From an uncultured Candidatus Saccharibacteria bacterium (GTDB lineage: Bacteria > Patescibacteriota > Minisyncoccia > Phycocordibacterales > Zambryskibacteraceae): a stretch of DNA of 46,414 nt. Below, piece after piece: positions 1 to 46,414 of the stretch. The translations under genes were made by a program, and so were the position numbers. Position 1 is the stretch's first letter, and every line of letters starts with the position of its first letter. The notes beneath the pieces are model-generated. The model was not told where the DNA came from. It searched no databases and worked only from the letters and a program-made list of their open reading frames with translations. The stretch is from assembly GCA_964450705.1 (NCBI GenBank), contig CAYVDB010000004.1, positions 1 through 46,414 of the forward strand. The letters run 5' to 3'.

Positions 1-617
1 TGAATTCTTAGCTTTAAATCGTTTAAGAATACTTTTTCGAGTCGCTCTCGTTCTCCTTGCTCCTTCGTTTCAGTGATACGGTTATAGTTTTCCAAAGAAA
101 ATTTGGAGTCTATCGGAATAATATAGTCTTTCACTCGCACAATTGCATCAACAATATTTCCATCTCGAAATGGATACTGCATTTCAAAACTTCCCGGTGG
201 TAGTACGTTCTTAAGTAACGTTTCCAAATAATACTCTCCAAGAATCCCGCGCTGCTTTGGATTTTTTAAAATATCTTGAAGAGACTGGAGCTGATCGGCA
301 AAAGAAACCACTTGCTTATTAGTCTCATCAAGTCGAGTAAGGCGTTCAGTAATATCACGAATTATCTTCACTGATTCTGTTGAAGAGTGCCTTAAGGCAT
401 CATTTAGTTGTTTAGAAGACTCAACCATTCGATCATCCACCACGCGAGTCAGATCATTCATATTCCTTACTAATTCATTGAACTGATTCTGGATTAAGAC
501 AAGCCCAGAACTTTCTTCTTCTACTCCCCCGCCACGTTTCATAAGACGCCACAAAATCACAGCGTTTAACGCGAGAATAACAAAAATTATAATCACAAAT
601 AGAGAGGATTCTGCCAC
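1..617 (-). CDS. rmuC: DNA recombination protein RmuC, N-terminal ~205 codons (the rest of the gene lies beyond the window start)
   Basis: Not in the supplied ORF track because it runs off the edge. My reverse-strand translation from GTG 617..615 gives VAESSLFVIIIFVILALNAVILWRLMKRGG..., which is a TM helix. It continues ...QLQSLQDILKNPKQRGILGEYYLETLLKNVLPPGSFEMQYPFRDGNIVDAIV...IPIDSKFSLENY, the conserved RmuC core. An in-frame stop at 678..680 leaves only GTG 617 or ATG 542 as possible starts. Confidence 0.75.
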   Translation of the reverse strand, partial: MAESSLFVIIIFVILALNAVILWRLMKRGGGVEEESSGLVLIQNQFNELVRNMNDLTRVVDDRMVESSKQLNDALRHSSTESVKIIRDITERLTRLDETNKQVVSFADQLQSLQDILKNPKQRGILGEYYLETLLKNVLPPGSFEMQYPFRDGNIVDAIVRVKDYIIPIDSKFSLENYNRITETKEQGERERLEKVFLNDLKLRI

Positions 618-674
618 AGTGAAACTATTATAACACCCCTTGAGAAGAAGCTCGAAACGGCTATACTGAAAGGT

Positions 675-1127
675 ATGTTACATGAAAAAATAAAAGAACA
701 AGTGAAGGAAGCAATGCTTTCCAAAGATTCGGTTCGATTAAATACAGTTCGAGGACTCCTTGCGGCATTCACCAATGAGCTTGTGGCTCAAAAAAGGAAA
801 CCAACGGAGCTATTGTCTGATGAAGAAGTTTTAAAAGTCATCGGGCGAAACGTAAAACAAAGAAAAGACTCTATCGAACAATTCACTGCCGGAGGGAGAG
901 CAGACTTGGTTGAAAGCGAGCAAGCTGAACTTAAGATCCTGGAAACATACTTACCTGAACAAATGAGTGAAGAAGAAATTACTGCGTTTGTAAAAAGTAA
1001 AATCGAAGAAAACCCAAATATTGATAAAACAAAGCTCGGCATGTTTACAGGAGGAATTATGAAAGAACTAAAAGGTCGCGCCGATGGGGCTCTGGTAAAA
1101 AAGATTATAGACTCTCTTCTAGTCTAA
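675..1127 (+). CDS. yqeY: GatB/YqeY domain-containing protein
   Basis: 150 aa. The sequence MLHEKIKEQVKEAMLSKDSVRLNTVRGLLAAF...EAELKILETYLPEQMSEEEI is the typical YqeY layout. Confidence 0.8.
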   Translation: MLHEKIKEQVKEAMLSKDSVRLNTVRGLLAAFTNELVAQKRKPTELLSDEEVLKVIGRNVKQRKDSIEQFTAGGRADLVESEQAELKILETYLPEQMSEEEITAFVKSKIEENPNIDKTKLGMFTGGIMKELKGRADGALVKKIIDSLLV

Positions 1128-1179
1128 ATACCGTTTACACAAAAAGCCCTTAAGTGGGTTTTTTGTTGTCCACAGACAT

Positions 1180-1208
1180 TTGACTTTTCTATTAAAATAT
1201 GATAAGAT
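1180..1208 (+). promoter_or_regulatory. sigma70-like promoter: TTGACT, 17 nt spacer, TAAGAT
   Basis: TTGACT at 1180-1185 and TAAGAT at 1203-1208. It lies upstream of SD AAGGAGG (1243-1249) and the GTG at 1254. Confidence 0.5.
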
Positions 1209-1253
1209 GTAGGCCAGAACGTAGGCTCATTTCCAATCCTTCAAGGAGGCAAT

Positions 1254-1829
1254 GTGGATCTGAATCCCCGAGAAGCCTCACTGAAAGCAGACTTCTCCGC
1301 AAAACTTGCACGCATACGAGAGGCTCGACCTGGCGGAAAAAGCCACCAGGACGACTTCCTGCTTGTGGCACGGGATCTTTTCCCTATCTACGGAGAGTCT
1401 GACGAAGAGCTCCGAGACTTCATGTCTCGAGCAGGACGTATCTTGTCAAAAGGGAAAAAGAGGAAGAAGACTCATTTCCCTAGCGACGAAGAGGTGGAGA
1501 CCATGGCGCAATACGCTTCAGGCCTATATCTCGATGGGGTAAGCTTTGATGATGCTCTCATCAGAGGACTCGAAGAGAGTGGCTTCCGATACGTAAAAGG
1601 AGCCATGGGCAGTGTGGCGCGAAAAATGCGCGCAATTCTTGGTCCATCAAGCAATAAGGCTTCATTGGACACAGGGCAACCGAAAGGTTGCCGCGTTTTT
1701 TTATTTATACAAATCCTTCTTTGCGAGTTTCGTACTTGCGAAGGATTTCCTGCTCAATATCAACTCGATCTCGGCCATAGGTATCGTATGAACGAAGTTT
1801 TATATCTTCGGCATGAATATCATTCTTAG
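1254..1829 (+). CDS. Hypothetical protein in a GC-rich cassette; the 3' end is uncertain because the ORF runs through a terminator hairpin
   Basis: There is a strong SD and a GTG start. The translation looks protein-like as far as ...ARKMRAILGPSSNKASLDTGQPKG. There is no in-frame stop before the hairpin at 1675-1702. The final ~125 nt overlap the convergent ATPase gene. Confidence 0.45.
   Translation: MDLNPREASLKADFSAKLARIREARPGGKSHQDDFLLVARDLFPIYGESDEELRDFMSRAGRILSKGKKRKKTHFPSDEEVETMAQYASGLYLDGVSFDDALIRGLEESGFRYVKGAMGSVARKMRAILGPSSNKASLDTGQPKGCRVFLFIQILLCEFRTCEGFPAQYQLDLGHRYRMNEVLYLRHEYHS
1675..1702 (+). terminator. Rho-independent terminator
   Basis: GGCAACC-GAAA-GGTTGCC (7 bp stem, GNRA loop), then GCG and a run of seven T. 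Confidence 0.7.
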
Positions 1830-4458
1830 CTCCTGGCGGAAGTGTTTCTATATCAAACGGCTTTACTGGTTTGCCATGAACAAGCATCTTTAAGTACGCA
1901 TGCCGGTTCGGAATATTTATTATTTCGCTTGCTGAAAATACTGGCTCAAACTGTTTCGCAAGATACTCCGCATCATCTGTCCCCACGCGAAAACATGCTA
2001 GTGTGCCCACGTTACCAAAGACAGCATTCTTTATATCTTCAGAAAGTTGCCCTATAAACTGATGCGCAATTGAAAGAGAAAGCTTATATTTTCTAGCTTC
2101 TGAAAGAATGGTTGCGATTGATGGAGTGGTAATATTCTGGAACTCATCAATATATAGATAAAACGGTGGGAGATCTTTGCCGAAAGAATCTACTCGAGAA
2201 AGCGCGGCCATAAGAATCTTACCCACAAGAATAAGTCCGATAAGGTTAGCATTTATATCCCCAAGACGGCCTTTAGCGAGATTCACTAAAAGTATCTTTC
2301 GGTTATCCATAATGTCCCGGAAGTTGAAGGAGGATTTTTCCTGAGCAATGATAGGTCGCATAATATCGTTTGCCAAAAATACATCAAACTTTGAAGTGAT
2401 GTACGGAACGATATTTGCTAAAGAAGCTTCTCCGCCGGCTTTCTCTGCAATTTCTCTCCAAAATTGGCTCACAATAGGATTCTTGCATCGAGATAATTTC
2501 ATTAAACGAAATTCTTTATTAGAAAGCACTCGAGAGACGTCAAGAAGCGTCGAGCCAGTATCTGGGTCTTCTATCACAAGCATGGTTGCATTTCGGAAAT
2601 ATTGTTCAAACATTGGCCCCATAGATTCTGGCACAGCACCATAAAGTTTCTGGAAGATATTAAAAAGCTCATTGACCACAAATGTTTTCTGCTCAGGGAG
2701 ATTTTTATCATACTCGAGCATATTTAGCGCCATCGGGCGCTCTACATAGCTCGGGTCAAAATAGATAACATCCTTTACCCTGTCTTTCGGGACCCGAGAA
2801 AGCACATCCACAATATCTGAGCCATGCGGGTCAATCATACATACCCCATTTCCTCTTTCGATATCTTGAATGATCATATTCTTGAGAAGGGTTGATTTCC
2901 CAGTACCCGTTTGCCCGATAGTGTAGAAGTGCCTCAATCGATCTTCATCAGACATAAATACTTCGGTCTTAGCACCTCGATGAGAGTTAAGCCCGAGGAG
3001 TACGCCTTCTTTAGGTAAATCAATTGGAGCTGGGGCTCCGCCTGAAGCAAGAGTCTTTAACTGTGAGACACCTTTTAAAGCAAGAGTATGAAAGTGAATT
3101 AGAGAAGTAAGTTCTGAAAGGTTGAGGGGAATCAGTTCGCTTCTATCAAGAGCTCTAAAGGCAAAGTTTCTGAAGAGTTTTCGGAGCGCACCACCTTTCA
3201 ATCGCTCAAAGCGCAAAGAGTTCCCTTGCGGATTATCAAATTGATTAAATCCTGATTCAATTTCAGACAAAACACTTTCAGATCGATTTTTATCTGGAGT
3301 AGAAACAACAAGTCTTAGGGCTACAGATACAATAGGTTTCCCTATTTTCTGACGAATCTTTTCAATCGGTACCTGGTCGATCGGCTTTCGCTCCTCTTTC
3401 TCGTCTTTCTTTTTGGAAAAGAGTATCCCTCGTAAAGTCTTACTAATCTCTCCAGAAAAAGTAGTTGGGAGATCAATTGCCTCACGGAGAGGCACCCCTT
3501 TTTCTATCTGCGAAAGAGCATACTCAAACCGTTTTGAGTGAGAGTCTCCTGCGGGAGTCATGAGCACTTGAATACACGCCCCTTCTCCATCCTTAGCAAT
3601 CTTAGAAAAACTATTGAGAATCACATTGAGCGGATCGTGATCAAATGCTTCATATGTTTTTATAGGAAAAATGGAATTACCTCGTGAACGCACTACGCTT
3701 CCGAGAGAAACCCCGTGCTCATGAAAAATATTATGATCATCAGCGACCTCTCTGATTTCTGCATCGTGGAAAATCGATAGAATTTGTTTTTCAAAGAGAT
3801 CGCTTTTTGTATTTGGTACTGATACATAAAATACAAATTCTGCGCTTCCATTACTATTCGCAATTTCAAGTACAATATGATTCTCCATTGGGTCATTCTC
3901 TGAAGATACAGATAACATCCCAGAATAAAACTGCTCCATCCCAGAAACAATTTCCTTAAGTGGCCGTTCTGCTTCTCCTTTTTTCTCTGGAAGTACCACT
4001 TCGTAAAGTACCATATGAAGCGCCTTGGAAAGAGGAGCCTTTGGAGGAAGCCCCTTCACGCCAAGACCCTTCTTCACATACTGAACAAGAAAACGATGAA
4101 AATCATCCTCTACGTGCGTATCACCGAGATTTTCAATAACAGAAAGTGTATTTTTTATGCCTTTTGTATTTAAGAGAATAAGTAGCTCTTCTATTTTCTT
4201 ATCATGAGTTTCGGGAGAAAGATTCTCTACAAGAGAGTGTATTGTATCCGTTTTTAACGAAAGATTGCTGTCGAGCACATGTTCGGAAGGGAGTTCTCTG
4301 TATGTAGAGAGGCTCTCACGAATCAGATCATCGTGAGATATCTCCGCTCCACGCTCTTGAAGATTTGTTCCTTTTTCAGCAACTCGTTCCTGAAAAAATT
4401 TTTTCTCTTCTTCAGTGGTTTTAAATTTATTTTCGGGAATAAACGAACGTAGTTCCAT
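1705..4458 (-). CDS. TraD/VirD4/HerA-like P-loop ATPase (type IV secretion DNA-binding-domain family) with a large uncharacterised N-terminal half
   Basis: 917 aa. Walker A is GQTGTGKSTLLKNM and Walker B is FYLYIDEFQNI, followed by ARKYKLSLSIAHQFIGQL. The first ~480 aa have no motif I recognise, and there is no N-terminal TM segment. Confidence 0.7.
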   Translation of the reverse strand: MELRSFIPENKFKTTEEEKKFFQERVAEKGTNLQERGAEISHDDLIRESLSTYRELPSEHVLDSNLSLKTDTIHSLVENLSPETHDKKIEELLILLNTKGIKNTLSVIENLGDTHVEDDFHRFLVQYVKKGLGVKGLPPKAPLSKALHMVLYEVVLPEKKGEAERPLKEIVSGMEQFYSGMLSVSSENDPMENHIVLEIANSNGSAEFVFYVSVPNTKSDLFEKQILSIFHDAEIREVADDHNIFHEHGVSLGSVVRSRGNSIFPIKTYEAFDHDPLNVILNSFSKIAKDGEGACIQVLMTPAGDSHSKRFEYALSQIEKGVPLREAIDLPTTFSGEISKTLRGILFSKKKDEKEERKPIDQVPIEKIRQKIGKPIVSVALRLVVSTPDKNRSESVLSEIESGFNQFDNPQGNSLRFERLKGGALRKLFRNFAFRALDRSELIPLNLSELTSLIHFHTLALKGVSQLKTLASGGAPAPIDLPKEGVLLGLNSHRGAKTEVFMSDEDRLRHFYTIGQTGTGKSTLLKNMIIQDIERGNGVCMIDPHGSDIVDVLSRVPKDRVKDVIYFDPSYVERPMALNMLEYDKNLPEQKTFVVNELFNIFQKLYGAVPESMGPMFEQYFRNATMLVIEDPDTGSTLLDVSRVLSNKEFRLMKLSRCKNPIVSQFWREIAEKAGGEASLANIVPYITSKFDVFLANDIMRPIIAQEKSSFNFRDIMDNRKILLVNLAKGRLGDINANLIGLILVGKILMAALSRVDSFGKDLPPFYLYIDEFQNITTPSIATILSEARKYKLSLSIAHQFIGQLSEDIKNAVFGNVGTLACFRVGTDDAEYLAKQFEPVFSASEIINIPNRHAYLKMLVHGKPVKPFDIETLPPGAKNDIHAEDIKLRSYDTYGRDRVDIEQEILRKYETRKEGFV

Positions 4459-4592
4459 ATACTATTTAATACAGTATACCATCTAAAATAAAACCCAGAC
4501 CTAAAACACGATTCCTTCAATAGGCCAACCTAGAAAGATTAAGCCGCGAAGAATGCCCGTAGACTTAAACTATTGCCACGGTTCAAAAATAC

Positions 4593-4620
4593 TTGCTTTT
4601 TCTAGTAAATATGTTATAAT
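4593..4620 (+). promoter_or_regulatory. sigma70-like promoter: TTGCTT, 16 nt spacer, TATAAT
   Basis: TTGCTT at 4593-4598 and TATAAT at 4615-4620. The predicted transcription start falls downstream of the ATG at 4623, which favours the ATG at 4653 as the start. Confidence 0.55.
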
Positions 4621-4652
4621 GTATGAAGACAACCTTCATAGGAGATCTTTAT

Positions 4653-5063
4653 ATGGGAACAGAAAAGAAGCCGAGCAAGAGTCTCGGATACGTGATCCTC
4701 ATCGGCGTCTTGCTTCTGCTTGCCTTGAGCCTTGCAGGGTGCGACAGGTTCGAGGAGAGAGACTTCAGGGTCGTGGTAAACAACATCAATAGCCCTGACC
4801 CAGTAACAGCATACGCTGCCGGGCAGGAGCTTGGCTCTGTTGTTCTGGGAGTCCCTCAGAGCTTCACCATATCCCTTCCAGTGCCAAACACTGTGGGGAC
4901 TGGGCCGGAAGAGACTCGGCAGTGCTTCCCTGTTTCGGGAAGCGTTCTCAAGAAGAACCTCTCTTCACGTAGCAACCCTGTTTGTTCGCGCGAGAACCAG
5001 ATCGTTACGGTCGATTTCGAAATCGACCGTGGAGTTCTGGATATCAGAACGCGAGTGCAGTAA
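4653..5063 (+). CDS. Putative lipoprotein (GC-rich cassette)
   Basis: SD AGGAG at 4640-4644. The N-terminus MGTEKKPSKSLGYVILIGVLLLLALSLAGC carries a signal peptide and an L-A-G-C lipobox. Confidence 0.7.
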   Translation: MGTEKKPSKSLGYVILIGVLLLLALSLAGCDRFEERDFRVVVNNINSPDPVTAYAAGQELGSVVLGVPQSFTISLPVPNTVGTGPEETRQCFPVSGSVLKKNLSSRSNPVCSRENQIVTVDFEIDRGVLDIRTRVQ

Positions 5064-5091
5064 CACCACCCTTCGGGGTGGTGTATTTTTT
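5063..5091. terminator. Hairpin terminator between convergent genes
   Basis: ACACCACCC-TTCG-GGGTGGTGT followed by a T run. It sits between the lipoprotein stop and the ogt stop. Confidence 0.75.
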
Positions 5092-5353
5092 ATAAAGAAA
5101 CACCCTCTTTTATTAGTAACTCCCTTTTACTTGGCCCGTTTATTTGATTATATTCTCCAATCTTTCCATCTGAACGAATTACTCTGTGACACGGAACCCT
5201 AGGATCTGTATTTTTTGAAAGTGCGGTTCCGACTGCACGAAATGCACTCGGTTTCCCTATCGCCCAGGCAACTTCTTTGTAAGTGCGGGTCTCTCCTTTT
5301 GGTATCTTTTTAACTATCGAGTAGACTTTCTCAGCAAATGTTTCTTTTTTCAT
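5090..5353 (-). CDS. ogt: Methylated-DNA--protein-cysteine methyltransferase (MGMT/Ogt), DNA-binding/active-site domain only
   Basis: The sequence is ...TYKEVAWAIGKPSAFRAVGTALSKNTDPRVPCHRVIRSDGKIGEY, containing the PCHRV active-site motif. I chose the start at the internal MKKETF. Confidence 0.85.
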   Translation of the reverse strand: MKKETFAEKVYSIVKKIPKGETRTYKEVAWAIGKPSAFRAVGTALSKNTDPRVPCHRVIRSDGKIGEYNQINGPSKRELLIKEGVSL

Positions 5354-5428
5354 AATTAAATACAAGTATATCAAAACCCTCAAAGGACAAGCCTAAGAGG
5401 GTTTTGATATCTAATTACTATGAAGAGA

Positions 5429-6157
5429 TTACTTCACTCGAACTACTACGCCAGTTGTAGCGTCGATATCTACCCGTCGATCGCCGTCAAAGCGTACTGC
5501 CCACACAACTTTTCCTTCTTCCATATCAAGCTGTATCTTGATTACAACCTTTCCGGGAAGAGCAATGAGCGCAAGTTCTTTTGCCTTCTCTGCACTTATT
5601 GTAGGAACGAAAGTCGATGGCACATCACTATCTCTTTCAAGAACTTTCTCTATCTTCTTTTCAGTCTTATCTTCTATTTTTTGGATGCGAACCTCGCCGT
5701 TATTTGACCAGTTGCGAACAACGGTTGCATCCACTGTGAGAGTCTTGTCAGGATCAATTTGGCCTCGTGCGCCAACATAGTCTCCTACCTTCCATCCTGT
5801 AAGTGATCTGTTATTACCCGCAATTTCCGTATCTTGATAAATGTTTACTGTCCATGATCCGCCCCAGCTTTTTACCATGATCTTACCAGTAGTAGACCCG
5901 GTTGTGGTAGAGATTGATTCAATCTTTCCGCGAATCAAAGCCTTTCCTTTTGGCCCAACCTCAAGAATAATAGGCTGGTACTCTCCTCTACGAACCATTT
6001 CCCCTTCAATCTTTTCAATCCTTTTCTTTGCGGTCTCCTCTATCTTTTGAATAAAGTTCTTATTCTTGTTTTCACTTCCTGTTTCAGCAAATGCAGCAGT
6101 TGAAGTAAGTGCAAATGCCACAACAAGAAAGAAAGCACTAATCTTTTTCAAATTCAT
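5429..6157 (-). CDS. Secreted PepSY domain-containing protein
   Basis: Signal peptide MNLKKISAFFLVVAFALTSTAAFA. The C-terminal region ISAEKAKELALIALPGKVVIKIQLDMEEGKVVWAVRF...DATTG resembles a PepSY domain. Confidence 0.65.
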   Translation of the reverse strand: MNLKKISAFFLVVAFALTSTAAFAETGSENKNKNFIQKIEETAKKRIEKIEGEMVRRGEYQPIILEVGPKGKALIRGKIESISTTTGSTTGKIMVKSWGGSWTVNIYQDTEIAGNNRSLTGWKVGDYVGARGQIDPDKTLTVDATVVRNWSNNGEVRIQKIEDKTEKKIEKVLERDSDVPSTFVPTISAEKAKELALIALPGKVVIKIQLDMEEGKVVWAVRFDGDRRVDIDATTGVVVRVK

Positions 6158-6240
6158 ACGTTTTTATAAGTTAATAACCAGATCAATTATACACTGATCT
6201 GTCGCTTATTGGAGACGTACCATAAGAACTCTTCTTACAT

Positions 6241-6266
6241 AAAAAAAGACCCTCTCAAGGAGGGTC
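6241..6266 (-). terminator. Rho-independent terminator
   Basis: On the minus strand: GACCCTC-CTTGA-GAGGGTC followed by seven T, immediately after the stop at 6267. Confidence 0.75.
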
Positions 6267-6590
6267 CTAACGGCGGGCAAGAGATTTCTTGATCTTCTCC
6301 GCTTTCTTCCGAACACAATCAATCCTCTTACGCTTGTCCTCATCAAACGGAACGAGACGTGGAGGATTATCCCCCAAAGACGACCAGAGATTGAAGCTAA
6401 GCCCAGCCGTACGAGATTGAACAAAGAAGTCCTTCTCTCGTTCGGTACACTGCCACACAAAAAAGGGCTCCTTCCTTCTATATCCCCTGATTTCTCGGGG
6501 AGACTCCTCGGCATCAAGTTCGCGAGAAAACACCCCATTCGTGTGAGCATTGAGTGGCTCAAGAAACCACAGCCTTTTGCCATGTCCCAT
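6267..6590 (-). CDS. Hypothetical protein (GC-rich cassette)
   Basis: This 107-aa ORF ends exactly at a strong terminator. The competing 6206..6667 frame reads through that terminator. Confidence 0.5.
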   Translation of the reverse strand: MGHGKRLWFLEPLNAHTNGVFSRELDAEESPREIRGYRRKEPFFVWQCTEREKDFFVQSRTAGLSFNLWSSLGDNPPRLVPFDEDKRKRIDCVRKKAEKIKKSLARR

Positions 6591-6672
6591 GTGTTCCCCC
6601 TTGAAAATATGAACTCTCTTTGTTTTTTATAATACAAAGAAGTATTGTTGTCAAAAACAAAAACCAAGCCCC

Positions 6673-7134
6673 CTAAAATTGAGCGATTACTAACTTTCTC
6701 ATACCCATCATCTTCTTAAATGCGCCAGGCTTTTTGATAAGCCCTTCCCAGTCTTCTGGCACAACCTGCCAACTCAAACCGTATTTATCTTTCAGCCACC
6801 CACATACGCTTTCTTGTCCGCCATTTGTGGTTAAAGCATTCCAATAGTAATCAATCTCTTCTTGATCTTTACAGCTAATCGAAAATGAAACAGCTTCATT
6901 AAACTTAAATTCTGGCCCCGCATTAATAGCAATAAAGTGCATTCCGAGTATTTCAAACTCGATCGTCAAAACTTCTCCCGCCAAGTGCTTCTGAAAATCC
7001 GCAAGTCCCTCAGCCTCACTTTTTGGGTAATACATCGTTGAAATAATCTTTCCATCTGGAAAAACACTCAGATAAAAATCTACTGCCTCTTTTGCATTAC
7101 GATCAAACCACAAATTGGGAATTACTTTTTGCAT
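6673..7134 (-). CDS. VOC (glyoxalase/bleomycin-resistance fold) family protein, PhnB / 3-demethylubiquinone-9 3-methyltransferase-domain type
   Basis: MQKVIPNLWFDRNAKEAVDFYLSVFPDGKI...LTIEFEILGMHFIAINAGPEFKFNEAVSFSI.C.DQEEIDYYW..L...GGQESVCGWLKDKYGLSWQVVP is the characteristic pattern of this family. Confidence 0.75.
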   Translation of the reverse strand: MQKVIPNLWFDRNAKEAVDFYLSVFPDGKIISTMYYPKSEAEGLADFQKHLAGEVLTIEFEILGMHFIAINAGPEFKFNEAVSFSISCKDQEEIDYYWNALTTNGGQESVCGWLKDKYGLSWQVVPEDWEGLIKKPGAFKKMMGMRKLVIAQF

Positions 7135-7166
7135 ATTATCTATTCTATTATAGATAAATCAGGCCA

Positions 7167-7195
7167 TTGACAACAATCTATATAAAACTTACATT
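7167..7195 (+). promoter_or_regulatory. sigma70-like promoter: TTGACA, 17 nt spacer, TACATT
   Basis: TTGACA at 7167-7172 and TACATT at 7190-7195, about 60 nt upstream of the small peptide gene. Confidence 0.5.
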
Positions 7196-7258
7196 TTAAA
7201 TGGTTGCAAAGATGTTCTTTGCTAAACCAAACACAATCCTCAAAACAGGAGGCTCGCC

Positions 7259-7387
7259 ATGAAGAACCCGAAAAAGTTCTCTTGGAAAGCCACCTCAAAG
7301 GAAAAGCCTATTTCTGGCACGATCGTGTGTCAGGAACAGTGCAGCTCCGGCGGTGGTGGCAACGGCAAGTGCGGCACCGGTAAGTAA
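7259..7387 (+). CDS. Candidate RiPP (TOMM / linear azole-containing peptide) precursor, 42 aa: MKNPKKFSWKATSKEKPISGTIVCQEQCSSGGGGNGKCGTGK
   Basis: Too short for the ORF track; I translated it by hand. SD AGGAGG lies at 7247-7252, 6 nt before the ATG. The gene has its own promoter and a 12-bp-stem terminator. The leader is Lys-rich and the C-terminal core is rich in Cys, Ser, Thr and Gly. It lies next to a YcaO/SagB enzyme gene. Confidence 0.65.
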   Translation: MKNPKKFSWKATSKEKPISGTIVCQEQCSSGGGGNGKCGTGK

Positions 7388-7406
7388 CCGAGATCGCCTA
7401 GCCCTC

Positions 7407-7440
7407 ATGAGTACAACACTTCCAAAGTTGTTGTACTCAT
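7407..7440. terminator. Bidirectional hairpin terminator between convergent genes
   Basis: Perfect 12-bp stem: ATGAGTACAACA (7407-7418) pairs with TGTTGTACTCAT (7429-7440), with a 10-nt loop and T-rich sequence downstream. Confidence 0.75.
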
Positions 7441-7442
7441 TT

Positions 7443-8252
7443 CTATTTTAATGCCTCCGTGAACCTATTAGATCCAATCTTCATCAACTCATCCCAGGAT
7501 AAATTCTTATTGTTATCCCTAAACTCTTTCACCAGCCAGTATCCAGCGGAATATCCTGTCCACTTTTGATACATTTCATTACCGAATAGAAATTCTTTTA
7601 TAAGATTCCTATCTTTAGATTGCAAAATATCTTTTGACTCCTTTAGGAGCTTAAGTGCTTCAGTTTTAGTGAGGGATCCAGCCCACTTACTTACTTTAGT
7701 ATCAAAATACTGTTCCCTGAAATTCTCTGCGAGGCCCTCCAATAATATCTCATCCAGGAGCGTATAATTATTGAAATTATCGTAGTGATGATAATAGAAG
7801 ATAGTGTGATTTAATTCATGGGCCACAGTATTTTCAATAGATTTATTTGAATATTCATCTAGGTTTATAAATAAATGGAAAACACAGCTGTAAACCGCCA
7901 CAGCCATTACCCCTTCAAAAACTTTATCTTCTTCAGTGGTGAGATATGGATGAACAAAAATAAAATTCTTTGTAGGAACAGTTAATTTTTCATTACACTT
8001 CCGAATAGTCTCCAATATAATCTCCCCAATCTCTAATTTTTGACCTTCAGATATTTCTTTATATTTACCAGGGTCACCTTCTCCAATATGATCCAATAGA
8101 CCTTGTTTTAATAAATTAATATCAGCATAGCCAGAATAATCGACACTTCCTTTCTCTTTCATTAGAGAAATAATAGCGTCAACCATATCACTCCTATCTT
8201 TGAATTCCTCGCTTGGAAAATAAAATTCAATCTGCGATAAATCCTTATTCAT
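7443..8252 (-). CDS. Putative Zn-dependent peptidase (HExxH; DUF2268-like)
   Basis: 269 aa. It contains ...ENTVAHELNHTIFYYHHY... (HELNH) and has DUF2268-like length and layout. No signal peptide is present. Confidence 0.5.
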   Translation of the reverse strand: MNKDLSQIEFYFPSEEFKDRSDMVDAIISLMKEKGSVDYSGYADINLLKQGLLDHIGEGDPGKYKEISEGQKLEIGEIILETIRKCNEKLTVPTKNFIFVHPYLTTEEDKVFEGVMAVAVYSCVFHLFINLDEYSNKSIENTVAHELNHTIFYYHHYDNFNNYTLLDEILLEGLAENFREQYFDTKVSKWAGSLTKTEALKLLKESKDILQSKDRNLIKEFLFGNEMYQKWTGYSAGYWLVKEFRDNNKNLSWDELMKIGSNRFTEALK

Positions 8253-8265
8253 CAGATCATACTAG

Positions 8266-8307
8266 CAAAATAAAAAAGAGGCAGAAAGCTAAAAGCCTTC
8301 TGCCTCT
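8266..8307 (-). terminator. Rho-independent terminator between the YcaO fusion gene and the peptidase gene
   Basis: On the minus strand: AGAGGCAGAA, an 11-nt loop, TTCTGCCTCT, then TTTTTTATTTT. Confidence 0.7.
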
Positions 8308-8311
8308 CGAG

Positions 8312-10492
8312 CTACTCAAAAGGATGAGGAAACCTAGTTAACTGCCCATACATCAGTCTGCCTCGCCCAAACCTCTCAGCAACCTCATAGAGGCGACTCA
8401 TTCCAGCTGGTTCTTGCCGATAACCAAACGTCATCTGAGCAGTTCCCGGCACGATCGCCCTAATGATACTCAGCCCGCGATTTCCTCCATACTCATCCGA
8501 GAGTTCGAGTGGAACAACTAAATGTTTCCAGTTCTTACTCTCGAAACAAGCCAGAAGATCATCCCAAGTCCGAGAGGTTTCAGATCCGACTTTTTGGAAC
8601 GGGACAACCCTCCGACTTGCAACCAGGAAATCTGCACGACGGAAGTACCGTTCTTGACCATAGAGACGACCGTGATCATTCGGCCAAACAACATCCTCAG
8701 GCAGAATCTTCCTCGGCACACCATTCTGCAAGCGATGGAGAATCGAAGCCTCCACCTCTGTGAGTGCATGACTAACAGCGTACTCGATGTTAAAGCTAGA
8801 ACAAGATGCGCAAGTGGTAAAGGTGTGCTCTGTGCTTTGAGCCATCACAAATACCACGGGCGCGAGATCGAGTGAATGGTCAACGATCCACACCTTAAAC
8901 CCAATATTCTGTAGCTTGCGAATCCTCTTTTGAATGATCTCTGGCAGAGACCTTTCAGACACCGTAGGCATATCGAGTTTACAGAAATACGAGTTGATAA
9001 ATGCATCTCGCTCAACCAACTCAAGGGTTCCAGTCTCAATTGACACTTGCTTATCAGGATGAGCCGCGCATCCAGACGAGTTTGAAAAACAGTAGTAAGG
9101 TGTTTCTGGGAAGTATGGAAAATAGACATGATCAGCGAGAACATAAGATTCATTGCCTCTCAAGTCATAACCCCTTGCCCAGGCATACCTCATCTGCTCA
9201 TCAAACGGCGCGAATGGAAAATCCTTTACCCTATACTGATCCTTATGGAATTGGACGACCTTTCGGGGGTCTACAACATTATCCAATTCACGATAGGCAG
9301 CATAGGTCAGTTTGGGTATACACCCACAAGACGCCCACTCTCTAGCTTCTGAGATAGCTTTTTTCATAGCCATCTCAGGAGAAGGATCTCTGCCGTGCGA
9401 CCAGCTTCGTTTATCTGACAAGCGAGCTGATGCAATAGCGAAATCAGGCACATAACCTTTTGCCATTGGGATTGCCCAATCCACTTGTATACGTGAGGAT
9501 TCTTGTGGATTTACTTGCTGGCCCTCTTTACCAAAGACAATGAGAGTGAGTGGGCGATACTCATCCGGAAGCTCTATGGCGTTAGCCACGAGCTCATCCA
9601 CAAATCCTCCAATTTCTAGAGTAGCAATCCCTTGTCGAGTCGCTTCCAAAAGAATGTTTTGAGCAGAGTGCCCAGCTTCTAATGGAACATAGAGCATGCT
9701 TCGATTACCGTATTTCTGATTCGCGAGAGAAAATGAACCACTAATGACGATTGCGCCATGTGCCCCTTTCTCGATGCCTGCAGGATTCAAGAAAGCTCTC
9801 GCAAATCTCAAGACATCTGCCGAGATCAAGCTAAAGCCTACGGAACCTGCTTGACTGTAAATTGCTTGGTATATCCCAGGATTCAAGTCGCCCGTCTTTG
9901 CAAACAGGACGATGTGAATTTTGAGAGGATACAACGCACCGGCGGATGGTACAGACCGATGTAGTCGCCCATCAGTGGTCTGATATTCTCCATACGCACT
10001 CCAAAGCAAATCAACAACAGCTTGAAAATCCACAGTCTCTCCAGAGAAAACGCGAACAGACTTACGTCGACTTATAATTTCAGAAAGACTATTTCCTGAA
10101 GGTTTATAAGCCCGTTCTAAGACATCTTGATGGTGTCTTTCGAACGACTGAGAGACCATTAATGCCACCTCACTGTCGCTGACAATTCTTGGGAAACGCA
10201 TTGGATTCGTGACAGTTTCCCAAAATCTACCCTCGAGAGTTTTTCCATCAACAATTACTTGTTTTTGAAATAACTCTTCGATAAGACCCTCGATTGAAGT
10301 TCGTTCCCAGTCTTGAGAAAGAACATCGATCACCTCACCCAACTTCCTGCTTCCATTACAGAGATCAAGAAGCTGAGCAATAACGGCTCGGGGGACTTCA
10401 ACAACCACTTCCTTGTCGAGAGTGTTAAAGACTGTCCTATTGCCTGTAGTAAAGGCCGAAGCCCACACAATAGGAATGCTCGTAAGGTCCAT
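8312..10492 (-). CDS. Three-domain fusion: RRE-like (PqqD-type) domain, SagB-type FMN dehydrogenase and YcaO cyclodehydratase
   Basis: aa ~17-83 read AVIAQLLDLCNGSRKLGEVIDVLSQDW...IEELFQKQVIVDG, a PqqD/RRE-like pattern. aa ~135-322 contain ISRRKSVRVF, PSAGALYP, QKYGNRSMLYVPLEAGH (the Lys-Tyr motif) and LTLIVFG. aa ~345-726 contain KKAISEAREW, FSNSSGCAAH and LELVERDAF, and the protein ends in FPHPFE. Confidence 0.85.
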   Translation of the reverse strand: MDLTSIPIVWASAFTTGNRTVFNTLDKEVVVEVPRAVIAQLLDLCNGSRKLGEVIDVLSQDWERTSIEGLIEELFQKQVIVDGKTLEGRFWETVTNPMRFPRIVSDSEVALMVSQSFERHHQDVLERAYKPSGNSLSEIISRRKSVRVFSGETVDFQAVVDLLWSAYGEYQTTDGRLHRSVPSAGALYPLKIHIVLFAKTGDLNPGIYQAIYSQAGSVGFSLISADVLRFARAFLNPAGIEKGAHGAIVISGSFSLANQKYGNRSMLYVPLEAGHSAQNILLEATRQGIATLEIGGFVDELVANAIELPDEYRPLTLIVFGKEGQQVNPQESSRIQVDWAIPMAKGYVPDFAIASARLSDKRSWSHGRDPSPEMAMKKAISEAREWASCGCIPKLTYAAYRELDNVVDPRKVVQFHKDQYRVKDFPFAPFDEQMRYAWARGYDLRGNESYVLADHVYFPYFPETPYYCFSNSSGCAAHPDKQVSIETGTLELVERDAFINSYFCKLDMPTVSERSLPEIIQKRIRKLQNIGFKVWIVDHSLDLAPVVFVMAQSTEHTFTTCASCSSFNIEYAVSHALTEVEASILHRLQNGVPRKILPEDVVWPNDHGRLYGQERYFRRADFLVASRRVVPFQKVGSETSRTWDDLLACFESKNWKHLVVPLELSDEYGGNRGLSIIRAIVPGTAQMTFGYRQEPAGMSRLYEVAERFGRGRLMYGQLTRFPHPFE

Positions 10493-10730
10493 GATTTATC
10501 CTTTTGTTTGTGTTGTCTAAGGACTGGCTATCTGACTTGACACTATATAGCATATATTACTTTGTCAATTAATTTGTATCTCTATAAATACAAGACCAGG
10601 AGCGCTGTTACGCACAGTTTTTATGTGGTCACAAGTTACTAAGTATTTTGAAGCTAATCGCACAAAATACGTAAGTACTTGCCGACCCCGTCTCGACCGT
10701 TTCTTTACTAAGAAACATATCTACGACTTC

Positions 10731-10763
10731 ACAAAAAGCACAAAATCCCACGCAGGTGGGATT
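10731..10763 (-). terminator. Rho-independent terminator downstream of tRNA-Glu
   Basis: On the minus strand: AATCCCAC-CTGC-GTGGGATT followed by TTGTGCTTTTTG. Confidence 0.65.
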
Positions 10764-10777
10764 GTTGTGTCTTTTTG

Positions 10778-10849
10778 TGACCCTACGGGGAATCGAACCC
10801 CGATTTAAGCCTTGAGAAGGCTTCGTCCTAACCGTTAGACGATAGGGCC
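10778..10849 (-). tRNA. tRNA-Glu (anticodon CUC)
   Basis: 72 nt, hand-folded. The acceptor stem is GGCCCTA/TAGGGTC (one G-U pair). The D arm is GTCT...AGGAC, the anticodon arm is AAGCC-TTCTCAA-GGCTT and the T arm is CGGGG-TTCGATT-CCCCG. CCA is not encoded. Confidence 0.9.
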
Positions 10850-11003
10850 AATAATATTTACTAATCTACATCAGGTTCGATTCGATGGGAATCTTTCCTT
10901 TATGCCTCCTAACTTTGCCACCCGCCTCGCGTCGATGAGCTTTGCGAGTCAAGGCTGGTTGAGAAAAAAGAATACAAGAAATAACGGTTTTTATCAAGAA
11001 AAA

Positions 11004-11297
11004 CTAAATCTTTATCTTGAGTACTTTGTATATTGTAATCACTGCGTAAGGGACTATTACAAAAAATAGATATTCCTCTAGAGGCAAAATGCCTATGTAT
11101 ATCCCCAAGAGTTTCTCTCGGCTAAAAAACCAATGCCCAGACCATACCGCATAGGTATCCCACACAACTCCGATAACAAAGAAAATCAGCGGGATAATAA
11201 TTCTCTCTTTTCTTGAAGAAAAAAGATGAATACGAAACTTCGTCTCGAGAAAGAATGTGACAAGAAGAAGAGCGAGAAGAATAGAAAGGTACGACAT
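11004..11297 (-). CDS. Lycopene cyclase domain-containing small membrane protein
   Basis: 97 aa with 3 TM helices. The motif W..F......LG..IG.LPLEEYLFFVIVP resembles the CrtYc/Yd-type lycopene cyclase domain. Confidence 0.45.
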   Translation of the reverse strand: MSYLSILLALLLVTFFLETKFRIHLFSSRKERIIIPLIFFVIGVVWDTYAVWSGHWFFSREKLLGIYIGILPLEEYLFFVIVPYAVITIYKVLKIKI

Positions 11298-11300
11298 GGA

Positions 11301-12590
11301 TTATTTTGCAATCCACTCTGGATCTTGTCTTACCAAGAGCTTGTCCTTGTCTTCTGGATGAAGGATAATCTCCTCGACTGCACGCTCCATGCGAATCCCT
11401 TGAGAGGCTTTCAAAAGAATTACATCCCCTTTCTTTATCTGTGTTTCTAGTTCCTTACCTGCAACTCTCGAATCTTCAAACTGAAATACTTTCTTTTCAG
11501 ATAGCCCTGCATTCAGAGCTCCTTCTGCAATTGCACGAGCACGCACACCGACTGTAAGCAATCGGTCTACAACATTTCCCGCTTTCTCCCCCGCTTTTTT
11601 ATGCTCTTCTGGAGAGAAACTTCCAAGCTCAAGCATATCTCCCAACACTGCAATCTTTCTTCCAGAAGTCTCAATCTTATCAAGAGTATTGAGCGCCTCT
11701 TCTAAGGCAACAGGAGAAGAGTTGTAAGAGTCATCAATAATGACAGAATCTTTCACCCCAGGAAGAATTTTCATTCTTCCTCGAGACGGATGATGAGCAC
11801 GAAGCGCTTTAATCATCTTTTCGATTGAAAGTTTCTGAGAAAATCCAACTGAAAGAGCAGCGAGTGCCGGATACATCTGCTGAACCCCAAGTCCACCAAG
11901 AATTTCAACTTTACCTAACTTACTTTCGTAAGATACGTCAAAAGATATCCCTGTAGGAACATTATTTTCATAAGAGATTGTGTAGCCCGTACCAATCACC
12001 TCTGCGGGAGTATGTGTGCCGTATAACATCTTTTCTCCCATAGCGAATTCACCGAAAGCGAGCACATCCTCGTCATCACTATTTAAGATAACGAACCCGT
12101 CACTTTTTGTTGCTTGCACCAGAAAGGCTTTTTCCTTATATACCGCTTGAGCGCTTTCAAAAAACTCTACATGCACAGGAGTCTTCGATAATCTCGTCAC
12201 CACAGAAATATCCGGCTTAATCCAAGAGGTAATTTTTTCTATGTCCCCCGGCCTATCTGCGCCCACTTCAAGTACAAGCCACTTTGGATAGTGATTTGGA
12301 AGAAGGATGAGTGCAATTCCTTCAAAAATATTCTTAAGCCATATGAGAGGGCTATTCCAACCATTTGGACATCCTAATATTGTGAGTGGCACTCCAATCT
12401 CACTATTAAAACTTTTTTCACTTTTTCGAACAAAAAAGAAATGAGAGAGTACAGAAAAGATTGCATCCTTGGTTGAGGTCTTACCTACGCTTCCAGTAAC
12501 TGCAACAATCTTAGGCTTATATTTACGAAGTACAATCTTCGCTTCCCAGGTAATAATAAACACAACTGCCTGCTTCAAAATGTTTTTCAT
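11301..12590 (-). CDS. murF: UDP-N-acetylmuramoyl-tripeptide--D-alanyl-D-alanine ligase
   Basis: Mur ligase P-loop VTGSVGKTSTKD, a 429-aa length and a position in the dcw cluster. Confidence 0.85.
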   Translation of the reverse strand: MKNILKQAVVFIITWEAKIVLRKYKPKIVAVTGSVGKTSTKDAIFSVLSHFFFVRKSEKSFNSEIGVPLTILGCPNGWNSPLIWLKNIFEGIALILLPNHYPKWLVLEVGADRPGDIEKITSWIKPDISVVTRLSKTPVHVEFFESAQAVYKEKAFLVQATKSDGFVILNSDDEDVLAFGEFAMGEKMLYGTHTPAEVIGTGYTISYENNVPTGISFDVSYESKLGKVEILGGLGVQQMYPALAALSVGFSQKLSIEKMIKALRAHHPSRGRMKILPGVKDSVIIDDSYNSSPVALEEALNTLDKIETSGRKIAVLGDMLELGSFSPEEHKKAGEKAGNVVDRLLTVGVRARAIAEGALNAGLSEKKVFQFEDSRVAGKELETQIKKGDVILLKASQGIRMERAVEEIILHPEDKDKLLVRQDPEWIAK

Positions 12591-12596
12591 AGTTGA

Positions 12597-14312
12597 TTAT
12601 CGGTCTGGCGGGATTTGATAGTAGTTTATCAAAAATTGAGCAATATCCATAAAAGGGTACGTAAGTGTCTCAGATGCGTATTTTACCCCTTTTGGATCAT
12701 AGCTATAGAGAAATACGATAAATTGCGGGTCAAATGCGGGAAAATAGCCAAAGAATGAGTGGAGATATTTATTGTCATAATATCCTCCTCCACTTTCCCG
12801 AGCGATTTGAGCAGTACCAGTCTTTGCCGCAATTGAGTAGCGTTCCATTTTTACCTTTCCCTGAAGAAGCGCATTGTCGACCACTTTCACAAGCATTCGA
12901 GTAATCTCTTCTGAAGTTTCTTTCTTCAAAACATCTTTTGAAACCCCTGGATCAATTTTCTTTGAAGTGCCGATTGAATATTCAATTCTTTTTCCAATAT
13001 GTGGATTTACCAACTTCCCACCGTTTCCAAGTACGGCAAGAGCGCGAACAGTCTCGATCGGTGTCATTGCAATGCCTTGCCCGAAAGATGCCGTCGCATA
13101 CTCAATGTCTCGCGGACTCTTTAAGTTATCAACGAGCCCATGAATTTCGTTTGGCAAATCGATTCCAGTCTCCTCTCCAATACCAAAACTCTCCATATAT
13201 TTTGCAAAAGTACCCTTCCCCATCTGCCGAACCGCAAATGCAACCCCCGTGTTTAAAGACTGATTAAGCACCTCCTGCATATCAACAGTACCTCTCGCCT
13301 TTCCATCAAAGTTTGAGAATGTTTTCTTATCAAGCGTGACCGAACCTGAGTCAAAGTAGGTAGTTCTCGCGGTAATTGCTCCCGAATCAATACCAGCAGC
13401 AATGGTGAGGGGTTTTATAATCGAGCCCATTTCATAGACCGATTCCACCATATGGTTTTTGAATATATTTGAATTCTTTTCTTCCCTTAGATTATTCGGA
13501 TCAAAAGATGGATAAAGTGCCATTGAGATAATCTGGCCATCACGAGGATCCATGACGATTGCGCCGCTATAGTCTGAGCTCCAGTTCTGAGAAAGCTTTG
13601 CCAACACCTGCTCTACAAAGACCTGAACAGATGGCTCAATTGAAGTGACAACATCCCCTTCAAAACGCTCTTCTGCCGATAATCCCTTTTGAATATTTGA
13701 GAAAATCTCTGCAAAAAAATTCACAAACACATCATCATTATTTCGCTTTAAAGTTTCTTCGTAGTACCTCTCTAAACCATAGCGACCCGCAAGCTCATCT
13801 TCTTTATATGCGATAAAACCAAGGGCATGAGCGGCGAGAGAATTTCCTGGATAATACCTCCAGCGTTCTTTATAAAGAGAAACTCCTTTTATTTTTTTAT
13901 CTTCAATCGCTTTTGCCTCTTCCCCTCCCACGCGTTTGAGAACTTCTTCATAAGGATCATTTTGTTTGTTTACCTTTTGGAAAAAATCTTTCTCATCGAC
14001 TGCGGGAACAACCTTTTTTATCTCATTAAAAGTCTTATCTGCATCAGTAACCAAAGAAGGATTTATCGCTACGGTGAAACCCGTTTTTAAAGAGGCGGCA
14101 GACACTTTGTCTCCATCTTTTGTCTCAAAATAAATGCTCCCGCGATTAAAATAATCGTAGGTTGACTGCACATACTGCCGATCAGCGCGGCTTGCATACT
14201 CTTCCCCATCAATAATCTGCACAGAATAAAGCCGTATCAGAAGGAAGACGGCAAACAAGAGAGTGAAAATCGATATAATTCGTATACGCGTGAGAGGTTC
14301 TCTCTTCTGCAT
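12597..14312 (-). CDS. ftsI: Penicillin-binding protein (class B transpeptidase), division-type
   Basis: N-terminal TM helix, SxxK (GSIIKP) and KTGTAQ motifs. The gene sits between ftsL and murF. Confidence 0.8.
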   Translation of the reverse strand: MQKREPLTRIRIISIFTLLFAVFLLIRLYSVQIIDGEEYASRADRQYVQSTYDYFNRGSIYFETKDGDKVSAASLKTGFTVAINPSLVTDADKTFNEIKKVVPAVDEKDFFQKVNKQNDPYEEVLKRVGGEEAKAIEDKKIKGVSLYKERWRYYPGNSLAAHALGFIAYKEDELAGRYGLERYYEETLKRNNDDVFVNFFAEIFSNIQKGLSAEERFEGDVVTSIEPSVQVFVEQVLAKLSQNWSSDYSGAIVMDPRDGQIISMALYPSFDPNNLREEKNSNIFKNHMVESVYEMGSIIKPLTIAAGIDSGAITARTTYFDSGSVTLDKKTFSNFDGKARGTVDMQEVLNQSLNTGVAFAVRQMGKGTFAKYMESFGIGEETGIDLPNEIHGLVDNLKSPRDIEYATASFGQGIAMTPIETVRALAVLGNGGKLVNPHIGKRIEYSIGTSKKIDPGVSKDVLKKETSEEITRMLVKVVDNALLQGKVKMERYSIAAKTGTAQIARESGGGYYDNKYLHSFFGYFPAFDPQFIVFLYSYDPKGVKYASETLTYPFMDIAQFLINYYQIPPDR

Positions 14313-14333
14313 ACAGAGTATTATACGCTACAA

Positions 14334-14660
14334 CTACCGAGAGCTCGTAAGTGTCTCTCTAAATGCAACAGATTGCTTGCGAGACACGAATGCCGAAGGA
14401 TTTGCTTCTTCAAAACCAAGGTCGCGTGCAAGTGCGAGATCAATCTTATTTGACTGTGCGATGTAGGAAAACTCAAGCTCACCGATACGTGAGGTGCGCT
14501 CGGAAAGCTCTTGTTCAAACACTCCACGACTTGCCACGTTGCGAATCGTCTGGTTGATGAAATACATATAAAAAGCCATAGAGCAAAGGCAAACAAAGGC
14601 CATCAACCAAAAAAGATGGATGTGCGTATGAATATTAAGAACTTTGGTTTTAATCGACAT
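14334..14660 (-). CDS. ftsL: FtsL-like cell division membrane protein
   Basis: 108 aa with a single TM helix followed by a coiled-coil-like segment. The rsmH-ftsI position is conserved. Confidence 0.55.
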   Translation of the reverse strand: MSIKTKVLNIHTHIHLFWLMAFVCLCSMAFYMYFINQTIRNVASRGVFEQELSERTSRIGELEFSYIAQSNKIDLALARDLGFEEANPSAFVSRKQSVAFRETLTSSR

Positions 14661-14675
14661 AAAATGTGCTCGTGA

Positions 14676-15560
14676 CTATTTCTTTTCAATAATTCGCAAC
14701 TTTGCGCTTCGGGAACGAGGGTTTTCCTCTATCTCCTTCACGCTTGGTGTAATGGGCTTCTTGGTAATAAGTGTCGCTATTCCAGTTTGAGCCCATGTTC
14801 GAAACGTATGTTTTACAATGCGGTCTTCATGGCTGTGAAAGGATATGGCAGCAATACGTCCTTTCGGAGTAAGAAGCCTGAAGGCCGATTCAATTCCTTC
14901 TCCAAGTACAGTAAGCTCGTCATTTACTGCGATTCGAAGGGCTTGAAATGTCTTTGTGGCAGGATGTAATTTTCTTCGCTGATACGCAACCGGTGTCGCG
15001 GAGCGTATGACTGCCACAAGATCTGAAGTAGTGTTAATGGGTTTATTTTCTCGAGAAGAAACAATTGCTTTTGCAATTCGTCCGGCGAATCGCTCTTCTC
15101 CATAAAGTCGCAATATCGTACGGAGTGTATCTTCCTCCCAATGATTTACGATCTCAAATGCAGTCAAATCATCTTCTAGAGGATTTGATCGGAAGGTCAT
15201 CAAGAGCGGTTCGTCTTTTTGAAAAGAAAAACCTCTCCCGGATTCTTCTATCTGATTTGAAGAGAAACCGAAATCGAAAATAATTTTCGTTGGTTTTTCT
15301 TTTTGATCTGCGAGGATGGTTTCAAGGTCGCGGTATGATCCAAGAATAAAATTCATCCGTGGGTCATTGCCAATTCGCGCTTTACTTCTCTCTATCGCAT
15401 CACTATCAAGATCGATGCCGATAACTTTTACCCTCTTACTGGTTTGAAGTACTGCAAGAGAATGGCCGCCGTTGCCAAGAGTTCCGTCTACAACAACATC
15501 GCCATCTTCGATTGAAAGCCCATCTACTACTTCTTGTGAAAGAACGGTTTCGTGAACCAT
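14676..15560 (-). CDS. rsmH: 16S rRNA (cytosine1402-N4)-methyltransferase
   Basis: MVHETVLSQEVVDGL...VDGTLGNGGHS... and the position downstream of mraZ. Confidence 0.9.
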   Translation of the reverse strand: MVHETVLSQEVVDGLSIEDGDVVVDGTLGNGGHSLAVLQTSKRVKVIGIDLDSDAIERSKARIGNDPRMNFILGSYRDLETILADQKEKPTKIIFDFGFSSNQIEESGRGFSFQKDEPLLMTFRSNPLEDDLTAFEIVNHWEEDTLRTILRLYGEERFAGRIAKAIVSSRENKPINTTSDLVAVIRSATPVAYQRRKLHPATKTFQALRIAVNDELTVLGEGIESAFRLLTPKGRIAAISFHSHEDRIVKHTFRTWAQTGIATLITKKPITPSVKEIEENPRSRSAKLRIIEKK

Positions 15561-15566
15561 AAAACA

Positions 15567-16001
15567 CTAAATTACCCCCATTGTTCCTAGCTTCTCTGCC
15601 ATTCCATCAGCTTGTCGTTCGATCTGAGTCCGTTTGTCTTCCCATTCCTTCTCATTCCACACTTCGATTTTGTTGAAGAGGCCTGCAAAAACTACTTTAC
15701 TCTTAAGGCCTGCAAAATCTCGAAGAAAATCTGGTATGAGAATTCTTCCTATTGAGTCGACATCAACCTCAACCGCACCGCCAAGCATGAAACGACTAAA
15801 ATCGCGATTATCTCGGTGGCCCATTGGAAGTTCGCCGAGTTTCTCTGCAATTTTTGACCAAGTCTTCTGTGAATACACGATAAGACAAGCATCGGGACTT
15901 TTTGTCACGATGATCTTTCCGCCAAGCTCTTTTCGGAACTTCGACGGTAACGAGATACGTTTCTTCTCGTCGACTGTGTGCGTGTATTCTCCAATAAACA
16001 T
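15567..16001 (-). CDS. mraZ: Transcriptional regulator MraZ
   Basis: The N-terminus is MFIGEYTHTVDEKKRISLPSKFR. There is a second SpoVT/AbrB-like repeat (DSIGRILIP). Confidence 0.9.
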   Translation of the reverse strand: MFIGEYTHTVDEKKRISLPSKFRKELGGKIIVTKSPDACLIVYSQKTWSKIAEKLGELPMGHRDNRDFSRFMLGGAVEVDVDSIGRILIPDFLRDFAGLKSKVVFAGLFNKIEVWNEKEWEDKRTQIERQADGMAEKLGTMGVI

Positions 16002-16022
16002 TGCGCGCGCCGTGGAAAGCCC

Positions 16023-16114
16023 CCCAGCCCTCGCCGTTTCTCCTGTTTAAAACTTTCCAAAAACACCAACTCTGTTTTGAAAAAATTTCTCGGAGTGCTC
16101 CGGCGAGGGCTGGG
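16023..16114 (-). repeat. 14-bp perfect inverted repeat spanning the mraZ leader
   Basis: CCCAGCCCTCGCCG (16023-16036) pairs with CGGCGAGGGCTGGG (16101-16114), separated by 64 nt. The proximal arm ends 21 nt upstream of the mraZ ATG. Confidence 0.6.
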
Positions 16115-16121
16115 TAGGAAA

Positions 16122-16198
16122 ATTATATTTCCCACTTCTTCCCACTTAACTAAAAGTATATGACACACTCTCCCACTCAACCTAACTTCCTATCCACA
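16122..16198 (-). promoter_or_regulatory. Candidate mraZ promoter with phased MraZ-box-like repeats (AAGTGGGAA)
   Basis: Minus-strand TATAAT at 16127..16122. TTCCCACTT is repeated at 16129-16137 and 16139-16147 (10-bp period). TCCCACT occurs at 16171-16177 and ATCCACA at 16192-16198, at offsets of 31 and 21 bp. Confidence 0.5.
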
Positions 16199-16261
16199 TT
16201 TTTATTGAACCTTAGTTCACCCTGTCCTGAACCTGTCGAAGAGCGAGGTTCTTATTTCAAG

Positions 16262-16295
16262 CAAAAGAAAAGCGCCCCGACATTCATCGGAGCGC
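16262..16295 (-). terminator. Rho-independent terminator
   Basis: GCGCCCCGA-CATTCA-TCGGAGCGC (8 bp plus one mismatch), with a T-rich tail on the minus strand. Confidence 0.6.
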
Positions 16296-16314
16296 CCATT
16301 CCCTTTTCAGAGAC

Positions 16315-16899
16315 TTACTTCTTCTTTCCTGCTCTCACACGTCCGGCGATGATCGCGAGATTGATCCCCCACTGAAGCATCCAGACAGCGAGAGTTGCAC
16401 CTGCACCAACGAAAGTCCAGTTCTCAATCGCAAGGGTGTTAAAAAACCCTCCGACCCAGAACATCCCCCACGTCAACTGATCTTCACTATCTGGATCTAA
16501 GTACCCCTTCTTGAGAGTTGGGATGGTCCCCATGGTAGCAGCAAACATATTTGCTACCACAGAGATGTTCTCGTTTGAGCTGACCCGCCAGAGAATCACC
16601 CCAGAAATACCGAGGACGATGTAGAAGAGGTCTGAACGACTGAACTGACCTTCCCCGTTCTTGAGAGAAAGCAGAAGCACAGTGGCCGTTCCAATCGTGA
16701 AGGAGGCGAAAAGCACGAACGGGGCCCATTCTCGCTCAGAGAACAGCACCCATGCCATCGCCCCATCAACCACAAGCCATACGAGCCATGAGGCACGGTT
16801 TGGCTTAACTGTTCCATCGGCGATGATCAGCCGAATGTACGGCACGTACGCTGCGATCGTAATAACCGCAGAAATACCCGCCAGAAGACTGATATCCAC
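16315..16899 (-). CDS. Integral membrane protein with two PQ-loop-like repeats (function unknown)
   Basis: 194 aa with about 6-7 TM helices. Repeat 1 is AAYVPYIRLIIADGTVKPNRASWLVW and repeat 2 is MGTIPTLKKGYLDPDSEDQLTWGMFW. The composition is GC-rich. Confidence 0.5.
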   Translation of the reverse strand: MDISLLAGISAVITIAAYVPYIRLIIADGTVKPNRASWLVWLVVDGAMAWVLFSEREWAPFVLFASFTIGTATVLLLSLKNGEGQFSRSDLFYIVLGISGVILWRVSSNENISVVANMFAATMGTIPTLKKGYLDPDSEDQLTWGMFWVGGFFNTLAIENWTFVGAGATLAVWMLQWGINLAIIAGRVRAGKKK

Positions 16900-16984
16900 G
16901 ATAGCCTCCAGAGAAGGAAAGAGGATGTTTCAGAGATCTATACTCTTCTCATATTATATCATATATTATACCATTTTGTCAATC

Positions 16985-17012
16985 ATAGAAAAACGCCTTA
17001 TTTCAAGGCGTT
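16985..17012 (-). terminator. Rho-independent terminator
   Basis: On the minus strand: AACGCCTT-GAAAT-AAGGCGTT followed by TTTTCT. Confidence 0.6.
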
Positions 17013-17021
17013 TCAAACTTT

Positions 17022-17228
17022 CTAACCTGCCCTATCATCGAAACCACATTTCGGGCATTTCCTACTGCGCTCATCCAAAAGTTCGCTACAGTTGGGGCAT
17101 ACTTCGTTGTGGGGAGTAGTTACACGAGATGCCACAACAACTTTTGTGCCACACTCTGGACAAGCCCCAAGCGCTGCTTCAAAGTGATTACCACAACCCG
17201 GCTTACCACATTTGTACGCTGACCACAT
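17022..17228 (-). CDS. Double zinc-ribbon protein
   Basis: 68 aa with four Cys pairs: CGKPGC, CPEC, CPNC and CPKC. Confidence 0.6.
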   Translation of the reverse strand: MWSAYKCGKPGCGNHFEAALGACPECGTKVVVASRVTTPHNEVCPNCSELLDERSRKCPKCGFDDRAG

Positions 17229-17284
17229 AGCTTGTCTCCCTTAAGAAGTCTGCCGAGATAGTACGCTTATAAAAGACGTAAGGC

Positions 17285-17320
17285 AAGAAAAAACCCCGAC
17301 GCGCTTCTAGCGAATCGGGG
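17285..17320 (-). terminator. Rho-independent terminator
   Basis: CCCCGA...TCGGGG stem followed by TTTTTT on the minus strand, directly after the stop at 17323. Confidence 0.6.
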
Positions 17321-17322
17321 TT

Positions 17323-17523
17323 TCACCTTCCTACCGAACCAGTAAGGATTCCTTCAAGCTCTGCTACGAGAGCGTCATGAATGAGCCCTACTGCGCCCTG
17401 AATCTCTTTCATTCGGGCAACTTCTGCTTCCGTGTACTGTCTCTTCTTCTTGAGTTTATCGAGCATGATCCTGCCATACTCGAGAACAAGCTCTGTCCTC
17501 TGCCGAGAAAAGGTGGTATCCAT
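17323..17523 (-). CDS. Hypothetical small helical protein
   Basis: 66-aa ORF ending at a terminator. I recognise no motif. Confidence 0.4.
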   Translation of the reverse strand: MDTTFSRQRTELVLEYGRIMLDKLKKKRQYTEAEVARMKEIQGAVGLIHDALVAELEGILTGSVGR

Positions 17524-17578
17524 ACAAACCTCAAGATAGGTCCAGTAGGATTAAAGCATGAAATACAAAATGAGTCAA

Positions 17579-18022
17579 TTATTTATTTTCAGAAATCTCA
17601 AAACCTCTCGTTAGGGTAAGTCTCAATGCAAACTGGCCACATGCAGCTCTAGAGCGAACATTTGGGAGTAATGGGTATATCTGTTCCGCTGTTTTACCTG
17701 CCTTTACTAAGTTTCTAGCGAAAGCAGTGAGTGTATCTTGGGTTGCGGTATGGGTCCGTGATCGTTCTTCATCTTTTATGGAATGATTCTCACCCGGACC
17801 CTCTGTCGCGCGGAGATTTAGCTCGTCAACAACAGTCATCGTATACCTCAAACACTGATCAAAAACCTCATCAAGCATTTCTCTTAAGGCTGAATCACCT
17901 TCAACTAACTCCTCAAGCTTAGAAATCGGCACCATCCATGATTCATGCCCCATTTCTGTTGTTAACTCTTCACGTAATGGGGTCACAGAGTCATATGCTT
18001 CTTGCGGTAATTCAAATGTCAT
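17579..18022 (-). CDS. Hypothetical protein
   Basis: 147 aa. It starts 2 nt after the lysS stop, so it is likely co-transcribed. I recognise no motif. Confidence 0.5.
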   Translation of the reverse strand: MTFELPQEAYDSVTPLREELTTEMGHESWMVPISKLEELVEGDSALREMLDEVFDQCLRYTMTVVDELNLRATEGPGENHSIKDEERSRTHTATQDTLTAFARNLVKAGKTAEQIYPLLPNVRSRAACGQFALRLTLTRGFEISENK

Positions 18023-18024
18023 AA

Positions 18025-19506
18025 TTATTCTTCAGACTTAGGTTTTAATGTTGGGAACAAAATCACTTCTTTAATATTTTTAGTATTAGTGAGAATCATG
18101 ACCAGACGATCAATACCAATACCAATACCTCCATTTGGTGGCATACCATACTCCATTGCTTCCAGGTACTCTTTGTCTGAAGGAGAAATCTCCTGTTCAC
18201 CTTTATCCCCTTTTTTATCTTGGTCGAGATACCGCTCCTTTTGGTCGAGAGGGTTATTAAGTTCTGAAAACGCATTCACTAACTCCGCCCCTCCAATCAC
18301 AAGCTGGAAACGGTCAATCAAAGTCTCGTCATCTGCCTTTCTCTTTGCAAAAGGATTGAAAGAAACAGGATAGTCAATGATAAATGTTGGCTGAATAAGC
18401 TTTGGTCGAGCAACTTTCTTATAGATATTATCAAGAATCTTTTCTAAAGCGTCAGATGTGTCAACCTTAACCCCGAGGCGCTCCGCTGAAACTTTCGCCT
18501 CATCTCGACTGATAGATTCCGGATTGGGCATAAGAGCGTGCCGACGCAAGAGATCGTAAAAAGTAACCGTCACAAATTTCTCCTTTACACTGATCTTTGA
18601 ACCATCATAAACAAATGACATTTCACCAAAAAGATTTTTAACCACATATCGAAAAAGCTTCTCAGTAAATGCGCGCAGACTTTCTGAATCCGCATAGGCC
18701 TCGTTTGATTCAAGCATTGAAAACTCAGGATTGTGAGTGGTATCTATCCCCTCATTACGAAAACGTTTACCCAGTTCGTAAACTTTCGTAAAACCTCCTG
18801 CAAGAAGTTCTTTTAAATAAAGCTCTTGAGCAATTGTCAGATAAAAATCCGTATCAAGCGCATTATGATGTGTTGTAAACGGCGCAGCGGTTGCTCCTCC
18901 TGCAAGAGGTTGCAAAATTGGTAAATCTACCTCAACAAATCCCTCTTTATTGTAGAACTCGCGCAAAAGTGAGACTATCTTTGTGCGCACAATAAATCTC
19001 TCGCGCACCTCCTCGTTCATCAGCGTATCGAGATACCTCCTTCGGAAACGCTCCTCCGTATCAGTAAGCCCATGCCACTTTTCAGGTAGGGGGCGAAGAG
19101 ATTTAGAAAGCATTCTCCACGTTTTCACCTCTAGAGTTTTCTCATTTCTCTTTGTCGTAAAGAGAGTTCCTCGCACTTCCACAAAATCACCGATATCAAC
19201 GGTATTAAAAAAAAGATCGAACTCTTCAAGGCTTACTCCTTCGCCTTTTTTAAGCATTCCCTGGAAACGGCCCGTGCCATCAGAAAAATTAAAAAAGATT
19301 AGGCCTCCTTGCGGGCGCAGAGACATTACTCTACCAACTAGAGAATATTGTTTCTTTTTTGATTTAGAAAACTTTGCAAACCCTTTTATAACTTCAAGAA
19401 GAGAAAGATCTTGATGCGAAGAGACTGGATATGGGTCAACACCTGCTTCCTTTAAGCGATTTAATTTTTCAATTCGGATATTTCGTATTTCTTCAAGAGA
19501 GGCCAT
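18025..19506 (-). CDS. lysS: Lysine--tRNA ligase (class II)
   Basis: 493 aa. N-terminal OB-fold anticodon-binding region and class II motifs (FRNEGID..HNPEF, GGIGIGIDRLVM). Confidence 0.9.
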   Translation of the reverse strand: MASLEEIRNIRIEKLNRLKEAGVDPYPVSSHQDLSLLEVIKGFAKFSKSKKKQYSLVGRVMSLRPQGGLIFFNFSDGTGRFQGMLKKGEGVSLEEFDLFFNTVDIGDFVEVRGTLFTTKRNEKTLEVKTWRMLSKSLRPLPEKWHGLTDTEERFRRRYLDTLMNEEVRERFIVRTKIVSLLREFYNKEGFVEVDLPILQPLAGGATAAPFTTHHNALDTDFYLTIAQELYLKELLAGGFTKVYELGKRFRNEGIDTTHNPEFSMLESNEAYADSESLRAFTEKLFRYVVKNLFGEMSFVYDGSKISVKEKFVTVTFYDLLRRHALMPNPESISRDEAKVSAERLGVKVDTSDALEKILDNIYKKVARPKLIQPTFIIDYPVSFNPFAKRKADDETLIDRFQLVIGGAELVNAFSELNNPLDQKERYLDQDKKGDKGEQEISPSDKEYLEAMEYGMPPNGGIGIGIDRLVMILTNTKNIKEVILFPTLKPKSEE

Positions 19507-19514
19507 AGTCTAGT

Positions 19515-19536
19515 GCTAGTATCTAGATCTACTAGC
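19515..19536. repeat. 22-bp near-perfect palindrome rich in CTAG, in the greA-lysS spacer
   Basis: GCTAGTA-TCTAGATC-TACTAGC. There are four CTAG tetranucleotides between 19510 and 19535. Confidence 0.6.
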
Positions 19537-19540
19537 GAAT

Positions 19541-20002
19541 CTACTGAATTTTGAGGATTTCATACTCCATCATACCAGAGGGCGTCTGAAAGGAAAATGA
19601 TTCTCCTTTTTTCTTTCCAAGAACCGCTACGCCAAAAGGAGACTTAACAGAAATCTTACCAAGAGACATATCAGCTTCTTCGGAACCTACAATAGTAAAT
19701 GTATTTTGGTCTTTGCCTTTTTGCACTGTTACAACAGAACCAATAGAGACCGCACTTGTATCATGTGTCGATACAATCTTCGCAGACTTAAGCATCATCT
19801 CAAGCTTAGCAATACGATCTTCTACCGCAGCCTGATTATCACGAGCTTCGTGGTACTCTGCATTTTCAGATAAATCTCCAAGACCTTTTGCGTACTCAAG
19901 ATTCTCCGCCACTTCTTTTCTGCGTACAGTTTTTAAGTATTCAAGTTCCTTTGTAAACTCATCGTACTTCGCTTGGGTCAAATATTCGTGTTCGTCTTTC
20001 AT
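19541..20002 (-). CDS. greA: Transcription elongation factor GreA
   Basis: From the internal Met: MKDEHEYLTQAKYDEFTKELEYLK...GDLSENAEYHEARD... Confidence 0.9.
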   Translation of the reverse strand: MKDEHEYLTQAKYDEFTKELEYLKTVRRKEVAENLEYAKGLGDLSENAEYHEARDNQAAVEDRIAKLEMMLKSAKIVSTHDTSAVSIGSVVTVQKGKDQNTFTIVGSEEADMSLGKISVKSPFGVAVLGKKKGESFSFQTPSGMMEYEILKIQ

Positions 20003-20098
20003 ATATATTAGGGCACATTGTATACCGCAACCACTAAAAGTCAATTTTGTTTAAATAAAAGAAACTTACAAATATTTACAAGGGTTCTTATTGAAGAG

Positions 20099-20126
20099 TT
20101 GACAAAAAATATAGATATGCTATACT
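20099..20126 (+). promoter_or_regulatory. Strong sigma70-like promoter: TTGACA, 16 nt spacer, TGc-TATACT (extended -10)
   Basis: TTGACA at 20099-20104, TG at 20118-20119 and TATACT at 20121-20126. Confidence 0.6.
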
Positions 20127-20132
20127 TTTACT

Positions 20133-20561
20133 AGTTGGGTTTTTTGGCGCGTGATCCACTCTGACGAGTAGCGCCGAAGCCTGGCTCGGGGCTCACCCCC
20201 GCGTACTTTTCACTGTTTTATAAGGCTAACCGGAAGCAGTCCCCACTGTCAGCACGCGGGACGAGAAAGAACGGAACATCTTTCTCGATAAAACGCTTCC
20301 GAAGACATGGTTGTAGTTAGCCAACTCGCCTGGATGTACTCAGCCGAGTCTCCCTTCTCTCAATCAGTATTTAGAGAGATGAATCGTTCTGGGAAGGGCC
20401 CGTGTTCAGATCTTTGGAGCTTGCATCATCACGAGCTCGAAGATCAATCGCATGTTCCGATGTTTCTGCGAAGAACGCCGGTCCGACCCCTGCTCTTTCG
20501 TACCCTCTGGGTACTGCAACATATAGCGTTGCCCGACACACCTCCCGGTGTGTCTTTTTTT
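20133..20561 (+). ncRNA. Unidentified structured RNA candidate (~430 nt); class unknown
   Basis: The unit has its own promoter and terminator and is visibly GC-richer than its flanks. It holds many local hairpins, for example CGAGAAAGA/TCTTTCTCG, GGGG-CTCA-CCCC, GATCTT..AAGATC and GTACC-CTCT-GGGTAC. No ORF has an SD, and the only long ORFs read through the terminator. Confidence 0.4.
20535..20561 (+). terminator. Rho-independent terminator
   Basis: GACACACC-TCCC-GGTGTGTC followed by seven T. Confidence 0.8.
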
Positions 20562-20571
20562 ATACTAAAAC

Positions 20572-22275
20572 TTATTCCTGTACGTATTCAGGAGTATTAA
20601 TATACATCCACTCAAAAACTTGCCTCATGGCAAAAGTCGCTCCAATTTGATTTGAATAAGGGCCTCTTTCCATAAGAACCGTAAATGCATACCTCGGAGA
20701 TTCATATGGGAAATAGCCCATTACCCAAGAGTTAACAAGCTCTTTTGCTCCACCAAGCTCTGCTGTCCCCGTCTTTGCTGCTACAGAAATTCCTGGCATT
20801 GAAAGTCCTTTTGCAGTTCCCTCAACCACTGCCATTCTCATCCCTTCGCGAATAATTTGAAAATTTTTTTCCTGAAAAGGAAGGCGCGAAACTTCTCCCT
20901 TTGTGTTTGCGATAAGGGTTGGGGTAATAAGCATTCCACCATTTACAAGACTCCCAACTGCACGCACGGCTTGAAGTGGGGTCACGGAGAAACCGTACTG
21001 ACCAATAGAGCTGTTATAAGTATCGCCCAACCTCCACTCGCCATCTTCAAAATTTTCCTTTTTCCAAATAGGACTTGGGACATTTCCATCTTTTTCTCCT
21101 GAAAGTTGGATTCCTGTATAAGACCCGAAACCAAATAGTTTCGTATATTTCTCAATATTGCTTATTCCAATGCCTTTCTGACCGTCATATCCTGCACCGA
21201 CTGAAAAGAAATACACATTAGAAGAAACAGCTAGAGCTCTCCTTAAATCAGTCCACCCGTGGGCTTTCCAGTCTTTGAAAATAGTTTTTTTGGTTGGGTC
21301 GTACGGGTTTGGAATCACGATAGATCCAGTCGACTGAATCTCTTTTCTAGGGTCAATTACTCCCTCTTCGAGTACGCCAAGAGCGATAAAAGGCTTCATG
21401 ATAGAACCTGGGATAAATTGACCTCCAATTGCACGATTAAGGAAAGCGTTCCCTTTATCAGAAAGTAACGCCCCTATTTTTGCTTTATCAGTCGCTTCGG
21501 TCATTATGTTTGCATCAAATTCTGGATAGCTTGATAGAGCGACAACTTCTCCAGTGTGTATATCCATAATGACTCCCGCCCCTCCAACAAAACCTCGTTC
21601 AAAAGCTGTATCACGAATTGCTTGATGTAGACGCTCGGTTAAAGCGGCGTCAATAGAAAGATAGATATTCTTTCCGTCTTTTGGAGGGGTGAGAACACTT
21701 TCAGATTGGATAGTACCGATAGCATCGGTCTCAGTAATTTTTAGGCCATTTTCCCCGGCCAAATCGTTATTAAAGAACTCTTCTACTCCACCTTTTGGAG
21801 TAAATGTATGCTCATAGTAAATACCTTGCTTATCTTTCGCTGGATACTTCACATATCCCGAAATATGAGAGAGCCCTTGTTTAGCAGAATAGACTCGCTT
21901 GCCATAATCTCCCCCTGGGTTTAAATCGTTCCAGGCAATCGGGTCTCCCTTTCGATCATAGATAATGCCTCTGTTTGCAAAAATGGTTGTATGCTCTAGA
22001 TGATTATTCGCACTTCGGATTTCATAAGCTTCTCCATTTTTAACTTGAAGAAAAAATAAACGCCCCACAAAAATAAACCCGACAAGTATAAAACTTACTG
22101 ATAGCAAAAGAAATGTCCCCCTGCCAATAGGTCGTTCGAGCCTGCCTTCAAACTGATGTGTATCAAATTTAGGTAGATTACTAGAATCAAGAAAAATCTG
22201 ATCTGGTTCAATTTCACCCGAAATTGGGATACCTTTTCTAAAGATATACTTTTTAAGTCTACGAAATGTCATCAA
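20572..22275 (-). CDS. mrdA: Penicillin-binding protein 2 (elongation-type class B transpeptidase)
   Basis: TM anchor and the motifs GSIMKP (SxxK), SSNVYF (SxN) and KTGTAE. It follows mreBCD. Confidence 0.85.
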   Translation of the reverse strand: MMTFRRLKKYIFRKGIPISGEIEPDQIFLDSSNLPKFDTHQFEGRLERPIGRGTFLLLSVSFILVGFIFVGRLFFLQVKNGEAYEIRSANNHLEHTTIFANRGIIYDRKGDPIAWNDLNPGGDYGKRVYSAKQGLSHISGYVKYPAKDKQGIYYEHTFTPKGGVEEFFNNDLAGENGLKITETDAIGTIQSESVLTPPKDGKNIYLSIDAALTERLHQAIRDTAFERGFVGGAGVIMDIHTGEVVALSSYPEFDANIMTEATDKAKIGALLSDKGNAFLNRAIGGQFIPGSIMKPFIALGVLEEGVIDPRKEIQSTGSIVIPNPYDPTKKTIFKDWKAHGWTDLRRALAVSSNVYFFSVGAGYDGQKGIGISNIEKYTKLFGFGSYTGIQLSGEKDGNVPSPIWKKENFEDGEWRLGDTYNSSIGQYGFSVTPLQAVRAVGSLVNGGMLITPTLIANTKGEVSRLPFQEKNFQIIREGMRMAVVEGTAKGLSMPGISVAAKTGTAELGGAKELVNSWVMGYFPYESPRYAFTVLMERGPYSNQIGATFAMRQVFEWMYINTPEYVQE

Positions 22276-22277
22276 GA

Positions 22278-22541
22278 CTAGTATAACTCAAGAGTTAGGT
22301 GGTCTTTAAGGTAGTACGAGGTCAGAACAAGTACACAGGCAATTAGAAATAAAAGATGCGAAGAAAAAAATGAATCTCCGGTACGGTAAAGATTATCTAT
22401 AAAAAAGCCAACAAGGATAACCTCGAACGGATGTGAGAAAAGTAGCAAAAATCCGAAAGCTAAAATAGCACTTACCCACCATGGAAAAAAGAATAAAGAC
22501 ACAAAGAGAATAAGCTGGCCGAGGAGCCTTCGTTTTTTCAT
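22278..22541 (-). CDS. mreD: Rod shape-determining protein MreD-like membrane protein
   Basis: 87 aa, polytopic, overlapping the mreC stop. The position is conserved. Confidence 0.55.
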   Translation of the reverse strand: MKKRRLLGQLILFVSLFFFPWWVSAILAFGFLLLFSHPFEVILVGFFIDNLYRTGDSFFSSHLLFLIACVLVLTSYYLKDHLTLELY

Positions 22542-23323
22542 TTTATATTTAGGATTTCAACCCATCGAAGAGTAAAAATATTTAGAGGAGTGATAAGCCG
22601 AATGTGTTTAAAAGAATCTTTTTCAGATTCTTCAACAGAACCGACTCTTGCAAGAGCAAATGCCGGGTCTCCAGGGAGAACAACTAAAGCGCCAGGAGCA
22701 ATAGGAAAATCTCTTGGAACACGAACAGAAAAATTCCCTGCCCCGTGTCCACGCAGTATAAGCGGTTCACCTCCTGGAAGTAATCGTCCTTCAGTTTCTT
22801 TATTAGAACTAGAATATAAATCAACCTTCATAAAACCTTCCCCCGCTTCAGAAACTATTCCAAGTGCAGTTGTTCCTGAAACAACTTTTGAACCCACTTC
22901 TCTTGGGGCGCCGTCAATAACAAAAGTATCGTAAGGAGTCTGAGATGGATGGACCAAAACTGCGTGCGTAGAAAAAACAAATTGAGAAGACAGCGCTAGT
23001 GCTTCCCTAAAAGATGCGTTATCAGCCCGAAGAATTTCTAATTCATTCATTCGGTTACGTAAGTCATTATTTTCTTCGGTAAGTTTATTATTTTCTTCCA
23101 CAATAGAAGCTTTTGTTGAAAATAGGTTTTTATTAAACACAGCCTGAGCAACAAATTCACGTGTTTTCCAAAATGGTTTTGCAATAGAAATAGTTGTACT
23201 TCCAAATACGCTAGGAAACAGAGCTTCTACTGAAGCAACAAGAACAACCATAAATAGCAGGCCCCAAAAAACCTTTCCTAAAATGTTCTTACGTTTTGGT
23301 TTAGTTTGTAGATAAAAGTTCAT
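22538..23323 (-). CDS. mreC: Rod shape-determining protein MreC
   Basis: TM helix, a coiled coil (NKLTEENNDLRNRMNELEILRADN) and a beta-rich C-terminal region. I chose the start at MNFYLQ (23323), which overlaps the mreB end by 23 nt. Confidence 0.75.
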   Translation of the reverse strand: MNFYLQTKPKRKNILGKVFWGLLFMVVLVASVEALFPSVFGSTTISIAKPFWKTREFVAQAVFNKNLFSTKASIVEENNKLTEENNDLRNRMNELEILRADNASFREALALSSQFVFSTHAVLVHPSQTPYDTFVIDGAPREVGSKVVSGTTALGIVSEAGEGFMKVDLYSSSNKETEGRLLPGGEPLILRGHGAGNFSVRVPRDFPIAPGALVVLPGDPAFALARVGSVEESEKDSFKHIRLITPLNIFTLRWVEILNIK

Positions 23324-24368
23324 CTTCGCTTTGAATGAGCACATCCTTAAAGCGAGGTATGTCTTCGAGAATAATTCCCGTACCTCGCGCAACAGCAGTA
23401 AGCGGATCAGTTGCAACGTGAACTGGAATCTTGAGTTCTAGAGCAATTAGATCCGGAAGACCTTTAATCAAAGCCCCACCGCCGGCGAGAAATATGCCTC
23501 GGTGCATAATATCCCCCAAAACCTCTGGCGGCGTAGTTTCAAGAACTTCTCTAGAAGATTCAATGAGGCTTGCAATAGATTGGGCAATAGCCTCTCGAAT
23601 ATCAGAATCAGTAATAACAACTTCTCTAGGAAGCCCAGTTACTAGATCTCTTCCTTTTATTGAAGATTCAAGAGACCCCTCCGGAGATATTACAGCTCCA
23701 ATTGCAATCTTCACATTTTCTGCAGTCTTTTCTCCGATTAGTATTTTAAATTCACTACGGATATAAGAAATAATATCTTGATTTAGTTTATCTCCAGCAA
23801 TTCGAAGATTTTTCGCTCGTACTACCCCGCCAAGAGAAATTACGGCGATGTCCGAGGTTCCTCCTCCAATATCAATAACCATACTTCCCACAGGGTCATT
23901 GACCGGAAGACGCATTCCAATAGCGGCGGCCATTGGCTCTTCTACAATGTGCACTTCAGAAGCTCCGGCATTTCTTGTTGCGTCTCGCACCGCTCGTATT
24001 TCTACATTTGTAATTCCAGAGGGCACCCCAACTACAACTCGAGGGCCGAGAATCTTTCGACTATCTTTCTGGGCCTTATTTAAAAGATAGGTAATCATTT
24101 CTTCGGTAACTTCAAAATCAGAAATAACACCATCTGTAAGAGGTTTTACAGCCACGATGTGTGCAGGGGTACGCCCAAGCATTTGTTTTGCTTCACTGCC
24201 CACTGCAACCACTCGTCCTGTTTTCTGATTTACCGCAACAACTGAAGGTTCATTTATTACAATTCCCTGGCCACGCATATACACCAAGGTATTTGCGGTA
24301 CCAAGATCGATGCCGATATCATTCATTAAGAATCGGCGAACATTTTCAAATCGATTAAGTAAAAGCAT
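23301..24368 (-). CDS. mreB: Rod shape-determining protein MreB
   Basis: DIGIDLGTANTLVY and DIGGGTSD are actin-fold motifs. The start overlaps the proS stop (TAATG). An alternative start is at 24326. Confidence 0.9.
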   Translation of the reverse strand: MLLLNRFENVRRFLMNDIGIDLGTANTLVYMRGQGIVINEPSVVAVNQKTGRVVAVGSEAKQMLGRTPAHIVAVKPLTDGVISDFEVTEEMITYLLNKAQKDSRKILGPRVVVGVPSGITNVEIRAVRDATRNAGASEVHIVEEPMAAAIGMRLPVNDPVGSMVIDIGGGTSDIAVISLGGVVRAKNLRIAGDKLNQDIISYIRSEFKILIGEKTAENVKIAIGAVISPEGSLESSIKGRDLVTGLPREVVITDSDIREAIAQSIASLIESSREVLETTPPEVLGDIMHRGIFLAGGGALIKGLPDLIALELKIPVHVATDPLTAVARGTGIILEDIPRFKDVLIQSEDELLSTN

Positions 24369-25630
24369 TAACTAAATAGATCACTAAAATTTCCACCAGC
24401 AAGCTTCTCTGCAGAAACTACGAGAGCCTTACCACTTTTTCGCTCTTTGATCTCGACCACATTCTCTGTATTTCCTCGCTCTGACACAATAATCTGATAC
24501 GGAATCCCGATAAGATCAGCATCCGCAAATTTCTCTCCAGCACGTAAATCTCGATCGTCAAAAAGAACATCACTTTTACCTTTCAAAACTTGATAAAGAT
24601 TAAGTGCGCGTCTCGAGGTATCTTCATTTCCGCTTGGTATAAGAATTAAATGAGCATCAAACGGAGCAACCTCTTTAGACCAAATCATACCCTTATCATC
24701 AGCAAATTTTTCAACCAACAAACCCAATACCCTACTTACACCAATTCCATAAGAACCCATCCACACTGGAATTTTTTCCCCTTTTTCGTTCATGTAGTAA
24801 AGCCCTAAATCTTCTGATTTTTGTGTTCCAAAATTAAAAATGTTTCCAACTTCCGCAGTTTTGGTCTCATCTAAATCATCACGAGTAATATTGAGGGCTT
24901 CTAGAGTCTCATCGTTTAAAACCTCTTCATTTATAGCGATATTTCGTTCTCTATTTAAATAAATCTTATCTTCCCCATTAGGAGCCACTGTCTGAAACTC
25001 ATGACTAAACTTAGTAAAAGCACCGCCTGAAGCAAATGTAACAAAAGTGTCTTCTCCGATACCAAGGCGCTGATACACCCTCTTATACGCTTCGATTGTC
25101 GCATTATAAAATCGCGTATGCTCTGCTTCATCCACGCAAAAAGAGTACATATCCTTCATTAGAAACTCCCGACCACGCATTACGCCACTTTTTGCACGCA
25201 TTTCGTTGCGAAGCTTGGTTTGGAATTGATACACAAAAATCGGCAAGTCTCTAAAGCTACCTACAAAACCTTTCATCATCTCTGCGATGGGTTCCTCGTG
25301 GCTCCATCCAAAACCAACCTCGCCCCCAGCTTTGAGTTCAGACTTAAACCACACATCAACAACAGAATCATCCCATCGATTCGTACCTTCCCACAATTCC
25401 TTTCTCTGTAAAGTAGTCATGAGAATTTCTTGGCCCCCGACACTTTCCATTTCGGAACGAATAATTGCTTTTATTTTTTCAAGTACGCGCAGACCAAGCG
25501 GAAGATACGCATAAACACCCGCCATTTCTTTGTGAATAAATCCAGCTCTAATTAGTAAGTCAGCATTTTTTGAAACTTCGTCTTTAGGACTTTCTTTACG
25601 AGTTTTTGTGAAAAGAGTTGATTGAAGCAT
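24368..25630 (-). CDS. proS: Proline--tRNA ligase, short bacterial-type form without a large INS editing insertion
   Basis: The N-terminus MLQSTLFTKTRKESPKDEVSKNADLLIRAGFIHKEMAGVYAYLPLGLRV is typical of bacterial ProRS. The protein is only 420 aa. Confidence 0.85.
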   Translation of the reverse strand: MLQSTLFTKTRKESPKDEVSKNADLLIRAGFIHKEMAGVYAYLPLGLRVLEKIKAIIRSEMESVGGQEILMTTLQRKELWEGTNRWDDSVVDVWFKSELKAGGEVGFGWSHEEPIAEMMKGFVGSFRDLPIFVYQFQTKLRNEMRAKSGVMRGREFLMKDMYSFCVDEAEHTRFYNATIEAYKRVYQRLGIGEDTFVTFASGGAFTKFSHEFQTVAPNGEDKIYLNRERNIAINEEVLNDETLEALNITRDDLDETKTAEVGNIFNFGTQKSEDLGLYYMNEKGEKIPVWMGSYGIGVSRVLGLLVEKFADDKGMIWSKEVAPFDAHLILIPSGNEDTSRRALNLYQVLKGKSDVLFDDRDLRAGEKFADADLIGIPYQIIVSERGNTENVVEIKERKSGKALVVSAEKLAGGNFSDLFS

Positions 25631-25738
25631 GTTTATATGGGGACATAGTATCGCATTCAGATGTGCCGAGCAAATGAGGCTTGACTAAAAAGTTTTTTTC
25701 ATGTTCTTATTAAGGTGCACCTTCACAAGGAGAAGCCT

Positions 25739-26008
25739 GTGCGACCCACCATTCGGCTGGAGATCGTAAAGGGGCCGACCCTTGGAGAATTCCTAAGGGC
25801 CGAAGCACGAAAGAGTTCTTTGCGTTTTGTTCTCTCTCGAGGAACCGTTTCGGTTACTCCGGAACGAGTTCGCGAGGAAGCAGGAACTCCTGAGAGTTTC
25901 CTTTTCCGTTATCAAACAGACAACGGAGATGGGCCTGTTAGCCTCGAAGGATACTGCAACTTTAGCCGAGGCGCAGTACGAGGATGGATACAGATCTTTA
26001 GCAAGTGA
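25739..26008 (+). CDS. Hypothetical protein (GC-rich cassette)
   Basis: SD AAGGAG then GTG at 25739. The ORF ends inside a strong terminator stem. Confidence 0.45.
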   Translation: MRPTIRLEIVKGPTLGEFLRAEARKSSLRFVLSRGTVSVTPERVREEAGTPESFLFRYQTDNGDGPVSLEGYCNFSRGAVRGWIQIFSK

Positions 26009-26035
26009 CCGCACCACAAGGTGCGGTCTTTTTTT
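26007..26035 (+). terminator. Rho-independent terminator
   Basis: GACCGCACC-ACAA-GGTGCGGTC followed by seven T. Confidence 0.8.
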
Positions 26036-26040
26036 ACTTC

Positions 26041-27138
26041 TCAACCTATAACCCTAAGAACATCATGAAATGTCACCACAATCATAAGGAGAATCAGGAC
26101 CACGAAACCAACGCTATTTATAGTATTCAATATTTTTGGGGAAAGCGCCTTTCTGCGGATGGCTTCAATAAGAACAATAATAAGGCGCCCACCATCAAGA
26201 GCAGGAAATGGAAAGAGATTAATAACAGCAAGATTTATTGAAATGATCGCGGTAAAAGAAAGAAGATATACGAAACCGAGCTTTGAGACATCACCAACAA
26301 GACCTACGATGCCTACAGGGCCAGTCACTTCAGAAAAATTTGCTTCACCAACAAAAGCGTCTCCGAGGAAACCGACAAGGGATACCGCAGTGACTGAAAA
26401 AAGACTTAATGTATTTTTACCACCTTCGTATACAGCCAAGTGAAGGGGTAATTTTAAAGTACCTATCGTATCAAGCCCTACTCCGATAGCTAGTTTTCCT
26501 TGAACAACTCCTTCCTCTGCAATAACCTCTATTACTTTTTCCTCTTTACCTCGTAAGACACGTAAAGCGATTCCATCCTTACCATGCGCTTCAACAAAAT
26601 TAGAAAAGGCTTGAGGATTAATTTCAGTAAGAGAATATTTTCCTTCAGAAATTACCTCCAGGACAACATCACCTGCCTTTACGCCAGAGCGAAATGCTGG
26701 AGAGAGAGGAGAAACGGTGGTTATCACAAGTCTAGGATTCTCTACAATACCGGGACCAGTATGGCTCTGCGCCGTCGGCAGTCCGACCATATACCCAATA
26801 CTAATGAGCAACCACGCAAAAAGAACATTAAAGAAAACTCCCCCAATAAGAACGAAGGCTTGAATATGGCGAGGCTTTGCAGTAATACTTCTTTCTTTGT
26901 CTATACCATGCAAACTATCTTCATTCGGATCTTCTCCGAAAATTCTTACAAAACCACCAAATGGAATTGCGTTGACTGAATATAGGGTCTCTCCTTTTTG
27001 CTTACCCCAAAGTTTCGGCGGAAATCCAAGCCCAAACTCAGATACCTTTATTCCATTCTTCTTGGCAATAATAAAGTGTCCAAATTCATGGACTAAAACA
27101 AGAATGGCAAGAACAATAACAAATATAAGAATAGACAT
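26041..27138 (-). CDS. rseP: RIP metalloprotease RseP (site-2 protease, M50)
   Basis: HEFGH near the N-terminus, a central PDZ-like region and a C-terminal LAVINLFPFPALDGG motif. Confidence 0.9.
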   Translation of the reverse strand: MSILIFVIVLAILVLVHEFGHFIIAKKNGIKVSEFGLGFPPKLWGKQKGETLYSVNAIPFGGFVRIFGEDPNEDSLHGIDKERSITAKPRHIQAFVLIGGVFFNVLFAWLLISIGYMVGLPTAQSHTGPGIVENPRLVITTVSPLSPAFRSGVKAGDVVLEVISEGKYSLTEINPQAFSNFVEAHGKDGIALRVLRGKEEKVIEVIAEEGVVQGKLAIGVGLDTIGTLKLPLHLAVYEGGKNTLSLFSVTAVSLVGFLGDAFVGEANFSEVTGPVGIVGLVGDVSKLGFVYLLSFTAIISINLAVINLFPFPALDGGRLIIVLIEAIRRKALSPKILNTINSVGFVVLILLMIVVTFHDVLRVIG

Positions 27139-27141
27139 CGC

Positions 27142-27693
27142 TTATTCGAGAATTTCTTTTTCTTTTTTTAGAGCCAATTCATCAAGTCGGGCATTAACCA
27201 AATCAACCTTCTTTTGAAGCTCTTCAAGATAACGGAATTTATCATCCTCACCCATCCCTCCATTTTTCTCCTGTGCCTCAATATCATTTTTTACCCGCTC
27301 TCTTTCCTGCCTAAGGGAAATACGAGCATCTTCGTGCTTCTGTTTTAGAAGCTTTACAAGAGAAACTCTTCTCTCAGAAGTAAGCTCTGGAAAAATGATA
27401 CGCAGGCCCCGATCATCAACCGCAACAGATAATCCAAGATTCGAATCAATAACTCCCTTTTCTATTGATTTTACTAAGGTACCATCCCAAGGAACAACTC
27501 GGATCGTCTTTGGGTCTTCAACGGTAATCGAAGCAACTTCACGTAAAGACATGCGACTGCCGTAGGCATCAATGGATACAGCATCAAGAATTACTGGAGT
27601 TGCTCTGCCGGTTCGAATAGACGAAAACTCTTGCTTCATATGGTCTTCGACAGATAGGCTATTTTTATCGAATGAGGAAAAATTATACGGCAT
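27142..27693 (-). CDS. frr: Ribosome recycling factor
   Basis: 183 aa: ...FSSIRTGRATPVILD...RVVPWD...NLGL... is a typical Frr sequence. Confidence 0.9.
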   Translation of the reverse strand: MPYNFSSFDKNSLSVEDHMKQEFSSIRTGRATPVILDAVSIDAYGSRMSLREVASITVEDPKTIRVVPWDGTLVKSIEKGVIDSNLGLSVAVDDRGLRIIFPELTSERRVSLVKLLKQKHEDARISLRQERERVKNDIEAQEKNGGMGEDDKFRYLEELQKKVDLVNARLDELALKKEKEILE

Positions 27694-27723
27694 AGGGACA
27701 GTCTACCAGAAAGTTAGATATAG

Positions 27724-28245
27724 CTAAAGAAGAGATAAAAATTTATTAAAAAATAAGAGAATAAAGAGAACTAATCCACCTTGAAGAAGTGGCCCTATGA
27801 CAAACCTCCCAATCAAACGAGTTTCCGCATGAATAAAAATATGAAATCTCTGAAGAGAAGTCAGGGGTTCCTTTCGTAATTTCATATATGCAAACTGTAG
27901 AAAATCAGGAATGGCTCCTCCAATAGCACCCCACACTATTGAATTCAAAAAAAGCTCGTGGCCAACATAACCATCCCAAAAAAGAAAAGTAAGAAGCCCA
28001 ACGCCAACAAGAATATCCATCCCTATTCGAATAAGGTCAAAGATAAATGCTTTCCCTAAAACCATATCAGCATCAAGAGGATTATTCTGCCTCTCTTTGC
28101 TTCCAGAAGAAAGTGAGTAGTCCCAATGTGGGATTGAATCAAGTATAAAATGGCTTAAAAAGCCAACCATAAAGGCAAGAAAAGGATTTGCGCGAGATAC
28201 CGCCCCAAGAGTTCCGCCAATAATAATATGAGTTGCAAGTACCAT
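27724..28245 (-). CDS. Polytopic membrane protein, possibly a YdjM/DUF457-like metal-dependent hydrolase
   Basis: THIIIGG...SHFILDSIPHWDY, a His/Asp-rich motif at the membrane face. Confidence 0.35.
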   Translation of the reverse strand: MVLATHIIIGGTLGAVSRANPFLAFMVGFLSHFILDSIPHWDYSLSSGSKERQNNPLDADMVLGKAFIFDLIRIGMDILVGVGLLTFLFWDGYVGHELFLNSIVWGAIGGAIPDFLQFAYMKLRKEPLTSLQRFHIFIHAETRLIGRFVIGPLLQGGLVLFILLFFNKFLSLL

Positions 28246-28270
28246 ACACGAAAATTATACAAAAAGAGAT

Positions 28271-28960
28271 CTAACTCTCAATAGGAAGAGTATTAGCGCA
28301 ATGCTCAAGTAATATTTTGAGGGACGAAGAGCGATCAAATAAATACTCACGAACAGTAAGTATGTTTTGGAGCGCTCCACGCCACGGTTCTCTTGTATCA
28401 ATAAACTTCTTATAAAGAACCTCTTCGAGTGCGTCAAAAAATAAAGAAACGGCTCGTTTATCCCCCGCTTCAGATAAGGAGTTTACAAAAGTTAAGCGAT
28501 CCTTAAGAGATGAGTTGAGAAAATTCTCTGCAGACGTAAGATCGAGATTCTTTTCAAGAGAAATCTGTGGGGCAACAATCATTCTAGAAAGCAAGGTCGG
28601 AACTACAAATAATTCTCGAGGTGCAAAAATAAAAAAATGAACATGTGGCGCAGGTTCTTCGAACAACTTGAGTAAAGCATTTTGAGCTTCAACCGTGCAT
28701 AAGTTGAAAGAAAGAACAATAATCATGCGCTCACGATTAAGAGATTTGCGAGAAGCAAGAGATATGATACGTCGAGAATCTTCAATACCAAAAGTATCAA
28801 AATCTTCTTGCCAATAATCAGGATTGCCGTCAATTTTGAAAGAAAGATTATCCTTAAGAAACTCTTTCAAGAAGTTTTTATTTTCTGCAATGTCTCCAAA
28901 AAATATGTATGCATGGTGGAGATTACCTCTCCTATTGAACCAATCTTTCAAAAATTGCAT
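28271..28960 (-). CDS. holB: DNA polymerase III subunit delta' (short form)
   Basis: HHAYIFFG and NALLKLFEEPAPHVHFFIFA...PTLLSRM are clamp-loader sensor motifs. Confidence 0.7.
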   Translation of the reverse strand: MQFLKDWFNRRGNLHHAYIFFGDIAENKNFLKEFLKDNLSFKIDGNPDYWQEDFDTFGIEDSRRIISLASRKSLNRERMIIVLSFNLCTVEAQNALLKLFEEPAPHVHFFIFAPRELFVVPTLLSRMIVAPQISLEKNLDLTSAENFLNSSLKDRLTFVNSLSEAGDKRAVSLFFDALEEVLYKKFIDTREPWRGALQNILTVREYLFDRSSSLKILLEHCANTLPIES

Positions 28961-28961
28961 A

Positions 28962-29975
28962 TTACCGTTTAGAGATAATTGACTTCTTGTAGGTATCTAA
29001 ATGATCAAGAGCAATACCGGTGCCTCGGGCTACACAGTAAAGGGCATCTTTTGCGAGCACAGCCTTTACTCCTGTTCGTCTATATACTAATTCAGGAAAA
29101 TTTCTCAACTGCGAAGATCCCCCCGTCATAATAATGCCACGATCAATAATATCTGATGATAGCTCTGGAGGAGTCTCTTGGAGGACATCTTTAATTGCTT
29201 TAACCATCTCCCTTAACTCTTTACTAATCGCTTTAACAATCTCGTTAGTTTTTATTTCAACAGAACGAGGAAGCCCTAAAACATAATCTCTTCCTTTAAT
29301 TGTCATCACTAATTCTTCATCAAGAGGAATCGCAGAACCAATTTTAATCTTTATTTCTTCAGCAGTCTTATCTCCTACGGCAAGATTAAAAGTTTTCTTT
29401 ATATAGTCAGCAATCGCAGAATCGATACGATTTCCTGCGCATTTAACCGATGTTGAAGCAACAATTCCACCAAGAGAAATAACGGCAACATCAGTGGTAC
29501 CGCCCCCAATATCTACAATCATATGCCCAACCGGCTCGTGGATCGGAATTCCTGCTCCAATTGCCGCAAGAATAGGTTCTTTAATTACAAAAGCATTTTT
29601 TGCTCCAGCTTTCATTGCAGCTTCAACTACAGCTCGACGTTCAGTCGACGTAACCCCAGCAGGAACCGAAATTAAAACTTCCGGCTTTGCAATATTCCAT
29701 TTCCCAAGAGCTTTCCCAATATAATAACGAAGCATTGCTTCAGTCACTCGATAATCAGCAATGACACCATCCTTCATTGGCCTATAGGCAACAATTGAAC
29801 CAGGTGTTTTGCCAATCATCTTCTTCGCGTCATTCCCAATCGCAAGAATTTTTTTATCTTCTTCAGATATAGCAACAACTGAAGGCTCATTTAAAACAAT
29901 GCCCTTTCCAGGAACATAGACTAGTACGCTTGTAGTACCAAGATCAATTCCTAATTTTTTAGAGAAAATACCCAT
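28962..29975 (-). CDS. mreB: MreB-family actin homolog (second paralog)
   Basis: LGIDLGTTSVLVY and DIGGGTTDVAV. 337 aa. Confidence 0.85.
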   Translation of the reverse strand: MGIFSKKLGIDLGTTSVLVYVPGKGIVLNEPSVVAISEEDKKILAIGNDAKKMIGKTPGSIVAYRPMKDGVIADYRVTEAMLRYYIGKALGKWNIAKPEVLISVPAGVTSTERRAVVEAAMKAGAKNAFVIKEPILAAIGAGIPIHEPVGHMIVDIGGGTTDVAVISLGGIVASTSVKCAGNRIDSAIADYIKKTFNLAVGDKTAEEIKIKIGSAIPLDEELVMTIKGRDYVLGLPRSVEIKTNEIVKAISKELREMVKAIKDVLQETPPELSSDIIDRGIIMTGGSSQLRNFPELVYRRTGVKAVLAKDALYCVARGTGIALDHLDTYKKSIISKR

Positions 29976-30112
29976 ATATACGCTAACAGCTTACGCTGTC
30001 ACCTTAATAAACTCAAGGAGAAATTTTTTATATCTTGACTTTTTTAATTATTATAGTATTGTTTCCCGCAGTCTGATCTCTTCTATATCCCCTACTCCAT
30101 TTGGAGAACACC

Positions 30113-30547
30113 ATGACCCTAGATGTTTGGCCGGGACATTTTGATTTTCCCGAAAAGAAAGACGTGTTTCTGATGCGTTTTGCTGTCCCAGGATCTTTCG
30201 TTCTCGGATGGCTTCTTGAAAGAATGGTTCCTGAGCACTATCTCTTCCCTATTGAGCTCTGTCTTGGGGTATCTCTTGGGGCAGTTACCTTCCTTGCAGT
30301 AGACGCATTCCCTCTTTCTAACTCGGGGTTTGCAATGGGGAGAGAATACCCGGACCTGCGAAACATGCTCGCCATCATCTTGATATGGAGTAGCGTAATC
30401 TCTGTATCTTTGATTTTGGGAAGCTTCTTTGGCGGCATTCCCATCATCGGATTCCTTGTTTCGGCGGTAGTACTTGCCATACTTTCTTCGATAGTTCCAA
30501 CACTCTGCTGGAACTTGAGAAACCTCTACCGAACCATCCGAAAGTAG
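30113..30547 (+). CDS. Hypothetical polytopic membrane protein (GC-rich cassette)
   Basis: SD GGAG before ATG 30113, about 4 TM helices, followed by a strong terminator. Confidence 0.5.
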   Translation: MTLDVWPGHFDFPEKKDVFLMRFAVPGSFVLGWLLERMVPEHYLFPIELCLGVSLGAVTFLAVDAFPLSNSGFAMGREYPDLRNMLAIILIWSSVISVSLILGSFFGGIPIIGFLVSAVVLAILSSIVPTLCWNLRNLYRTIRK

Positions 30548-30551
30548 CCTC

Positions 30552-30583
30552 AGCCACCCTCAAGTGAGGGTGGCTTTTGTTTG
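30552..30583 (+). terminator. Rho-independent terminator
   Basis: AGCCACCCTC-AAGT-GAGGGTGGCT followed by TTTGTTTG. Confidence 0.8.
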
Positions 30584-30610
30584 CTCAAAAAATATATACA
30601 CTTAGAAGCA

Positions 30611-32503
30611 ATGAAACTGTATACGGTTGTGCCTATTGCAAGAGGTGTCTTTAAAGAAACTCTCTCATACTTCGGAAACGACACGATAGAAGCTGGATCT
30701 TTAGTAAAGATACCGCTCCGTTCTAAATCCGGATTTGGGATTGTCATAGACTCCCGCAGAGTAGAAGATGTTAAGACTGAAATACGCAAAGGATCTTTTG
30801 CGATGAAAAAAATAGAGAAGGTCATCTCAAAGGAGTTCCTATCGAAGGCATTTCTCGAAGCAGCTCTTAAGACAGCCCAATTTTATGCCGCAACAACCGG
30901 GTCGGTGCTTGAAAACTTATTGCCAAAACTTTTTCTAGAACATGCTCACCAAATCAAACTAGAGAAATCGTCTAAAAAAAGCTCTCTTTCTTCAGATCGA
31001 CTCGTTGTCCAAGCCTCTGACACCGAACGATTTGCTCATTATAAAAGCTTCATTCGAGGACAGTTTGCTCGACGTTCTTCTGTATTTTTTGTGTTACCAA
31101 CAGTAGAAGATATAAAAAAAGTAAAAACAATTCTTGAAAAAGGAATAGATCAGTACACAATTGTCCTTCATGGGAATCTTGGAAAAAAAGAATTCCAAAG
31201 CGCATATAAGATAATCGAAAAAGAAAAACATCCTTTACTTATAATTGGCACCGCCCCATTTCTCTCCATTGAAAGAAAAGATATAGGAGCCATTATTCTT
31301 GATCGTGAAAATTCAAGAGGATACAAGTCCTTCGGAAGGCCCTTCATTGATTATCGCCGTTTTGTAGAAAATCTAGCCCAAGCACATGGTGTGCCACTTC
31401 TTTATGGGGACATACTTCTCTCACTTGAAACTCTCTACAAGACAAAACGTGAGGAATATGCTGAGTTTGCACCGATCAAGATGCGCTCTCTATCACCAGC
31501 AGAAGGCACTCTTGTTGATATGAAATCACAAAAAGGAGAATTTGAATCATCTTTCAAGATTCTCTCCCCAGAACTTCTTTCGCTTATAGAAGAAAATAAA
31601 AAAAATAACGAACACCTGTTTATTTGGTCTGCCCGTAAAGGGATAGCCCCTTCAACAGTGTGTGGAGATTGTGGAAAGTTGGTTACTTGTTCTCGTTGTG
31701 GTACGCCGGTAACACTTTACGGCGGGAATAAAGATAAAGAAAACTTCTTCATGTGTAATATTTGCGGGCTAGAGAGAGATGCTCGAGAGCGCTGTATATA
31801 TTGTGAAAGTTGGAAGTTAAAAACCTTAGGGATTGGCATAGAGCAAGTAGAGCAGAGCATAAAAGATGCTTTCCCGGACATAAAAGTTTTCACTATTGAT
31901 AAGGAGCACATCAAGACAGAGAAGAAAGCCTCCGATTTAATGCATCGTTTTGAAAATTCTCCTGGAAGCGTCCTTGTTGGGACAGAACTTGCCTTGTTCT
32001 ATCTTAAAGAAGAAATAGACAACGTCGGAGTAGGGTCAATTGATAGCCTTTTCGCACTTCCTGATTTTCGTATCAGAGAAAAAATTCTTTATAACCTCAT
32101 CACGCTTCGTTCGCGAGCACAAAAAAACTTTCTTATCCAGACAAGAAATGCTGATGAAATGATATTTGACTATGCGCTTAAGGGGAACATGATCGATTTT
32201 TATAAAAATGAGATGCACATGAGAGAAGAATTTAAGTACCCACCGTTTTCTCTTTTTATAAAGCTATCTCTAGAAGGAAAAGGGAAAGACGTCGAACCTC
32301 TCGCCGAAGAAATTTCCGTATTTTTAAAAGAATTCTCTCCGCAAACATATGAAGCGTTTTCTCCAAGTAAACGAGGCAATAGAGTCTTCCACATACTTAT
32401 ACGAAAAGATAAAAATGATTGGCCAGATCAAAAACTACTAGAACTTCTCCACCGGCTTCCTCCTTACGTCTCAATTAAAGTAGACCCTGAAAGCTTGCTC
32501 TAG
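30611..32503 (+). CDS. priA: Primosomal protein N' (PriA) homolog with degenerate Walker A and DExH motifs
   Basis: PriA-like N-terminal DNA-binding region. The helicase core is collinear (LHGNLGKKE...IIGTAPFLSI...AIILDRENSRGYKS). The Cys-rich insert reads CGDCGKLVTCSRCGTPV...CNICG...CIYC. There is no GxGKT/S anywhere in the protein, and DREN replaces DEEH. Confidence 0.75.
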   Translation: MKLYTVVPIARGVFKETLSYFGNDTIEAGSLVKIPLRSKSGFGIVIDSRRVEDVKTEIRKGSFAMKKIEKVISKEFLSKAFLEAALKTAQFYAATTGSVLENLLPKLFLEHAHQIKLEKSSKKSSLSSDRLVVQASDTERFAHYKSFIRGQFARRSSVFFVLPTVEDIKKVKTILEKGIDQYTIVLHGNLGKKEFQSAYKIIEKEKHPLLIIGTAPFLSIERKDIGAIILDRENSRGYKSFGRPFIDYRRFVENLAQAHGVPLLYGDILLSLETLYKTKREEYAEFAPIKMRSLSPAEGTLVDMKSQKGEFESSFKILSPELLSLIEENKKNNEHLFIWSARKGIAPSTVCGDCGKLVTCSRCGTPVTLYGGNKDKENFFMCNICGLERDARERCIYCESWKLKTLGIGIEQVEQSIKDAFPDIKVFTIDKEHIKTEKKASDLMHRFENSPGSVLVGTELALFYLKEEIDNVGVGSIDSLFALPDFRIREKILYNLITLRSRAQKNFLIQTRNADEMIFDYALKGNMIDFYKNEMHMREEFKYPPFSLFIKLSLEGKGKDVEPLAEEISVFLKEFSPQTYEAFSPSKRGNRVFHILIRKDKNDWPDQKLLELLHRLPPYVSIKVDPESLL

Positions 32504-32609
32504 TTTAATTAAATATTAGGATATTTGACTTTTATGCACAAATTGTGGTATAATAGGTAAAGATTCCACTAACAGCTTTTCAACCCAAGTTCTTTCACTA
32601 GGAGAACAG

Positions 32610-33095
32610 ATGTCCTTCTTGCCAAGGGTACTTGAGACGATCAAGAAGGCCCGAGGAACAACCTCTGGGCTTTTCAGCTTCTTCCCTCTTGGGCTTCTTC
32701 CTGGAGTACTTCTAGGTTCGGCCATTCTCTTCTTCAGCAAAACCCCAGAAAAAGGGATCTATGGAGGAGAGAGCATGGGGAGAGAGGAGCTTCCGTTTTA
32801 CGTGGCCATTGTGGTCACAACATTCTTCTTGACCTGGGGGTTAGCTATCTACCAGGCAAAAGAGAAGGTTCTCTGGCCACGATGGACATCCTTCATCTTC
32901 GGGATCTTCTACGGCTTCATTGCGGGAGGGATAGGCTCTTTTCTGACGCTTGGGGTCATAGTGGTACTTTTGTTCTTCGTGCTACTCCTGCTCGAAACAA
33001 TAATCGAGCACCCCGTCGTTTTTGGGGCCTTCTCTCTTATCATCATCTTTTTGGTAAGAAAGGAACGGCTTCGAATTCAGAAGGGGGAAGGATAG
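32610..33095 (+). CDS. Hypothetical polytopic membrane protein (GC-rich cassette)
   Basis: SD AGGAGAA before the ATG, about 4 TM helices, followed by a strong terminator. Confidence 0.5.
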   Translation: MSFLPRVLETIKKARGTTSGLFSFFPLGLLPGVLLGSAILFFSKTPEKGIYGGESMGREELPFYVAIVVTTFFLTWGLAIYQAKEKVLWPRWTSFIFGIFYGFIAGGIGSFLTLGVIVVLLFFVLLLLETIIEHPVVFGAFSLIIIFLVRKERLRIQKGEG

Positions 33096-33103
33096 TGACC
33101 CTG

Positions 33104-33135
33104 CCCCGACACTTGGAGTGTCGGGGCTTTCTTTT
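33104..33135 (+). terminator. Rho-independent terminator
   Basis: CCCCGACACT-TGG-AGTGTCGGGG followed by CTTTCTTTT. Confidence 0.8.
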
Positions 33136-33175
33136 ATACATAGACCATTACATCCTCCTATGATAGGTTTGATTT

Positions 33176-33715
33176 ATGGTTAAAATTCTTGACCGAGATG
33201 ACCCAATCTTACGATATGTTGCTGAGCCAGTAGATCAGAAAGACATTCAAAGCGAAAAAATACAGAAAATACTTTCTGATATGAAAAAAGCTCTTGCTTC
33301 ACAAGAAGATGGCGTGGCAATAGCTGCGCCACAAATTGGAGTTTCGTTGCGAATCTTTATCGTCTCTGGCCGGGTTATTGCATACATGAAAGGCGAAAAT
33401 GAGAAAGAACACACCTATCCTGATCAAGTATTCATTAATCCAAAAATAACTAAACGTTCTCGAGAAAAAAAGAACATGGAAGAGGGATGCCTTTCAGTGC
33501 GATATCTCTACGGAAAAGTAAAACGATCTCAGAAGGTAGAGTTGCAAGCCTATAATGAAGAAGGAAGAGTATTCTCACGCGGGGCAACTGGTCTTCTTGC
33601 CCAAATATTCCAACATGAAACCGACCATCTTGATGGCATTCTTTTTATAGATACTGCAACTGAAATTGAAGATATCCCGCCAGAGAAATTAAATACACGA
33701 AATAAGAAAAAATGA
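33176..33715 (+). CDS. def: Peptide deformylase
   Basis: GVAIAAPQIG, EGCLS and QHETDHL motifs. Confidence 0.9.
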   Translation: MVKILDRDDPILRYVAEPVDQKDIQSEKIQKILSDMKKALASQEDGVAIAAPQIGVSLRIFIVSGRVIAYMKGENEKEHTYPDQVFINPKITKRSREKKNMEEGCLSVRYLYGKVKRSQKVELQAYNEEGRVFSRGATGLLAQIFQHETDHLDGILFIDTATEIEDIPPEKLNTRNKKK

Positions 33716-34599
33716 AGAAAGAACTCTCTTCTATATCTTTTGTATTTTTTGGAACTCCAGGAATTGCGGTGATAGCTCTTCAGGAATTAAAAAACTCCGG
33801 GTTAGTTCCAAGCCTCATTATCACTCAAGAAGATAAGCCTGTTGGAAGGACCCACACCTTAACTCCCCCTCCGGTAAAAAAATGGGCAGAGGAAAACAAT
33901 ATCCCTGTCCTTCAACCAAAAACACTCCGAGATGACGCTTTCGTCGACCTACTTAAAAAATACGAACCCGTATCAGGTTGGGATGTATTCATAGTTGTTG
34001 CTTATGGCAAGATAATTCCTCTAGAGATTATCGAGTATCCAAAGCAGAAAACTTTAAATCTCCATCCGTCGCTATTACCAAAACTTCGAGGCCCAGCACC
34101 AATTCAGGGGGCAATTTTAAATGAAGAAAAAACTGGAGTAAGCATTATGAAACTTGACCAAGAAGTTGACCATGGGCCAATTCTTTCTCAAGAAGAAGTA
34201 CCTATTGAGCCCTGGCCTCCATACAGAGAAGACCTTGAGAAAGCGCTTGGTGAGCATGGCGGCAAACTCCTTGCAAAAACAATTCCACCATGGATAGAAG
34301 GAGCTCTCAAAGAGATTCCTCAAGATCACAAAGAAGCAACCTTCACCAAAAAGATAACTAAAGAAGACGCCCTTATTGACCTTAAAAATTCTCCCGATAC
34401 TAATTTAAGAAAAATACGAGCATACGCGGGCGAACCGAATGCTTTTGCATTTTTTAACACTAAATCTGGCAAAAAAAGAGTTTTAATAAAAAGAGCGCGA
34501 ATCGAAAACGGCTCACTTATACTCGAACGTGTTATTCCCGAAGGAAAAAAAGAAATGGATTTCGAAGATTTTAAGAGAGGCCTCTCTATTCTTCAATGA
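33712..34599 (+). CDS. fmt: Methionyl-tRNA formyltransferase
   Basis: The start overlaps the def stop. It contains the formyltransferase core (NLHPSLLPKLRGPAPIQ) and a C-terminal domain. Confidence 0.9.
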   Translation: MKKELSSISFVFFGTPGIAVIALQELKNSGLVPSLIITQEDKPVGRTHTLTPPPVKKWAEENNIPVLQPKTLRDDAFVDLLKKYEPVSGWDVFIVVAYGKIIPLEIIEYPKQKTLNLHPSLLPKLRGPAPIQGAILNEEKTGVSIMKLDQEVDHGPILSQEEVPIEPWPPYREDLEKALGEHGGKLLAKTIPPWIEGALKEIPQDHKEATFTKKITKEDALIDLKNSPDTNLRKIRAYAGEPNAFAFFNTKSGKKRVLIKRARIENGSLILERVIPEGKKEMDFEDFKRGLSILQ

Positions 34600-34750
34600 C
34601 CCCGCTTGTATAAATTGAAAAAGCCGTAAATGCTTGCGCCTTCTCTTGGTTATACGCAACAAACCAAACCATACAAGATAAAAACAACCCTGCAAGAAGT
34701 ACGCCGGCCGTTATTTCTTTTCGCACTGTACTATAAAGCCCTATAGACAT
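34586..34750 (-). CDS. Possible 54-aa single-pass membrane peptide
   Basis: Hand-translated: MSIGLYSTVRKEITAGVLLAGLFLSCMVWFVAYNQEKAQAFTAFSIYTSGVIEE. Its ATG overlaps the hpf stop (TAATG coupling). It overlaps the convergent fmt end by 14 nt. Confidence 0.3.
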   Translation of the reverse strand: MSIGLYSTVRKEITAGVLLAGLFLSCMVWFVAYNQEKAQAFTAFSIYTSGVIEE

Positions 34751-35130
34751 TATTTTCTCCAATTACGAGGGTCAAACCCTTTCATCATATTTTTTATACG
34801 TAGTGCTCCTTTGCGAACTAGAGTCGTTGATTTATCTCTATAAGAGGTCACTTGCTGAACAATTTCGTCTTTTACTTCGTCAATCGCGGCATATAAATCA
34901 TCTTTCTCAGAAACAGCATAAAGATCTCGTCCAGCGATATGCAACTGGACTTCGGCACGAAAAACATCTCCTGATTTATGGTGACGAGTAGTTTTACCAA
35001 GCTCAACAACACACGAAACACTTTCGTCGTTACGAGATACAAATTTTTCTAACGCAGAGAGTCTTTTGTCTGCATACTCCTGTATTGCAGGAGTCATTTC
35101 CATATCTTTTGTTTTGTATGAAATATTCAT
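34750..35130 (-). CDS. hpf: Ribosome hibernation promoting factor / RaiA family
   Basis: MNISYKTKDMEMTPAIQEYADKRLSALEKF...VELGKTTRHHKSGDVFRAEVQLHIAG. Confidence 0.85.
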   Translation of the reverse strand: MNISYKTKDMEMTPAIQEYADKRLSALEKFVSRNDESVSCVVELGKTTRHHKSGDVFRAEVQLHIAGRDLYAVSEKDDLYAAIDEVKDEIVQQVTSYRDKSTTLVRKGALRIKNMMKGFDPRNWRK

Positions 35131-35341
35131 ATACCTATTTTACTAGATTAAAAAAATAAAGAAAAATAGATTTAAAACACCATCCTTAATATACAATATA
35201 TAATATGCTAATAAATGTTATTTTGCAGGTAAAAAGATGAAAAATACCTGCGTAATTAACGGCCTGGTTGCTATTGGATAATTCTTGCTCCAGGATAAAC
35301 TATCCTATATCATTATTATCTCTCTGTTTAAGAGGGCCCAT

Positions 35342-35417
35342 TCCGCGATAGCTCAGTTGGTAGAGCGGCGAGCTGTTAACTCGTTGGTCGCAGGTTCGAA
35401 TCCTGCTCGCGGAGCCA
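35342..35417 (+). tRNA. tRNA-Asn (anticodon GUU), CCA encoded
   Basis: Hand-folded. The acceptor stem is TCCGCGA/TCGCGGA, the D arm is GCTC-AGTTGGTA-GAGC, the anticodon arm is GCGAG-CTGTTAA-CTCGT and the T arm is GCAGG-TTCGAAT-CCTGC. It ends in GCCA. Confidence 0.92.
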
Positions 35418-36900
35418 AACTGGACGATGATAGTTCTAATATGAGGTTAAAGGGAGAATGTAGACTAAACACAAGCTTTTTTTCTGATACGGTAGGGTTC
35501 TGAAGTAGATAATTCAAAAATGCTCGTTTCTCGGCAGGTTCAGAACAATTCTCAAAAATATTTTTTGCTCTGCGCGCCACAGAAAGCACTGTAGCTAACA
35601 CGGTTTGGTATTCATAGTCTGCATTAGTGTGTTCCGTCAATTCAATATTTAAGAGTTGAAACTTGTCTGCGTACTCTTGGTGTTTTGTGTCATAGGTATC
35701 CTTAGTAATACCCGCATCGGTATAAAGCTCCAAGAGTCTATTGTCTTTATCCTTCACTTTGTCATATTCGTTCCTTAGACGCGTTACTTGAGCTTTGTGA
35801 TAGCTAACCTCTGCTTCCGTGGTCCTTCTAAGCTCCTCTACAAGCTCATCACAGACTTCTTTAGGGATACTCTCAAATCGCTCTAGTAGCTCATATACGG
35901 GCTTCAGGAGGGTCTGTTCTGGCACATATTCTCGTTTACATACACCTTTAGCATTGGTGCAGGAGTAATAAACATAGCAACCCTTTTTAATCTCTGCACT
36001 CATAGAGCAACCGCACTTTTGGCAATGCAGGAGCCCTTTGAAAATGAAGTCTTTAGACAGGGCTTTGTAAGGAGTTTTCTTTCGCTCCTTTCTAATATCT
36101 TGGCATCTATCAAACAGCTCCTTTGAGATTAAATGTGGGTATTTGTGAGGAAAGCTTCCATACTTCCTAGAATCCGCTATGCCGTAATAAAAAGAGTCTT
36201 TAATTATGTTTTCGATATTGCTTTTTGAGAGCCTGTGCCCCTTCAAACTTAGCAAACCTTCCTCCGTAACTTTTATTCTTAAGCTTTCAAGAGAGTAGTT
36301 CTCTGTTGCATATAGCTCAAACAGTCTTTGGATTAGATGTCCTCTATCTGGGTCAACAATAATGTCCTTGCGCAACCTCTTACCTTCATCAACAGAAATA
36401 TTCTTATAACCTAGTCTAACTGGACCAGTCCATTCCCCATTTCTACGTTTCTGTTCAAAAGCTCTTTTTACATTATCGCTAATAGCATTTGAATAATAGC
36501 TTGCCATTATAAGATTCATTCCAAATCCGCTTTTCTCAACAGCTGACAGGTTTCCTCCTACTACTTGATGGTCGGAAATAAAGTGTAATTCTATTTCGTT
36601 TGCTAGAGCTTTTTCATACAGCCAAGCAACTCTTTTATCAAACATATTTCTAGACAGACGGTCTACCTTATCGAAGCAGATGGCAACCTTCTCTTTTTTA
36701 CTGGTGTAACCTTGAATGAACTCGATAATTACATCAAACTCATCCCGCTTACTTTTGTAAGCACTTTCAATAAAGCTAAACTCTTTAGTAATATCGAAGC
36801 CACAGCTCTTACAATAGCCCTGCATTCGGAAAAGTTGTGCGTCAGGTGAGTTTTCCTTCTGCTCATCTGTCGATACTCTGGCTATAATTATCGCTCTCAT
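35353..36900 (-). CDS. Large serine recombinase (integrase)
   Basis: Resolvase catalytic domain (AIIIARVSTDEQ...DKVDRLSRN), a recombinase domain and a Zn ribbon (CQKCGCSMS...YYSCTN...C), followed by a coiled coil. The last 65 nt of the ORF are antisense to tRNA-Asn. Confidence 0.85.
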   Translation of the reverse strand: MRAIIIARVSTDEQKENSPDAQLFRMQGYCKSCGFDITKEFSFIESAYKSKRDEFDVIIEFIQGYTSKKEKVAICFDKVDRLSRNMFDKRVAWLYEKALANEIELHFISDHQVVGGNLSAVEKSGFGMNLIMASYYSNAISDNVKRAFEQKRRNGEWTGPVRLGYKNISVDEGKRLRKDIIVDPDRGHLIQRLFELYATENYSLESLRIKVTEEGLLSLKGHRLSKSNIENIIKDSFYYGIADSRKYGSFPHKYPHLISKELFDRCQDIRKERKKTPYKALSKDFIFKGLLHCQKCGCSMSAEIKKGCYVYYSCTNAKGVCKREYVPEQTLLKPVYELLERFESIPKEVCDELVEELRRTTEAEVSYHKAQVTRLRNEYDKVKDKDNRLLELYTDAGITKDTYDTKHQEYADKFQLLNIELTEHTNADYEYQTVLATVLSVARRAKNIFENCSEPAEKRAFLNYLLQNPTVSEKKLVFSLHSPFNLILELSSSSLAPRAGFEPATNELTARRSTN

Positions 36901-36904
36901 TTAA

Positions 36905-39553
36905 CTATAGGAGTAAATTTACAAACCGCTCCCCAAAAAGAGCGTCTTCTCCACTATTGTAAAAAGGCATACCCCATACAACATATTTACGGTCTTCCCA
37001 AAGCTGTTCAACCTTGTGTTCTTTCTTGAGAGAAACAAGAAAGTTCTGTTTCCAGGCATCAGCCTCCTTAAGATGATTTCCTTTTGGTTCAATAAAGACC
37101 TGGTAGTACATATTCTTCGGCTTTGCCTTTTGATAGAGGAATAGCACATAGTCCGGCTCTAGAGGTCTGCCGTCATCAAAGTTATACAGCTTGAAGAATC
37201 GTTCGTTTCTTACGAGATACACTTCATCGTATTTATCTTTGAGCTGGTGATATATCTTGTCGATATATTTCACAAAGTGCTTTTCTTCTGAAGTACCGAA
37301 ACTATCATTGAAGACATACCAAGATTTGTTGCTGAGGTCCAAATAGATGTTTGTCTCTTGAGCTACGCCCATTGATTTACCAAACTCTTTATCGTCACTT
37401 TCATTTTCAGCAAAAGTGAGGACCTTATCTGAGAGCTTGTCTTTGACCATATATGGCTTAAATTCCTTGCTTCCTTTGTACTCAAGCTTCTCACCTGAAA
37501 TAGCCTTGGAAATCTTCTCTAGGACCTGTAAAACAGCGTCTAAGGCGTCATCAGGGGTCAAAGCGTCTACTTGGCTAGCCAAGCCGGAAACGGTCATCTT
37601 GAGGCTTCCTAGGTAGTTTTTATCGCTTATAAAGTCGTCAATACTCTCAAGATTTGGGAAGAATGTCTTGAGATTTGAGAACGAGTAAAAATCTAGCTTG
37701 TAGATAGCCTTTTTAACGACAGTTTTATTTAGCTCCTTGAAAGCAAAATCTTTTTCCTTTCGCTCAATACCTTTCTTTGATTGTTCATCAAACAGACCGC
37801 TTGAAAGGTTAAATCCGGTCCTTAGAGAGACAGAGTAATGTGTGTCTCGGACCGATGATGGGAGACCAAACACATCTTCTCGTGTGTATTTTTGTTGTTC
37901 ATTCAAAAAGAGCATACCTGACTTAAAGAACTTAGTATCTTTGAAGTCATCTTTAATAGTTAGATTTCGTTTGTATGTCTTATCTGCAACGATACCAGTT
38001 TTTATAAGAGCAGAGTTAAGCTCCTGAATGTATTTTGGATTGTATGAGCTGTGGTAATAAAGCTCCTCACAGATACGCATTTCATTTTCTACGTCATCGT
38101 CAAACTTTCGCTTCGAAGCATCATCAGTATCGTTAAGTTTGAACGGACAATATCGTGCTCCACGTCCGATGAGCTGAGCTTCTCTGATTGTTGTCTCACC
38201 AGGTTTATTGTTCTTAGCGTCACGAGTATCGTATAAACGAACAATGTCGAAAAGGTTAAGAACGTCCCAGCCCTCATTTAGTTTATCTACAGCAAATACA
38301 GCTCTGTATTCGTTATCAGGAGCTTCTAAGGTATTGATTGCGAGCTGTTTCTCATCACTTTCTTCCTTACTGTTTACCGAGATAGTTTTTTCAGCAGAAA
38401 AATCTTCTCTAAGCTCGCTAGCAAGGTTCTCAAGAGAGATTTTATTGTCATCAAAATACTGAAACATTCGGACCAAAACCTCATCCTTGGCATTAGATTT
38501 AATCTCAGACAGTTTCTTTACAGTAAGAGTCTCTACAGCCTTAACAAAAGCTTCCTGAAAATCCTTACTCTCAGCAATGGTCTTTGATTTAAAGAGTGCA
38601 ACCGGCTTAATGATTAGCTTATTCTTTTCAAAAATCTTTCTTCGGTATTGGCTCAGTAATATAGCTTGAAGAGCACGGTCAATAAGAGCTGAGTCCGCCT
38701 GTAAAACTTGAACATCTTTTGAATATCCATCAATACGGAATTGCTTGAGCTGATAATCATAAATTAATCGCTCTGCATACTTCTTGGCGATGTTTGGATT
38801 ATTAAAATCTACGGTAGCTGTAAACTCAAGAAGTACATTCTCAGGGTTAGCATTAAATATTCTGTTGACCGTGCTTTCCCAAGAAATGATTTCTTCTGCT
38901 TCTTCCTTTGAGACTGAGCCTTGAATAGTAACATCGCCAAAAACATTGGTCTTGAGACCAGCTTTTGTCTCCACGTTTATATGGTGAGCTTCGTCTGAGA
39001 TAAGAACGATTTTCTTGTCTTGAAAATCATCAAAAGTAAGAGCATTTTCTTGAGGGTTGTTGAGCTTAAGGTGAAGACCGTGGATTGTAGAAAAAGCGAT
39101 GTTGATACTCTTATCATCAGTAGACTGAAAGTTATCTACCTCCTTAAGAAAGACCTTTTTCTCACCTTGGGTAATCGAAGTATTGAAGAGATATTTGATT
39201 GATGAATCATTGAAAAAGTTATCTCGTGTTTTGTCGATAATATTTGTGCTATTTACGAAGAAAAGAAAGTTTCTGTAGCCTTGCTCGTATAGATAGAGAA
39301 TAAGACCAGCCATCATCAGGGTTTTACCGCTACCAGTAGCCATATGGAAAAGGAGCTGATTCTTTGTCGGCTTACCATCAAACTTCTCGGTCCAGTACCT
39401 TATGAAATACTGAAAAGCCCTCGTTTGATAAGGTCTGATTTGAAGTTTCTGATTAAGGTTTGTGGTGATTATTTCGGGGACCGGAGTAGCTTCTATTCCA
39501 CGTTTACCAAATTCAGACTCAAGTGTTTTGTGTAGTAATTTAATTTCTTCCAT
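36905..39553 (-). CDS. res: Type III restriction enzyme, Res subunit
   Basis: SF2 helicase motifs: MATGSGKT, LISDEAHH, FTAT and QLIGRGAR. The C-terminal PD-ExK nuclease motif reads EPDYVLFL...VFIEPKG. Confidence 0.85.
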   Translation of the reverse strand: MEEIKLLHKTLESEFGKRGIEATPVPEIITTNLNQKLQIRPYQTRAFQYFIRYWTEKFDGKPTKNQLLFHMATGSGKTLMMAGLILYLYEQGYRNFLFFVNSTNIIDKTRDNFFNDSSIKYLFNTSITQGEKKVFLKEVDNFQSTDDKSINIAFSTIHGLHLKLNNPQENALTFDDFQDKKIVLISDEAHHINVETKAGLKTNVFGDVTIQGSVSKEEAEEIISWESTVNRIFNANPENVLLEFTATVDFNNPNIAKKYAERLIYDYQLKQFRIDGYSKDVQVLQADSALIDRALQAILLSQYRRKIFEKNKLIIKPVALFKSKTIAESKDFQEAFVKAVETLTVKKLSEIKSNAKDEVLVRMFQYFDDNKISLENLASELREDFSAEKTISVNSKEESDEKQLAINTLEAPDNEYRAVFAVDKLNEGWDVLNLFDIVRLYDTRDAKNNKPGETTIREAQLIGRGARYCPFKLNDTDDASKRKFDDDVENEMRICEELYYHSSYNPKYIQELNSALIKTGIVADKTYKRNLTIKDDFKDTKFFKSGMLFLNEQQKYTREDVFGLPSSVRDTHYSVSLRTGFNLSSGLFDEQSKKGIERKEKDFAFKELNKTVVKKAIYKLDFYSFSNLKTFFPNLESIDDFISDKNYLGSLKMTVSGLASQVDALTPDDALDAVLQVLEKISKAISGEKLEYKGSKEFKPYMVKDKLSDKVLTFAENESDDKEFGKSMGVAQETNIYLDLSNKSWYVFNDSFGTSEEKHFVKYIDKIYHQLKDKYDEVYLVRNERFFKLYNFDDGRPLEPDYVLFLYQKAKPKNMYYQVFIEPKGNHLKEADAWKQNFLVSLKKEHKVEQLWEDRKYVVWGMPFYNSGEDALFGERFVNLLL

Positions 39554-39559
39554 AAGTCT

Positions 39560-41461
39560 TTATTTGTCGCCATAGAACTTTTTATTAAGCTCTTTATCTT
39601 CTTTTGAAATTGAATACGTCTTGTCATCAATTTCAGAGTAAGGGACGTAGAGGAGGTTCTTATCGAGAATAGAAATCAAGAATCTTTGCTGGTCCTCAAA
39701 CGACAAAGCCTCAAAGTCTTTCTTTGATGAATCAATCTCCTCAGGCTTTACTTTGTAGCTAAGGAAAGCAGTCTTTTTCATTTCATCCCAAACTTTCAAA
39801 AGCTCTTTTGTGTTCTTTGTATCTTGGATTTTATCTACAAAAAGCTGATTAGCCTGAGCTAATTCAGCATAAACAAAACTACCTTTTTTTGCTTCTTTTA
39901 TTACTCGGTATACTCTTTCTCTGGTAACTTTTTCTATATAGTCCATTTGTTCACAGATAATAAATTTTCTATTACCTTTGTCTTCGTCATTCAAGGCAAG
40001 TACAGCGTGTGCTGTTGTACCACTTCCACCAAAAAAGTCTAAAACAATGTCATCATCAGAAGTCATTATCTTTAAAGTATCAAGAACGGTATATAAAGAT
40101 TTTGGGTAACTAAATAAATTACCCCCTAAGATTTTTTTAAGTAAGTTTGTACCATTAAATTCAGACTGATATTTTTTGTCTGTCCACACATTCTTATAAA
40201 CCTGCTGTTCTCTTAGTTTATGATAAATTACTATTTTATTATTTTCCTCTTTGGCAATGAAATAATCATCGTGATTTAATTCATCAAATGATTGCTTGAT
40301 ATTTTTCCAAGCCATTTCTTTACCATTATTGGTAATAGGAAAAATCTCGTGATAACCTGATTCCTTTTCAGAAGTTATTGTTTTTAAATCTTTGCTTACA
40401 TAAATCGGATACCAGTTATTTGGCTTATTTTGTCTAGACCAAACTGTTCTGGCTCTTAGGAATGGCTCATACCTAAAACTACCATCATCATCACTTTCTG
40501 AGAAAGACTCTTTAACAGCCTCATCAATAGCAACTTGGTTAAATTCTGCTTGTTCAACATTCTTTGCGTATACAAGCATAAATTCACTATTTGGAGAAAA
40601 AAATTTAGAAAGATTTCTACCTTTTGGATTATGTAAGACAGTCACAACTCCCACACGGTTTTCTCTACCAAAAATTTCATCGGCTAAAGCACCTAAATAA
40701 AATAATTCAGCGTGGTCAATGGCAATAGCAATAAATCCATCCTCAGTAATAAAATCTTTAGCAACTTCAAGCCTATTTTTCATAAAAGTAAGCCAGGTTG
40801 AATGTTTAAATGTATTGTTATATGCAAAAGTATCACCGTCAGAACCTGTGTTGTATGGCGGGTCAATATAAACAAGTTTAACTTTTTGTTTATATTTATT
40901 TCTTAGAGAATATAGACTTAACAAATTATTTCCCTTGATAATCAAATTATCCTGAAGACTTATTTCATTGACTGTTTTTACTCCTTTTTCATCAAATTTT
41001 TTAAAGTTTGTAAGAACTTTTGGTTCAAGAAGTTTATCTATTTCGTCCGGAGCAAGTGTCTCATTCCAGAATATTTCTTCACGATTTGCATCTTCCTGAT
41101 TTTGACCTCCCTCTAGAACACAATCTTTGTAAGGAAAAGCTAAAACAACCTCATTGCTTTCGGTGAGGTACTGACCATCTGAAATAAGACCAATTTTGTT
41201 TTTGTATTCTGTAAAACTGTCCGGTAGGAATTGTTTGTTTGAAACGAAACTCTGAAATTTTACTTTATCAAAAACGAGAACGTCATCTACTTTTTGAAAA
41301 AATGTTTTTTCTAGGTCCTTTGATGAGCGAAGTGATTTGATTAAATCAGAATCAAGCTGTAGTGCTAACTCGATAACTTTATTTTTTGCGAGTTTACCGT
41401 CCACTACTAATCGGTCATCCTTTTCAAGGGTTGCTATAAGTTTTTTATGTACATCATTCAT
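39560..41461 (-). CDS. mod: Type III R-M Mod subunit (beta-class N6-adenine/N4-cytosine DNA methyltransferase)
   Basis: DPPYNT (motif IV) lies upstream of FFGGSGTTAHA (motif I). The gene is immediately upstream of res. Confidence 0.85.
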   Translation of the reverse strand: MNDVHKKLIATLEKDDRLVVDGKLAKNKVIELALQLDSDLIKSLRSSKDLEKTFFQKVDDVLVFDKVKFQSFVSNKQFLPDSFTEYKNKIGLISDGQYLTESNEVVLAFPYKDCVLEGGQNQEDANREEIFWNETLAPDEIDKLLEPKVLTNFKKFDEKGVKTVNEISLQDNLIIKGNNLLSLYSLRNKYKQKVKLVYIDPPYNTGSDGDTFAYNNTFKHSTWLTFMKNRLEVAKDFITEDGFIAIAIDHAELFYLGALADEIFGRENRVGVVTVLHNPKGRNLSKFFSPNSEFMLVYAKNVEQAEFNQVAIDEAVKESFSESDDDGSFRYEPFLRARTVWSRQNKPNNWYPIYVSKDLKTITSEKESGYHEIFPITNNGKEMAWKNIKQSFDELNHDDYFIAKEENNKIVIYHKLREQQVYKNVWTDKKYQSEFNGTNLLKKILGGNLFSYPKSLYTVLDTLKIMTSDDDIVLDFFGGSGTTAHAVLALNDEDKGNRKFIICEQMDYIEKVTRERVYRVIKEAKKGSFVYAELAQANQLFVDKIQDTKNTKELLKVWDEMKKTAFLSYKVKPEEIDSSKKDFEALSFEDQQRFLISILDKNLLYVPYSEIDDKTYSISKEDKELNKKFYGDK

Positions 41462-41462
41462 A

Positions 41463-41636
41463 TTATCTTGTTTTCACCTTATTTAGGAACCTTCCAAATT
41501 CTTCCCTATCAATCCTAAACTCCTTCCCAATCTTATATGCCTTCAGTTTCTTGGCTTTGATATATCGGTAAACGGTCATGATGTTTACCTGTAGCTTGTC
41601 AGCCAACTCTCTAGCTGTATAGAAATCTTTGTTCAT
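41463..41636 (-). CDS. Excisionase-family helix-turn-helix DNA-binding protein (HTH_17-like)
   Basis: YTARELADKLQVNIMTVYRYIKAKKLKAYKIGKEFRIDREEFGRFL. The stop abuts the mod start. Confidence 0.7.
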   Translation of the reverse strand: MNKDFYTARELADKLQVNIMTVYRYIKAKKLKAYKIGKEFRIDREEFGRFLNKVKTR

Positions 41637-41858
41637 ATGCCTTTTTCTCTTAAACACTTGTTGTAAAGTTGCTCATATTCTTGTGGTTCTGACAGTATAC
41701 CTTCGTAAGCCTTCTCAAGAGCTTGATTTAGTTGAGCTGAGGCTTCTTTTGAGGCCCGCTCGTTACATTGTTTTTTATTTGCCCAGATCTAATTCCAAAC
41801 CAATAGAAAACCCCAACTCCCGCAATTAAGATTATTACTATCGGTATTCTCCTGCTAT

Positions 41859-43010
41859 TTATATTACTTTACTATTCTTTACAAGACAACTATTGGTGTG
41901 AAGTAGGTTTTGGTGAGGGTACGGCTGGTAATCTTCTATCGCTTTATCAATTTGCGTAACCCAATCTCGAATTTCATTTTTAGTAACGAACTTATCTGAT
42001 GCACGCATGTCTTGAGATATTCGATACCAAGTTCTATCCCCCGATTTCGTGCTAAGGATAGACCTGAGTTCCCTCATTCCATTCTCATCCTTAGCCAATA
42101 GAAACAGACCCAATAAGTATATAGCCCGTCTAGGTTTGAGTTTTTTATCTGCTAAAAACAAAGTTCGTAGAATATCCTTATTACTTATAGAAATTGAAAA
42201 GATACCTCGATTTCTATCTTTGATGAGTCTCTTCCAGTAATCGTTAAGAACCTTTTTACTTAGTTCAGTTCTGAATACATCCTTAAAGTTTGGGTCTTTC
42301 TTATAACCTAAACCCTCAAGAAGGCTATTCAACTTCTTCTTCTGATTAAGGCGAACTTCAAAGCGGATTATCTCTGGCACTTCCTCTTTATTTTTGAGCT
42401 GAGAAAACAAGTCCATCTGGTAGAGAGTTGGCTCTTTGTCTATGGCTCGTTTCTTGCCCTTAGCTAGGTCAGCTACTTTGTCATAAATAACAAATTGGTG
42501 TGAAGTAGTATGAGCATAAAGGCTTTGTCCATCATTAAGAAACCTTGTCTTGGCAAAATCAAAGCTTTTTCGTAAATCCACCTTGTTCATTTCTGATATT
42601 AAGTGGTTAGCGGTATACCCATCCTTAAGTTGAATGTTTTTAGAAAAATGAACCGAGCTTACAGAGGCTTTCTCTAGAACCGTACCCCGAACAATAATCC
42701 CCATAGTTCGTAATCTTGCTTGTAATGTTCGCACTATTTCCTTAAAATCTTTGTCCTCAAGTTCATCTAGATTATTCAGATAAAGTAACTTCGGGGCAGA
42801 AAACTCGATACGTACGTTTGAATCTTCCGTGAACCTTCTCCTATAGCCCGTTAATCTTGGAAAATATAGACCAGTTTCCAACTCAAGCCTGGAAGGGTTC
42901 CTCACAAATTTTTCGTAATCTATTGTTTTTGAATATAGCTCCCAATTTACGACCCCAGAGACATACTTCATCTTATCTTTTGAGATTAGTAAGCACACAG
43001 TATCAATCAT
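41859..43010 (-). CDS. Putative replication initiation protein (phage gene II/X, CRI-like)
   Basis: 383 aa. The N-terminus starts MIDTV. The blocks IEFSAPKLLYLNNL, VSSVHFSKNI, FVIYDKVADL and IIRFEVRL are collinear with my recollection of the gene II/X Rep family. This is recollection only, not a search result. Confidence 0.4.
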   Translation of the reverse strand: MIDTVCLLISKDKMKYVSGVVNWELYSKTIDYEKFVRNPSRLELETGLYFPRLTGYRRRFTEDSNVRIEFSAPKLLYLNNLDELEDKDFKEIVRTLQARLRTMGIIVRGTVLEKASVSSVHFSKNIQLKDGYTANHLISEMNKVDLRKSFDFAKTRFLNDGQSLYAHTTSHQFVIYDKVADLAKGKKRAIDKEPTLYQMDLFSQLKNKEEVPEIIRFEVRLNQKKKLNSLLEGLGYKKDPNFKDVFRTELSKKVLNDYWKRLIKDRNRGIFSISISNKDILRTLFLADKKLKPRRAIYLLGLFLLAKDENGMRELRSILSTKSGDRTWYRISQDMRASDKFVTKNEIRDWVTQIDKAIEDYQPYPHQNLLHTNSCLVKNSKVI

Positions 43011-43240
43011 TTTTTATTTTTTAATCTGATAAAGAGCAGGATTTTGCTTCTTGTCTTGAGCAATAAGCCAAGTGAAGAGACCAACTAGACGTGCCCTTTC
43101 CTCAAACGAAAGGTCTTTGACGACTACTGGTTTCTTTAGCTTTTCTTCCTGCATAAAAACAACCCATAGGTTGTGCCTACAGGTTACTTTCTTGGAAAGT
43201 CTCAGTATAAGTATTTTCTGAGTTACAGAACTTTTCTGTG

Positions 43241-44002
43241 TTACAGTTTTTTTCGCTTCCTTTTTTCCAAAGAAATAATTTTGCCTATATATGCATAATC
43301 AACGTTAGTATTAGGACCATACTTATCATATAAAAGCCTCATTATTTCCTTTCTTGGTAGATGACTATTTTCCCATATAAATCTATTTCTTTCTTTTATG
43401 CTCGCTTTTTTCTTTTTTATTTTTCCCAAATGAGATTCAGCACTACGATGTTGACTCAAGTTATATTCTATCTGTGGCCATTGAACTTTTATATAATCAA
43501 TTAAATCTCTTTGTGTAATAGCAGGATGGAGTTTAATTACTACAGGATAATATTTAAATAAACCTCTTATCCGATCAACAGTAAACTCGTCTGGGTATTC
43601 TTGTAAAAGCTGGTAAAAATCTTCTATTTGAGCTAAATCAGACTCCGTTAAATGATTTATTATATTGAATATTTTTCTACCATATAAGATATACGTCCTA
43701 ATAAAATAACGTATATTCAAATCAGATATTGTAATCTTCTTGCTAATTTTCCCGATAGCCAAATTTAATTCTTTTAGTATATTTCTCCCCTTACCTTCCA
43801 ACTCTTTTGGAAGCTTAAAATAGTTATAAACAGGATAAATCTTATTCAAATCATCTTCCAGCTCTTTATTTATAGTTAATCCTTGTGCAGGTATATTTAA
43901 CTTTGTCCTTAGCCTCTTTACCTCATCTTGAAAATATTCTGAGTCAAGAAACTCATCAAGAAAATTCAGTAGTTTCTGGTGCGACTGGCTCTTTCGTTCC
44001 AT
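43241..44002 (-). CDS. Hypothetical protein on the element (basic C-terminus, possible HTH)
   Basis: 253 aa. I recognise no motif. The C-terminus PRKEIMRLLYDKYG...YIGKIISLEKRKRKKL is DNA-binding-like. Confidence 0.5.
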   Translation of the reverse strand: MERKSQSHQKLLNFLDEFLDSEYFQDEVKRLRTKLNIPAQGLTINKELEDDLNKIYPVYNYFKLPKELEGKGRNILKELNLAIGKISKKITISDLNIRYFIRTYILYGRKIFNIINHLTESDLAQIEDFYQLLQEYPDEFTVDRIRGLFKYYPVVIKLHPAITQRDLIDYIKVQWPQIEYNLSQHRSAESHLGKIKKKKASIKERNRFIWENSHLPRKEIMRLLYDKYGPNTNVDYAYIGKIISLEKRKRKKL

Positions 44003-44046
44003 TTTTATATTCTTTACTTTACTTCACAGAGGCTTACACTTCAATT

Positions 44047-44259
44047 ATGAAAAAAATAAACATTAAACGCTTAAAACTTTGGAACTCGAGGTGTAGTAAA
44101 TGCCCAAAGTGCGAATGGGTCTATGAGGCTCATGTGGGAGACTTTAAGTGGCACGAAGAAAACTGTTCTTATATGGCGGACATGAAAAGAAGAATCAGGG
44201 AACGTAGAGAAACAGAAATACAACTACAAAAAAGAGATGATTTAGGGTTATATAAATAG
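44047..44259 (+). CDS. Hypothetical small Cys/His protein
   Basis: 70 aa from the internal ATG: MKKINIKRLKLWNSRCSKCPKCEWVYEAH...HEENC. The SD is weak. It is divergent from the 43241..44002 gene. Confidence 0.35.
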   Translation: MKKINIKRLKLWNSRCSKCPKCEWVYEAHVGDFKWHEENCSYMADMKRRIRERRETEIQLQKRDDLGLYK

Positions 44260-44337
44260 TAGCCTACATAGAAGCGTAACCATTGAACTCTAATTCTTGT
44301 TTTATTTTTAACCAATTAAGAACCTTAAACTCCTCAA

Positions 44338-45984
44338 CTAATAAGTTCTGAACTCGTCCAGAGGTCGGAGCAAATCAGGACATGAAGGCACGAAAGTGCC
44401 TTTTTGTCTTTCTAATACAGCGTTTTGAGAGGTTCGAGCAGAAGCAACTTGCGCCTCTACCTTTTCCTTGCTCTCAAGCATGCTCAAGAAGAAAGGATGC
44501 AGGTGAACATTGAGTTTTTGGTCTTTTACGATGAGGTTCGAACCTAAACAGCCCAGAATTGCTTTCTTAGTTTCTTCATCGCCATGTTCAAACCAAACAC
44601 GCGCATAACGTGCAAAATCAAATGCCTGTTCAGTCAGTTCTACCCACTTATCCATTTCAACACTTCCTTGTTTCAAGCCCTCCTCAAGGGCAATTTTTTG
44701 CCTCTGAAGGTCTCCTTTCATTTCCTTTAGCTCTGTTGCAGACATAATGCTTCCATCCTTATTCTCTGGTGAGCTATACGTCAGCATCAATTGAGAAATT
44801 CGTGCGTTTACCGACTCCAGTTCTTTATTTCTGTTCTGAAGCACCACTTCATGTGTCTCCGCTTCATTCTTACGAAGCTCATGCAGATACTTGATTGCCC
44901 AATCTCTAAATCGTTCGGAGATTGTGATACTTGATAGCACCTCATCAATTTGCGCATTCAAATCTTTGATTTCGATTGAACGTTCAACACAGTTAGCGTC
45001 CTTGCGTTTTGTGCAATGGTAATAAACGTAATTGTGAACGTTGCCATTCTTTTGACGCTTCGTTTTTGTTTCCGCCGTAATAGAGCTACCACATGAACCA
45101 CATCTCATCATTCCAGTGAAAGCAAAAACGTGTTTCTTAGGTCTTGGTCTTCCTTTTCTGCCAAGCAAGCTTTGAACACGGTCAAATTCTTCTGCCGTAA
45201 TGATTGCTTTGTGGTTTCCTTGAATCCAATTGCCACTACCTACTGGGTATTCGAAACTTCCGTAATAAAAAGAATTTGAAAGAAGCGCATATACACCATT
45301 GCGAGAGATAAGACCTCCGCCAATCTTCTTTCTCTTGATAGTGGTCAAACCCATCTCTTTGGCTTTGTGCCAGATTTGCAGTACTGAATAATTACCAGTA
45401 AGCATCAAATCAAAAACCTGACGAACAAGATGGAAACGTTCTGGGTCAATTTCAATTTCTTTGAATCCTTTCTCTCTACCTGGAGTGCTTTTATAACCAA
45501 CAGGTGCAATGCCTGGTAGCCATCCTTTCTCTGCTTTGTTTTTCAAACCACGCTTCACATTCACTGAAAGGTCTCTGACAAATTGATTCGCCATTCCAAA
45601 CTCCATTGCCATCACCAAAACATTATCTGACGGCAAGTAAAACTTCTCATGAGTTCTGATACTCTGCATTTTGCCACTTTGAAGCAGGTCAATGATTGCG
45701 CCACCGTCAACAAAGTTTCTTGCCAATCTATCTAACTTCCAACAAAGCACGCCATCTGCTTCACCTGTATAGAGTCGTCCAATCATTTGATTGAACACAG
45801 GACGACCAGGTGCTTTTGCTGATTGTGATTCCGAGAAGGTTTCCACAACATTCAAATTGTATTCACGAGCGACTCTCGTAAGCTCTTTGATTTGGTCATC
45901 AATGGACGCCGCCTGACGGTCTTCTGACTCGCTGGATTTTCGAGCGTACAGAAAGTATTTAGTTTTACTTGTTGTGTTCTTCAT
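44338..45984 (-). CDS. Large serine recombinase (second copy, divergent sequence)
   Basis: YFLYARKSSESEDRQ...WKLDRLARN (resolvase domain), a recombinase domain, a Zn ribbon (CGSCGSS...YYHCTKRKDANC) and a coiled coil. An extended -10 (TGATATAAT) lies just upstream. Confidence 0.85.
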   Translation of the reverse strand: MKNTTSKTKYFLYARKSSESEDRQAASIDDQIKELTRVAREYNLNVVETFSESQSAKAPGRPVFNQMIGRLYTGEADGVLCWKLDRLARNFVDGGAIIDLLQSGKMQSIRTHEKFYLPSDNVLVMAMEFGMANQFVRDLSVNVKRGLKNKAEKGWLPGIAPVGYKSTPGREKGFKEIEIDPERFHLVRQVFDLMLTGNYSVLQIWHKAKEMGLTTIKRKKIGGGLISRNGVYALLSNSFYYGSFEYPVGSGNWIQGNHKAIITAEEFDRVQSLLGRKGRPRPKKHVFAFTGMMRCGSCGSSITAETKTKRQKNGNVHNYVYYHCTKRKDANCVERSIEIKDLNAQIDEVLSSITISERFRDWAIKYLHELRKNEAETHEVVLQNRNKELESVNARISQLMLTYSSPENKDGSIMSATELKEMKGDLQRQKIALEEGLKQGSVEMDKWVELTEQAFDFARYARVWFEHGDEETKKAILGCLGSNLIVKDQKLNVHLHPFFLSMLESKEKVEAQVASARTSQNAVLERQKGTFVPSCPDLLRPLDEFRTY

Positions 45985-46414
45985 CACTATATTACTATTA
46001 TATCAATCCTGACGTAACCTGACAATAGCCCGACTTCTACCCCTGAAGACAAACTACGGGCAGTACACATAACTCTATGTATCAGATGACTTGGACACAC
46101 CACCGAACCCCCTACGAAGTCACTCCATCCAGCATTTACACGTGACTTCCTTCTAATTCGATGCATGTCCTGGGCGCATACGACACTTTTCAGAGAGCTG
46201 GGCGAGAAGTCGTACACTCGTTTTCCCAGCTTTCGCAAAAATGCCTTATACACCCCTTGAGGTTTGACGTACGACTTGCTTAGGGTCGCACGCTTTTATG
46301 AGAGCTTTTTACCTGTGTTCCCTGAGCCAGGTTTGCCATCTGAATTGTCGTTTCCTTTAGCCAGTCCTTTTTTATTGGGCGGTAGATGTTGTCAAAGAGC
46401 ACCAGGAGGTTACT

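Follow-up and report, generated by a model that had tools for sequence, protein, structure and literature searches.

How far can the classical machinery of azole-peptide synthesis be reduced while still yielding a thiazole/oxazole product? This question is raised by a 3.4 kb, three-gene cassette of a CPR-type bacterium, located within the 46,414-nucleotide stretch of DNA that was analysed (the window), in which a gene for a small Cys-rich peptide lies with genes for a fused enzyme and a zinc-protease-like protein (Table 1). The region from about 7165 to 10590 is very probably a three-gene RiPP module, self-contained and horizontally mobile, for a small linear thiazole/oxazole peptide. The original prediction, whose three reading frames were recovered at exactly the positions it gave, had seen here the minimum parts for such a peptide, a description that needs a new and more minimal meaning to hold, since the classical E1-like C protein or F protein is absent.

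Table 1. Features of the module and the adjoining tRNA gene, in window coordinates.
Feature	Position	Strand	Basis
Promoter-like site TTGACA-17-TACATT	7167..7195	+	10/12 consensus match; function predicted
Shine-Dalgarno AGGAGG, 6 nt before ATG	7247..7252	+	direct sequence reading
Precursor peptide gene, 42 aa, MKNPKKFSWKATSKEKPISGTIVCQEQCSSGGGGNGKCGTGK	7259-7387	+	ORF; homologues; column conservation; codon changes
Leader, ~aa 1-20, with recognition motif PKKFSWK; predicted core, aa 21-42, TIVCQEQCSSGGGGNGKCGTGK	within 7259..7387	+	
Hairpin between convergent precursor and DUF2268 genes; probable bidirectional terminator	7407..7440	.	folding against shuffles
DUF2268 HExxH metalloprotein, 269 aa, candidate leader peptidase	7443..8252	-	PF10026; motifs; activity predicted
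Intrinsic terminator-like hairpin, 15 bp and T-tract, between enzyme and DUF2268 genes	8276..8308	-	
Fused RRE, SagB-type FMN dehydrogenase and YcaO enzyme, 726 aa	8312-10492	-	Pfam, NCBIfam, fold
YcaO cyclodehydratase domain, aa 336-726, invariant C-terminal FPHPF	8315..9487	-	PF02624, TIGR03604, fold
SagB-type FMN dehydrogenase domain, aa 136-325, invariant K260-Y261	9518..10087	-	PF00881, TIGR03605, alignment
RRE, aa 1-85, four short strands then three helices; linker follows	10238..10492	-	AF2 model, fold matches
Enzyme promoter region, conserved TTGAC(A/T) at 10563-10568; upstream module limit	10540..10590	-	alignment with L001, L008
tRNA-Glu(CTC), 285 nt upstream of enzyme start	10777-10849	-	

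The 42-aa reading frame is a real gene under purifying selection. Every CPR locus with DUF2268 (10/10) has a homologue equally placed and oriented, and the core codons differ by 11 synonymous changes against 1 non-synonymous; because of this recurrence and the synonymous-dominated divergence the frame is beyond chance, as had been proposed for a Cys-rich peptide gene, and 37 further clusters of precursor homologues are present in the protein database. The -35 TTGACA is kept in the related loci L001 and L008, where homology ends just past it, and the AGGAGG and terminator are likewise conserved. The hairpin that separates the precursor from the DUF2268 gene folds at -18 kcal/mol (z = -4.36, with 0/200 shuffles folding equally well) and is followed on the + strand by TTCTATTTT. 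The proposal that each gene has its own terminator stands for the enzyme gene, which has a strong hairpin and whose spacer to DUF2268 carries a hairpin and U-tract of differing stem sequence in 8/8 relatives' loci, but not for the peptide and peptidase genes, which converge on one common hairpin.

Pfam supports both catalytic domains of the enzyme, with YcaO (PF02624) scoring 134.1 bits over aa 367-684 and nitroreductase (PF00881) 57.7 bits over aa 140-322. The best NCBIfam matches are the TOMM_cyclo_SagD and antibiot_sagB models, both under their curated cut-offs (138 against 219 for SagD and 64.8 against 78.4 for SagB, TIGR03605), the former aligned end to end, with TIGR03604 reaching its last model positions. 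Structurally the YcaO domain matches LynD, TruD, MusD and McbD, and its invariant FPHPF tail resembles the C-terminal prolines of McbD, which enter the active site of that protein. In an alignment of 22 diverse homologues, with the window protein as reference sequence, K260-Y261 is invariant and aligns with K201-Y202 of McbC and the KY of BmdC; in the McbC azoline dehydrogenase the Lys-Tyr pair is catalytic (PMC6395948).

The N-terminal RRE is undetectable by sequence (a PqqD profile search gave E = 0.05, and a further search gave no match), but its predicted fold bears out the RRE-like domain of the original prediction and confirms aa 1-85 as an RRE. The AF2 model of aa 1-95 (pLDDT 89.7) has its best structural counterparts almost exclusively among RiPP recognition elements (ThcOx, LynD, TruD, PbtF RRE, McbB, TbiB1, MadB and MccB), with modest E-values of 6e-3 to 1 and, for the PbtF RRE, a TM of 0.71 on target length and an rmsd of 2.5 Å. 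The linker (aa 86-135) is disordered (pLDDT 29-45), the enzyme model holds no folded domain besides the RRE, dehydrogenase and YcaO, and no E1-like/Ocin-ThiF sequence is found in the enzyme by Pfam, NCBIfam or the model.

The fused enzyme is a member of a large, so far undescribed family that lacks the E1-like/Ocin-ThiF partner of the classical TOMMs. Its relatives form at least 120 clusters at 90% identity, 47-76% identical to the window enzyme, and 671 representatives (50% identity clustering) match at E <= 1e-30. The locus is one member of this family and not the oddity of a reduced genome that it had been taken for; many of the fused relatives come from Paceibacterota/CPR MAGs. The enzymes were always found beside a Cys/Ser-rich small reading frame, a decisive result for the proposed pairing. 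The leader motif PKKFSWKV is associated with the RRE-bearing enzyme and tracks it even into the Proteobacteria, where fused enzymes of 26-35% identity keep [KR]-[ST]-[FL]-[SK]-W-[STK]-[VI] leaders while the cores differ. The core QxQCSSGGGGNGxC, 80-100% conserved, surpasses the leader in conservation and also occurs behind unrelated leaders beside split SagD/SagB enzymes; the leader/core boundary was placed where conservation is common to the split-enzyme precursors.

Where does the module begin and end, and how did it arrive? Alignment with L001 and L008 shows a conserved module running from promoter to promoter; homology at the enzyme end starts at 10540..10590, with none further upstream, and the -10 element there is tentative. 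The trio of enzyme, DUF2268 and peptide genes is the sole gene set kept across CPR loci. Horizontal acquisition is supported because flank synteny is entirely absent, the flanks being unrelated in each genome compared, because the upstream tRNAs differ between closest relatives, and because GC3 is atypical in the enzyme and peptide genes. The original prediction had seen a fit with horizontal acquisition in a position between a tRNA gene and compositionally atypical ORFans; the GC of those neighbours proves ordinary, while the tRNA-Glu gene is correctly placed. No att repeats or integrase were found with the module. The rest of the window is mostly housekeeping DNA, as had been said; an integrated element at 35.3-46 kb is the exception. 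The lack of an exporter or immunity gene, noted in the original prediction, was also seen in a Pfam scan of window ORFs 90 aa or longer, which returned no E1-like partner either.

From the gene content, domain identities, conserved catalytic motifs and genetic linkage a pathway can be proposed. The precursor would be transcribed from its own promoter, and the N-terminal winged-helix RRE of the 726-aa enzyme would then bind the precursor's leader through the motif PKKFSWKV/I-T, such that the tethered C-terminal core (about TIVCQEQCSSGGGGNGKCGTGK) could be threaded into the YcaO domain. With ATP, YcaO would turn the invariant Cys28 and Cys38 into azolines by cyclodehydration, Cys24 being a probable and Ser29/Ser30 possible further sites; the fused SagB-type FMN domain (Lys260-Tyr261) would oxidise the azolines to azoles, prior to the DUF2268 HExxH metalloprotein cutting off the leader, probably around Gly20/Thr21. 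Counted against this proposal are the sub-cut-off NCBIfam scores, the modest RRE E-values, the lack of an exporter or immunity gene, the split loci without DUF2268, the suspicion that RREs fused to azoline dehydrogenases are vestigial (PMC7470986), and the absence here of the E1-like/Ocin-ThiF partner that potentiates known azoline-forming YcaOs.

How does such an arrangement compare with known systems? The microcin B17 system of E. coli (McbBCD/McbA, a LAP/TOMM) likewise combines a YcaO cyclodehydratase with an FMN dehydrogenase bearing a catalytic Lys-Tyr, a winged-helix RRE that clamps the leader, a Gly-rich core with Cys and Ser, and a C-terminal proline tail on the YcaO protein McbD. However, McbBCD is a three-protein B4C2D2 complex with an E1-like, Zn-binding McbB, whereas here a single polypeptide has the RRE alone and no E1-like domain, and McbC and McbD share only a very low 11-21% identity with the enzyme in structural alignments. 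In the mcb operon McbEFG serve export and immunity and TldD/E remove the leader; none of these was found in the window, where the partner is DUF2268. Among the cyanobactin proteins LynD and TruD are the best YcaO fold matches and ThcOx and LynD the best RRE fold matches, and in ThcOx RRE domains are fused directly to the dehydrogenase in the same RRE-oxidase order. Unlike the window enzyme, cyanobactin cyclodehydratases (RRE-E1-YcaO) and oxidases are separate proteins, PatG homologues can be dehydrogenase-fused, and the products are macrocyclised by PatA/PatG proteases, neither of which is present here. Moreover, the possibly vestigial RREs are those of dehydrogenases, whereas that of the window enzyme is the system's only RRE.

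The F-protein-dependent synthetases (heterocycloanthracin HcaD/F and the thiopeptide TbtG/F and PbtF) also place a leader-recognising RRE outside a full E1-like C protein, and the PbtF RRE is among the closest structural matches; yet their RRE resides in a separate Ocin-ThiF-like protein and their YcaO keeps a truncated E1-like domain, whereas the window enzyme joins its RRE with dehydrogenase and YcaO in one chain and has no ThiF-like sequence. Finally, the uncharacterised split loci (L081-L085, in hosts of 37 to 63% GC) carry nearly the same core, ATQxQC(S/K)S...G.G.C, together with a SagB dehydrogenase of 113-119 bits, above the NCBIfam cut-off of 78.4, and a SagD-type YcaO. They differ in that precursor, YcaO and dehydrogenase are encoded apart, in this order, that the leader is unrelated and has a P..WW motif, and that DUF2268 is lacking; their enzymes align with the fused one only in part, at about 24-27% identity. 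Because the same core accompanies bona fide SagB and SagD-type YcaO enzymes, it is independently tied to azole-forming enzymes, and because these loci lack DUF2268, that protein is not obligatory for the core.

Is DUF2268, then, the leader peptidase? The original prediction of an HExxH peptidase is upheld for the motif (H145ELNH149, with an invariant E172 in EGLAE), in a protein of family DUF2268 (PF10026, 97.7 bits, cut-off 23.6), while peptidase activity is only suggested. Its gene adjoins the enzyme gene in 13 loci; Pfam describes a predicted Zn-dependent protease; H-E-x-x-H plus the invariant E172 is the arrangement of gluzincin-type proteases; and a dedicated protease beside the modifying enzyme is the commonest arrangement in RiPPs, although we know of no characterised DUF2268 member and the protein has no sequence relative in the PDB. 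It might instead be a tailoring enzyme or self-protection factor within a correctly identified azole synthetase, for instance a hydroxylase dependent on Fe and alpha-ketoglutarate whose targets would be the invariant Gln/Glu beside Cys28, with the leader removed by a housekeeping protease or never. This is unlikely, and no NCBIfam model, those of alpha-KG-HExxH proteins included, matches at E <= 0.1; but there are alpha-KG hydroxylases among the HExxH proteins of RiPP clusters, one of which hydroxylates Gln runs (PMC12636437), and the core has Gln at -3 (96%) and -1 (100%) of the invariant Cys. In its favour, too, the split loci with the same core lack DUF2268, one of them (L082) has a 2OG-Fe(II) oxygenase beside its precursor, and the DUF2268 gene lies behind a terminator with no visible Shine-Dalgarno.

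That YcaO performs another amide activation (thioamide, amidine or ATP-dependent cleavage), with the nitroreductase domain in a different role, is quite improbable. YcaOs without an E1-like/F partner are typically non-azoline, as in bottromycin or McrA thioamidation, methan_mark_1 is a weak secondary NCBIfam match (46 bits), and MusD, a top structural match, also has peptidase activity; against this stand the end-to-end SagD match, Cys-rich cores in every relative, and a fused azoline-type dehydrogenase, its K-Y pair intact, that would be purposeless without azolines; the Pfam-scanned window ORFs also yielded neither TfuA nor a sulfur-donor gene. It is more improbable still that a past transfer left the module here as a relic, silent or in decay: exporter, immunity and nearby mobility genes were not found and composition is atypical, yet the three frames are full-length, the enzyme keeps every family-invariant residue (being itself the alignment reference), promoters, ribosome-binding site and terminators are intact and conserved, and divergence from relatives is synonymous-dominated. 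Largely refuted, and the least credible, is a small reading frame that is no substrate, with the enzyme modifying another protein. The strong conservation of the enzyme family in length and sequence would fit this, as would the automatic label of its homologues, 'ribosomal protein S12 methylthiotransferase accessory factor', but this is a generic label carried over from E. coli YcaO, itself without the C-terminal proline tail, and the peptide gene strictly co-occurs, is co-oriented, is under purifying selection and has a leader motif that co-varies with the RRE-bearing architecture.

Read as an azole-peptide module, the locus represents a new form of the linear azole peptide pathway, with one polypeptide and without E1-like C protein or F protein, and DUF2268 as a RiPP partner is new, having had no earlier link to RiPPs. 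The product-forming part of the peptide shows unusual conservation, in many genomes and with two unrelated enzyme layouts. Since conservation is higher in the core than in the leader, and no exporter or immunity gene belongs to the module, the product is taken to have a conserved target or a conserved role and not to be an arms-race bacteriocin.

The three genes of the module lie exactly where the original prediction had placed them (see the table), and the largest of them encodes a 726-aa protein that combines a predicted RiPP recognition element (RRE), a SagB-type FMN dehydrogenase and a YcaO cyclodehydratase in one polypeptide. Profile searches bear out the proposed YcaO and SagB-like domains: Pfam YcaO (PF02624) scores 134.1 bits (cut-off 25.7) over profile positions 2-324 of 325 (aa 367-684), and Nitroreductase (PF00881) scores 57.7 bits (aa 140-322). 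The best NCBIfam matches are to TOMM_cyclo_SagD (TIGR03604; 138 bits against a curated cut-off of 219.25), whose alignment pairs residue 725 of 726 with position 376 of the 377 in the model, and to antibiot_sagB (TIGR03605; 64.8 bits against 78.4); since both scores fall under the curated whole-protein cut-offs, the enzyme has diverged too far for these models to name it. Among solved structures, a profile built from 22 homologues matches the azoline cyclodehydratases MusD, TruD and LynD and archaeal YcaOs, as well as the azoline oxidases McbC, BmdC and CyaGox/ThcOx. The full-length AlphaFold model (pLDDT 75) gives fold matches that agree with this search, the YcaO part resembling LynD, TruD, MusD and McbD, and consists of four parts only, namely an N-terminal domain (aa 1-85), a linker, a nitroreductase fold and a YcaO fold.

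Coordinates of the module and of other features of the window
Feature	Position	Strand	Remarks
VirD4/TraG-like coupling ATPase	1705-4458		917 aa
PepSY gene	5429-6157		
Terminator-like hairpin	6246-6268	-	
VOC/PhnB-like gene	6673-7134		
Promoter-like TTGACA-17-TACATT	7167-7195		upstream of precursor gene
AGGAGG			6 nt ahead of precursor ATG
Precursor peptide gene	7259-7387	+	42 aa
Hairpin	7407-7440		z = -4.4; common to convergent precursor and DUF2268 genes
DUF2268 gene	7443-8252	-	269 aa
Enzyme-DUF2268 spacer	8253-8311		
Fused enzyme gene	8312-10492	-	726 aa
tRNA-Glu(CTC)	10777-10849	-	285 nt upstream of fused enzyme gene
Lycopene-cyclase-domain membrane protein	11004-11297		97 aa; between tRNA-Glu and murF
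MreB paralogues	23301-24368; 28962-29975		
Large serine recombinases	35353-36900; 44338-45987		
Type III restriction-modification pair	36905-39553; 39560-41461		res; mod
Weak Rep_trans protein	41859-43010		

In the alignment the pair K260-Y261, invariant among the 22 homologues, coincides exactly with McbC K201-Y202 and also with the BmdC KY. In McbC these two residues form the catalytic base system for azoline dehydrogenation (PMC6395948), and the central domain is predicted to be an FMN-dependent dehydrogenase of this SagB/McbC type. Within the YcaO domain the acidic pairs E382/E385, E491/E494 and E579/E581 are likewise invariant and are located on helices of the model. The protein terminates in F-P-H-P-F, of which F721-P722-H723-P724 is invariant in the 22 homologues and ends two residues before the C-terminus. 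Such a Pro-rich extreme C-terminus is typical of YcaO proteins that form azolines, and not of the E. coli type, and recalls the C-terminal prolines of McbD, which fill the cyclodehydratase active site and are required for full processing; by analogy, insertion of the FPHPF tail, which has low pLDDT in the model, into the active site is putative.

For the N-terminal domain the proposal of an RRE-like fold stands on structure and not on sequence. The domain folds as four short strands followed by three helices, is modelled with a pLDDT of 89.7 when aa 1-95 are taken separately, and has fold matches that are nearly all RREs (ThcOx, LynD, TruD, PbtF, McbB, TbiB1, MadB and MccB) at TM 0.5-0.7, with E-values that are modest (6e-3 upward) and a match list that is coherent; superposition on the isolated PbtF RRE gives TM 0.71 and an rmsd of 2.5 Å over 86 residues. 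By sequence, NCBIfam PqqD reaches only E = 0.05, and searching the PDB with a profile of the N-terminal alignment returns nothing meaningful. Judged from the models, aa 1-85 probably constitute an RRE that binds the leader.

What the enzyme does not have is an E1-like domain. No match to E1-like, ThiF or Ocin-ThiF families is present in the fused enzyme (Pfam, NCBIfam), in the scanned ORFs of the window or in the conserved neighbours, and a hidden domain of this kind in aa 86-135 is ruled out, as this stretch is a disordered linker of just 50 residues with a pLDDT of 29-45. In the 2015 TOMM survey the E1-like/F partner of YcaO belongs to the class definition, and CD fusions, but no dehydrogenase-YcaO fusion, are recorded (PMC4603692). 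The locus thus holds a YcaO, an RRE, an azoline dehydrogenase and, adjoining the fused enzyme, a precursor with a leader and a Cys/Ser/Thr-rich core, all as expected of a TOMM/LAP system, and has no E1-like/CD/F partner. The interpretation of the locus as one for an azole peptide is upheld with corrections. The predicted azole installation is chemistry of the known LAP/TOMM type; what is new is an enzyme that joins RRE, SagB and YcaO in a single polypeptide and has no E1-like partner, the pairing with DUF2268, and a conserved core with swapped leaders.

The precursor gene encodes MKNPKKFSWKATSKEKPISGTIVCQEQCSSGGGGNGKCGTGK. When neighbours were examined at 20 genome loci that encode the fused enzyme at full length, a homologous small ORF was found in the same convergent position at every one of the 10 CPR loci that have DUF2268 beside the enzyme (window counted), so that the enzyme-peptide pairing to be looked for in related genomes is indeed seen. 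A profile search of the database yields 37 further precursor clusters, all unnamed; the copy in the window is absent from the database and has presumably never been called as a gene. Compared with L011, a fused-enzyme locus of another genome, the window has 11 synonymous codon differences and one non-synonymous in the final 20 codons, and purifying selection acts on the 42-aa frame. Retention of this frame across genomes, together with the synonymous to non-synonymous ratio, rules out a chance ORF or one of the other frames at 7204-7408. The precursor is therefore a genuine, selected gene that is genetically tied to the fused enzyme. Curated precursor families in NCBIfam give no match at E <= 10 for fused-type or split-type precursors, and Pfam gives none for the 42-aa peptide of the window.

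Which part of the peptide is conserved? In an alignment of 45 precursors, anchored at the invariant Cys (position 0, 100%), Q occupies -3 (96%) and -1 (100%), E occupies -2 (80%), S is found at +1 (93%), S or C at +2 (100%), G at +3 (87%), +5 (91%) and +6 (82%), and C at +10 (82%), with leader columns mostly 25-60% conserved. A core at least as conserved as the leader, and retained across two enzyme architectures, is unusual; the precursors of cyanobactins and of the NHLP and Nif11 types have hypervariable cores (PMC4603692), in contrast to the conserved core of the window-type precursors.

The most informative result of the analysis is that leader and core dissociate, and they do so in both directions. 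Proteobacterial fused enzymes are only 26-35% identical to that of the window, are partnered by a YheC/D-type ATP-grasp, an ABC exporter and a ketosynthase, and have precursors encoded directly downstream whose leader motif (PKSFSWTVT, RSFSWSVV, RSFKWSIA, KSLSWKVS, KTFSWSVS) is shared despite cores that differ from that of the window (ECGACG, LGCCK, LGCGGCGCK, MGCSCCGGK). The leader motif thus tracks the RRE-bearing fused enzyme, as it should if a functional RRE binds the leader. The proteobacterial loci that keep the FSW leader are L009, L012, L013 and L015-L018; giant RTX/cadherin proteins occur in some of them, and in L016 the ATP-grasp gene is flanked by two fused-enzyme paralogues.

Conversely, four database peptides carry the window core behind unrelated leaders. 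Their loci are ordered as precursor, SagD-type YcaO (436-470 aa) and a separate SagB dehydrogenase, which at 113-119 bits is above the NCBI curated cut-off (78.4); no DUF2268 is present in these split-enzyme loci, whose hosts range in GC from 0.37 to 0.63. Split and fused enzymes can hardly be aligned (24% over 74 aa; 27% over 207 aa). Similarity between the two precursor types begins at G-T-I-V-x-Q-E-Q-C in the fused type and G-A-V-A-T-Q-E-Q-C in the split type, often after GG or AG, which places the probable leader/core boundary near Gly20/Thr21. One split locus with a QTQC core (L084, 6327-9311) stands beside a weak Nif11-like small ORF and a LanM-type lanthipeptide synthetase (DUF4135 + LANC_like), so that two RiPP systems lie side by side. 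A more distant split YcaO/SagB locus (L086/L087, 5308-7352; YcaO identity 34%) has a different, Cys/Pro-rich core, PCKPPPCRGCRPCTACSCGGG, and is followed by an M16 peptidase, with an MFS transporter upstream; the peptidase shows that related systems are served by other protease types.

The third gene of the module encodes a protein that matches PF10026 (DUF2268) at 97.7 bits against a gathering score of 23.6 over profile positions 5-193 of 195, and carries H145ELNH149 and an invariant E172. It belongs by profile and HExxH motif to a family labelled in Pfam as a 'predicted Zn-dependent protease', and its activity is predicted accordingly. The spacer between enzyme and DUF2268 gene (55-66 nt) holds a GC-rich hairpin and U-tract in 8/8 loci (the window and seven others), with differing stems, followed by an A/T-rich TAtaAT-like stretch; no Shine-Dalgarno sequence precedes the DUF2268 ATG in these spacers. 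Hairpin and missing Shine-Dalgarno together point to unequal expression of the enzyme and the HExxH protein, and the layout may mean that read-through is attenuated or that the transcript has a short leader or none. In three CPR loci (L002 4861-5670, L004 7283-8050, L005 9567-10337) a second soluble HExxH protein of about 260 aa is encoded near the module, with HEIMH, HELMH or HEILH followed by HALIEL and no Pfam match; it is missing from the window.

From homology and linkage a mechanism can be proposed in which the RRE (aa 1-85) would bind the leader (PKKFSWK), the YcaO domain would cyclodehydrate Cys28 and Cys38 with ATP, the fused FMN domain would oxidise the azolines to azoles through K260/Y261, and DUF2268 would remove the leader. 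Cys24 and Ser29/Ser30 are possible further sites of cyclodehydration, and if both serines were cyclised the C-S-S run would become contiguous azoles, comparable to the C-S and S-C bis-heterocycle sites of microcin B17.

Several alternatives have to be set against this scheme. The HExxH protein could be an alpha-KG/Fe hydroxylase instead of a protease: enzymes of this kind in RiPP clusters hydroxylate residues, including Gln runs (PMC12636437), and the invariant Gln of the window-type core would suit such an activity, but the 269-aa protein matches no NCBIfam family at E <= 0.1, the alpha-KG HExxH hydroxylases (IPR026337-type) included, and this want of family membership makes the hydroxylase improbable. 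Dehydrogenase-fused RREs have been described as possibly vestigial (PMC7470986); in this family the association of the leader motif with the fused architecture argues against it. As to the reaction itself, TfuA has no match in the scanned window ORFs or conserved neighbours, so the locus is not of the YcaO-TfuA thioamidation type, and PatA/PatG subtilisin-like protease or macrocyclase domains are found neither in the window nor in related loci, which sets it apart from the cyanobactins; some other YcaO chemistry is unlikely. With the peptide frame under selection and linked to the enzyme, a substrate other than a small peptide is also unlikely, as is a dead relic.

Beyond leader-guided azole formation, a broader reading can be entertained tentatively, with the balance somewhat against it. 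Here the selected entity would be the core, QxQ-Cys-Ser-Ser-Gly4-Asn-Gly-x-Cys, as the source of a conserved-function small molecule with an azole core and not of a diversifying bacteriocin. Two non-orthologous maturation systems, RRE-SagB-YcaO with an FSW leader and split SagD plus SagB with a WW leader, would have converged on, or been recruited to, this one core in organisms of 37-63% GC that include CPR bacteria, and the fused enzyme would be the first azole synthetase shown to function as one polypeptide without an E1-like scaffold. Candidate roles for the product are those of a metallophore, a cofactor-like molecule, a signal or an effector against a universally conserved target, and in CPR bacteria it may mediate between symbiont and host.

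All-against-all comparison of neighbouring ORFs gives enzyme, DUF2268 and peptide as the only conserved gene set of the CPR loci, and no flanking gene of the 20 related loci maps near the module in the window. Homology with the two closest relatives, L001 and L008 (72-76% enzyme identity), stops just past a conserved TTGAC(A/T) some 95 nt ahead of the enzyme gene and just past a conserved TTGACA some 105 nt ahead of the peptide gene, which delimits a unit of about 7165-10590, promoter to promoter. The predicted tRNA-Glu beside the locus is present, and in all three genomes a same-strand tRNA gene precedes the module by 230-360 nt, yet these tRNAs differ (Glu-CTC in the window, Leu-CAA at L001 113-197, Ile-TAT at L008 5567-5640), and between tRNA and promoter the sequences are unrelated. 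The 3' end of tRNA-Glu is not repeated in att-like direct orientation around the module, no integrase is adjacent, and the tRNA link is circumstantial. GC3 is 0.425 for the enzyme, 0.674 for the peptide and 0.326 for DUF2268, against 0.319 +/- 0.029 for 14 housekeeping genes. Homology limits, lack of flank synteny, differing tRNAs and GC3 together support horizontal spread of a compact cassette, in line with the acquisition originally suggested.

At least 120 relatives of the fused enzyme share 47-76% identity with the window protein, in nearly all cases with 94-100% of the query aligned, and an exhaustive search gives 671 representatives at 50% identity with E <= 1e-30; among the matches listed (150) all have E < 1e-85 and most are full-length, about 720-750 aa. 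Named members come from Paceibacterota and other Patescibacteria MAGs and carry no annotation beyond 'YcaO-like family protein' or 'S12 methylthiotransferase accessory factor'. In the literature no paper was found on the RRE-SagB-YcaO architecture, the precursor family or a RiPP role of DUF2268, nor one that treats YcaO together with DUF2268 or together with Patescibacteria and azole; the motifs QCSSGGGG and QEQCSS appear in no paper found, the shorter strings TQEQC/TQTQC only in seven unrelated ones, and CPR YcaO clusters only as antiSMASH counts.

Elsewhere in the window, a tRNA-Asn(GTT) is directly followed by a low-GC block (35342-46000; 0.31-0.39) that contains the recombinases, the restriction-modification pair, the Rep_trans protein and an ORFan, and resembles a mobile element that has integrated next to a tRNA gene. 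The roughly 470 nt between the PepSY and VOC/PhnB-like genes (6200-6670) hold only Arg-rich, TTG-started ORFs without a Pfam match, and Rfam finds nothing in 6100-6750 even at E <= 1; an undescribed ncRNA or a decayed gene may lie here.

If the proposed scheme is true, the 726-aa protein is the most compact known azole synthetase, recognising a short leader without an E1-like partner and attractive for peptide engineering, and a dehydrogenase-fused RRE can be a working leader binder and not a vestige. A core kept across phyla and two architectures while leaders are swapped is the reverse of the usual RiPP pattern, and indicates that the molecular target or role is conserved too. The DUF2268 family would gain its first functional context and, in CPR bacteria, which have few natural-product genes, a widespread mobile cassette of this kind may matter for the interactions of episymbionts with hosts or competitors.

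Follow-up and report, generated by a model that had tools for sequence, protein, structure and literature searches.

The locus considered here raises the question of what is encoded by a 42-codon open reading frame lying close to the gene for a large YcaO-containing enzyme in a 46,414-nucleotide stretch of DNA (hereafter the window), and whether the two belong together. We hold it to be probable, at roughly 0.85, that this ORF is the precursor ("A") gene of a three-gene RiPP cassette of the LAP/TOMM type and that its product is the substrate of the neighbouring fused enzyme; the third gene of the cassette encodes a DUF2268 protein (Table 1). LAP clusters in CPR genomes are in general already published, 110 of them having been reported in 2020 in 93 further genomes together with one in the MAGs of that study itself, with a YcaO, a nitroreductase and a peptidase as their components (PMC7298704). 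The gain is thus a defined precursor family, a recognition motif and an enzyme architecture, and not a new class of system. The literature that we searched describes neither this family of precursors, nor a fused synthetase without a partner, nor a pairing with DUF2268: there was no paper on a YcaO-DUF2268 pair, and the fusion of RRE, dehydrogenase and YcaO was undescribed, with an earlier mention possible in a Chem Rev review of YcaO proteins (PMC5406272).

Table 1. Features of the precursor locus, in positions of the window.
Feature	Position (nt)	Strand	Remarks
Sigma-70-type promoter-like site	7167..7195	+	TTGACA (7167-7172), 17-nt spacer, TACATT (7190-7195); 10/12 consensus positions
Shine-Dalgarno sequence AGGAGG	7247..7252	+	6 nt ahead of ATG
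Precursor ORF	7259-7387	+	42 aa + TAA; product MKNPKKFSWKATSKEKPISGTIVCQEQCSSGGGGNGKCGTGK
Precursor leader, residues 1-23	7259..7327	+	MKNPKKFSWKATSKEKPISGTIV; motif P-K-K-F-S-W-K-A, of the Fxxx[V/I/A] type
Precursor core, residues 24-42	7328..7384	+	CQEQCSSGGGGNGKCGTGK; predicted site of thiazole/oxazole formation
TAA stop codon of precursor	7385..7387	+	from translation
Intrinsic terminator	7407..7449	+	perfect 12-bp arms 7407-7418 / 7429-7440; T-rich tail TTTCTATTTT
DUF2268 Zn-metalloprotease-like protein, 269 aa	7443..8252	-	PF10026, E = 8e-28
Fused azole synthetase (predicted), 726 aa	8312..10492	-	RRE-like + SagB-type FMN dehydrogenase + YcaO
YcaO cyclodehydratase domain, residues 367-725	8318-9394	-	Pfam YcaO, 9e-39
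SagB-type FMN dehydrogenase domain, residues 131-332	9497-10102	-	Pfam Nitroreductase, 2e-15
RRE-like domain, residues ~7-82	10247-10474	-	AF2 fold, Foldseek, weak PqqD match

A conserved 42-codon gene

An ORF of 42 codons means nothing by itself, since 165 ORFs of at least 30 aa are found in the first 16 kb alone. What raises the precursor ORF above chance is comparative data, namely conservation of the protein, a bias of substitutions to third codon positions, and the presence of a Shine-Dalgarno (SD) sequence and a terminator in the homologues. We conclude that the 42 codons form a genuine gene, and one that is conserved. Translation yields exactly the peptide that an earlier note on this DNA had proposed, and the promoter, the AGGAGG SD sequence and the 12-bp-stem terminator of that note are all in place; its assertion that automated annotation would miss the gene is only partly true, as three public contigs already have a gene called for the identical 42-aa product, and relatives have been deposited as "hypothetical protein". 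Samples with the identical gene include runs ERR15232717, SRR13608701 and SRR13608704. Scans of the peptide with Pfam and NCBIfam models, even at E = 1-10, gave no named family. A search of a set of 5.8 billion proteins returned 24 relatives, all of them "hypothetical" and devoid of Pfam domains, and an exhaustive representative search with the peptide returned 35 clusters.

The score of the promoter-like site is tied best within 6500-8500, an interval in which seven such sites were counted against 4.7 ± 2.5 expected, a count that alone is not significant. A TTGACA -35 box no more than 110 nt upstream of the precursor recurs in loci L004, L005, L006, L007, L009, L011 and L014, and AGGAG(G) is found 5-9 nt upstream of nearly all CPR homologues. 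The terminator, placed where the precursor and DUF2268 genes converge, folds at -18 kcal/mol (z = -5.4) with none of 200 shuffles being as stable, and a strong hairpin with a T-tract follows the stop codon in every CPR homologue examined, the hairpin sequences being unrelated between loci. The view that this is a dedicated monocistronic gene is backed by the conservation of both SD and terminator in relatives. A hairpin in the 5' UTR, which by eye had seemed conserved at several loci, was dropped when folding gave z values of -2.3 to +1.5.

By tblastn and HMM searches, precursor loci were identified in L004-L019, L021-L030, L034-L037 and L040. Looking among relatives for the peptide with a YcaO neighbour, a check which the earlier note had put forward, yielded about 30 enzyme-linked loci from CPR/Patescibacteria and Proteobacteria, each with a small ORF having the same leader motif and a tail rich in Cys, Ser and Gly. 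The leader motif of the family reads P-K/R-x-F-S-W-K/S/T-V/I, with F7 and W9 conserved in at least 90% of the sequences and F7 reaching at least 90% in the locus alignment too. At every locus the precursor is no further than about 1.2 kb from the 3' end of the enzyme homologue, in two gene orders. An HMM built on the leader only and applied at a threshold of at least 12 bits detected a precursor beside the enzyme homologue in some 30 loci and in none of 32 control loci, which were unrelated YcaO contexts.

Across 11 loci the core motif Q-x-Q-C-[SR]-[SC]-G-x-G-G-N-G-[KR]-C-G is kept with 2-6 codons in use per position. Differences at codon positions 1, 2 and 3 amount to 80, 82 and 395 for the core and to 31, 29 and 103 for the whole ORF, and substitutions are concentrated about five-fold in the third positions of the precursor frame. 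Between the window and L011, 19 codons differ synonymously and 10 non-synonymously, and the core is identical; a frameshifted precursor was seen in one relative only, L024. The precursor is conserved as a protein, not merely as DNA, and it was the lack of such conservation that had been named at the outset as speaking against a precursor. The degree of conservation of the core is unusually high for an antibiotic RiPP, a point against the main reading.

These data bear directly on the view that the ORF is untranslated, the conserved element being a small RNA or a regulatory region whose reading frame is accidental. Short ORFs are indeed abundant in the window, ORFs in other frames overlap this one (7204-7383 on the forward and 7295-7408 on the reverse strand), and Rfam is silent either way, its scan of the window having returned only two tRNAs and no RNA family at the precursor. 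The third-position bias, with the same amino acids being specified by different codons, argues against an accidental frame, as do the persistence of the leader motif in loci with no other recognisable similarity to the window, the retention of a strong, properly spaced SD, and a 5' UTR with no consistent structure; we regard this view as hardly credible.

Within the peptide, the layout of a leader followed by a core stands as had been suggested, whereas the exact boundary after about 23 residues is less certain, the position of C24 being occupied by C, R, F or A among relatives. Since C24 is not conserved, the leader may end one residue later than drawn, and the exact cleavage site is a putative one. 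The core contains three Cys (C24, C28 and C38) and three Ser/Thr (S29, S30 and T40), numbers that agree with those given before, set among seven Gly. The leader motif is shared by CPR, Beta- and Alphaproteobacteria, and the cores are clade-specific (QEQCSSGGGGNGKCG, KSRSSSSQSQQSRSSKA or GCSCCGGK), and in some clades the core is without any Cys or is cut down to GCCGGK with the leader motif retained. A conserved short ORF beside a YcaO gene, with a motif-bearing leader and a core of Cys, Ser and Thr, is what would be looked for in a LAP/TOMM precursor, and judged by its sequence the ORF appears to be one. Alternative substrates close to the enzyme were rejected, as the stretch from 4.5 to 11.5 kb has no further SD-preceded Cys/Ser-rich small ORF.

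A probable fused azole synthetase

The 726-aa protein encoded on the opposite strand combines three domains in one chain and has more than 300 homologues. The score of its YcaO domain is well above the Pfam cut-off (134 against 25.7 bits), and the best NCBIfam match is to the SagD family TIGR03604 (E = 3.7e-40), at 138 bits against a curated cut-off of 219.25; for the SagB family TIGR03605 the score is 64.8 bits against 78.4. That both of these matches stay under the curated cut-offs counts against the main reading. The residues E382/E385, E491/E494/R495/D496 and E579/E581 (the motifs ExxE, ELxERD and EVE) are invariant in 18 sequences, as is the C-terminal F721-P722-H723-P724, the protein ending in ...RFPHPFE. 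Azoline-forming YcaO proteins reportedly (work of Dunbar et al. in 2014) bear acidic motifs for the binding of ATP and Mg2+ and end in a Pro-rich C-terminus of the PxPxP type, and the acidic motifs and the FPHP of the enzyme may correspond to the published YcaO motif positions. In the dehydrogenase domain K260-Y261 are invariant in the alignment of 18 sequences and align to the KYG of the thiazoline oxidase BmdC; a profile comparison with McbC (E = 1e-11 over 94-267) places the Lys-Tyr pair at about 201-202 by offset (K201-Y202, PMC6395948). With the fold of an FMN nitroreductase and this Lys-Tyr pair, the domain is predicted to be of SagB type.

The AF2 model of the full-length enzyme is moderate (pLDDT 68.6, with the last 40 residues below 50) and that of residues 1-135 reached a pLDDT of 82. 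Foldseek matched the whole enzyme to LynD/TruD (top), MusD, YcaO, BmdC, ThcOx and McbC. The N-terminal domain is of beta3-alpha3 type, with strands at 12-16, 19-23 and 28-32 and helices at 35-44, 51-58 and 64-76, and its matches were ThcOx, LynD/TruD, the RRE of PbtF (target-normalised TM-score 0.72), McbB, TbiB1, CteB and MccB. The E-values in this list are marginal, at 3.8e-3 to 1, and RREs dominate it; the best match, ThcOx (E = 3.8e-3, rmsd 2.8 Å over 88 columns), matches the dehydrogenase domain too. The match to PqqD at residues 40-76 is weak (E = 0.05) and sequence comparison of the N-terminal domain with the PDB gave only noise, so that the assignment as an RRE rests on the fold. We predict the domain to be an RRE-like winged helix which binds the leader.

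The Pfam scan of the 726-aa protein and of 30 ORFs of the window revealed no E1-like/ThiF or Ocin-ThiF match in the protein, in the conserved cassette or in the 46-kb window as a whole. TOMM clusters are classically defined by a cyclodehydratase composed of C and D proteins or of a CD fusion (PMC4603692), and with the partner lacking from the sequence the locus would fall outside this definition. Azoline formation free of an E1-like protein has precedent in a few systems only, and this too counts against the main reading. Bottromycin and trifolitoxin, cited in PMC4603692, are systems in which a YcaO acts without an identifiable C protein; those YcaOs stand alone and have atypical precursors, whereas the window has an RRE-dehydrogenase-YcaO chain and a classical leader and core, a comparison made by description and not by sequence.

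The absence of an E1-like partner also favours a reading in which the peptide is the true substrate and the YcaO product is something other than an azole. The YcaO might stop at azolines, or install a backbone thioamide or macroamidine, and the nitroreductase-like domain might carry out another step such as the formation of a dehydroamino acid. YcaO enzymes do perform thioamidation and amidine formation, and the nitroreductase domain of another RiPP enzyme yields dehydro-Phe (PMC12636437). The YcaO domain furthermore matches the thioamidation family TIGR03266 at 2.8e-12, and MJ1094 and the YcaO of M. kandleri are among the sequence and structure matches of the enzyme. Against this, the match to the azoline-forming SagD subfamily is the better by far (3.7e-40), the top structural matches LynD and TruD are heterocyclases, no TfuA or sulfur-delivery gene is conserved in the cassette, the dehydrogenase retains the Lys-Tyr pair of azoline oxidation, and the conserved core Cys and Ser/Cys lie beside Gly, which is the usual azole context. 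We consider a non-azole product improbable.

The DUF2268 gene and the cassette

The protein encoded between the precursor and the enzyme matches PF10026 with 97.7 bits against a gathering cut-off of 23.6. It carries HELNH at residues 145-149 (nt 7806-7820), and H145, E146, H149, E172 and E176 (HExxH...E) are invariant in all 24 of the DUF2268 cassette homologues compared; sequence comparison with the PDB gave no useful match. DUF2268 and the enzyme occur together in 31 of 49 loci, with two arrangements of the genes, and from this co-occurrence it is likely that the DUF2268 protein is the leader peptidase. The flanking genes are otherwise not conserved, and across the loci compared there is no conserved cassette protein beyond the precursor, the enzyme and DUF2268. 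A PhnB-like protein (6673-7134) was rejected as a cassette member or immunity protein, being kept only in near-identical contigs and, at another position, in L004. Across these loci the CPR cassette lacks a conserved gene for export or immunity, an observation which stands against the main reading, and the Pfam scan found no ABC transporter genes in the window; the Proteobacterial homologues of the cassette do adjoin C39-ABC/HlyD/TolC export genes.

The lack of an exporter and an immunity gene would also suit a small basic Cys protein that works unmodified, in metal or nucleic-acid binding, and is near the YcaO gene through co-regulation or chance. In its favour are the highly conserved core with its fixed Cys spacing (C-x9-C) and, in the window, the promoter and terminator that the gene has to itself on the strand opposite to the enzyme. 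The linkage to the enzyme, however, survives both a change of gene order and transfer between phyla while all other neighbours change; the cores that have lost their Cys or shrunk to GCCGGK behind an intact leader motif follow the pattern of a RiPP leader and not that of a folded metal binder; and the enzyme bears a leader-binding RRE fold. An unmodified protein is on these grounds very improbable.

Proposed pathway

If the ORF is the substrate of the fused enzyme, the precursor would have a transcript of its own, bounded by the promoter and the terminator whose signals are present in the sequence. Its basic leader of about 23 residues would dock through F-S-W-K-[V/I/A] as an additional beta-strand on the RRE of the enzyme, as suggested by the RRE fold and by known RRE systems. 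The YcaO domain, using ATP, would then cyclodehydrate Cys and probably Ser residues of the core to azolines, the likeliest sites being C28, S29/S30 and C38, and the SagB-type FMN dehydrogenase domain would oxidise the azolines to thiazoles and oxazoles; for both steps we rely on the identity of the domains and on their invariant catalytic residues. Finally the DUF2268 HExxH metalloprotease, in the cytoplasm, may cut off the leader near the hydrophobic pair before Q25, a step suggested by its co-occurrence with the enzyme. What results would be a small azole peptide, rich in Gly, about 18-19 residues long and with Lys at its end.

By default we assign this product a role that is antibacterial or in competition, and the export genes adjoining the Proteobacterial cassettes fit such a role. 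Room is left for a role other than that of a classical secreted bacteriocin, for example a host-directed or intracellular one in episymbionts, because the CPR core (QxQC..G.GGNG.CG) is unusually conserved and no exporter or immunity gene accompanies it. In the host-dependent CPR/Patescibacteria, whose genomes are tiny, a natural-product cassette that is retained, conserved in sequence and apparently mobile between genomic contexts is a candidate effector of competition or host interaction.

Comparison with known systems

The published CPR LAP clusters (PMC7298704) share with the window the host group and a short leader/core precursor adjoining a YcaO, a SagB-type FMN dehydrogenase and a peptidase. 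In the published example the genes are separate and the precursor has 84 aa, whereas the window has one dehydrogenase-YcaO polypeptide with an N-terminal RRE. The cassette of the window further differs in having neither an E1-like (C) nor an Ocin-ThiF (F) protein, in its peptidase being a DUF2268 protein, and in a precursor family for which there is no Pfam or NCBIfam model.

The description "microcin-B17-like" given in the earlier note is apt as to class and composition; it is not borne out for homology to McbA or for a complex of the McbBCD type, and the locus does not belong to the McbA/McbBCD family. Both precursors have a Gly-rich core with isolated and adjacent Cys/Ser and a leader of about 23-26 residues with an Fxxx[hydrophobic] motif; Fxxx[L/I/V] is the motif of McbA and other LAP leaders, and in McbA it binds the RRE as a beta-strand (PMC6395948). 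The dehydrogenase is homologous to McbC, with its Lys-Tyr pair, and the N-terminal domain resembles the RRE of McbB. The window lacks, in contrast, an E1-like scaffold of the McbB type, the octameric three-protein McbBCD complex and an export/immunity pump of the McbEF type; a dedicated DUF2268 protein is its predicted leader peptidase, whereas microcin B17 uses the housekeeping TldD/E; and its core, far shorter, has room for about 5-6 heterocycles at most, where microcin B17 has 8-9.

In ThcOx and other RRE-dehydrogenase fusions, too, an RRE-like domain at the N-terminus is joined to a SagB-type FMN dehydrogenase. The RRE of such fusions has come under suspicion of being vestigial, a separate RRE-bearing cyclodehydratase existing in those systems (PMC7470986, RRE-Finder), and this counts against the main reading. 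The RRE-like domain of the window, in contrast, is the sole one of its cassette and is also in cis with the YcaO domain. For these two reasons we expect the fused RRE to be a working leader-binding site.

Taken further, the reading becomes tentative, and we put its chances slightly below even: the enzyme may be a self-sufficient azole synthetase in one chain, with no E1-like or Ocin-ThiF partner and with a functional fused RRE clamp, which together with a DUF2268 gluzincin as leader peptidase would form a mobile three-gene cassette. If the cassette works in this way, one enzyme and one 42-aa peptide would suffice for a thiazole/oxazole peptide. This would be the most compact azole-installing system for peptide engineering and would put directly to the test whether an RRE in cis is all that azoline-forming YcaOs require or whether they depend on an E1-like partner. 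For DUF2268 the cleavage of RiPP leaders would be a defined function, the first to be assigned to that family. On the same tentative reading the cassette is distributed throughout the CPR and is related in architecture to systems of Proteobacteria, Clostridia and Actinobacteria. In Clostridia MAGs and on a Rothia plasmid, Gly/Cys-rich precursors such as ...QQCGSGGCGGGAACGGNCGSGGGSGCGAG and ...GKCGNGGSSCNGGGGGGCHALPPK come ahead of enzymes that have this architecture.

Nature of the cassette

The cassette formed by the short precursor gene, the gene for a 726-aa fusion enzyme and a DUF2268 gene is best explained as a RiPP system of the LAP/TOMM type (the azole-containing classes). We put the probability that the peptide is the substrate of the enzyme and a RiPP precursor at roughly 85%; our confidence in azoles as the specific modification is somewhat lower. 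In such a system the precursor leader would bind the RiPP recognition element (RRE) of the enzyme, the YcaO domain would cyclodehydrate Cys and Ser residues of the core in an ATP-driven reaction, the fused dehydrogenase would oxidise azolines to azoles, and the DUF2268 protein would cut off the leader.

Features of the window and of loci with distant enzyme homologues (L046 and L048, Clostridia MAGs; L084, Rothia nasimurium plasmid)
Feature	Position	Strand	Details
Promoter-like site TTGACA-17 nt-TACATT	7167-7172 and 7190-7195	+	10/12 consensus positions
Shine-Dalgarno AGGAGG	7247-7252	+	6 nt 5' of ATG
Precursor ORF, 42 codons	7259-7387	+	MKNPKKFSWKATSKEKPISGTIVCQEQCSSGGGGNGKCGTGK, then TAA
Terminator hairpin	7407-7418 / 7429-7440		perfect 12-bp arms, then TTTCTATTTT; from folding
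DUF2268 "predicted Zn-dependent protease", 269 aa	7443-8252	-	PF10026, 8e-28; HELNH motif
Fusion enzyme, 726 aa	8312-10492	-	
Nitroreductase domain, SagB-type	enzyme residues 131-332		Pfam 2e-15
YcaO domain	enzyme residues 367-725		Pfam 9e-39
L046, Gly/Cys-rich precursor upstream and enzyme	5710-5877 and 5935-8133		
L048, Gly/Cys-rich precursor upstream and enzyme	2616-2831 and 2922-5108		
L084, Gly/Cys-rich precursors upstream and enzyme	4359-4689 and 4986-7130		
TraG/VirD4-like type IV coupling protein, 917 aa	1705-4458	-	PF02534, PF12696; 3 kb from cassette
tRNA-Glu gene	10777-10849	-	directly upstream of enzyme gene
Two PBP2-type transpeptidases and two MreB paralogues	12597-14312, 20572-22275, 23301-24368, 28962-29975		
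tRNA-Asn gene	35342-35417	+	overlapped by 3' end of large serine recombinase gene
Large serine recombinase gene	35353-36900	-	
Type III restriction gene	36905-39553		
Type III modification gene	39560-41461		followed by two ORFs without assigned function
Second large serine recombinase gene	44338-45987		

Conservation and expression of the precursor gene

The ORF, its promoter-like elements, its AGGAGG and its terminator were all located as the earlier note had claimed. The terminator fold reaches -18 kcal/mol (z = -5.4; 0/200 shuffles as stable), promoter-like sites around the gene are no more numerous than in shuffles, and 165 ORFs of at least 30 aa lie within the first 16 kb of the window. 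Since no single signal exceeds chance alone, the verdict on the ORF rests on comparative evidence. A 5' UTR hairpin suspected by eye was dropped, its folding not being significant.

Three further public contigs have a called gene with the identical 42-aa product. Loci fetched around enzyme homologues were scanned for the peptide by tblastn and HMM, which found it at 90% identity in a Kaiserbacteria MAG (L007), at 86% in L005 and at 76% in L011, with increasingly divergent forms in L006, L008-L019, L021-L030, L034-L037 and L040. The concern that relatives might conserve only the nucleotides was answered by the opposite result, the peptide itself being conserved as protein. The window and L011 genes differ at 40 nt (19 synonymous and 10 non-synonymous codon changes), while their 19-residue cores are identical. 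Across 11 loci the 15-residue core motif uses two to six codons per position, and pairwise differences at codon positions 1, 2 and 3 number 80, 82 and 395; for the whole ORF in four equal-length genes they number 31, 29 and 103. Judged from these comparisons, the precursor gene is real and under protein-level selection. In one Paceibacterota MAG (L024, 9195-9330) a +1 frameshift separates the leader from the core: the leader MSRKKQFIFSTKIVLP reaches a stop, and the core ...CFQSQCRSGGGGNGKCGGKCSK lies one frame on. The gene there is either a pseudogene or misassembled; programmed frameshifting is less likely.

Nearly all CPR precursor homologues carry AGGAG(G) 5-9 nt ahead of the start codon, and every one has a strong hairpin and T-tract (-18 to -34 kcal/mol) right 3' of the stop, with stem sequences that are unrelated from locus to locus. 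A TTGACA box 60-100 nt upstream is kept in several. These recurring signals support a putative short transcript of the gene's own, strongly expressed, as had been proposed. All relevant neighbours of the precursor gene are encoded on the minus strand.

Leader and core

The leader motif is P-[KR]-x-F-S-W-[KST]-[VI]-x-x-x-x-[KR], with F7 and W9 at no less than 90%; about ten variable residues and then a hydrophobic pair come after it. The spacing F-x-x-x-[V/I] is that of the leader motif of McbA and other LAPs, which inserts into the RRE as a strand (PMC6395948). The core reads QEQC[SR][SC]GxGGNG[KR]CG in the window's clade. Other CPR lineages, as well as MAGs that bear a Gammaproteobacteria or Bdellovibrionales label (L034, L021, L022), have the Ser-rich KSRSSSSQSQQSRSSKA, or SSKGSSSSGSCQRSNSCRASAIQR; the cores of Proteobacteria are very short, namely GCSCCGGK, GCCGGK or GCGGCGCK. 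A constant leader with a clade-variable Cys/Ser-rich core is the signature of a RiPP precursor. The earlier division into a leader of about 23 aa and a three-Cys core holds as to organisation; C24, however, is not conserved (residue 24 is C, R, F or A within the clade), so that the boundary probably lies at residue 24 or just beyond. Heterocyclisable residues are conserved at C28, S30 (Ser or Cys) and C38. Some precursors (P0124, P0125, P0129 and P0134) run past ...NGKCG with extra GGGKCG repeats or long charged tails, e.g., ...CGAARRRRKNDKQDVKKEEVA, which suggests that core length varies or that a follower peptide is present.

The fusion enzyme

More than 300 homologues share the length and architecture of the enzyme. 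CPR/Patescibacteria metagenomes supply most of them, and Beta-, Alpha- and Gammaproteobacteria some. Its best NCBIfam matches, TIGR03604 (SagD) and TIGR03605 (SagB), both fall under the curated cut-offs, and residues 40-76 match PqqD weakly. An alignment of 18 sequences (47-76% identity) showed K260-Y261, the acidic residues E382/E385, E491/E494 and E579/E581, and F721-P722-H723-P724 to be invariant, the C-terminus being RFPHPFE. The dehydrogenase-domain profile matches McbC (1e-11), whose catalytic pair is Lys201-Tyr202 (PMC6395948), and the NRPS thiazoline oxidase BmdC, of which the KYG aligns with KYGNRS of the family. AF2 modelled the full-length protein with moderate quality (pLDDT 68.6). 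In the PDB this model best matches LynD and TruD, both heterocyclases, followed by BmdC, MusD, the archaeal and E. coli YcaO proteins, ThcOx and McbC. The N-terminal 135 residues (AF2, pLDDT 82) form three strands and three helices, and their Foldseek matches are nearly all RREs: ThcOx, LynD/TruD, the PbtF RRE (target-normalised TM-score 0.72, rmsd 2.4 Å), McbB, TbiB1 with leader, CteB, SuiB, MccB and a lasso B1 protein. Although these matches have marginal E-values, from 3.8e-3 upwards, the composition of the match list is consistent. The RREs of RRE-dehydrogenase fusions are suspected to be vestigial (PMC7470986), and the enzyme resembles such fusions of the ThcOx type; its RRE, however, is the only one available in the cassette. 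An E1-like/Ocin-ThiF domain is absent from the enzyme, the cassette and 30 scanned window ORFs, most of the larger ones included.

Linkage and the DUF2268 protein

Clustering of all ORFs of 49 loci showed conserved linkage for just three genes, those of the fusion enzyme, DUF2268 (31/49 loci) and the small peptide, in the order enzyme> DUF2268> <peptide (as in the window) or enzyme> peptide> <DUF2268; the flanking genes otherwise change from locus to locus. A leader-only HMM detected the peptide next to the enzyme at about 30 loci and gave no hit of at least 12 bits in 32 control loci with unrelated YcaO genes (L052-L083). In the 4.5-11.5 kb region of the window there was no other small ORF with a Shine-Dalgarno sequence and a Cys/Ser-rich tail. 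A membrane histidine kinase gene (HisKA and HATPase_c; GAF domain in the one scanned) adjoins the cassette in six CPR-type loci (L014, L018, L019, L024, L034 and L049), which may be a regulatory link or coincidence.

In the DUF2268 protein H145, E146, H149, E172 and E176 are invariant in 24/24 cassette homologues, a gluzincin-like HExxH...E pattern, and identity to the window protein drops in parallel with enzyme identity. There is no obvious signal peptide. We take the protein to be a candidate leader peptidase; our literature search found no paper joining YcaO with DUF2268. In 120-nt windows its gene is AT-richer (GC about 0.26-0.43) than the enzyme gene (about 0.40-0.57) and the precursor gene (about 0.55), the latter being high because of Gly and Cys codons.

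Distant relatives and known systems

Distant enzymes with the same three-domain layout (24-26% identity) occur in human-gut Clostridia MAGs and on a Rothia nasimurium plasmid. In the Clostridia ...SAQQCGSGGCGGGAACGGNCGSGGGSGCGAG precedes the enzyme and an ABC-transporter-like gene, which clusters with the C39-ABC exporter of L030, comes after it; in Rothia two peptides precede it, one ending GKCGNGGSSCNGGGGGGCHALPPK. RefSeq names the Rothia enzyme only "YcaO-like family protein" and leaves its precursors unannotated. The leader motif of these precursors differs (LKILT.V or LTTLSV.V), and their cores are strikingly similar to microcin B17.

In Proteobacteria the enzyme and FSW-leader peptide adjoin a C39-peptidase ABC exporter, HlyD, a TolC-type outer-membrane protein, an HlyC-type acyltransferase, a 2OG oxygenase and a protein of about 320 aa that is uncharacterised. 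This arrangement suggests that the product is exported in these lineages. In Comamonadaceae, Polaromonas and Rhodocyclales (L039, about 1-8500; L041, L042, L030) enzyme and peptide share an apparent operon with HlyD, the TolC-like protein, the HlyC-type RTX-toxin acyltransferase and the ~320-aa protein, with no RTX toxin gene nearby. Most cores of the precursor family end in or close to Lys, so that a Lys-acylated (lipidated) azole peptide is conceivable.

The suggestion of a microcin-B17-like substrate of an azole synthetase is supported at class level, as a LAP-type RiPP, and not as membership of the microcin B17 family: the mode of working is the same, whereas the cassette has no McbA homology, McbB or McbEF-type export pump, and the protease differs. 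The classical TOMM definition demands a C protein or CD fusion (PMC4603692), and the cassette fails it, having neither. LAP clusters in CPR are not new: a 2020 study described clusters of YcaO, nitroreductase and peptidase, with one among its own genomes and a further 110 across 93 public CPR genomes (PMC7298704). The part of the literature covered offered no description of the precursor family, of the fused synthetase without a partner or of the pairing with DUF2268.

Elsewhere in the window

The nearby coupling protein gene, the adjoining tRNA-Glu gene and flanks conserved in no relative together suggest a mobile region in which the cassette is embedded or with which it travels. The stretch 35342-45987, with its two large serine recombinase genes, looks like an integrated island. 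The PBP2 and MreB genes stand alongside MraW, a Mur ligase, an MreC-like protein and an RseP-type M50 protease, a duplicated gene set for rod shape and cell wall in a CPR genome that is probably small.

What the first reader, a model, noticed from the sequence alone, without database searches (positions are those of the whole stretch)
8312..10492. All-in-one azole synthetase: RRE-SagB-YcaO in one polypeptide, with no E1-like/Ocin-ThiF partner gene nearby
Canonical TOMM systems split these functions across three proteins: B (dehydrogenase), C (E1-like, RRE-bearing) and D (YcaO). The characterised fusions I know of are C-D fusions such as PatD/TruD. Here the order is a PqqD-like RRE (aa ~17-83), then the dehydrogenase with its Lys-Tyr motif (QKYG, aa 259-262), then YcaO.

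The YcaO part has the ATP/Mg Glu motifs (SEAREW, ELVERD). It ends in FPHPFE, close to the C-terminal PxPxP motif described for azoline-forming YcaOs.

I see no separate C/F protein in the window. I do not recognise this architecture as characterised, but I cannot query databases.
Basis: partly seen in the sequence, partly recalled or inferred. Interest (0 to 1): 0.75.

Follow-up and report, generated by a model that had tools for sequence, protein, structure and literature searches.

The report
Single-protein thiazole-peptide synthetase cassette
A candidate-phyla (Patescibacteria) genome carries a three-gene cassette in which one 726-residue protein joins a peptide-docking domain, an FMN dehydrogenase and a YcaO cyclodehydratase, next to a small Cys-rich peptide it probably converts into a thiazole peptide; this enzyme layout is widespread in sequence databases but I found no study of it.

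Summary
The ORF is on the minus strand (8312..10492, 726 aa). It reads RRE (aa ~7-82), SagB-type nitroreductase (aa ~135-325) and YcaO (aa ~340-726). Pfam, AlphaFold2 (pLDDT 91.8) and Foldseek agree on this.

The Lys-Tyr motif, the two ExxE ATP/Mg motifs and the C-terminal FPHPF are invariant or nearly so across 100 homologues. No E1-like, Ocin-ThiF or TfuA gene is in the 46 kb window or in any conserved neighbourhood.

New here:
- A cognate 42-aa precursor gene lies at 7259..7387 (+): MKNPKKFSWKATSKEKPISGTIVCQEQCSSGGGGNGKCGTGK.
- A conserved HExxH DUF2268 protein lies at 7443..8252 (-).
- A peptide with the leader motif xFSW(K/S/T)(V/I)(T/S) sits next to the fusion gene in about 20 of 23 distinct loci, from Patescibacteria to Proteobacteria.

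The fusion is common: 337 clusters at 50% identity score E<=1e-30, and most of the best 150 are full-length. I found no paper describing it.

Best reading: a self-contained linear azole-peptide (LAP/TOMM) synthetase that works without the usual E1-like partner. This is a new variant of a known kind. Its activity is inferred, not shown.

The parts
8312..10492 (-). RRE-SagB-YcaO fusion gene (726 aa plus stop)
   Evidence: ORF. Pfam PF00881 and PF02624. AF2 model pLDDT 91.8, pTM 0.86. Foldseek matches to LynD, TruD, MusD, BmdC, ThcOx, McbC and McbD.
10247..10492 (-). RRE (PqqD-like winged-helix peptide-binding domain), aa 1-82
   Evidence: Predicted four strands plus three helices. Foldseek of the domain model hits RRE domains. 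Weak PqqD / PaaA_N / LanB_N Pfam hits in family members. The LC(D/N)G motif has C45 and G47 conserved.
10091..10246 (-). Helical connector, aa 83-134, with conserved W91, N96, P97, F100
   Evidence: Helices 83-94 and 106-120. Conserved columns. The BmdC oxidase profile match spans aa 63-319, so this segment probably belongs to the SagB-type fold.
9518..10090 (-). SagB-type FMN dehydrogenase (nitroreductase fold), aa 135-325, with R143/S145/R147 and K260-Y261
   Evidence: PF00881. TIGR03605 64.8 bits. K260/Y261 align to McbC K201/Y202. Invariant residues.
8315..9487 (-). YcaO cyclodehydratase domain, aa 336-726, with E382/E385, E491/E494/R495/D496 and C-terminal FPHPFE
   Evidence: PF02624. TIGR03604 aligned over model positions 10-376 of 377. 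Alignments to MusD, TruD, LynD and MJ1094. Conservation.
7443..8252 (-). DUF2268 HExxH protein (269 aa), candidate leader peptidase
   Evidence: PF10026, E 8e-28. Invariant H145-E146-x-x-H149 and E172-G173 in 12 orthologues. Found next to the fusion gene in every Patescibacteria-type locus whose contig extends past that gene: immediately downstream on the same strand in most, opposite strand in L017 and L024.
7259..7387 (+). Precursor peptide gene (42 aa): MKNPKKFSWKATSKEKPISGTIVCQEQCSSGGGGNGKCGTGK
   Evidence: Conserved small ORF convergent with DUF2268 in 11 of 11 distinct loci. An HMM of the family finds it next to the fusion in about 20 of 23 loci. AGGAGG lies 7 nt before the ATG. Substitutions between orthologues are mostly synonymous.
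7167..7195 (+). Promoter-like site upstream of the precursor gene (TTGACA, 17 nt, TACATT)
   Evidence: Consensus scan, 10 of 12 matches. This is a consensus match only.
7407..7440 (.). Inverted repeat between the convergent precursor and DUF2268 genes; likely bidirectional terminator
   Evidence: Read from the sequence. RNA fold of 7388-7455 gives -18 kcal/mol (z -4.9) on + and -19 kcal/mol (z -3.3) on -.
8276..8308 (-). 15-bp hairpin plus T-run between the fusion gene and DUF2268
   Evidence: Terminator scan. -24.5 kcal/mol, z -4.8. Conserved with changes on both sides of the stem in 7 loci.

Best explanation
This is a minimal three-gene pathway for a linear azole-containing peptide (LAP/TOMM type). 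One polypeptide appears to do what three proteins normally do.

Inferred mechanism:
1. The N-terminal RRE binds the conserved leader segment PKKFSWK(V/I)T of the 42-aa precursor as an added beta-strand.
2. This tethers the core VCQEQCSSGGGGNGKCGTGK to the enzyme.
3. The C-terminal YcaO domain uses ATP to cyclodehydrate Cys24, Cys28 and Cys38, and possibly Ser29/Ser30 and Thr40, to azolines.
4. The central SagB-type FMN domain oxidises the azolines to azoles using its Lys-Tyr motif.
5. The neighbouring cytoplasmic HExxH protein (DUF2268) most likely removes the leader.

No E1-like or Ocin-ThiF partner is needed. Leader recognition is supplied by the fused RRE, and the dehydrogenase domain sits where cyanobactin heterocyclases carry the E1-like domain.

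Shown here: the domain architecture, motif conservation, predicted folds, co-occurrence of the genes, and absence of a partner gene nearby.

Inferred only: leader binding, the chemistry, which residues are modified, the protease role, and self-sufficiency.
For: Architecture and folds.

Catalytic residues:
- Conserved in 100 homologues.
- Aligned to McbC K201/Y202.
- Aligned to the (M/L)E(L/I)VERD motif and C-terminus of TruD, LynD and MusD.

Family assignment: the best NCBIfam models are the azole-forming SagD and SagB families in 20 of 20 members. The thioamidation model scores far lower, and no C-protein or Ocin-ThiF model is hit.

Substrate:
- A precursor with a conserved leader motif and a Cys/Ser/Gly core lies next to the enzyme in about 20 of 23 distinct loci. 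Enzyme identity across these falls to about 26-35%.
- It has its own Shine-Dalgarno sequence and a terminator-like hairpin.

Gene neighbourhood: in Patescibacteria the only other conserved neighbour is DUF2268, with an invariant HExxH...EG.

No partner: no ThiF/E1, Ocin-ThiF or TfuA among the window ORFs scanned.
Against: - No biochemical data exist for any member.
- Both NCBIfam domain scores fall below the curated cutoffs: 138 against 219 for SagD, and 64.8 against 78.4 for SagB. The family is therefore divergent.
- The C-terminus is PxPx(E/A), not a full PxPxP.
- RREs fused to azoline dehydrogenases have been described as possibly vestigial (PMC7470986).
- Only 46 kb of this genome is visible, so a partner encoded elsewhere is not excluded.
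- The cassette has no exporter or immunity gene.
- The core is more conserved than the enzymes. That is unusual for an antibiotic LAP and leaves the product's role open.
- HExxH proteins in RiPP clusters can be alpha-ketoglutarate/Fe oxygenases rather than proteases (PMC12636437).
Confidence: 0.6

Rival explanations
1. The fusion is a genuine azole synthetase but is not self-sufficient. An E1-like or Ocin-ThiF activator encoded elsewhere in the genome is still needed to potentiate the YcaO domain.
For: All characterised azoline-forming YcaOs outside bottromycin use such a partner (PMC4603692; PMC10634744). Only 46 kb of the genome is visible.
Against: - No such gene is in the window.
- None is in any of about 20 neighbourhoods. 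Only the precursor plus DUF2268 or an ATP-grasp protein are conserved.
- The RRE function a partner would supply is already fused.
- Patescibacterial genomes are generally very small (my background knowledge, not tested here).
Confidence: 0.12
2. The domains carry out chemistry other than azole formation. The YcaO could form a thioamide or amidine, or perform ATP-dependent peptide cleavage as MusD does. The nitroreductase domain could do a different oxidation, such as dehydro-amino-acid formation.
For: - MusD (7u58) is among the best sequence and structure matches.
- Nitroreductase domains in RiPP clusters can do non-azole chemistry (PMC12636437).
- Scores are below the curated SagD and SagB cutoffs.
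- The C-terminus lacks the third Pro.
Against: - The Lys-Tyr motif, which aligns with McbC K201/Y202, is invariant. From memory, this motif is required in azoline dehydrogenases.
- The core has conserved Cys residues in Gly/Ser-rich surroundings like microcin B17 (the comparison is from memory).
- No TfuA or sulfur-delivery gene is nearby.
- The SagD model is matched end to end and far better than the thioamidation model.
Confidence: 0.13
3. The N-terminal RRE is a vestigial fold. The peptide is recognised directly by the YcaO or dehydrogenase active sites, as proposed for other dehydrogenase-fused RREs.
For: The RRE-Finder authors flagged dehydrogenase-fused RREs as possibly inactive. Pfam PqqD hits are weak. 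Foldseek E-values for the domain are only about 3e-3.
Against: - It is the only RRE in the cassette.
- The domain is conserved (F22 and G47 invariant in 100 sequences; P34, C45 and W62 at >=90% there and invariant in the 31-sequence N-terminal set) with pLDDT around 90.
- A short leader motif, FSWxV(T/S), stays conserved across phyla while the cores diverge. That is the expected signature of RRE recognition.
Confidence: 0.1
4. The small ORF is not the substrate. The enzyme modifies a protein or a peptide encoded elsewhere, as E. coli YcaO modifies ribosomal protein uL16.
For: Some YcaOs act on proteins (PMC13063428). [quoted passage not shown]
Against: - The small ORF co-occurs with the enzyme in about 20 of 23 loci, in changing orientations and flanks.
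- Its substitutions are mostly synonymous and it has a strong RBS.
- It has a leader-plus-Cys-core layout.
- The JGI name is a generic transfer from E. coli YcaO.
Confidence: 0.04

Closest known systems
Cyanobactin heterocyclases LynD / TruD / PatD (RRE-E1-like-YcaO, 'C-D fusion')
   Same: They have an N-terminal RRE and a C-terminal azoline-forming YcaO in one chain. They are the best structural and sequence matches for both ends. The (M/L)ELVERD motif and the Pro-rich C-terminus align.
   Different: The middle domain here is an FMN nitroreductase/SagB dehydrogenase, not the E1-like domain. Oxidation is therefore built in, and the E1-like activator is missing.
Microcin B17 synthetase McbBCD (separate E1-like/RRE, dehydrogenase, YcaO; B4C2D2 octamer)
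   Same: It has the same three functions and a Gly/Ser/Cys-rich core. McbC and McbD are structural matches. The McbC Lys-Tyr motif aligns. McbB's RRE matches the N-terminal domain.
   Different: McbBCD is three proteins with an E1-like scaffold. Here there is one chain, fixed 1:1:1 stoichiometry and no E1-like fold.
ThcOx (CyaGox) and PatG-type azoline oxidases; sulfomycin SulF (RRE/Ocin-ThiF-dehydrogenase fusions)
   Same: An RRE-like domain is fused N-terminal to a SagB-type FMN oxidase. ThcOx matches both the RRE and the oxidase part.
   Different: These lack a YcaO domain and work with a separate heterocyclase. Their RREs have been described as possibly vestigial.
Micrococcin TclI/TclJ/TclN (one RRE scaffold presenting the peptide alternately to cyclodehydratase and dehydrogenase)
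   Same: One RRE serves both the YcaO and the dehydrogenase (PMC10634744).
   Different: In Tcl the interactions are transient and between separate proteins, and TclJ still carries an E1-like domain. Here the three parts are covalently linked.
Partner-independent YcaOs of bottromycin biosynthesis
   Same: These YcaOs act without an E1-like or Ocin-ThiF protein (PMC4603692).
   Different: They have no RRE and no fused dehydrogenase, and they recognise a follower peptide.

Membership tests
YcaO superfamily, azoline-forming (TOMM D-protein) type | YcaO domain above the Pfam gathering score | tested here: met
   PF02624, 134 bits against a 25.7 cutoff, aa 367-684.
YcaO superfamily, azoline-forming (TOMM D-protein) type | Conserved acidic ATP/Mg2+ motifs (two ExxE pairs) | tested here: met
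   E382, E385, E491 and E494 are invariant in 100 sequences. ELVERD aligns with MusD, TruD, LynD and MJ1094.
YcaO superfamily, azoline-forming (TOMM D-protein) type | C-terminal PxPxP motif | tested here: inconclusive
   The family C-terminus is F-P-H-P-F-(E/A): the first two Pro are present and the third is absent. It aligns with the TruD C-terminus PTPMP.
YcaO superfamily, azoline-forming (TOMM D-protein) type | Score above the curated cutoff of NCBIfam TIGR03604 (SagD family) | tested here: not met
   138 bits against a 219.25 cutoff, although aligned over model positions 10-376 of 377. It is the best model in 20 of 20 members.
YcaO superfamily, azoline-forming (TOMM D-protein) type | E1-like (C) or Ocin-ThiF (F) partner, fused or encoded nearby | tested here: not met
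   No such domain is in the protein, among the scanned window ORFs or in conserved neighbourhoods.
YcaO superfamily, azoline-forming (TOMM D-protein) type | ATP-dependent cyclodehydration of Cys/Ser/Thr | not testable with these tools
   Needs an enzyme assay and mass spectrometry.
SagB-type azoline dehydrogenase (TOMM B protein) | Nitroreductase fold with an FMN-phosphate-binding RxSxR | tested here: met
   PF00881, 57.7 bits against a 23.5 cutoff. R143, S145 and R147 are invariant. Structural matches to BmdC, McbC and ThcOx. The role of RxSxR is from my knowledge of the nitroreductase family.
SagB-type azoline dehydrogenase (TOMM B protein) | Lys-Tyr catalytic motif | tested here: met
   K260 and Y261 are invariant and align with McbC K201/Y202.
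SagB-type azoline dehydrogenase (TOMM B protein) | Score above the curated cutoff of NCBIfam TIGR03605 | tested here: not met
   64.8 bits against a 78.4 cutoff.
RiPP recognition element (PqqD-like RRE) | Three-stranded sheet followed by three helices (winged helix-turn-helix) | tested here: met
   AF2 predicts strands 12-16, 19-23 and 28-32 (plus 7-9) and helices 35-44, 51-58 and 64-76, with pLDDT about 90. Foldseek hits are RRE domains. The structure is predicted, not solved.
RiPP recognition element (PqqD-like RRE) | Significant match to Pfam PqqD PF05402 | tested here: not met
   No hit for the window protein. Weak hits in 14 of 31 family members, best E 0.0024.
RiPP recognition element (PqqD-like RRE) | Binds the leader of a cognate precursor | not testable with these tools
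   Indirect support only: the leader motif FSWxV(T/S) is co-conserved with the enzyme.
Linear azol(in)e-containing peptide (LAP) gene cluster | Precursor with a leader and a Cys/Ser/Thr-rich core next to YcaO and a dehydrogenase | tested here: met
   The 42-aa ORF at 7259..7387 has core residues Cys24, Cys28, Cys38, Ser29, Ser30 and Thr40.
Linear azol(in)e-containing peptide (LAP) gene cluster | Leader peptidase | tested here: inconclusive
   DUF2268 has an invariant HExxH...EG and zincin-like weak hits. It has no characterised relative, no PDB relative and no NCBIfam model. Protease or oxygenase is not resolved.
Linear azol(in)e-containing peptide (LAP) gene cluster | Export or immunity genes in the cluster | tested here: not met
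   None is in the conserved patescibacterial cassette. Some proteobacterial relatives do carry ABC/HlyD/TolC genes.

The most novel reading that the evidence does not exclude
The fused SagB domain and RRE replace the E1-like or Ocin-ThiF partner entirely. This would be the first partner-independent, single-polypeptide azole synthetase.

Its product would be a small thiazole peptide whose core is more conserved than its enzymes and which has no dedicated exporter. In genome-reduced Patescibacteria it might therefore serve a physiological role, such as metal binding, signalling or host interaction, rather than act as a variable antibiotic.
Probability: 0.3. Interest if true: 0.75.

Novelty: new variant of a known kind. 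Interest (0 to 1): 0.6.

Why it matters
In characterised systems, azole formation in ribosomal peptides needs a YcaO enzyme plus an E1-like or Ocin-ThiF partner that binds the leader and activates the YcaO (PMC4603692, PMC10634744). A natural, widespread enzyme that lacks that partner and fuses RRE, dehydrogenase and YcaO gives a direct test of whether the E1-like domain is dispensable.

It would also give a compact tool for installing thiazoles in designed peptides: two genes, or three with the peptidase. The recognition tag would be a short leader motif, FSWKVT.

It also points to a conserved modified peptide in Patescibacteria. These organisms have very small genomes and little known secondary metabolism (my background knowledge). 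Homologous cassettes in Proteobacteria, including the sequenced strain Cupriavidus sp. H19C3, offer an experimental entry point.

Tried and rejected
1. I looked for the precursor in the 510-bp gap upstream of the fusion gene (10493..11003). It holds only unconserved small ORFs and a tRNA-Glu gene. The precursor turned out to lie beyond DUF2268 on the other strand.

2. I searched 1..11100 for an att-like direct repeat of the tRNA end, to test an integrated island. Only short chance repeats appeared.

3. A sequence profile of the N-terminal domain against PDB gave no meaningful hit. Only the structural search was informative.

4. DUF2268 as a single sequence and as a profile against PDB gave nothing. 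NCBIfam gave nothing, so it matches none of NCBIfam's curated models. From memory, the alpha-KG HExxH hydroxylase family (IPR026337, named) has such a model, which would argue against membership.

5. I considered copper-related function, because one relative (L001) sits beside CsoR-like, DUF305, DUF411 and P-type ATPase genes. Other loci have unrelated flanks, so I treat this as coincidence.

6. Literature searches for DUF2268 with YcaO, for hyphenated fusion names and for Patescibacteria with YcaO found no description. The Chem Rev YcaO review and the Burkhart 2015 RRE paper are not held, so absence from the literature is not proven.

Full report
**Observation**

The stated coordinates contain a single long ORF, but on the minus strand: 8312..10492, ATG start, 726 aa, ending FPHPFE. 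Pfam places a Nitroreductase domain at aa 140-322 and a YcaO domain at aa 367-684, both well above gathering scores.

NCBIfam's best models are the azole-forming SagD family (TIGR03604, 138 bits, aligned over 10-376 of 377 positions) and the SagB dehydrogenase domain (TIGR03605, 64.8 bits). Both fall below the curated cutoffs, so this is a divergent branch.

**Family and conservation**

A word-indexed search returned 311 relatives. The best 120 are nearly all 720-750 aa proteins with the same PF00881+PF02624 architecture at 47-76% identity (a few shorter fragments aside). They come from metagenomes, and the few that are named are 'YcaO-like family protein' from Candidatus Paceibacterota.

An exhaustive HMMER scan of 1.84 billion cluster representatives found 337 proteins at E<=1e-30. 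Most of the best 150 are about 700-770 aa and align in one stretch across aa ~7-725, with identity down to 26%.

In species-representative genomes the full-length fusion occurs in these groups:
- Patescibacteria (Paceibacterota, 'Saccharibacteria'-labelled MAGs, Magasanikiibacteriota, Ca. Oleincola).
- A Bdellovibrionales MAG.
- Alpha- and Betaproteobacteria at 26-39% identity (Reyranella, an Alphaproteobacteria MAG, Cupriavidus sp. H19C3, Comamonadaceae, Burkholderiaceae).

In a 100-sequence alignment these residues are invariant: R143/S145/R147, K260/Y261, E382/E385 and E491/E494/R495/D496. F721-P722-H723-P724-F725 are at least 90% conserved.

HMMER alignments to solved structures place K260/Y261 on McbC K201/Y202. 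They place ELVERD on the (M/L)E(L/I)VERD of MusD, TruD, LynD and MJ1094, and the C-terminus on the Pro-rich C-terminus of TruD.

**The N-terminal domain**

AlphaFold2 on the 100-sequence alignment gave a confident model: pLDDT 91.8, pTM 0.86, and only aa 328-332 below 50. It starts with strands 7-9, 12-16, 19-23 and 28-32, then helices 35-44, 51-58 and 64-76. A separate model of aa 1-130 gave the same topology.

Foldseek of that domain against PDB returned almost only RRE domains of RiPP enzymes. These were LynD, TruD, ThcOx, the isolated PbtF RRE (TMt 0.72, rmsd 2.4 A), McbB, TbiB1, CteB and MccB, though with modest E-values from 3e-3.

At sequence level PqqD is the commonest weak Pfam match, in 14 of 31 members. 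PaaA-like_N and the LanB N-terminus also appear. I take the RRE assignment as supported by prediction.

The full model matches LynD/TruD/MusD (E about 1e-20), BmdC, archaeal and E. coli YcaOs, ThcOx, McbC and McbD. There is no room for, and no signal of, an E1-like domain. The segment aa 83-134 belongs to the extended SagB-type fold, since the BmdC match spans aa 63-319.

**What surrounds it**

Across relatives whose flanks are otherwise unrelated, one neighbour is constant in Patescibacteria: a roughly 270-aa DUF2268 protein immediately downstream on the same strand. In the window it is at 7443..8252 (-). Twelve orthologues share an invariant H145-E146-x-x-H149 and E172-G173. Weak hits point to zincin-like families. 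It has no characterised relative.

Clustering all small ORFs around the pair revealed a conserved peptide gene just beyond DUF2268 and convergent with it. In the window it is 7259..7387 (+), encoding MKNPKKFSWKATSKEKPISGTIVCQEQCSSGGGGNGKCGTGK.

The gene has these features:
- AGGAGG 7 nt upstream of the ATG.
- A TTGACA/TACATT promoter-like site.
- A strong hairpin between it and the end of DUF2268.
- Mostly synonymous differences between orthologues.

An HMM of these peptides finds a member beside the fusion gene in about 20 of 23 distinct loci. In the proteobacterial, Bdellovibrionales and Magasanikiibacteriota loci it lies directly downstream on the same strand.

The shared element is a leader motif (K/R)xFSW(K/S/T)(V/I)(T/S). 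The cores differ but always carry Cys in Gly/Ser-rich surroundings: GCCK, GCGGCGCK, ECGACG, GCSCCGGK.

In Proteobacteria the DUF2268 gene is replaced by a YheC/D- or TTL-like ATP-grasp gene. HlyC-like, HlyD, ABC and TolC genes often accompany it.

Within Patescibacteria the precursor is usually more conserved than the enzymes. For example it is 62-71% identical where the enzyme is 47-56% identical, and the C-terminal 20 residues are identical at 55% enzyme identity.

**Absence of a partner**

I scanned the window ORFs of roughly 110 aa or more against Pfam, and those without a Pfam hit against NCBIfam. They are housekeeping genes (MraZ, RsmH, PBPs, MurF, LysRS, GreA, MreB/C, M50 protease, RRF, PriA, Def, Fmt, HPF), two serine recombinases, a type III restriction-modification system and a VirD4-like ATPase.

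No ThiF/E1-like, Ocin-ThiF or TfuA protein was found. No C-protein or Ocin-ThiF model is hit by any of 20 family members.

**Interpretation**

The most economical reading is a self-contained LAP/TOMM synthetase:
- The RRE holds the FSWKVT leader.
- The YcaO forms azolines at the core Cys residues, and perhaps Ser or Thr.
- The SagB domain oxidises them to azoles.
- DUF2268 probably trims the leader.

The covalent link fixes RRE:dehydrogenase:YcaO at 1:1:1. It puts the dehydrogenase where cyanobactin heterocyclases carry their E1-like domain. These steps are inferred; nothing about activity is shown.

The main rivals are:
- A partner encoded elsewhere is still required.
- The chemistry is not azole formation. 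MusD-like cleavage is one precedent, and the C-terminus lacks the third Pro.
- The RRE is vestigial.
- The real substrate is something else.

**Comparison with known systems**

Reviews and surveys I could read list several architectures: separate B, C and D proteins; C-D fusions; F-protein-dependent systems; RRE/Ocin-ThiF-dehydrogenase fusions; and oxidase-protease fusions. None lists a dehydrogenase-YcaO fusion (PMC4603692; PMC10634744; PMC7470986). Targeted text searches found none either.

Two key papers were not available, so prior description cannot be fully excluded.

The thing works like McbBCD, or like LynD plus ThcOx. As a family member it fails the 'E1-like/Ocin-ThiF partner' feature of azoline-forming YcaO systems and falls below the curated SagD and SagB cutoffs. 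I therefore file it as a new variant of a known kind.

**Verdict**

It is extended here by the precursor, the conserved HExxH partner and the leader motif, and by showing the architecture is common but apparently unstudied. Interest is moderate to high for RiPP enzymology.

Noticed in passing
window 10777-10849 (-); L011 113-197; L018 4567-4640: A tRNA gene lies about 230-360 bp upstream of the fusion gene in the window (tRNA-Glu CTC) and in two of the closest relatives (tRNA-Leu, tRNA-Ile). The tRNAs differ while the position is the same, which hints that the cassette inserts next to tRNA genes. No att-like repeat was found in the window.
   Followed up: partly
window 8276-8308 (-): A 15-bp GC-rich hairpin followed by a T-run sits in the 59-nt gap between the fusion gene and DUF2268. 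It is conserved in 7 loci, with changes on both sides of the stem that keep the pairing. It may terminate or attenuate transcription between the two genes.
   Followed up: partly
window 35342-46000: tRNA-Asn (35342-35417, +) overlaps the end of a large serine recombinase gene (35353-36900, -). Next come a type III restriction-modification pair (36905-41461), two unknown ORFs and a second serine recombinase (44338-45987). GC drops to 0.33-0.35. This looks like an integrated mobile element.
   Followed up: no
window 1705-4458 (-): A 917-aa VirD4/TraD-like type IV coupling ATPase lies a few kb from the cassette. The stretch from about 1.7 to 10.8 kb may be accessory DNA inserted after the dcw genes (MraZ-RsmH-PBP-MurF).
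   Followed up: no
window 11004-11297 (-): A 97-aa lycopene-cyclase-domain membrane protein (TIGR03462, above cutoff) sits alone, immediately downstream of murF (separated from the cassette by the tRNA-Glu gene). No other carotenoid genes are in the window.
   Followed up: no
L026 1690-7205 (Cupriavidus sp. H19C3, chromosome 2): Two paralogous RRE-SagB-YcaO fusion genes (750 and 755 aa) flank an ATP-grasp-like gene. A 2OG-Fe(II) oxygenase gene follows. No FSW-type precursor was detected there.
   Followed up: partly
L019, L022, L025, L027 (Proteobacteria): In proteobacterial relatives the conserved partner is a YheC/D- or TTL-like ATP-grasp protein instead of DUF2268. In L027 the locus also carries HlyC-like acyltransferase, HlyD, ABC and TolC genes (L019 has the ABC gene; L023 and L028, which lack a recognisable full-length ATP-grasp gene, carry HlyD and, in L028, ABC and TolC). 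This suggests a differently tailored, exported product made from the same leader/enzyme pair.
   Followed up: partly
L001 3534-7658: In one close relative the cassette lies directly after a copper-resistance block (CsoR-like repressor, DUF305, DUF411, P-type ATPase). Other loci lack this, so it is probably coincidence, but it is worth remembering for a three-Cys peptide.
   Followed up: no
P0184, P0200, P0220 (representative library): Some family members are about 950 aa and carry an extra N-terminal region of about 230 residues before the RRE. Its nature is unknown.
   Followed up: no
window 10190-10222 (-), aa 91-100 of the fusion: A conserved W-x4-N-P-x2-F motif (W91, N96, P97, F100) lies in the connector between the RRE and the dehydrogenase. 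This part of the model has the lowest confidence apart from the short aa 328-332 linker (pLDDT 66-81). Its role is unknown.
   Followed up: no
window 23301-24368 (-) and 28962-29975 (-); 12597-14312 (-) and 20572-22275 (-): There are two MreB paralogues and two class B penicillin-binding proteins within 20 kb.
   Followed up: no
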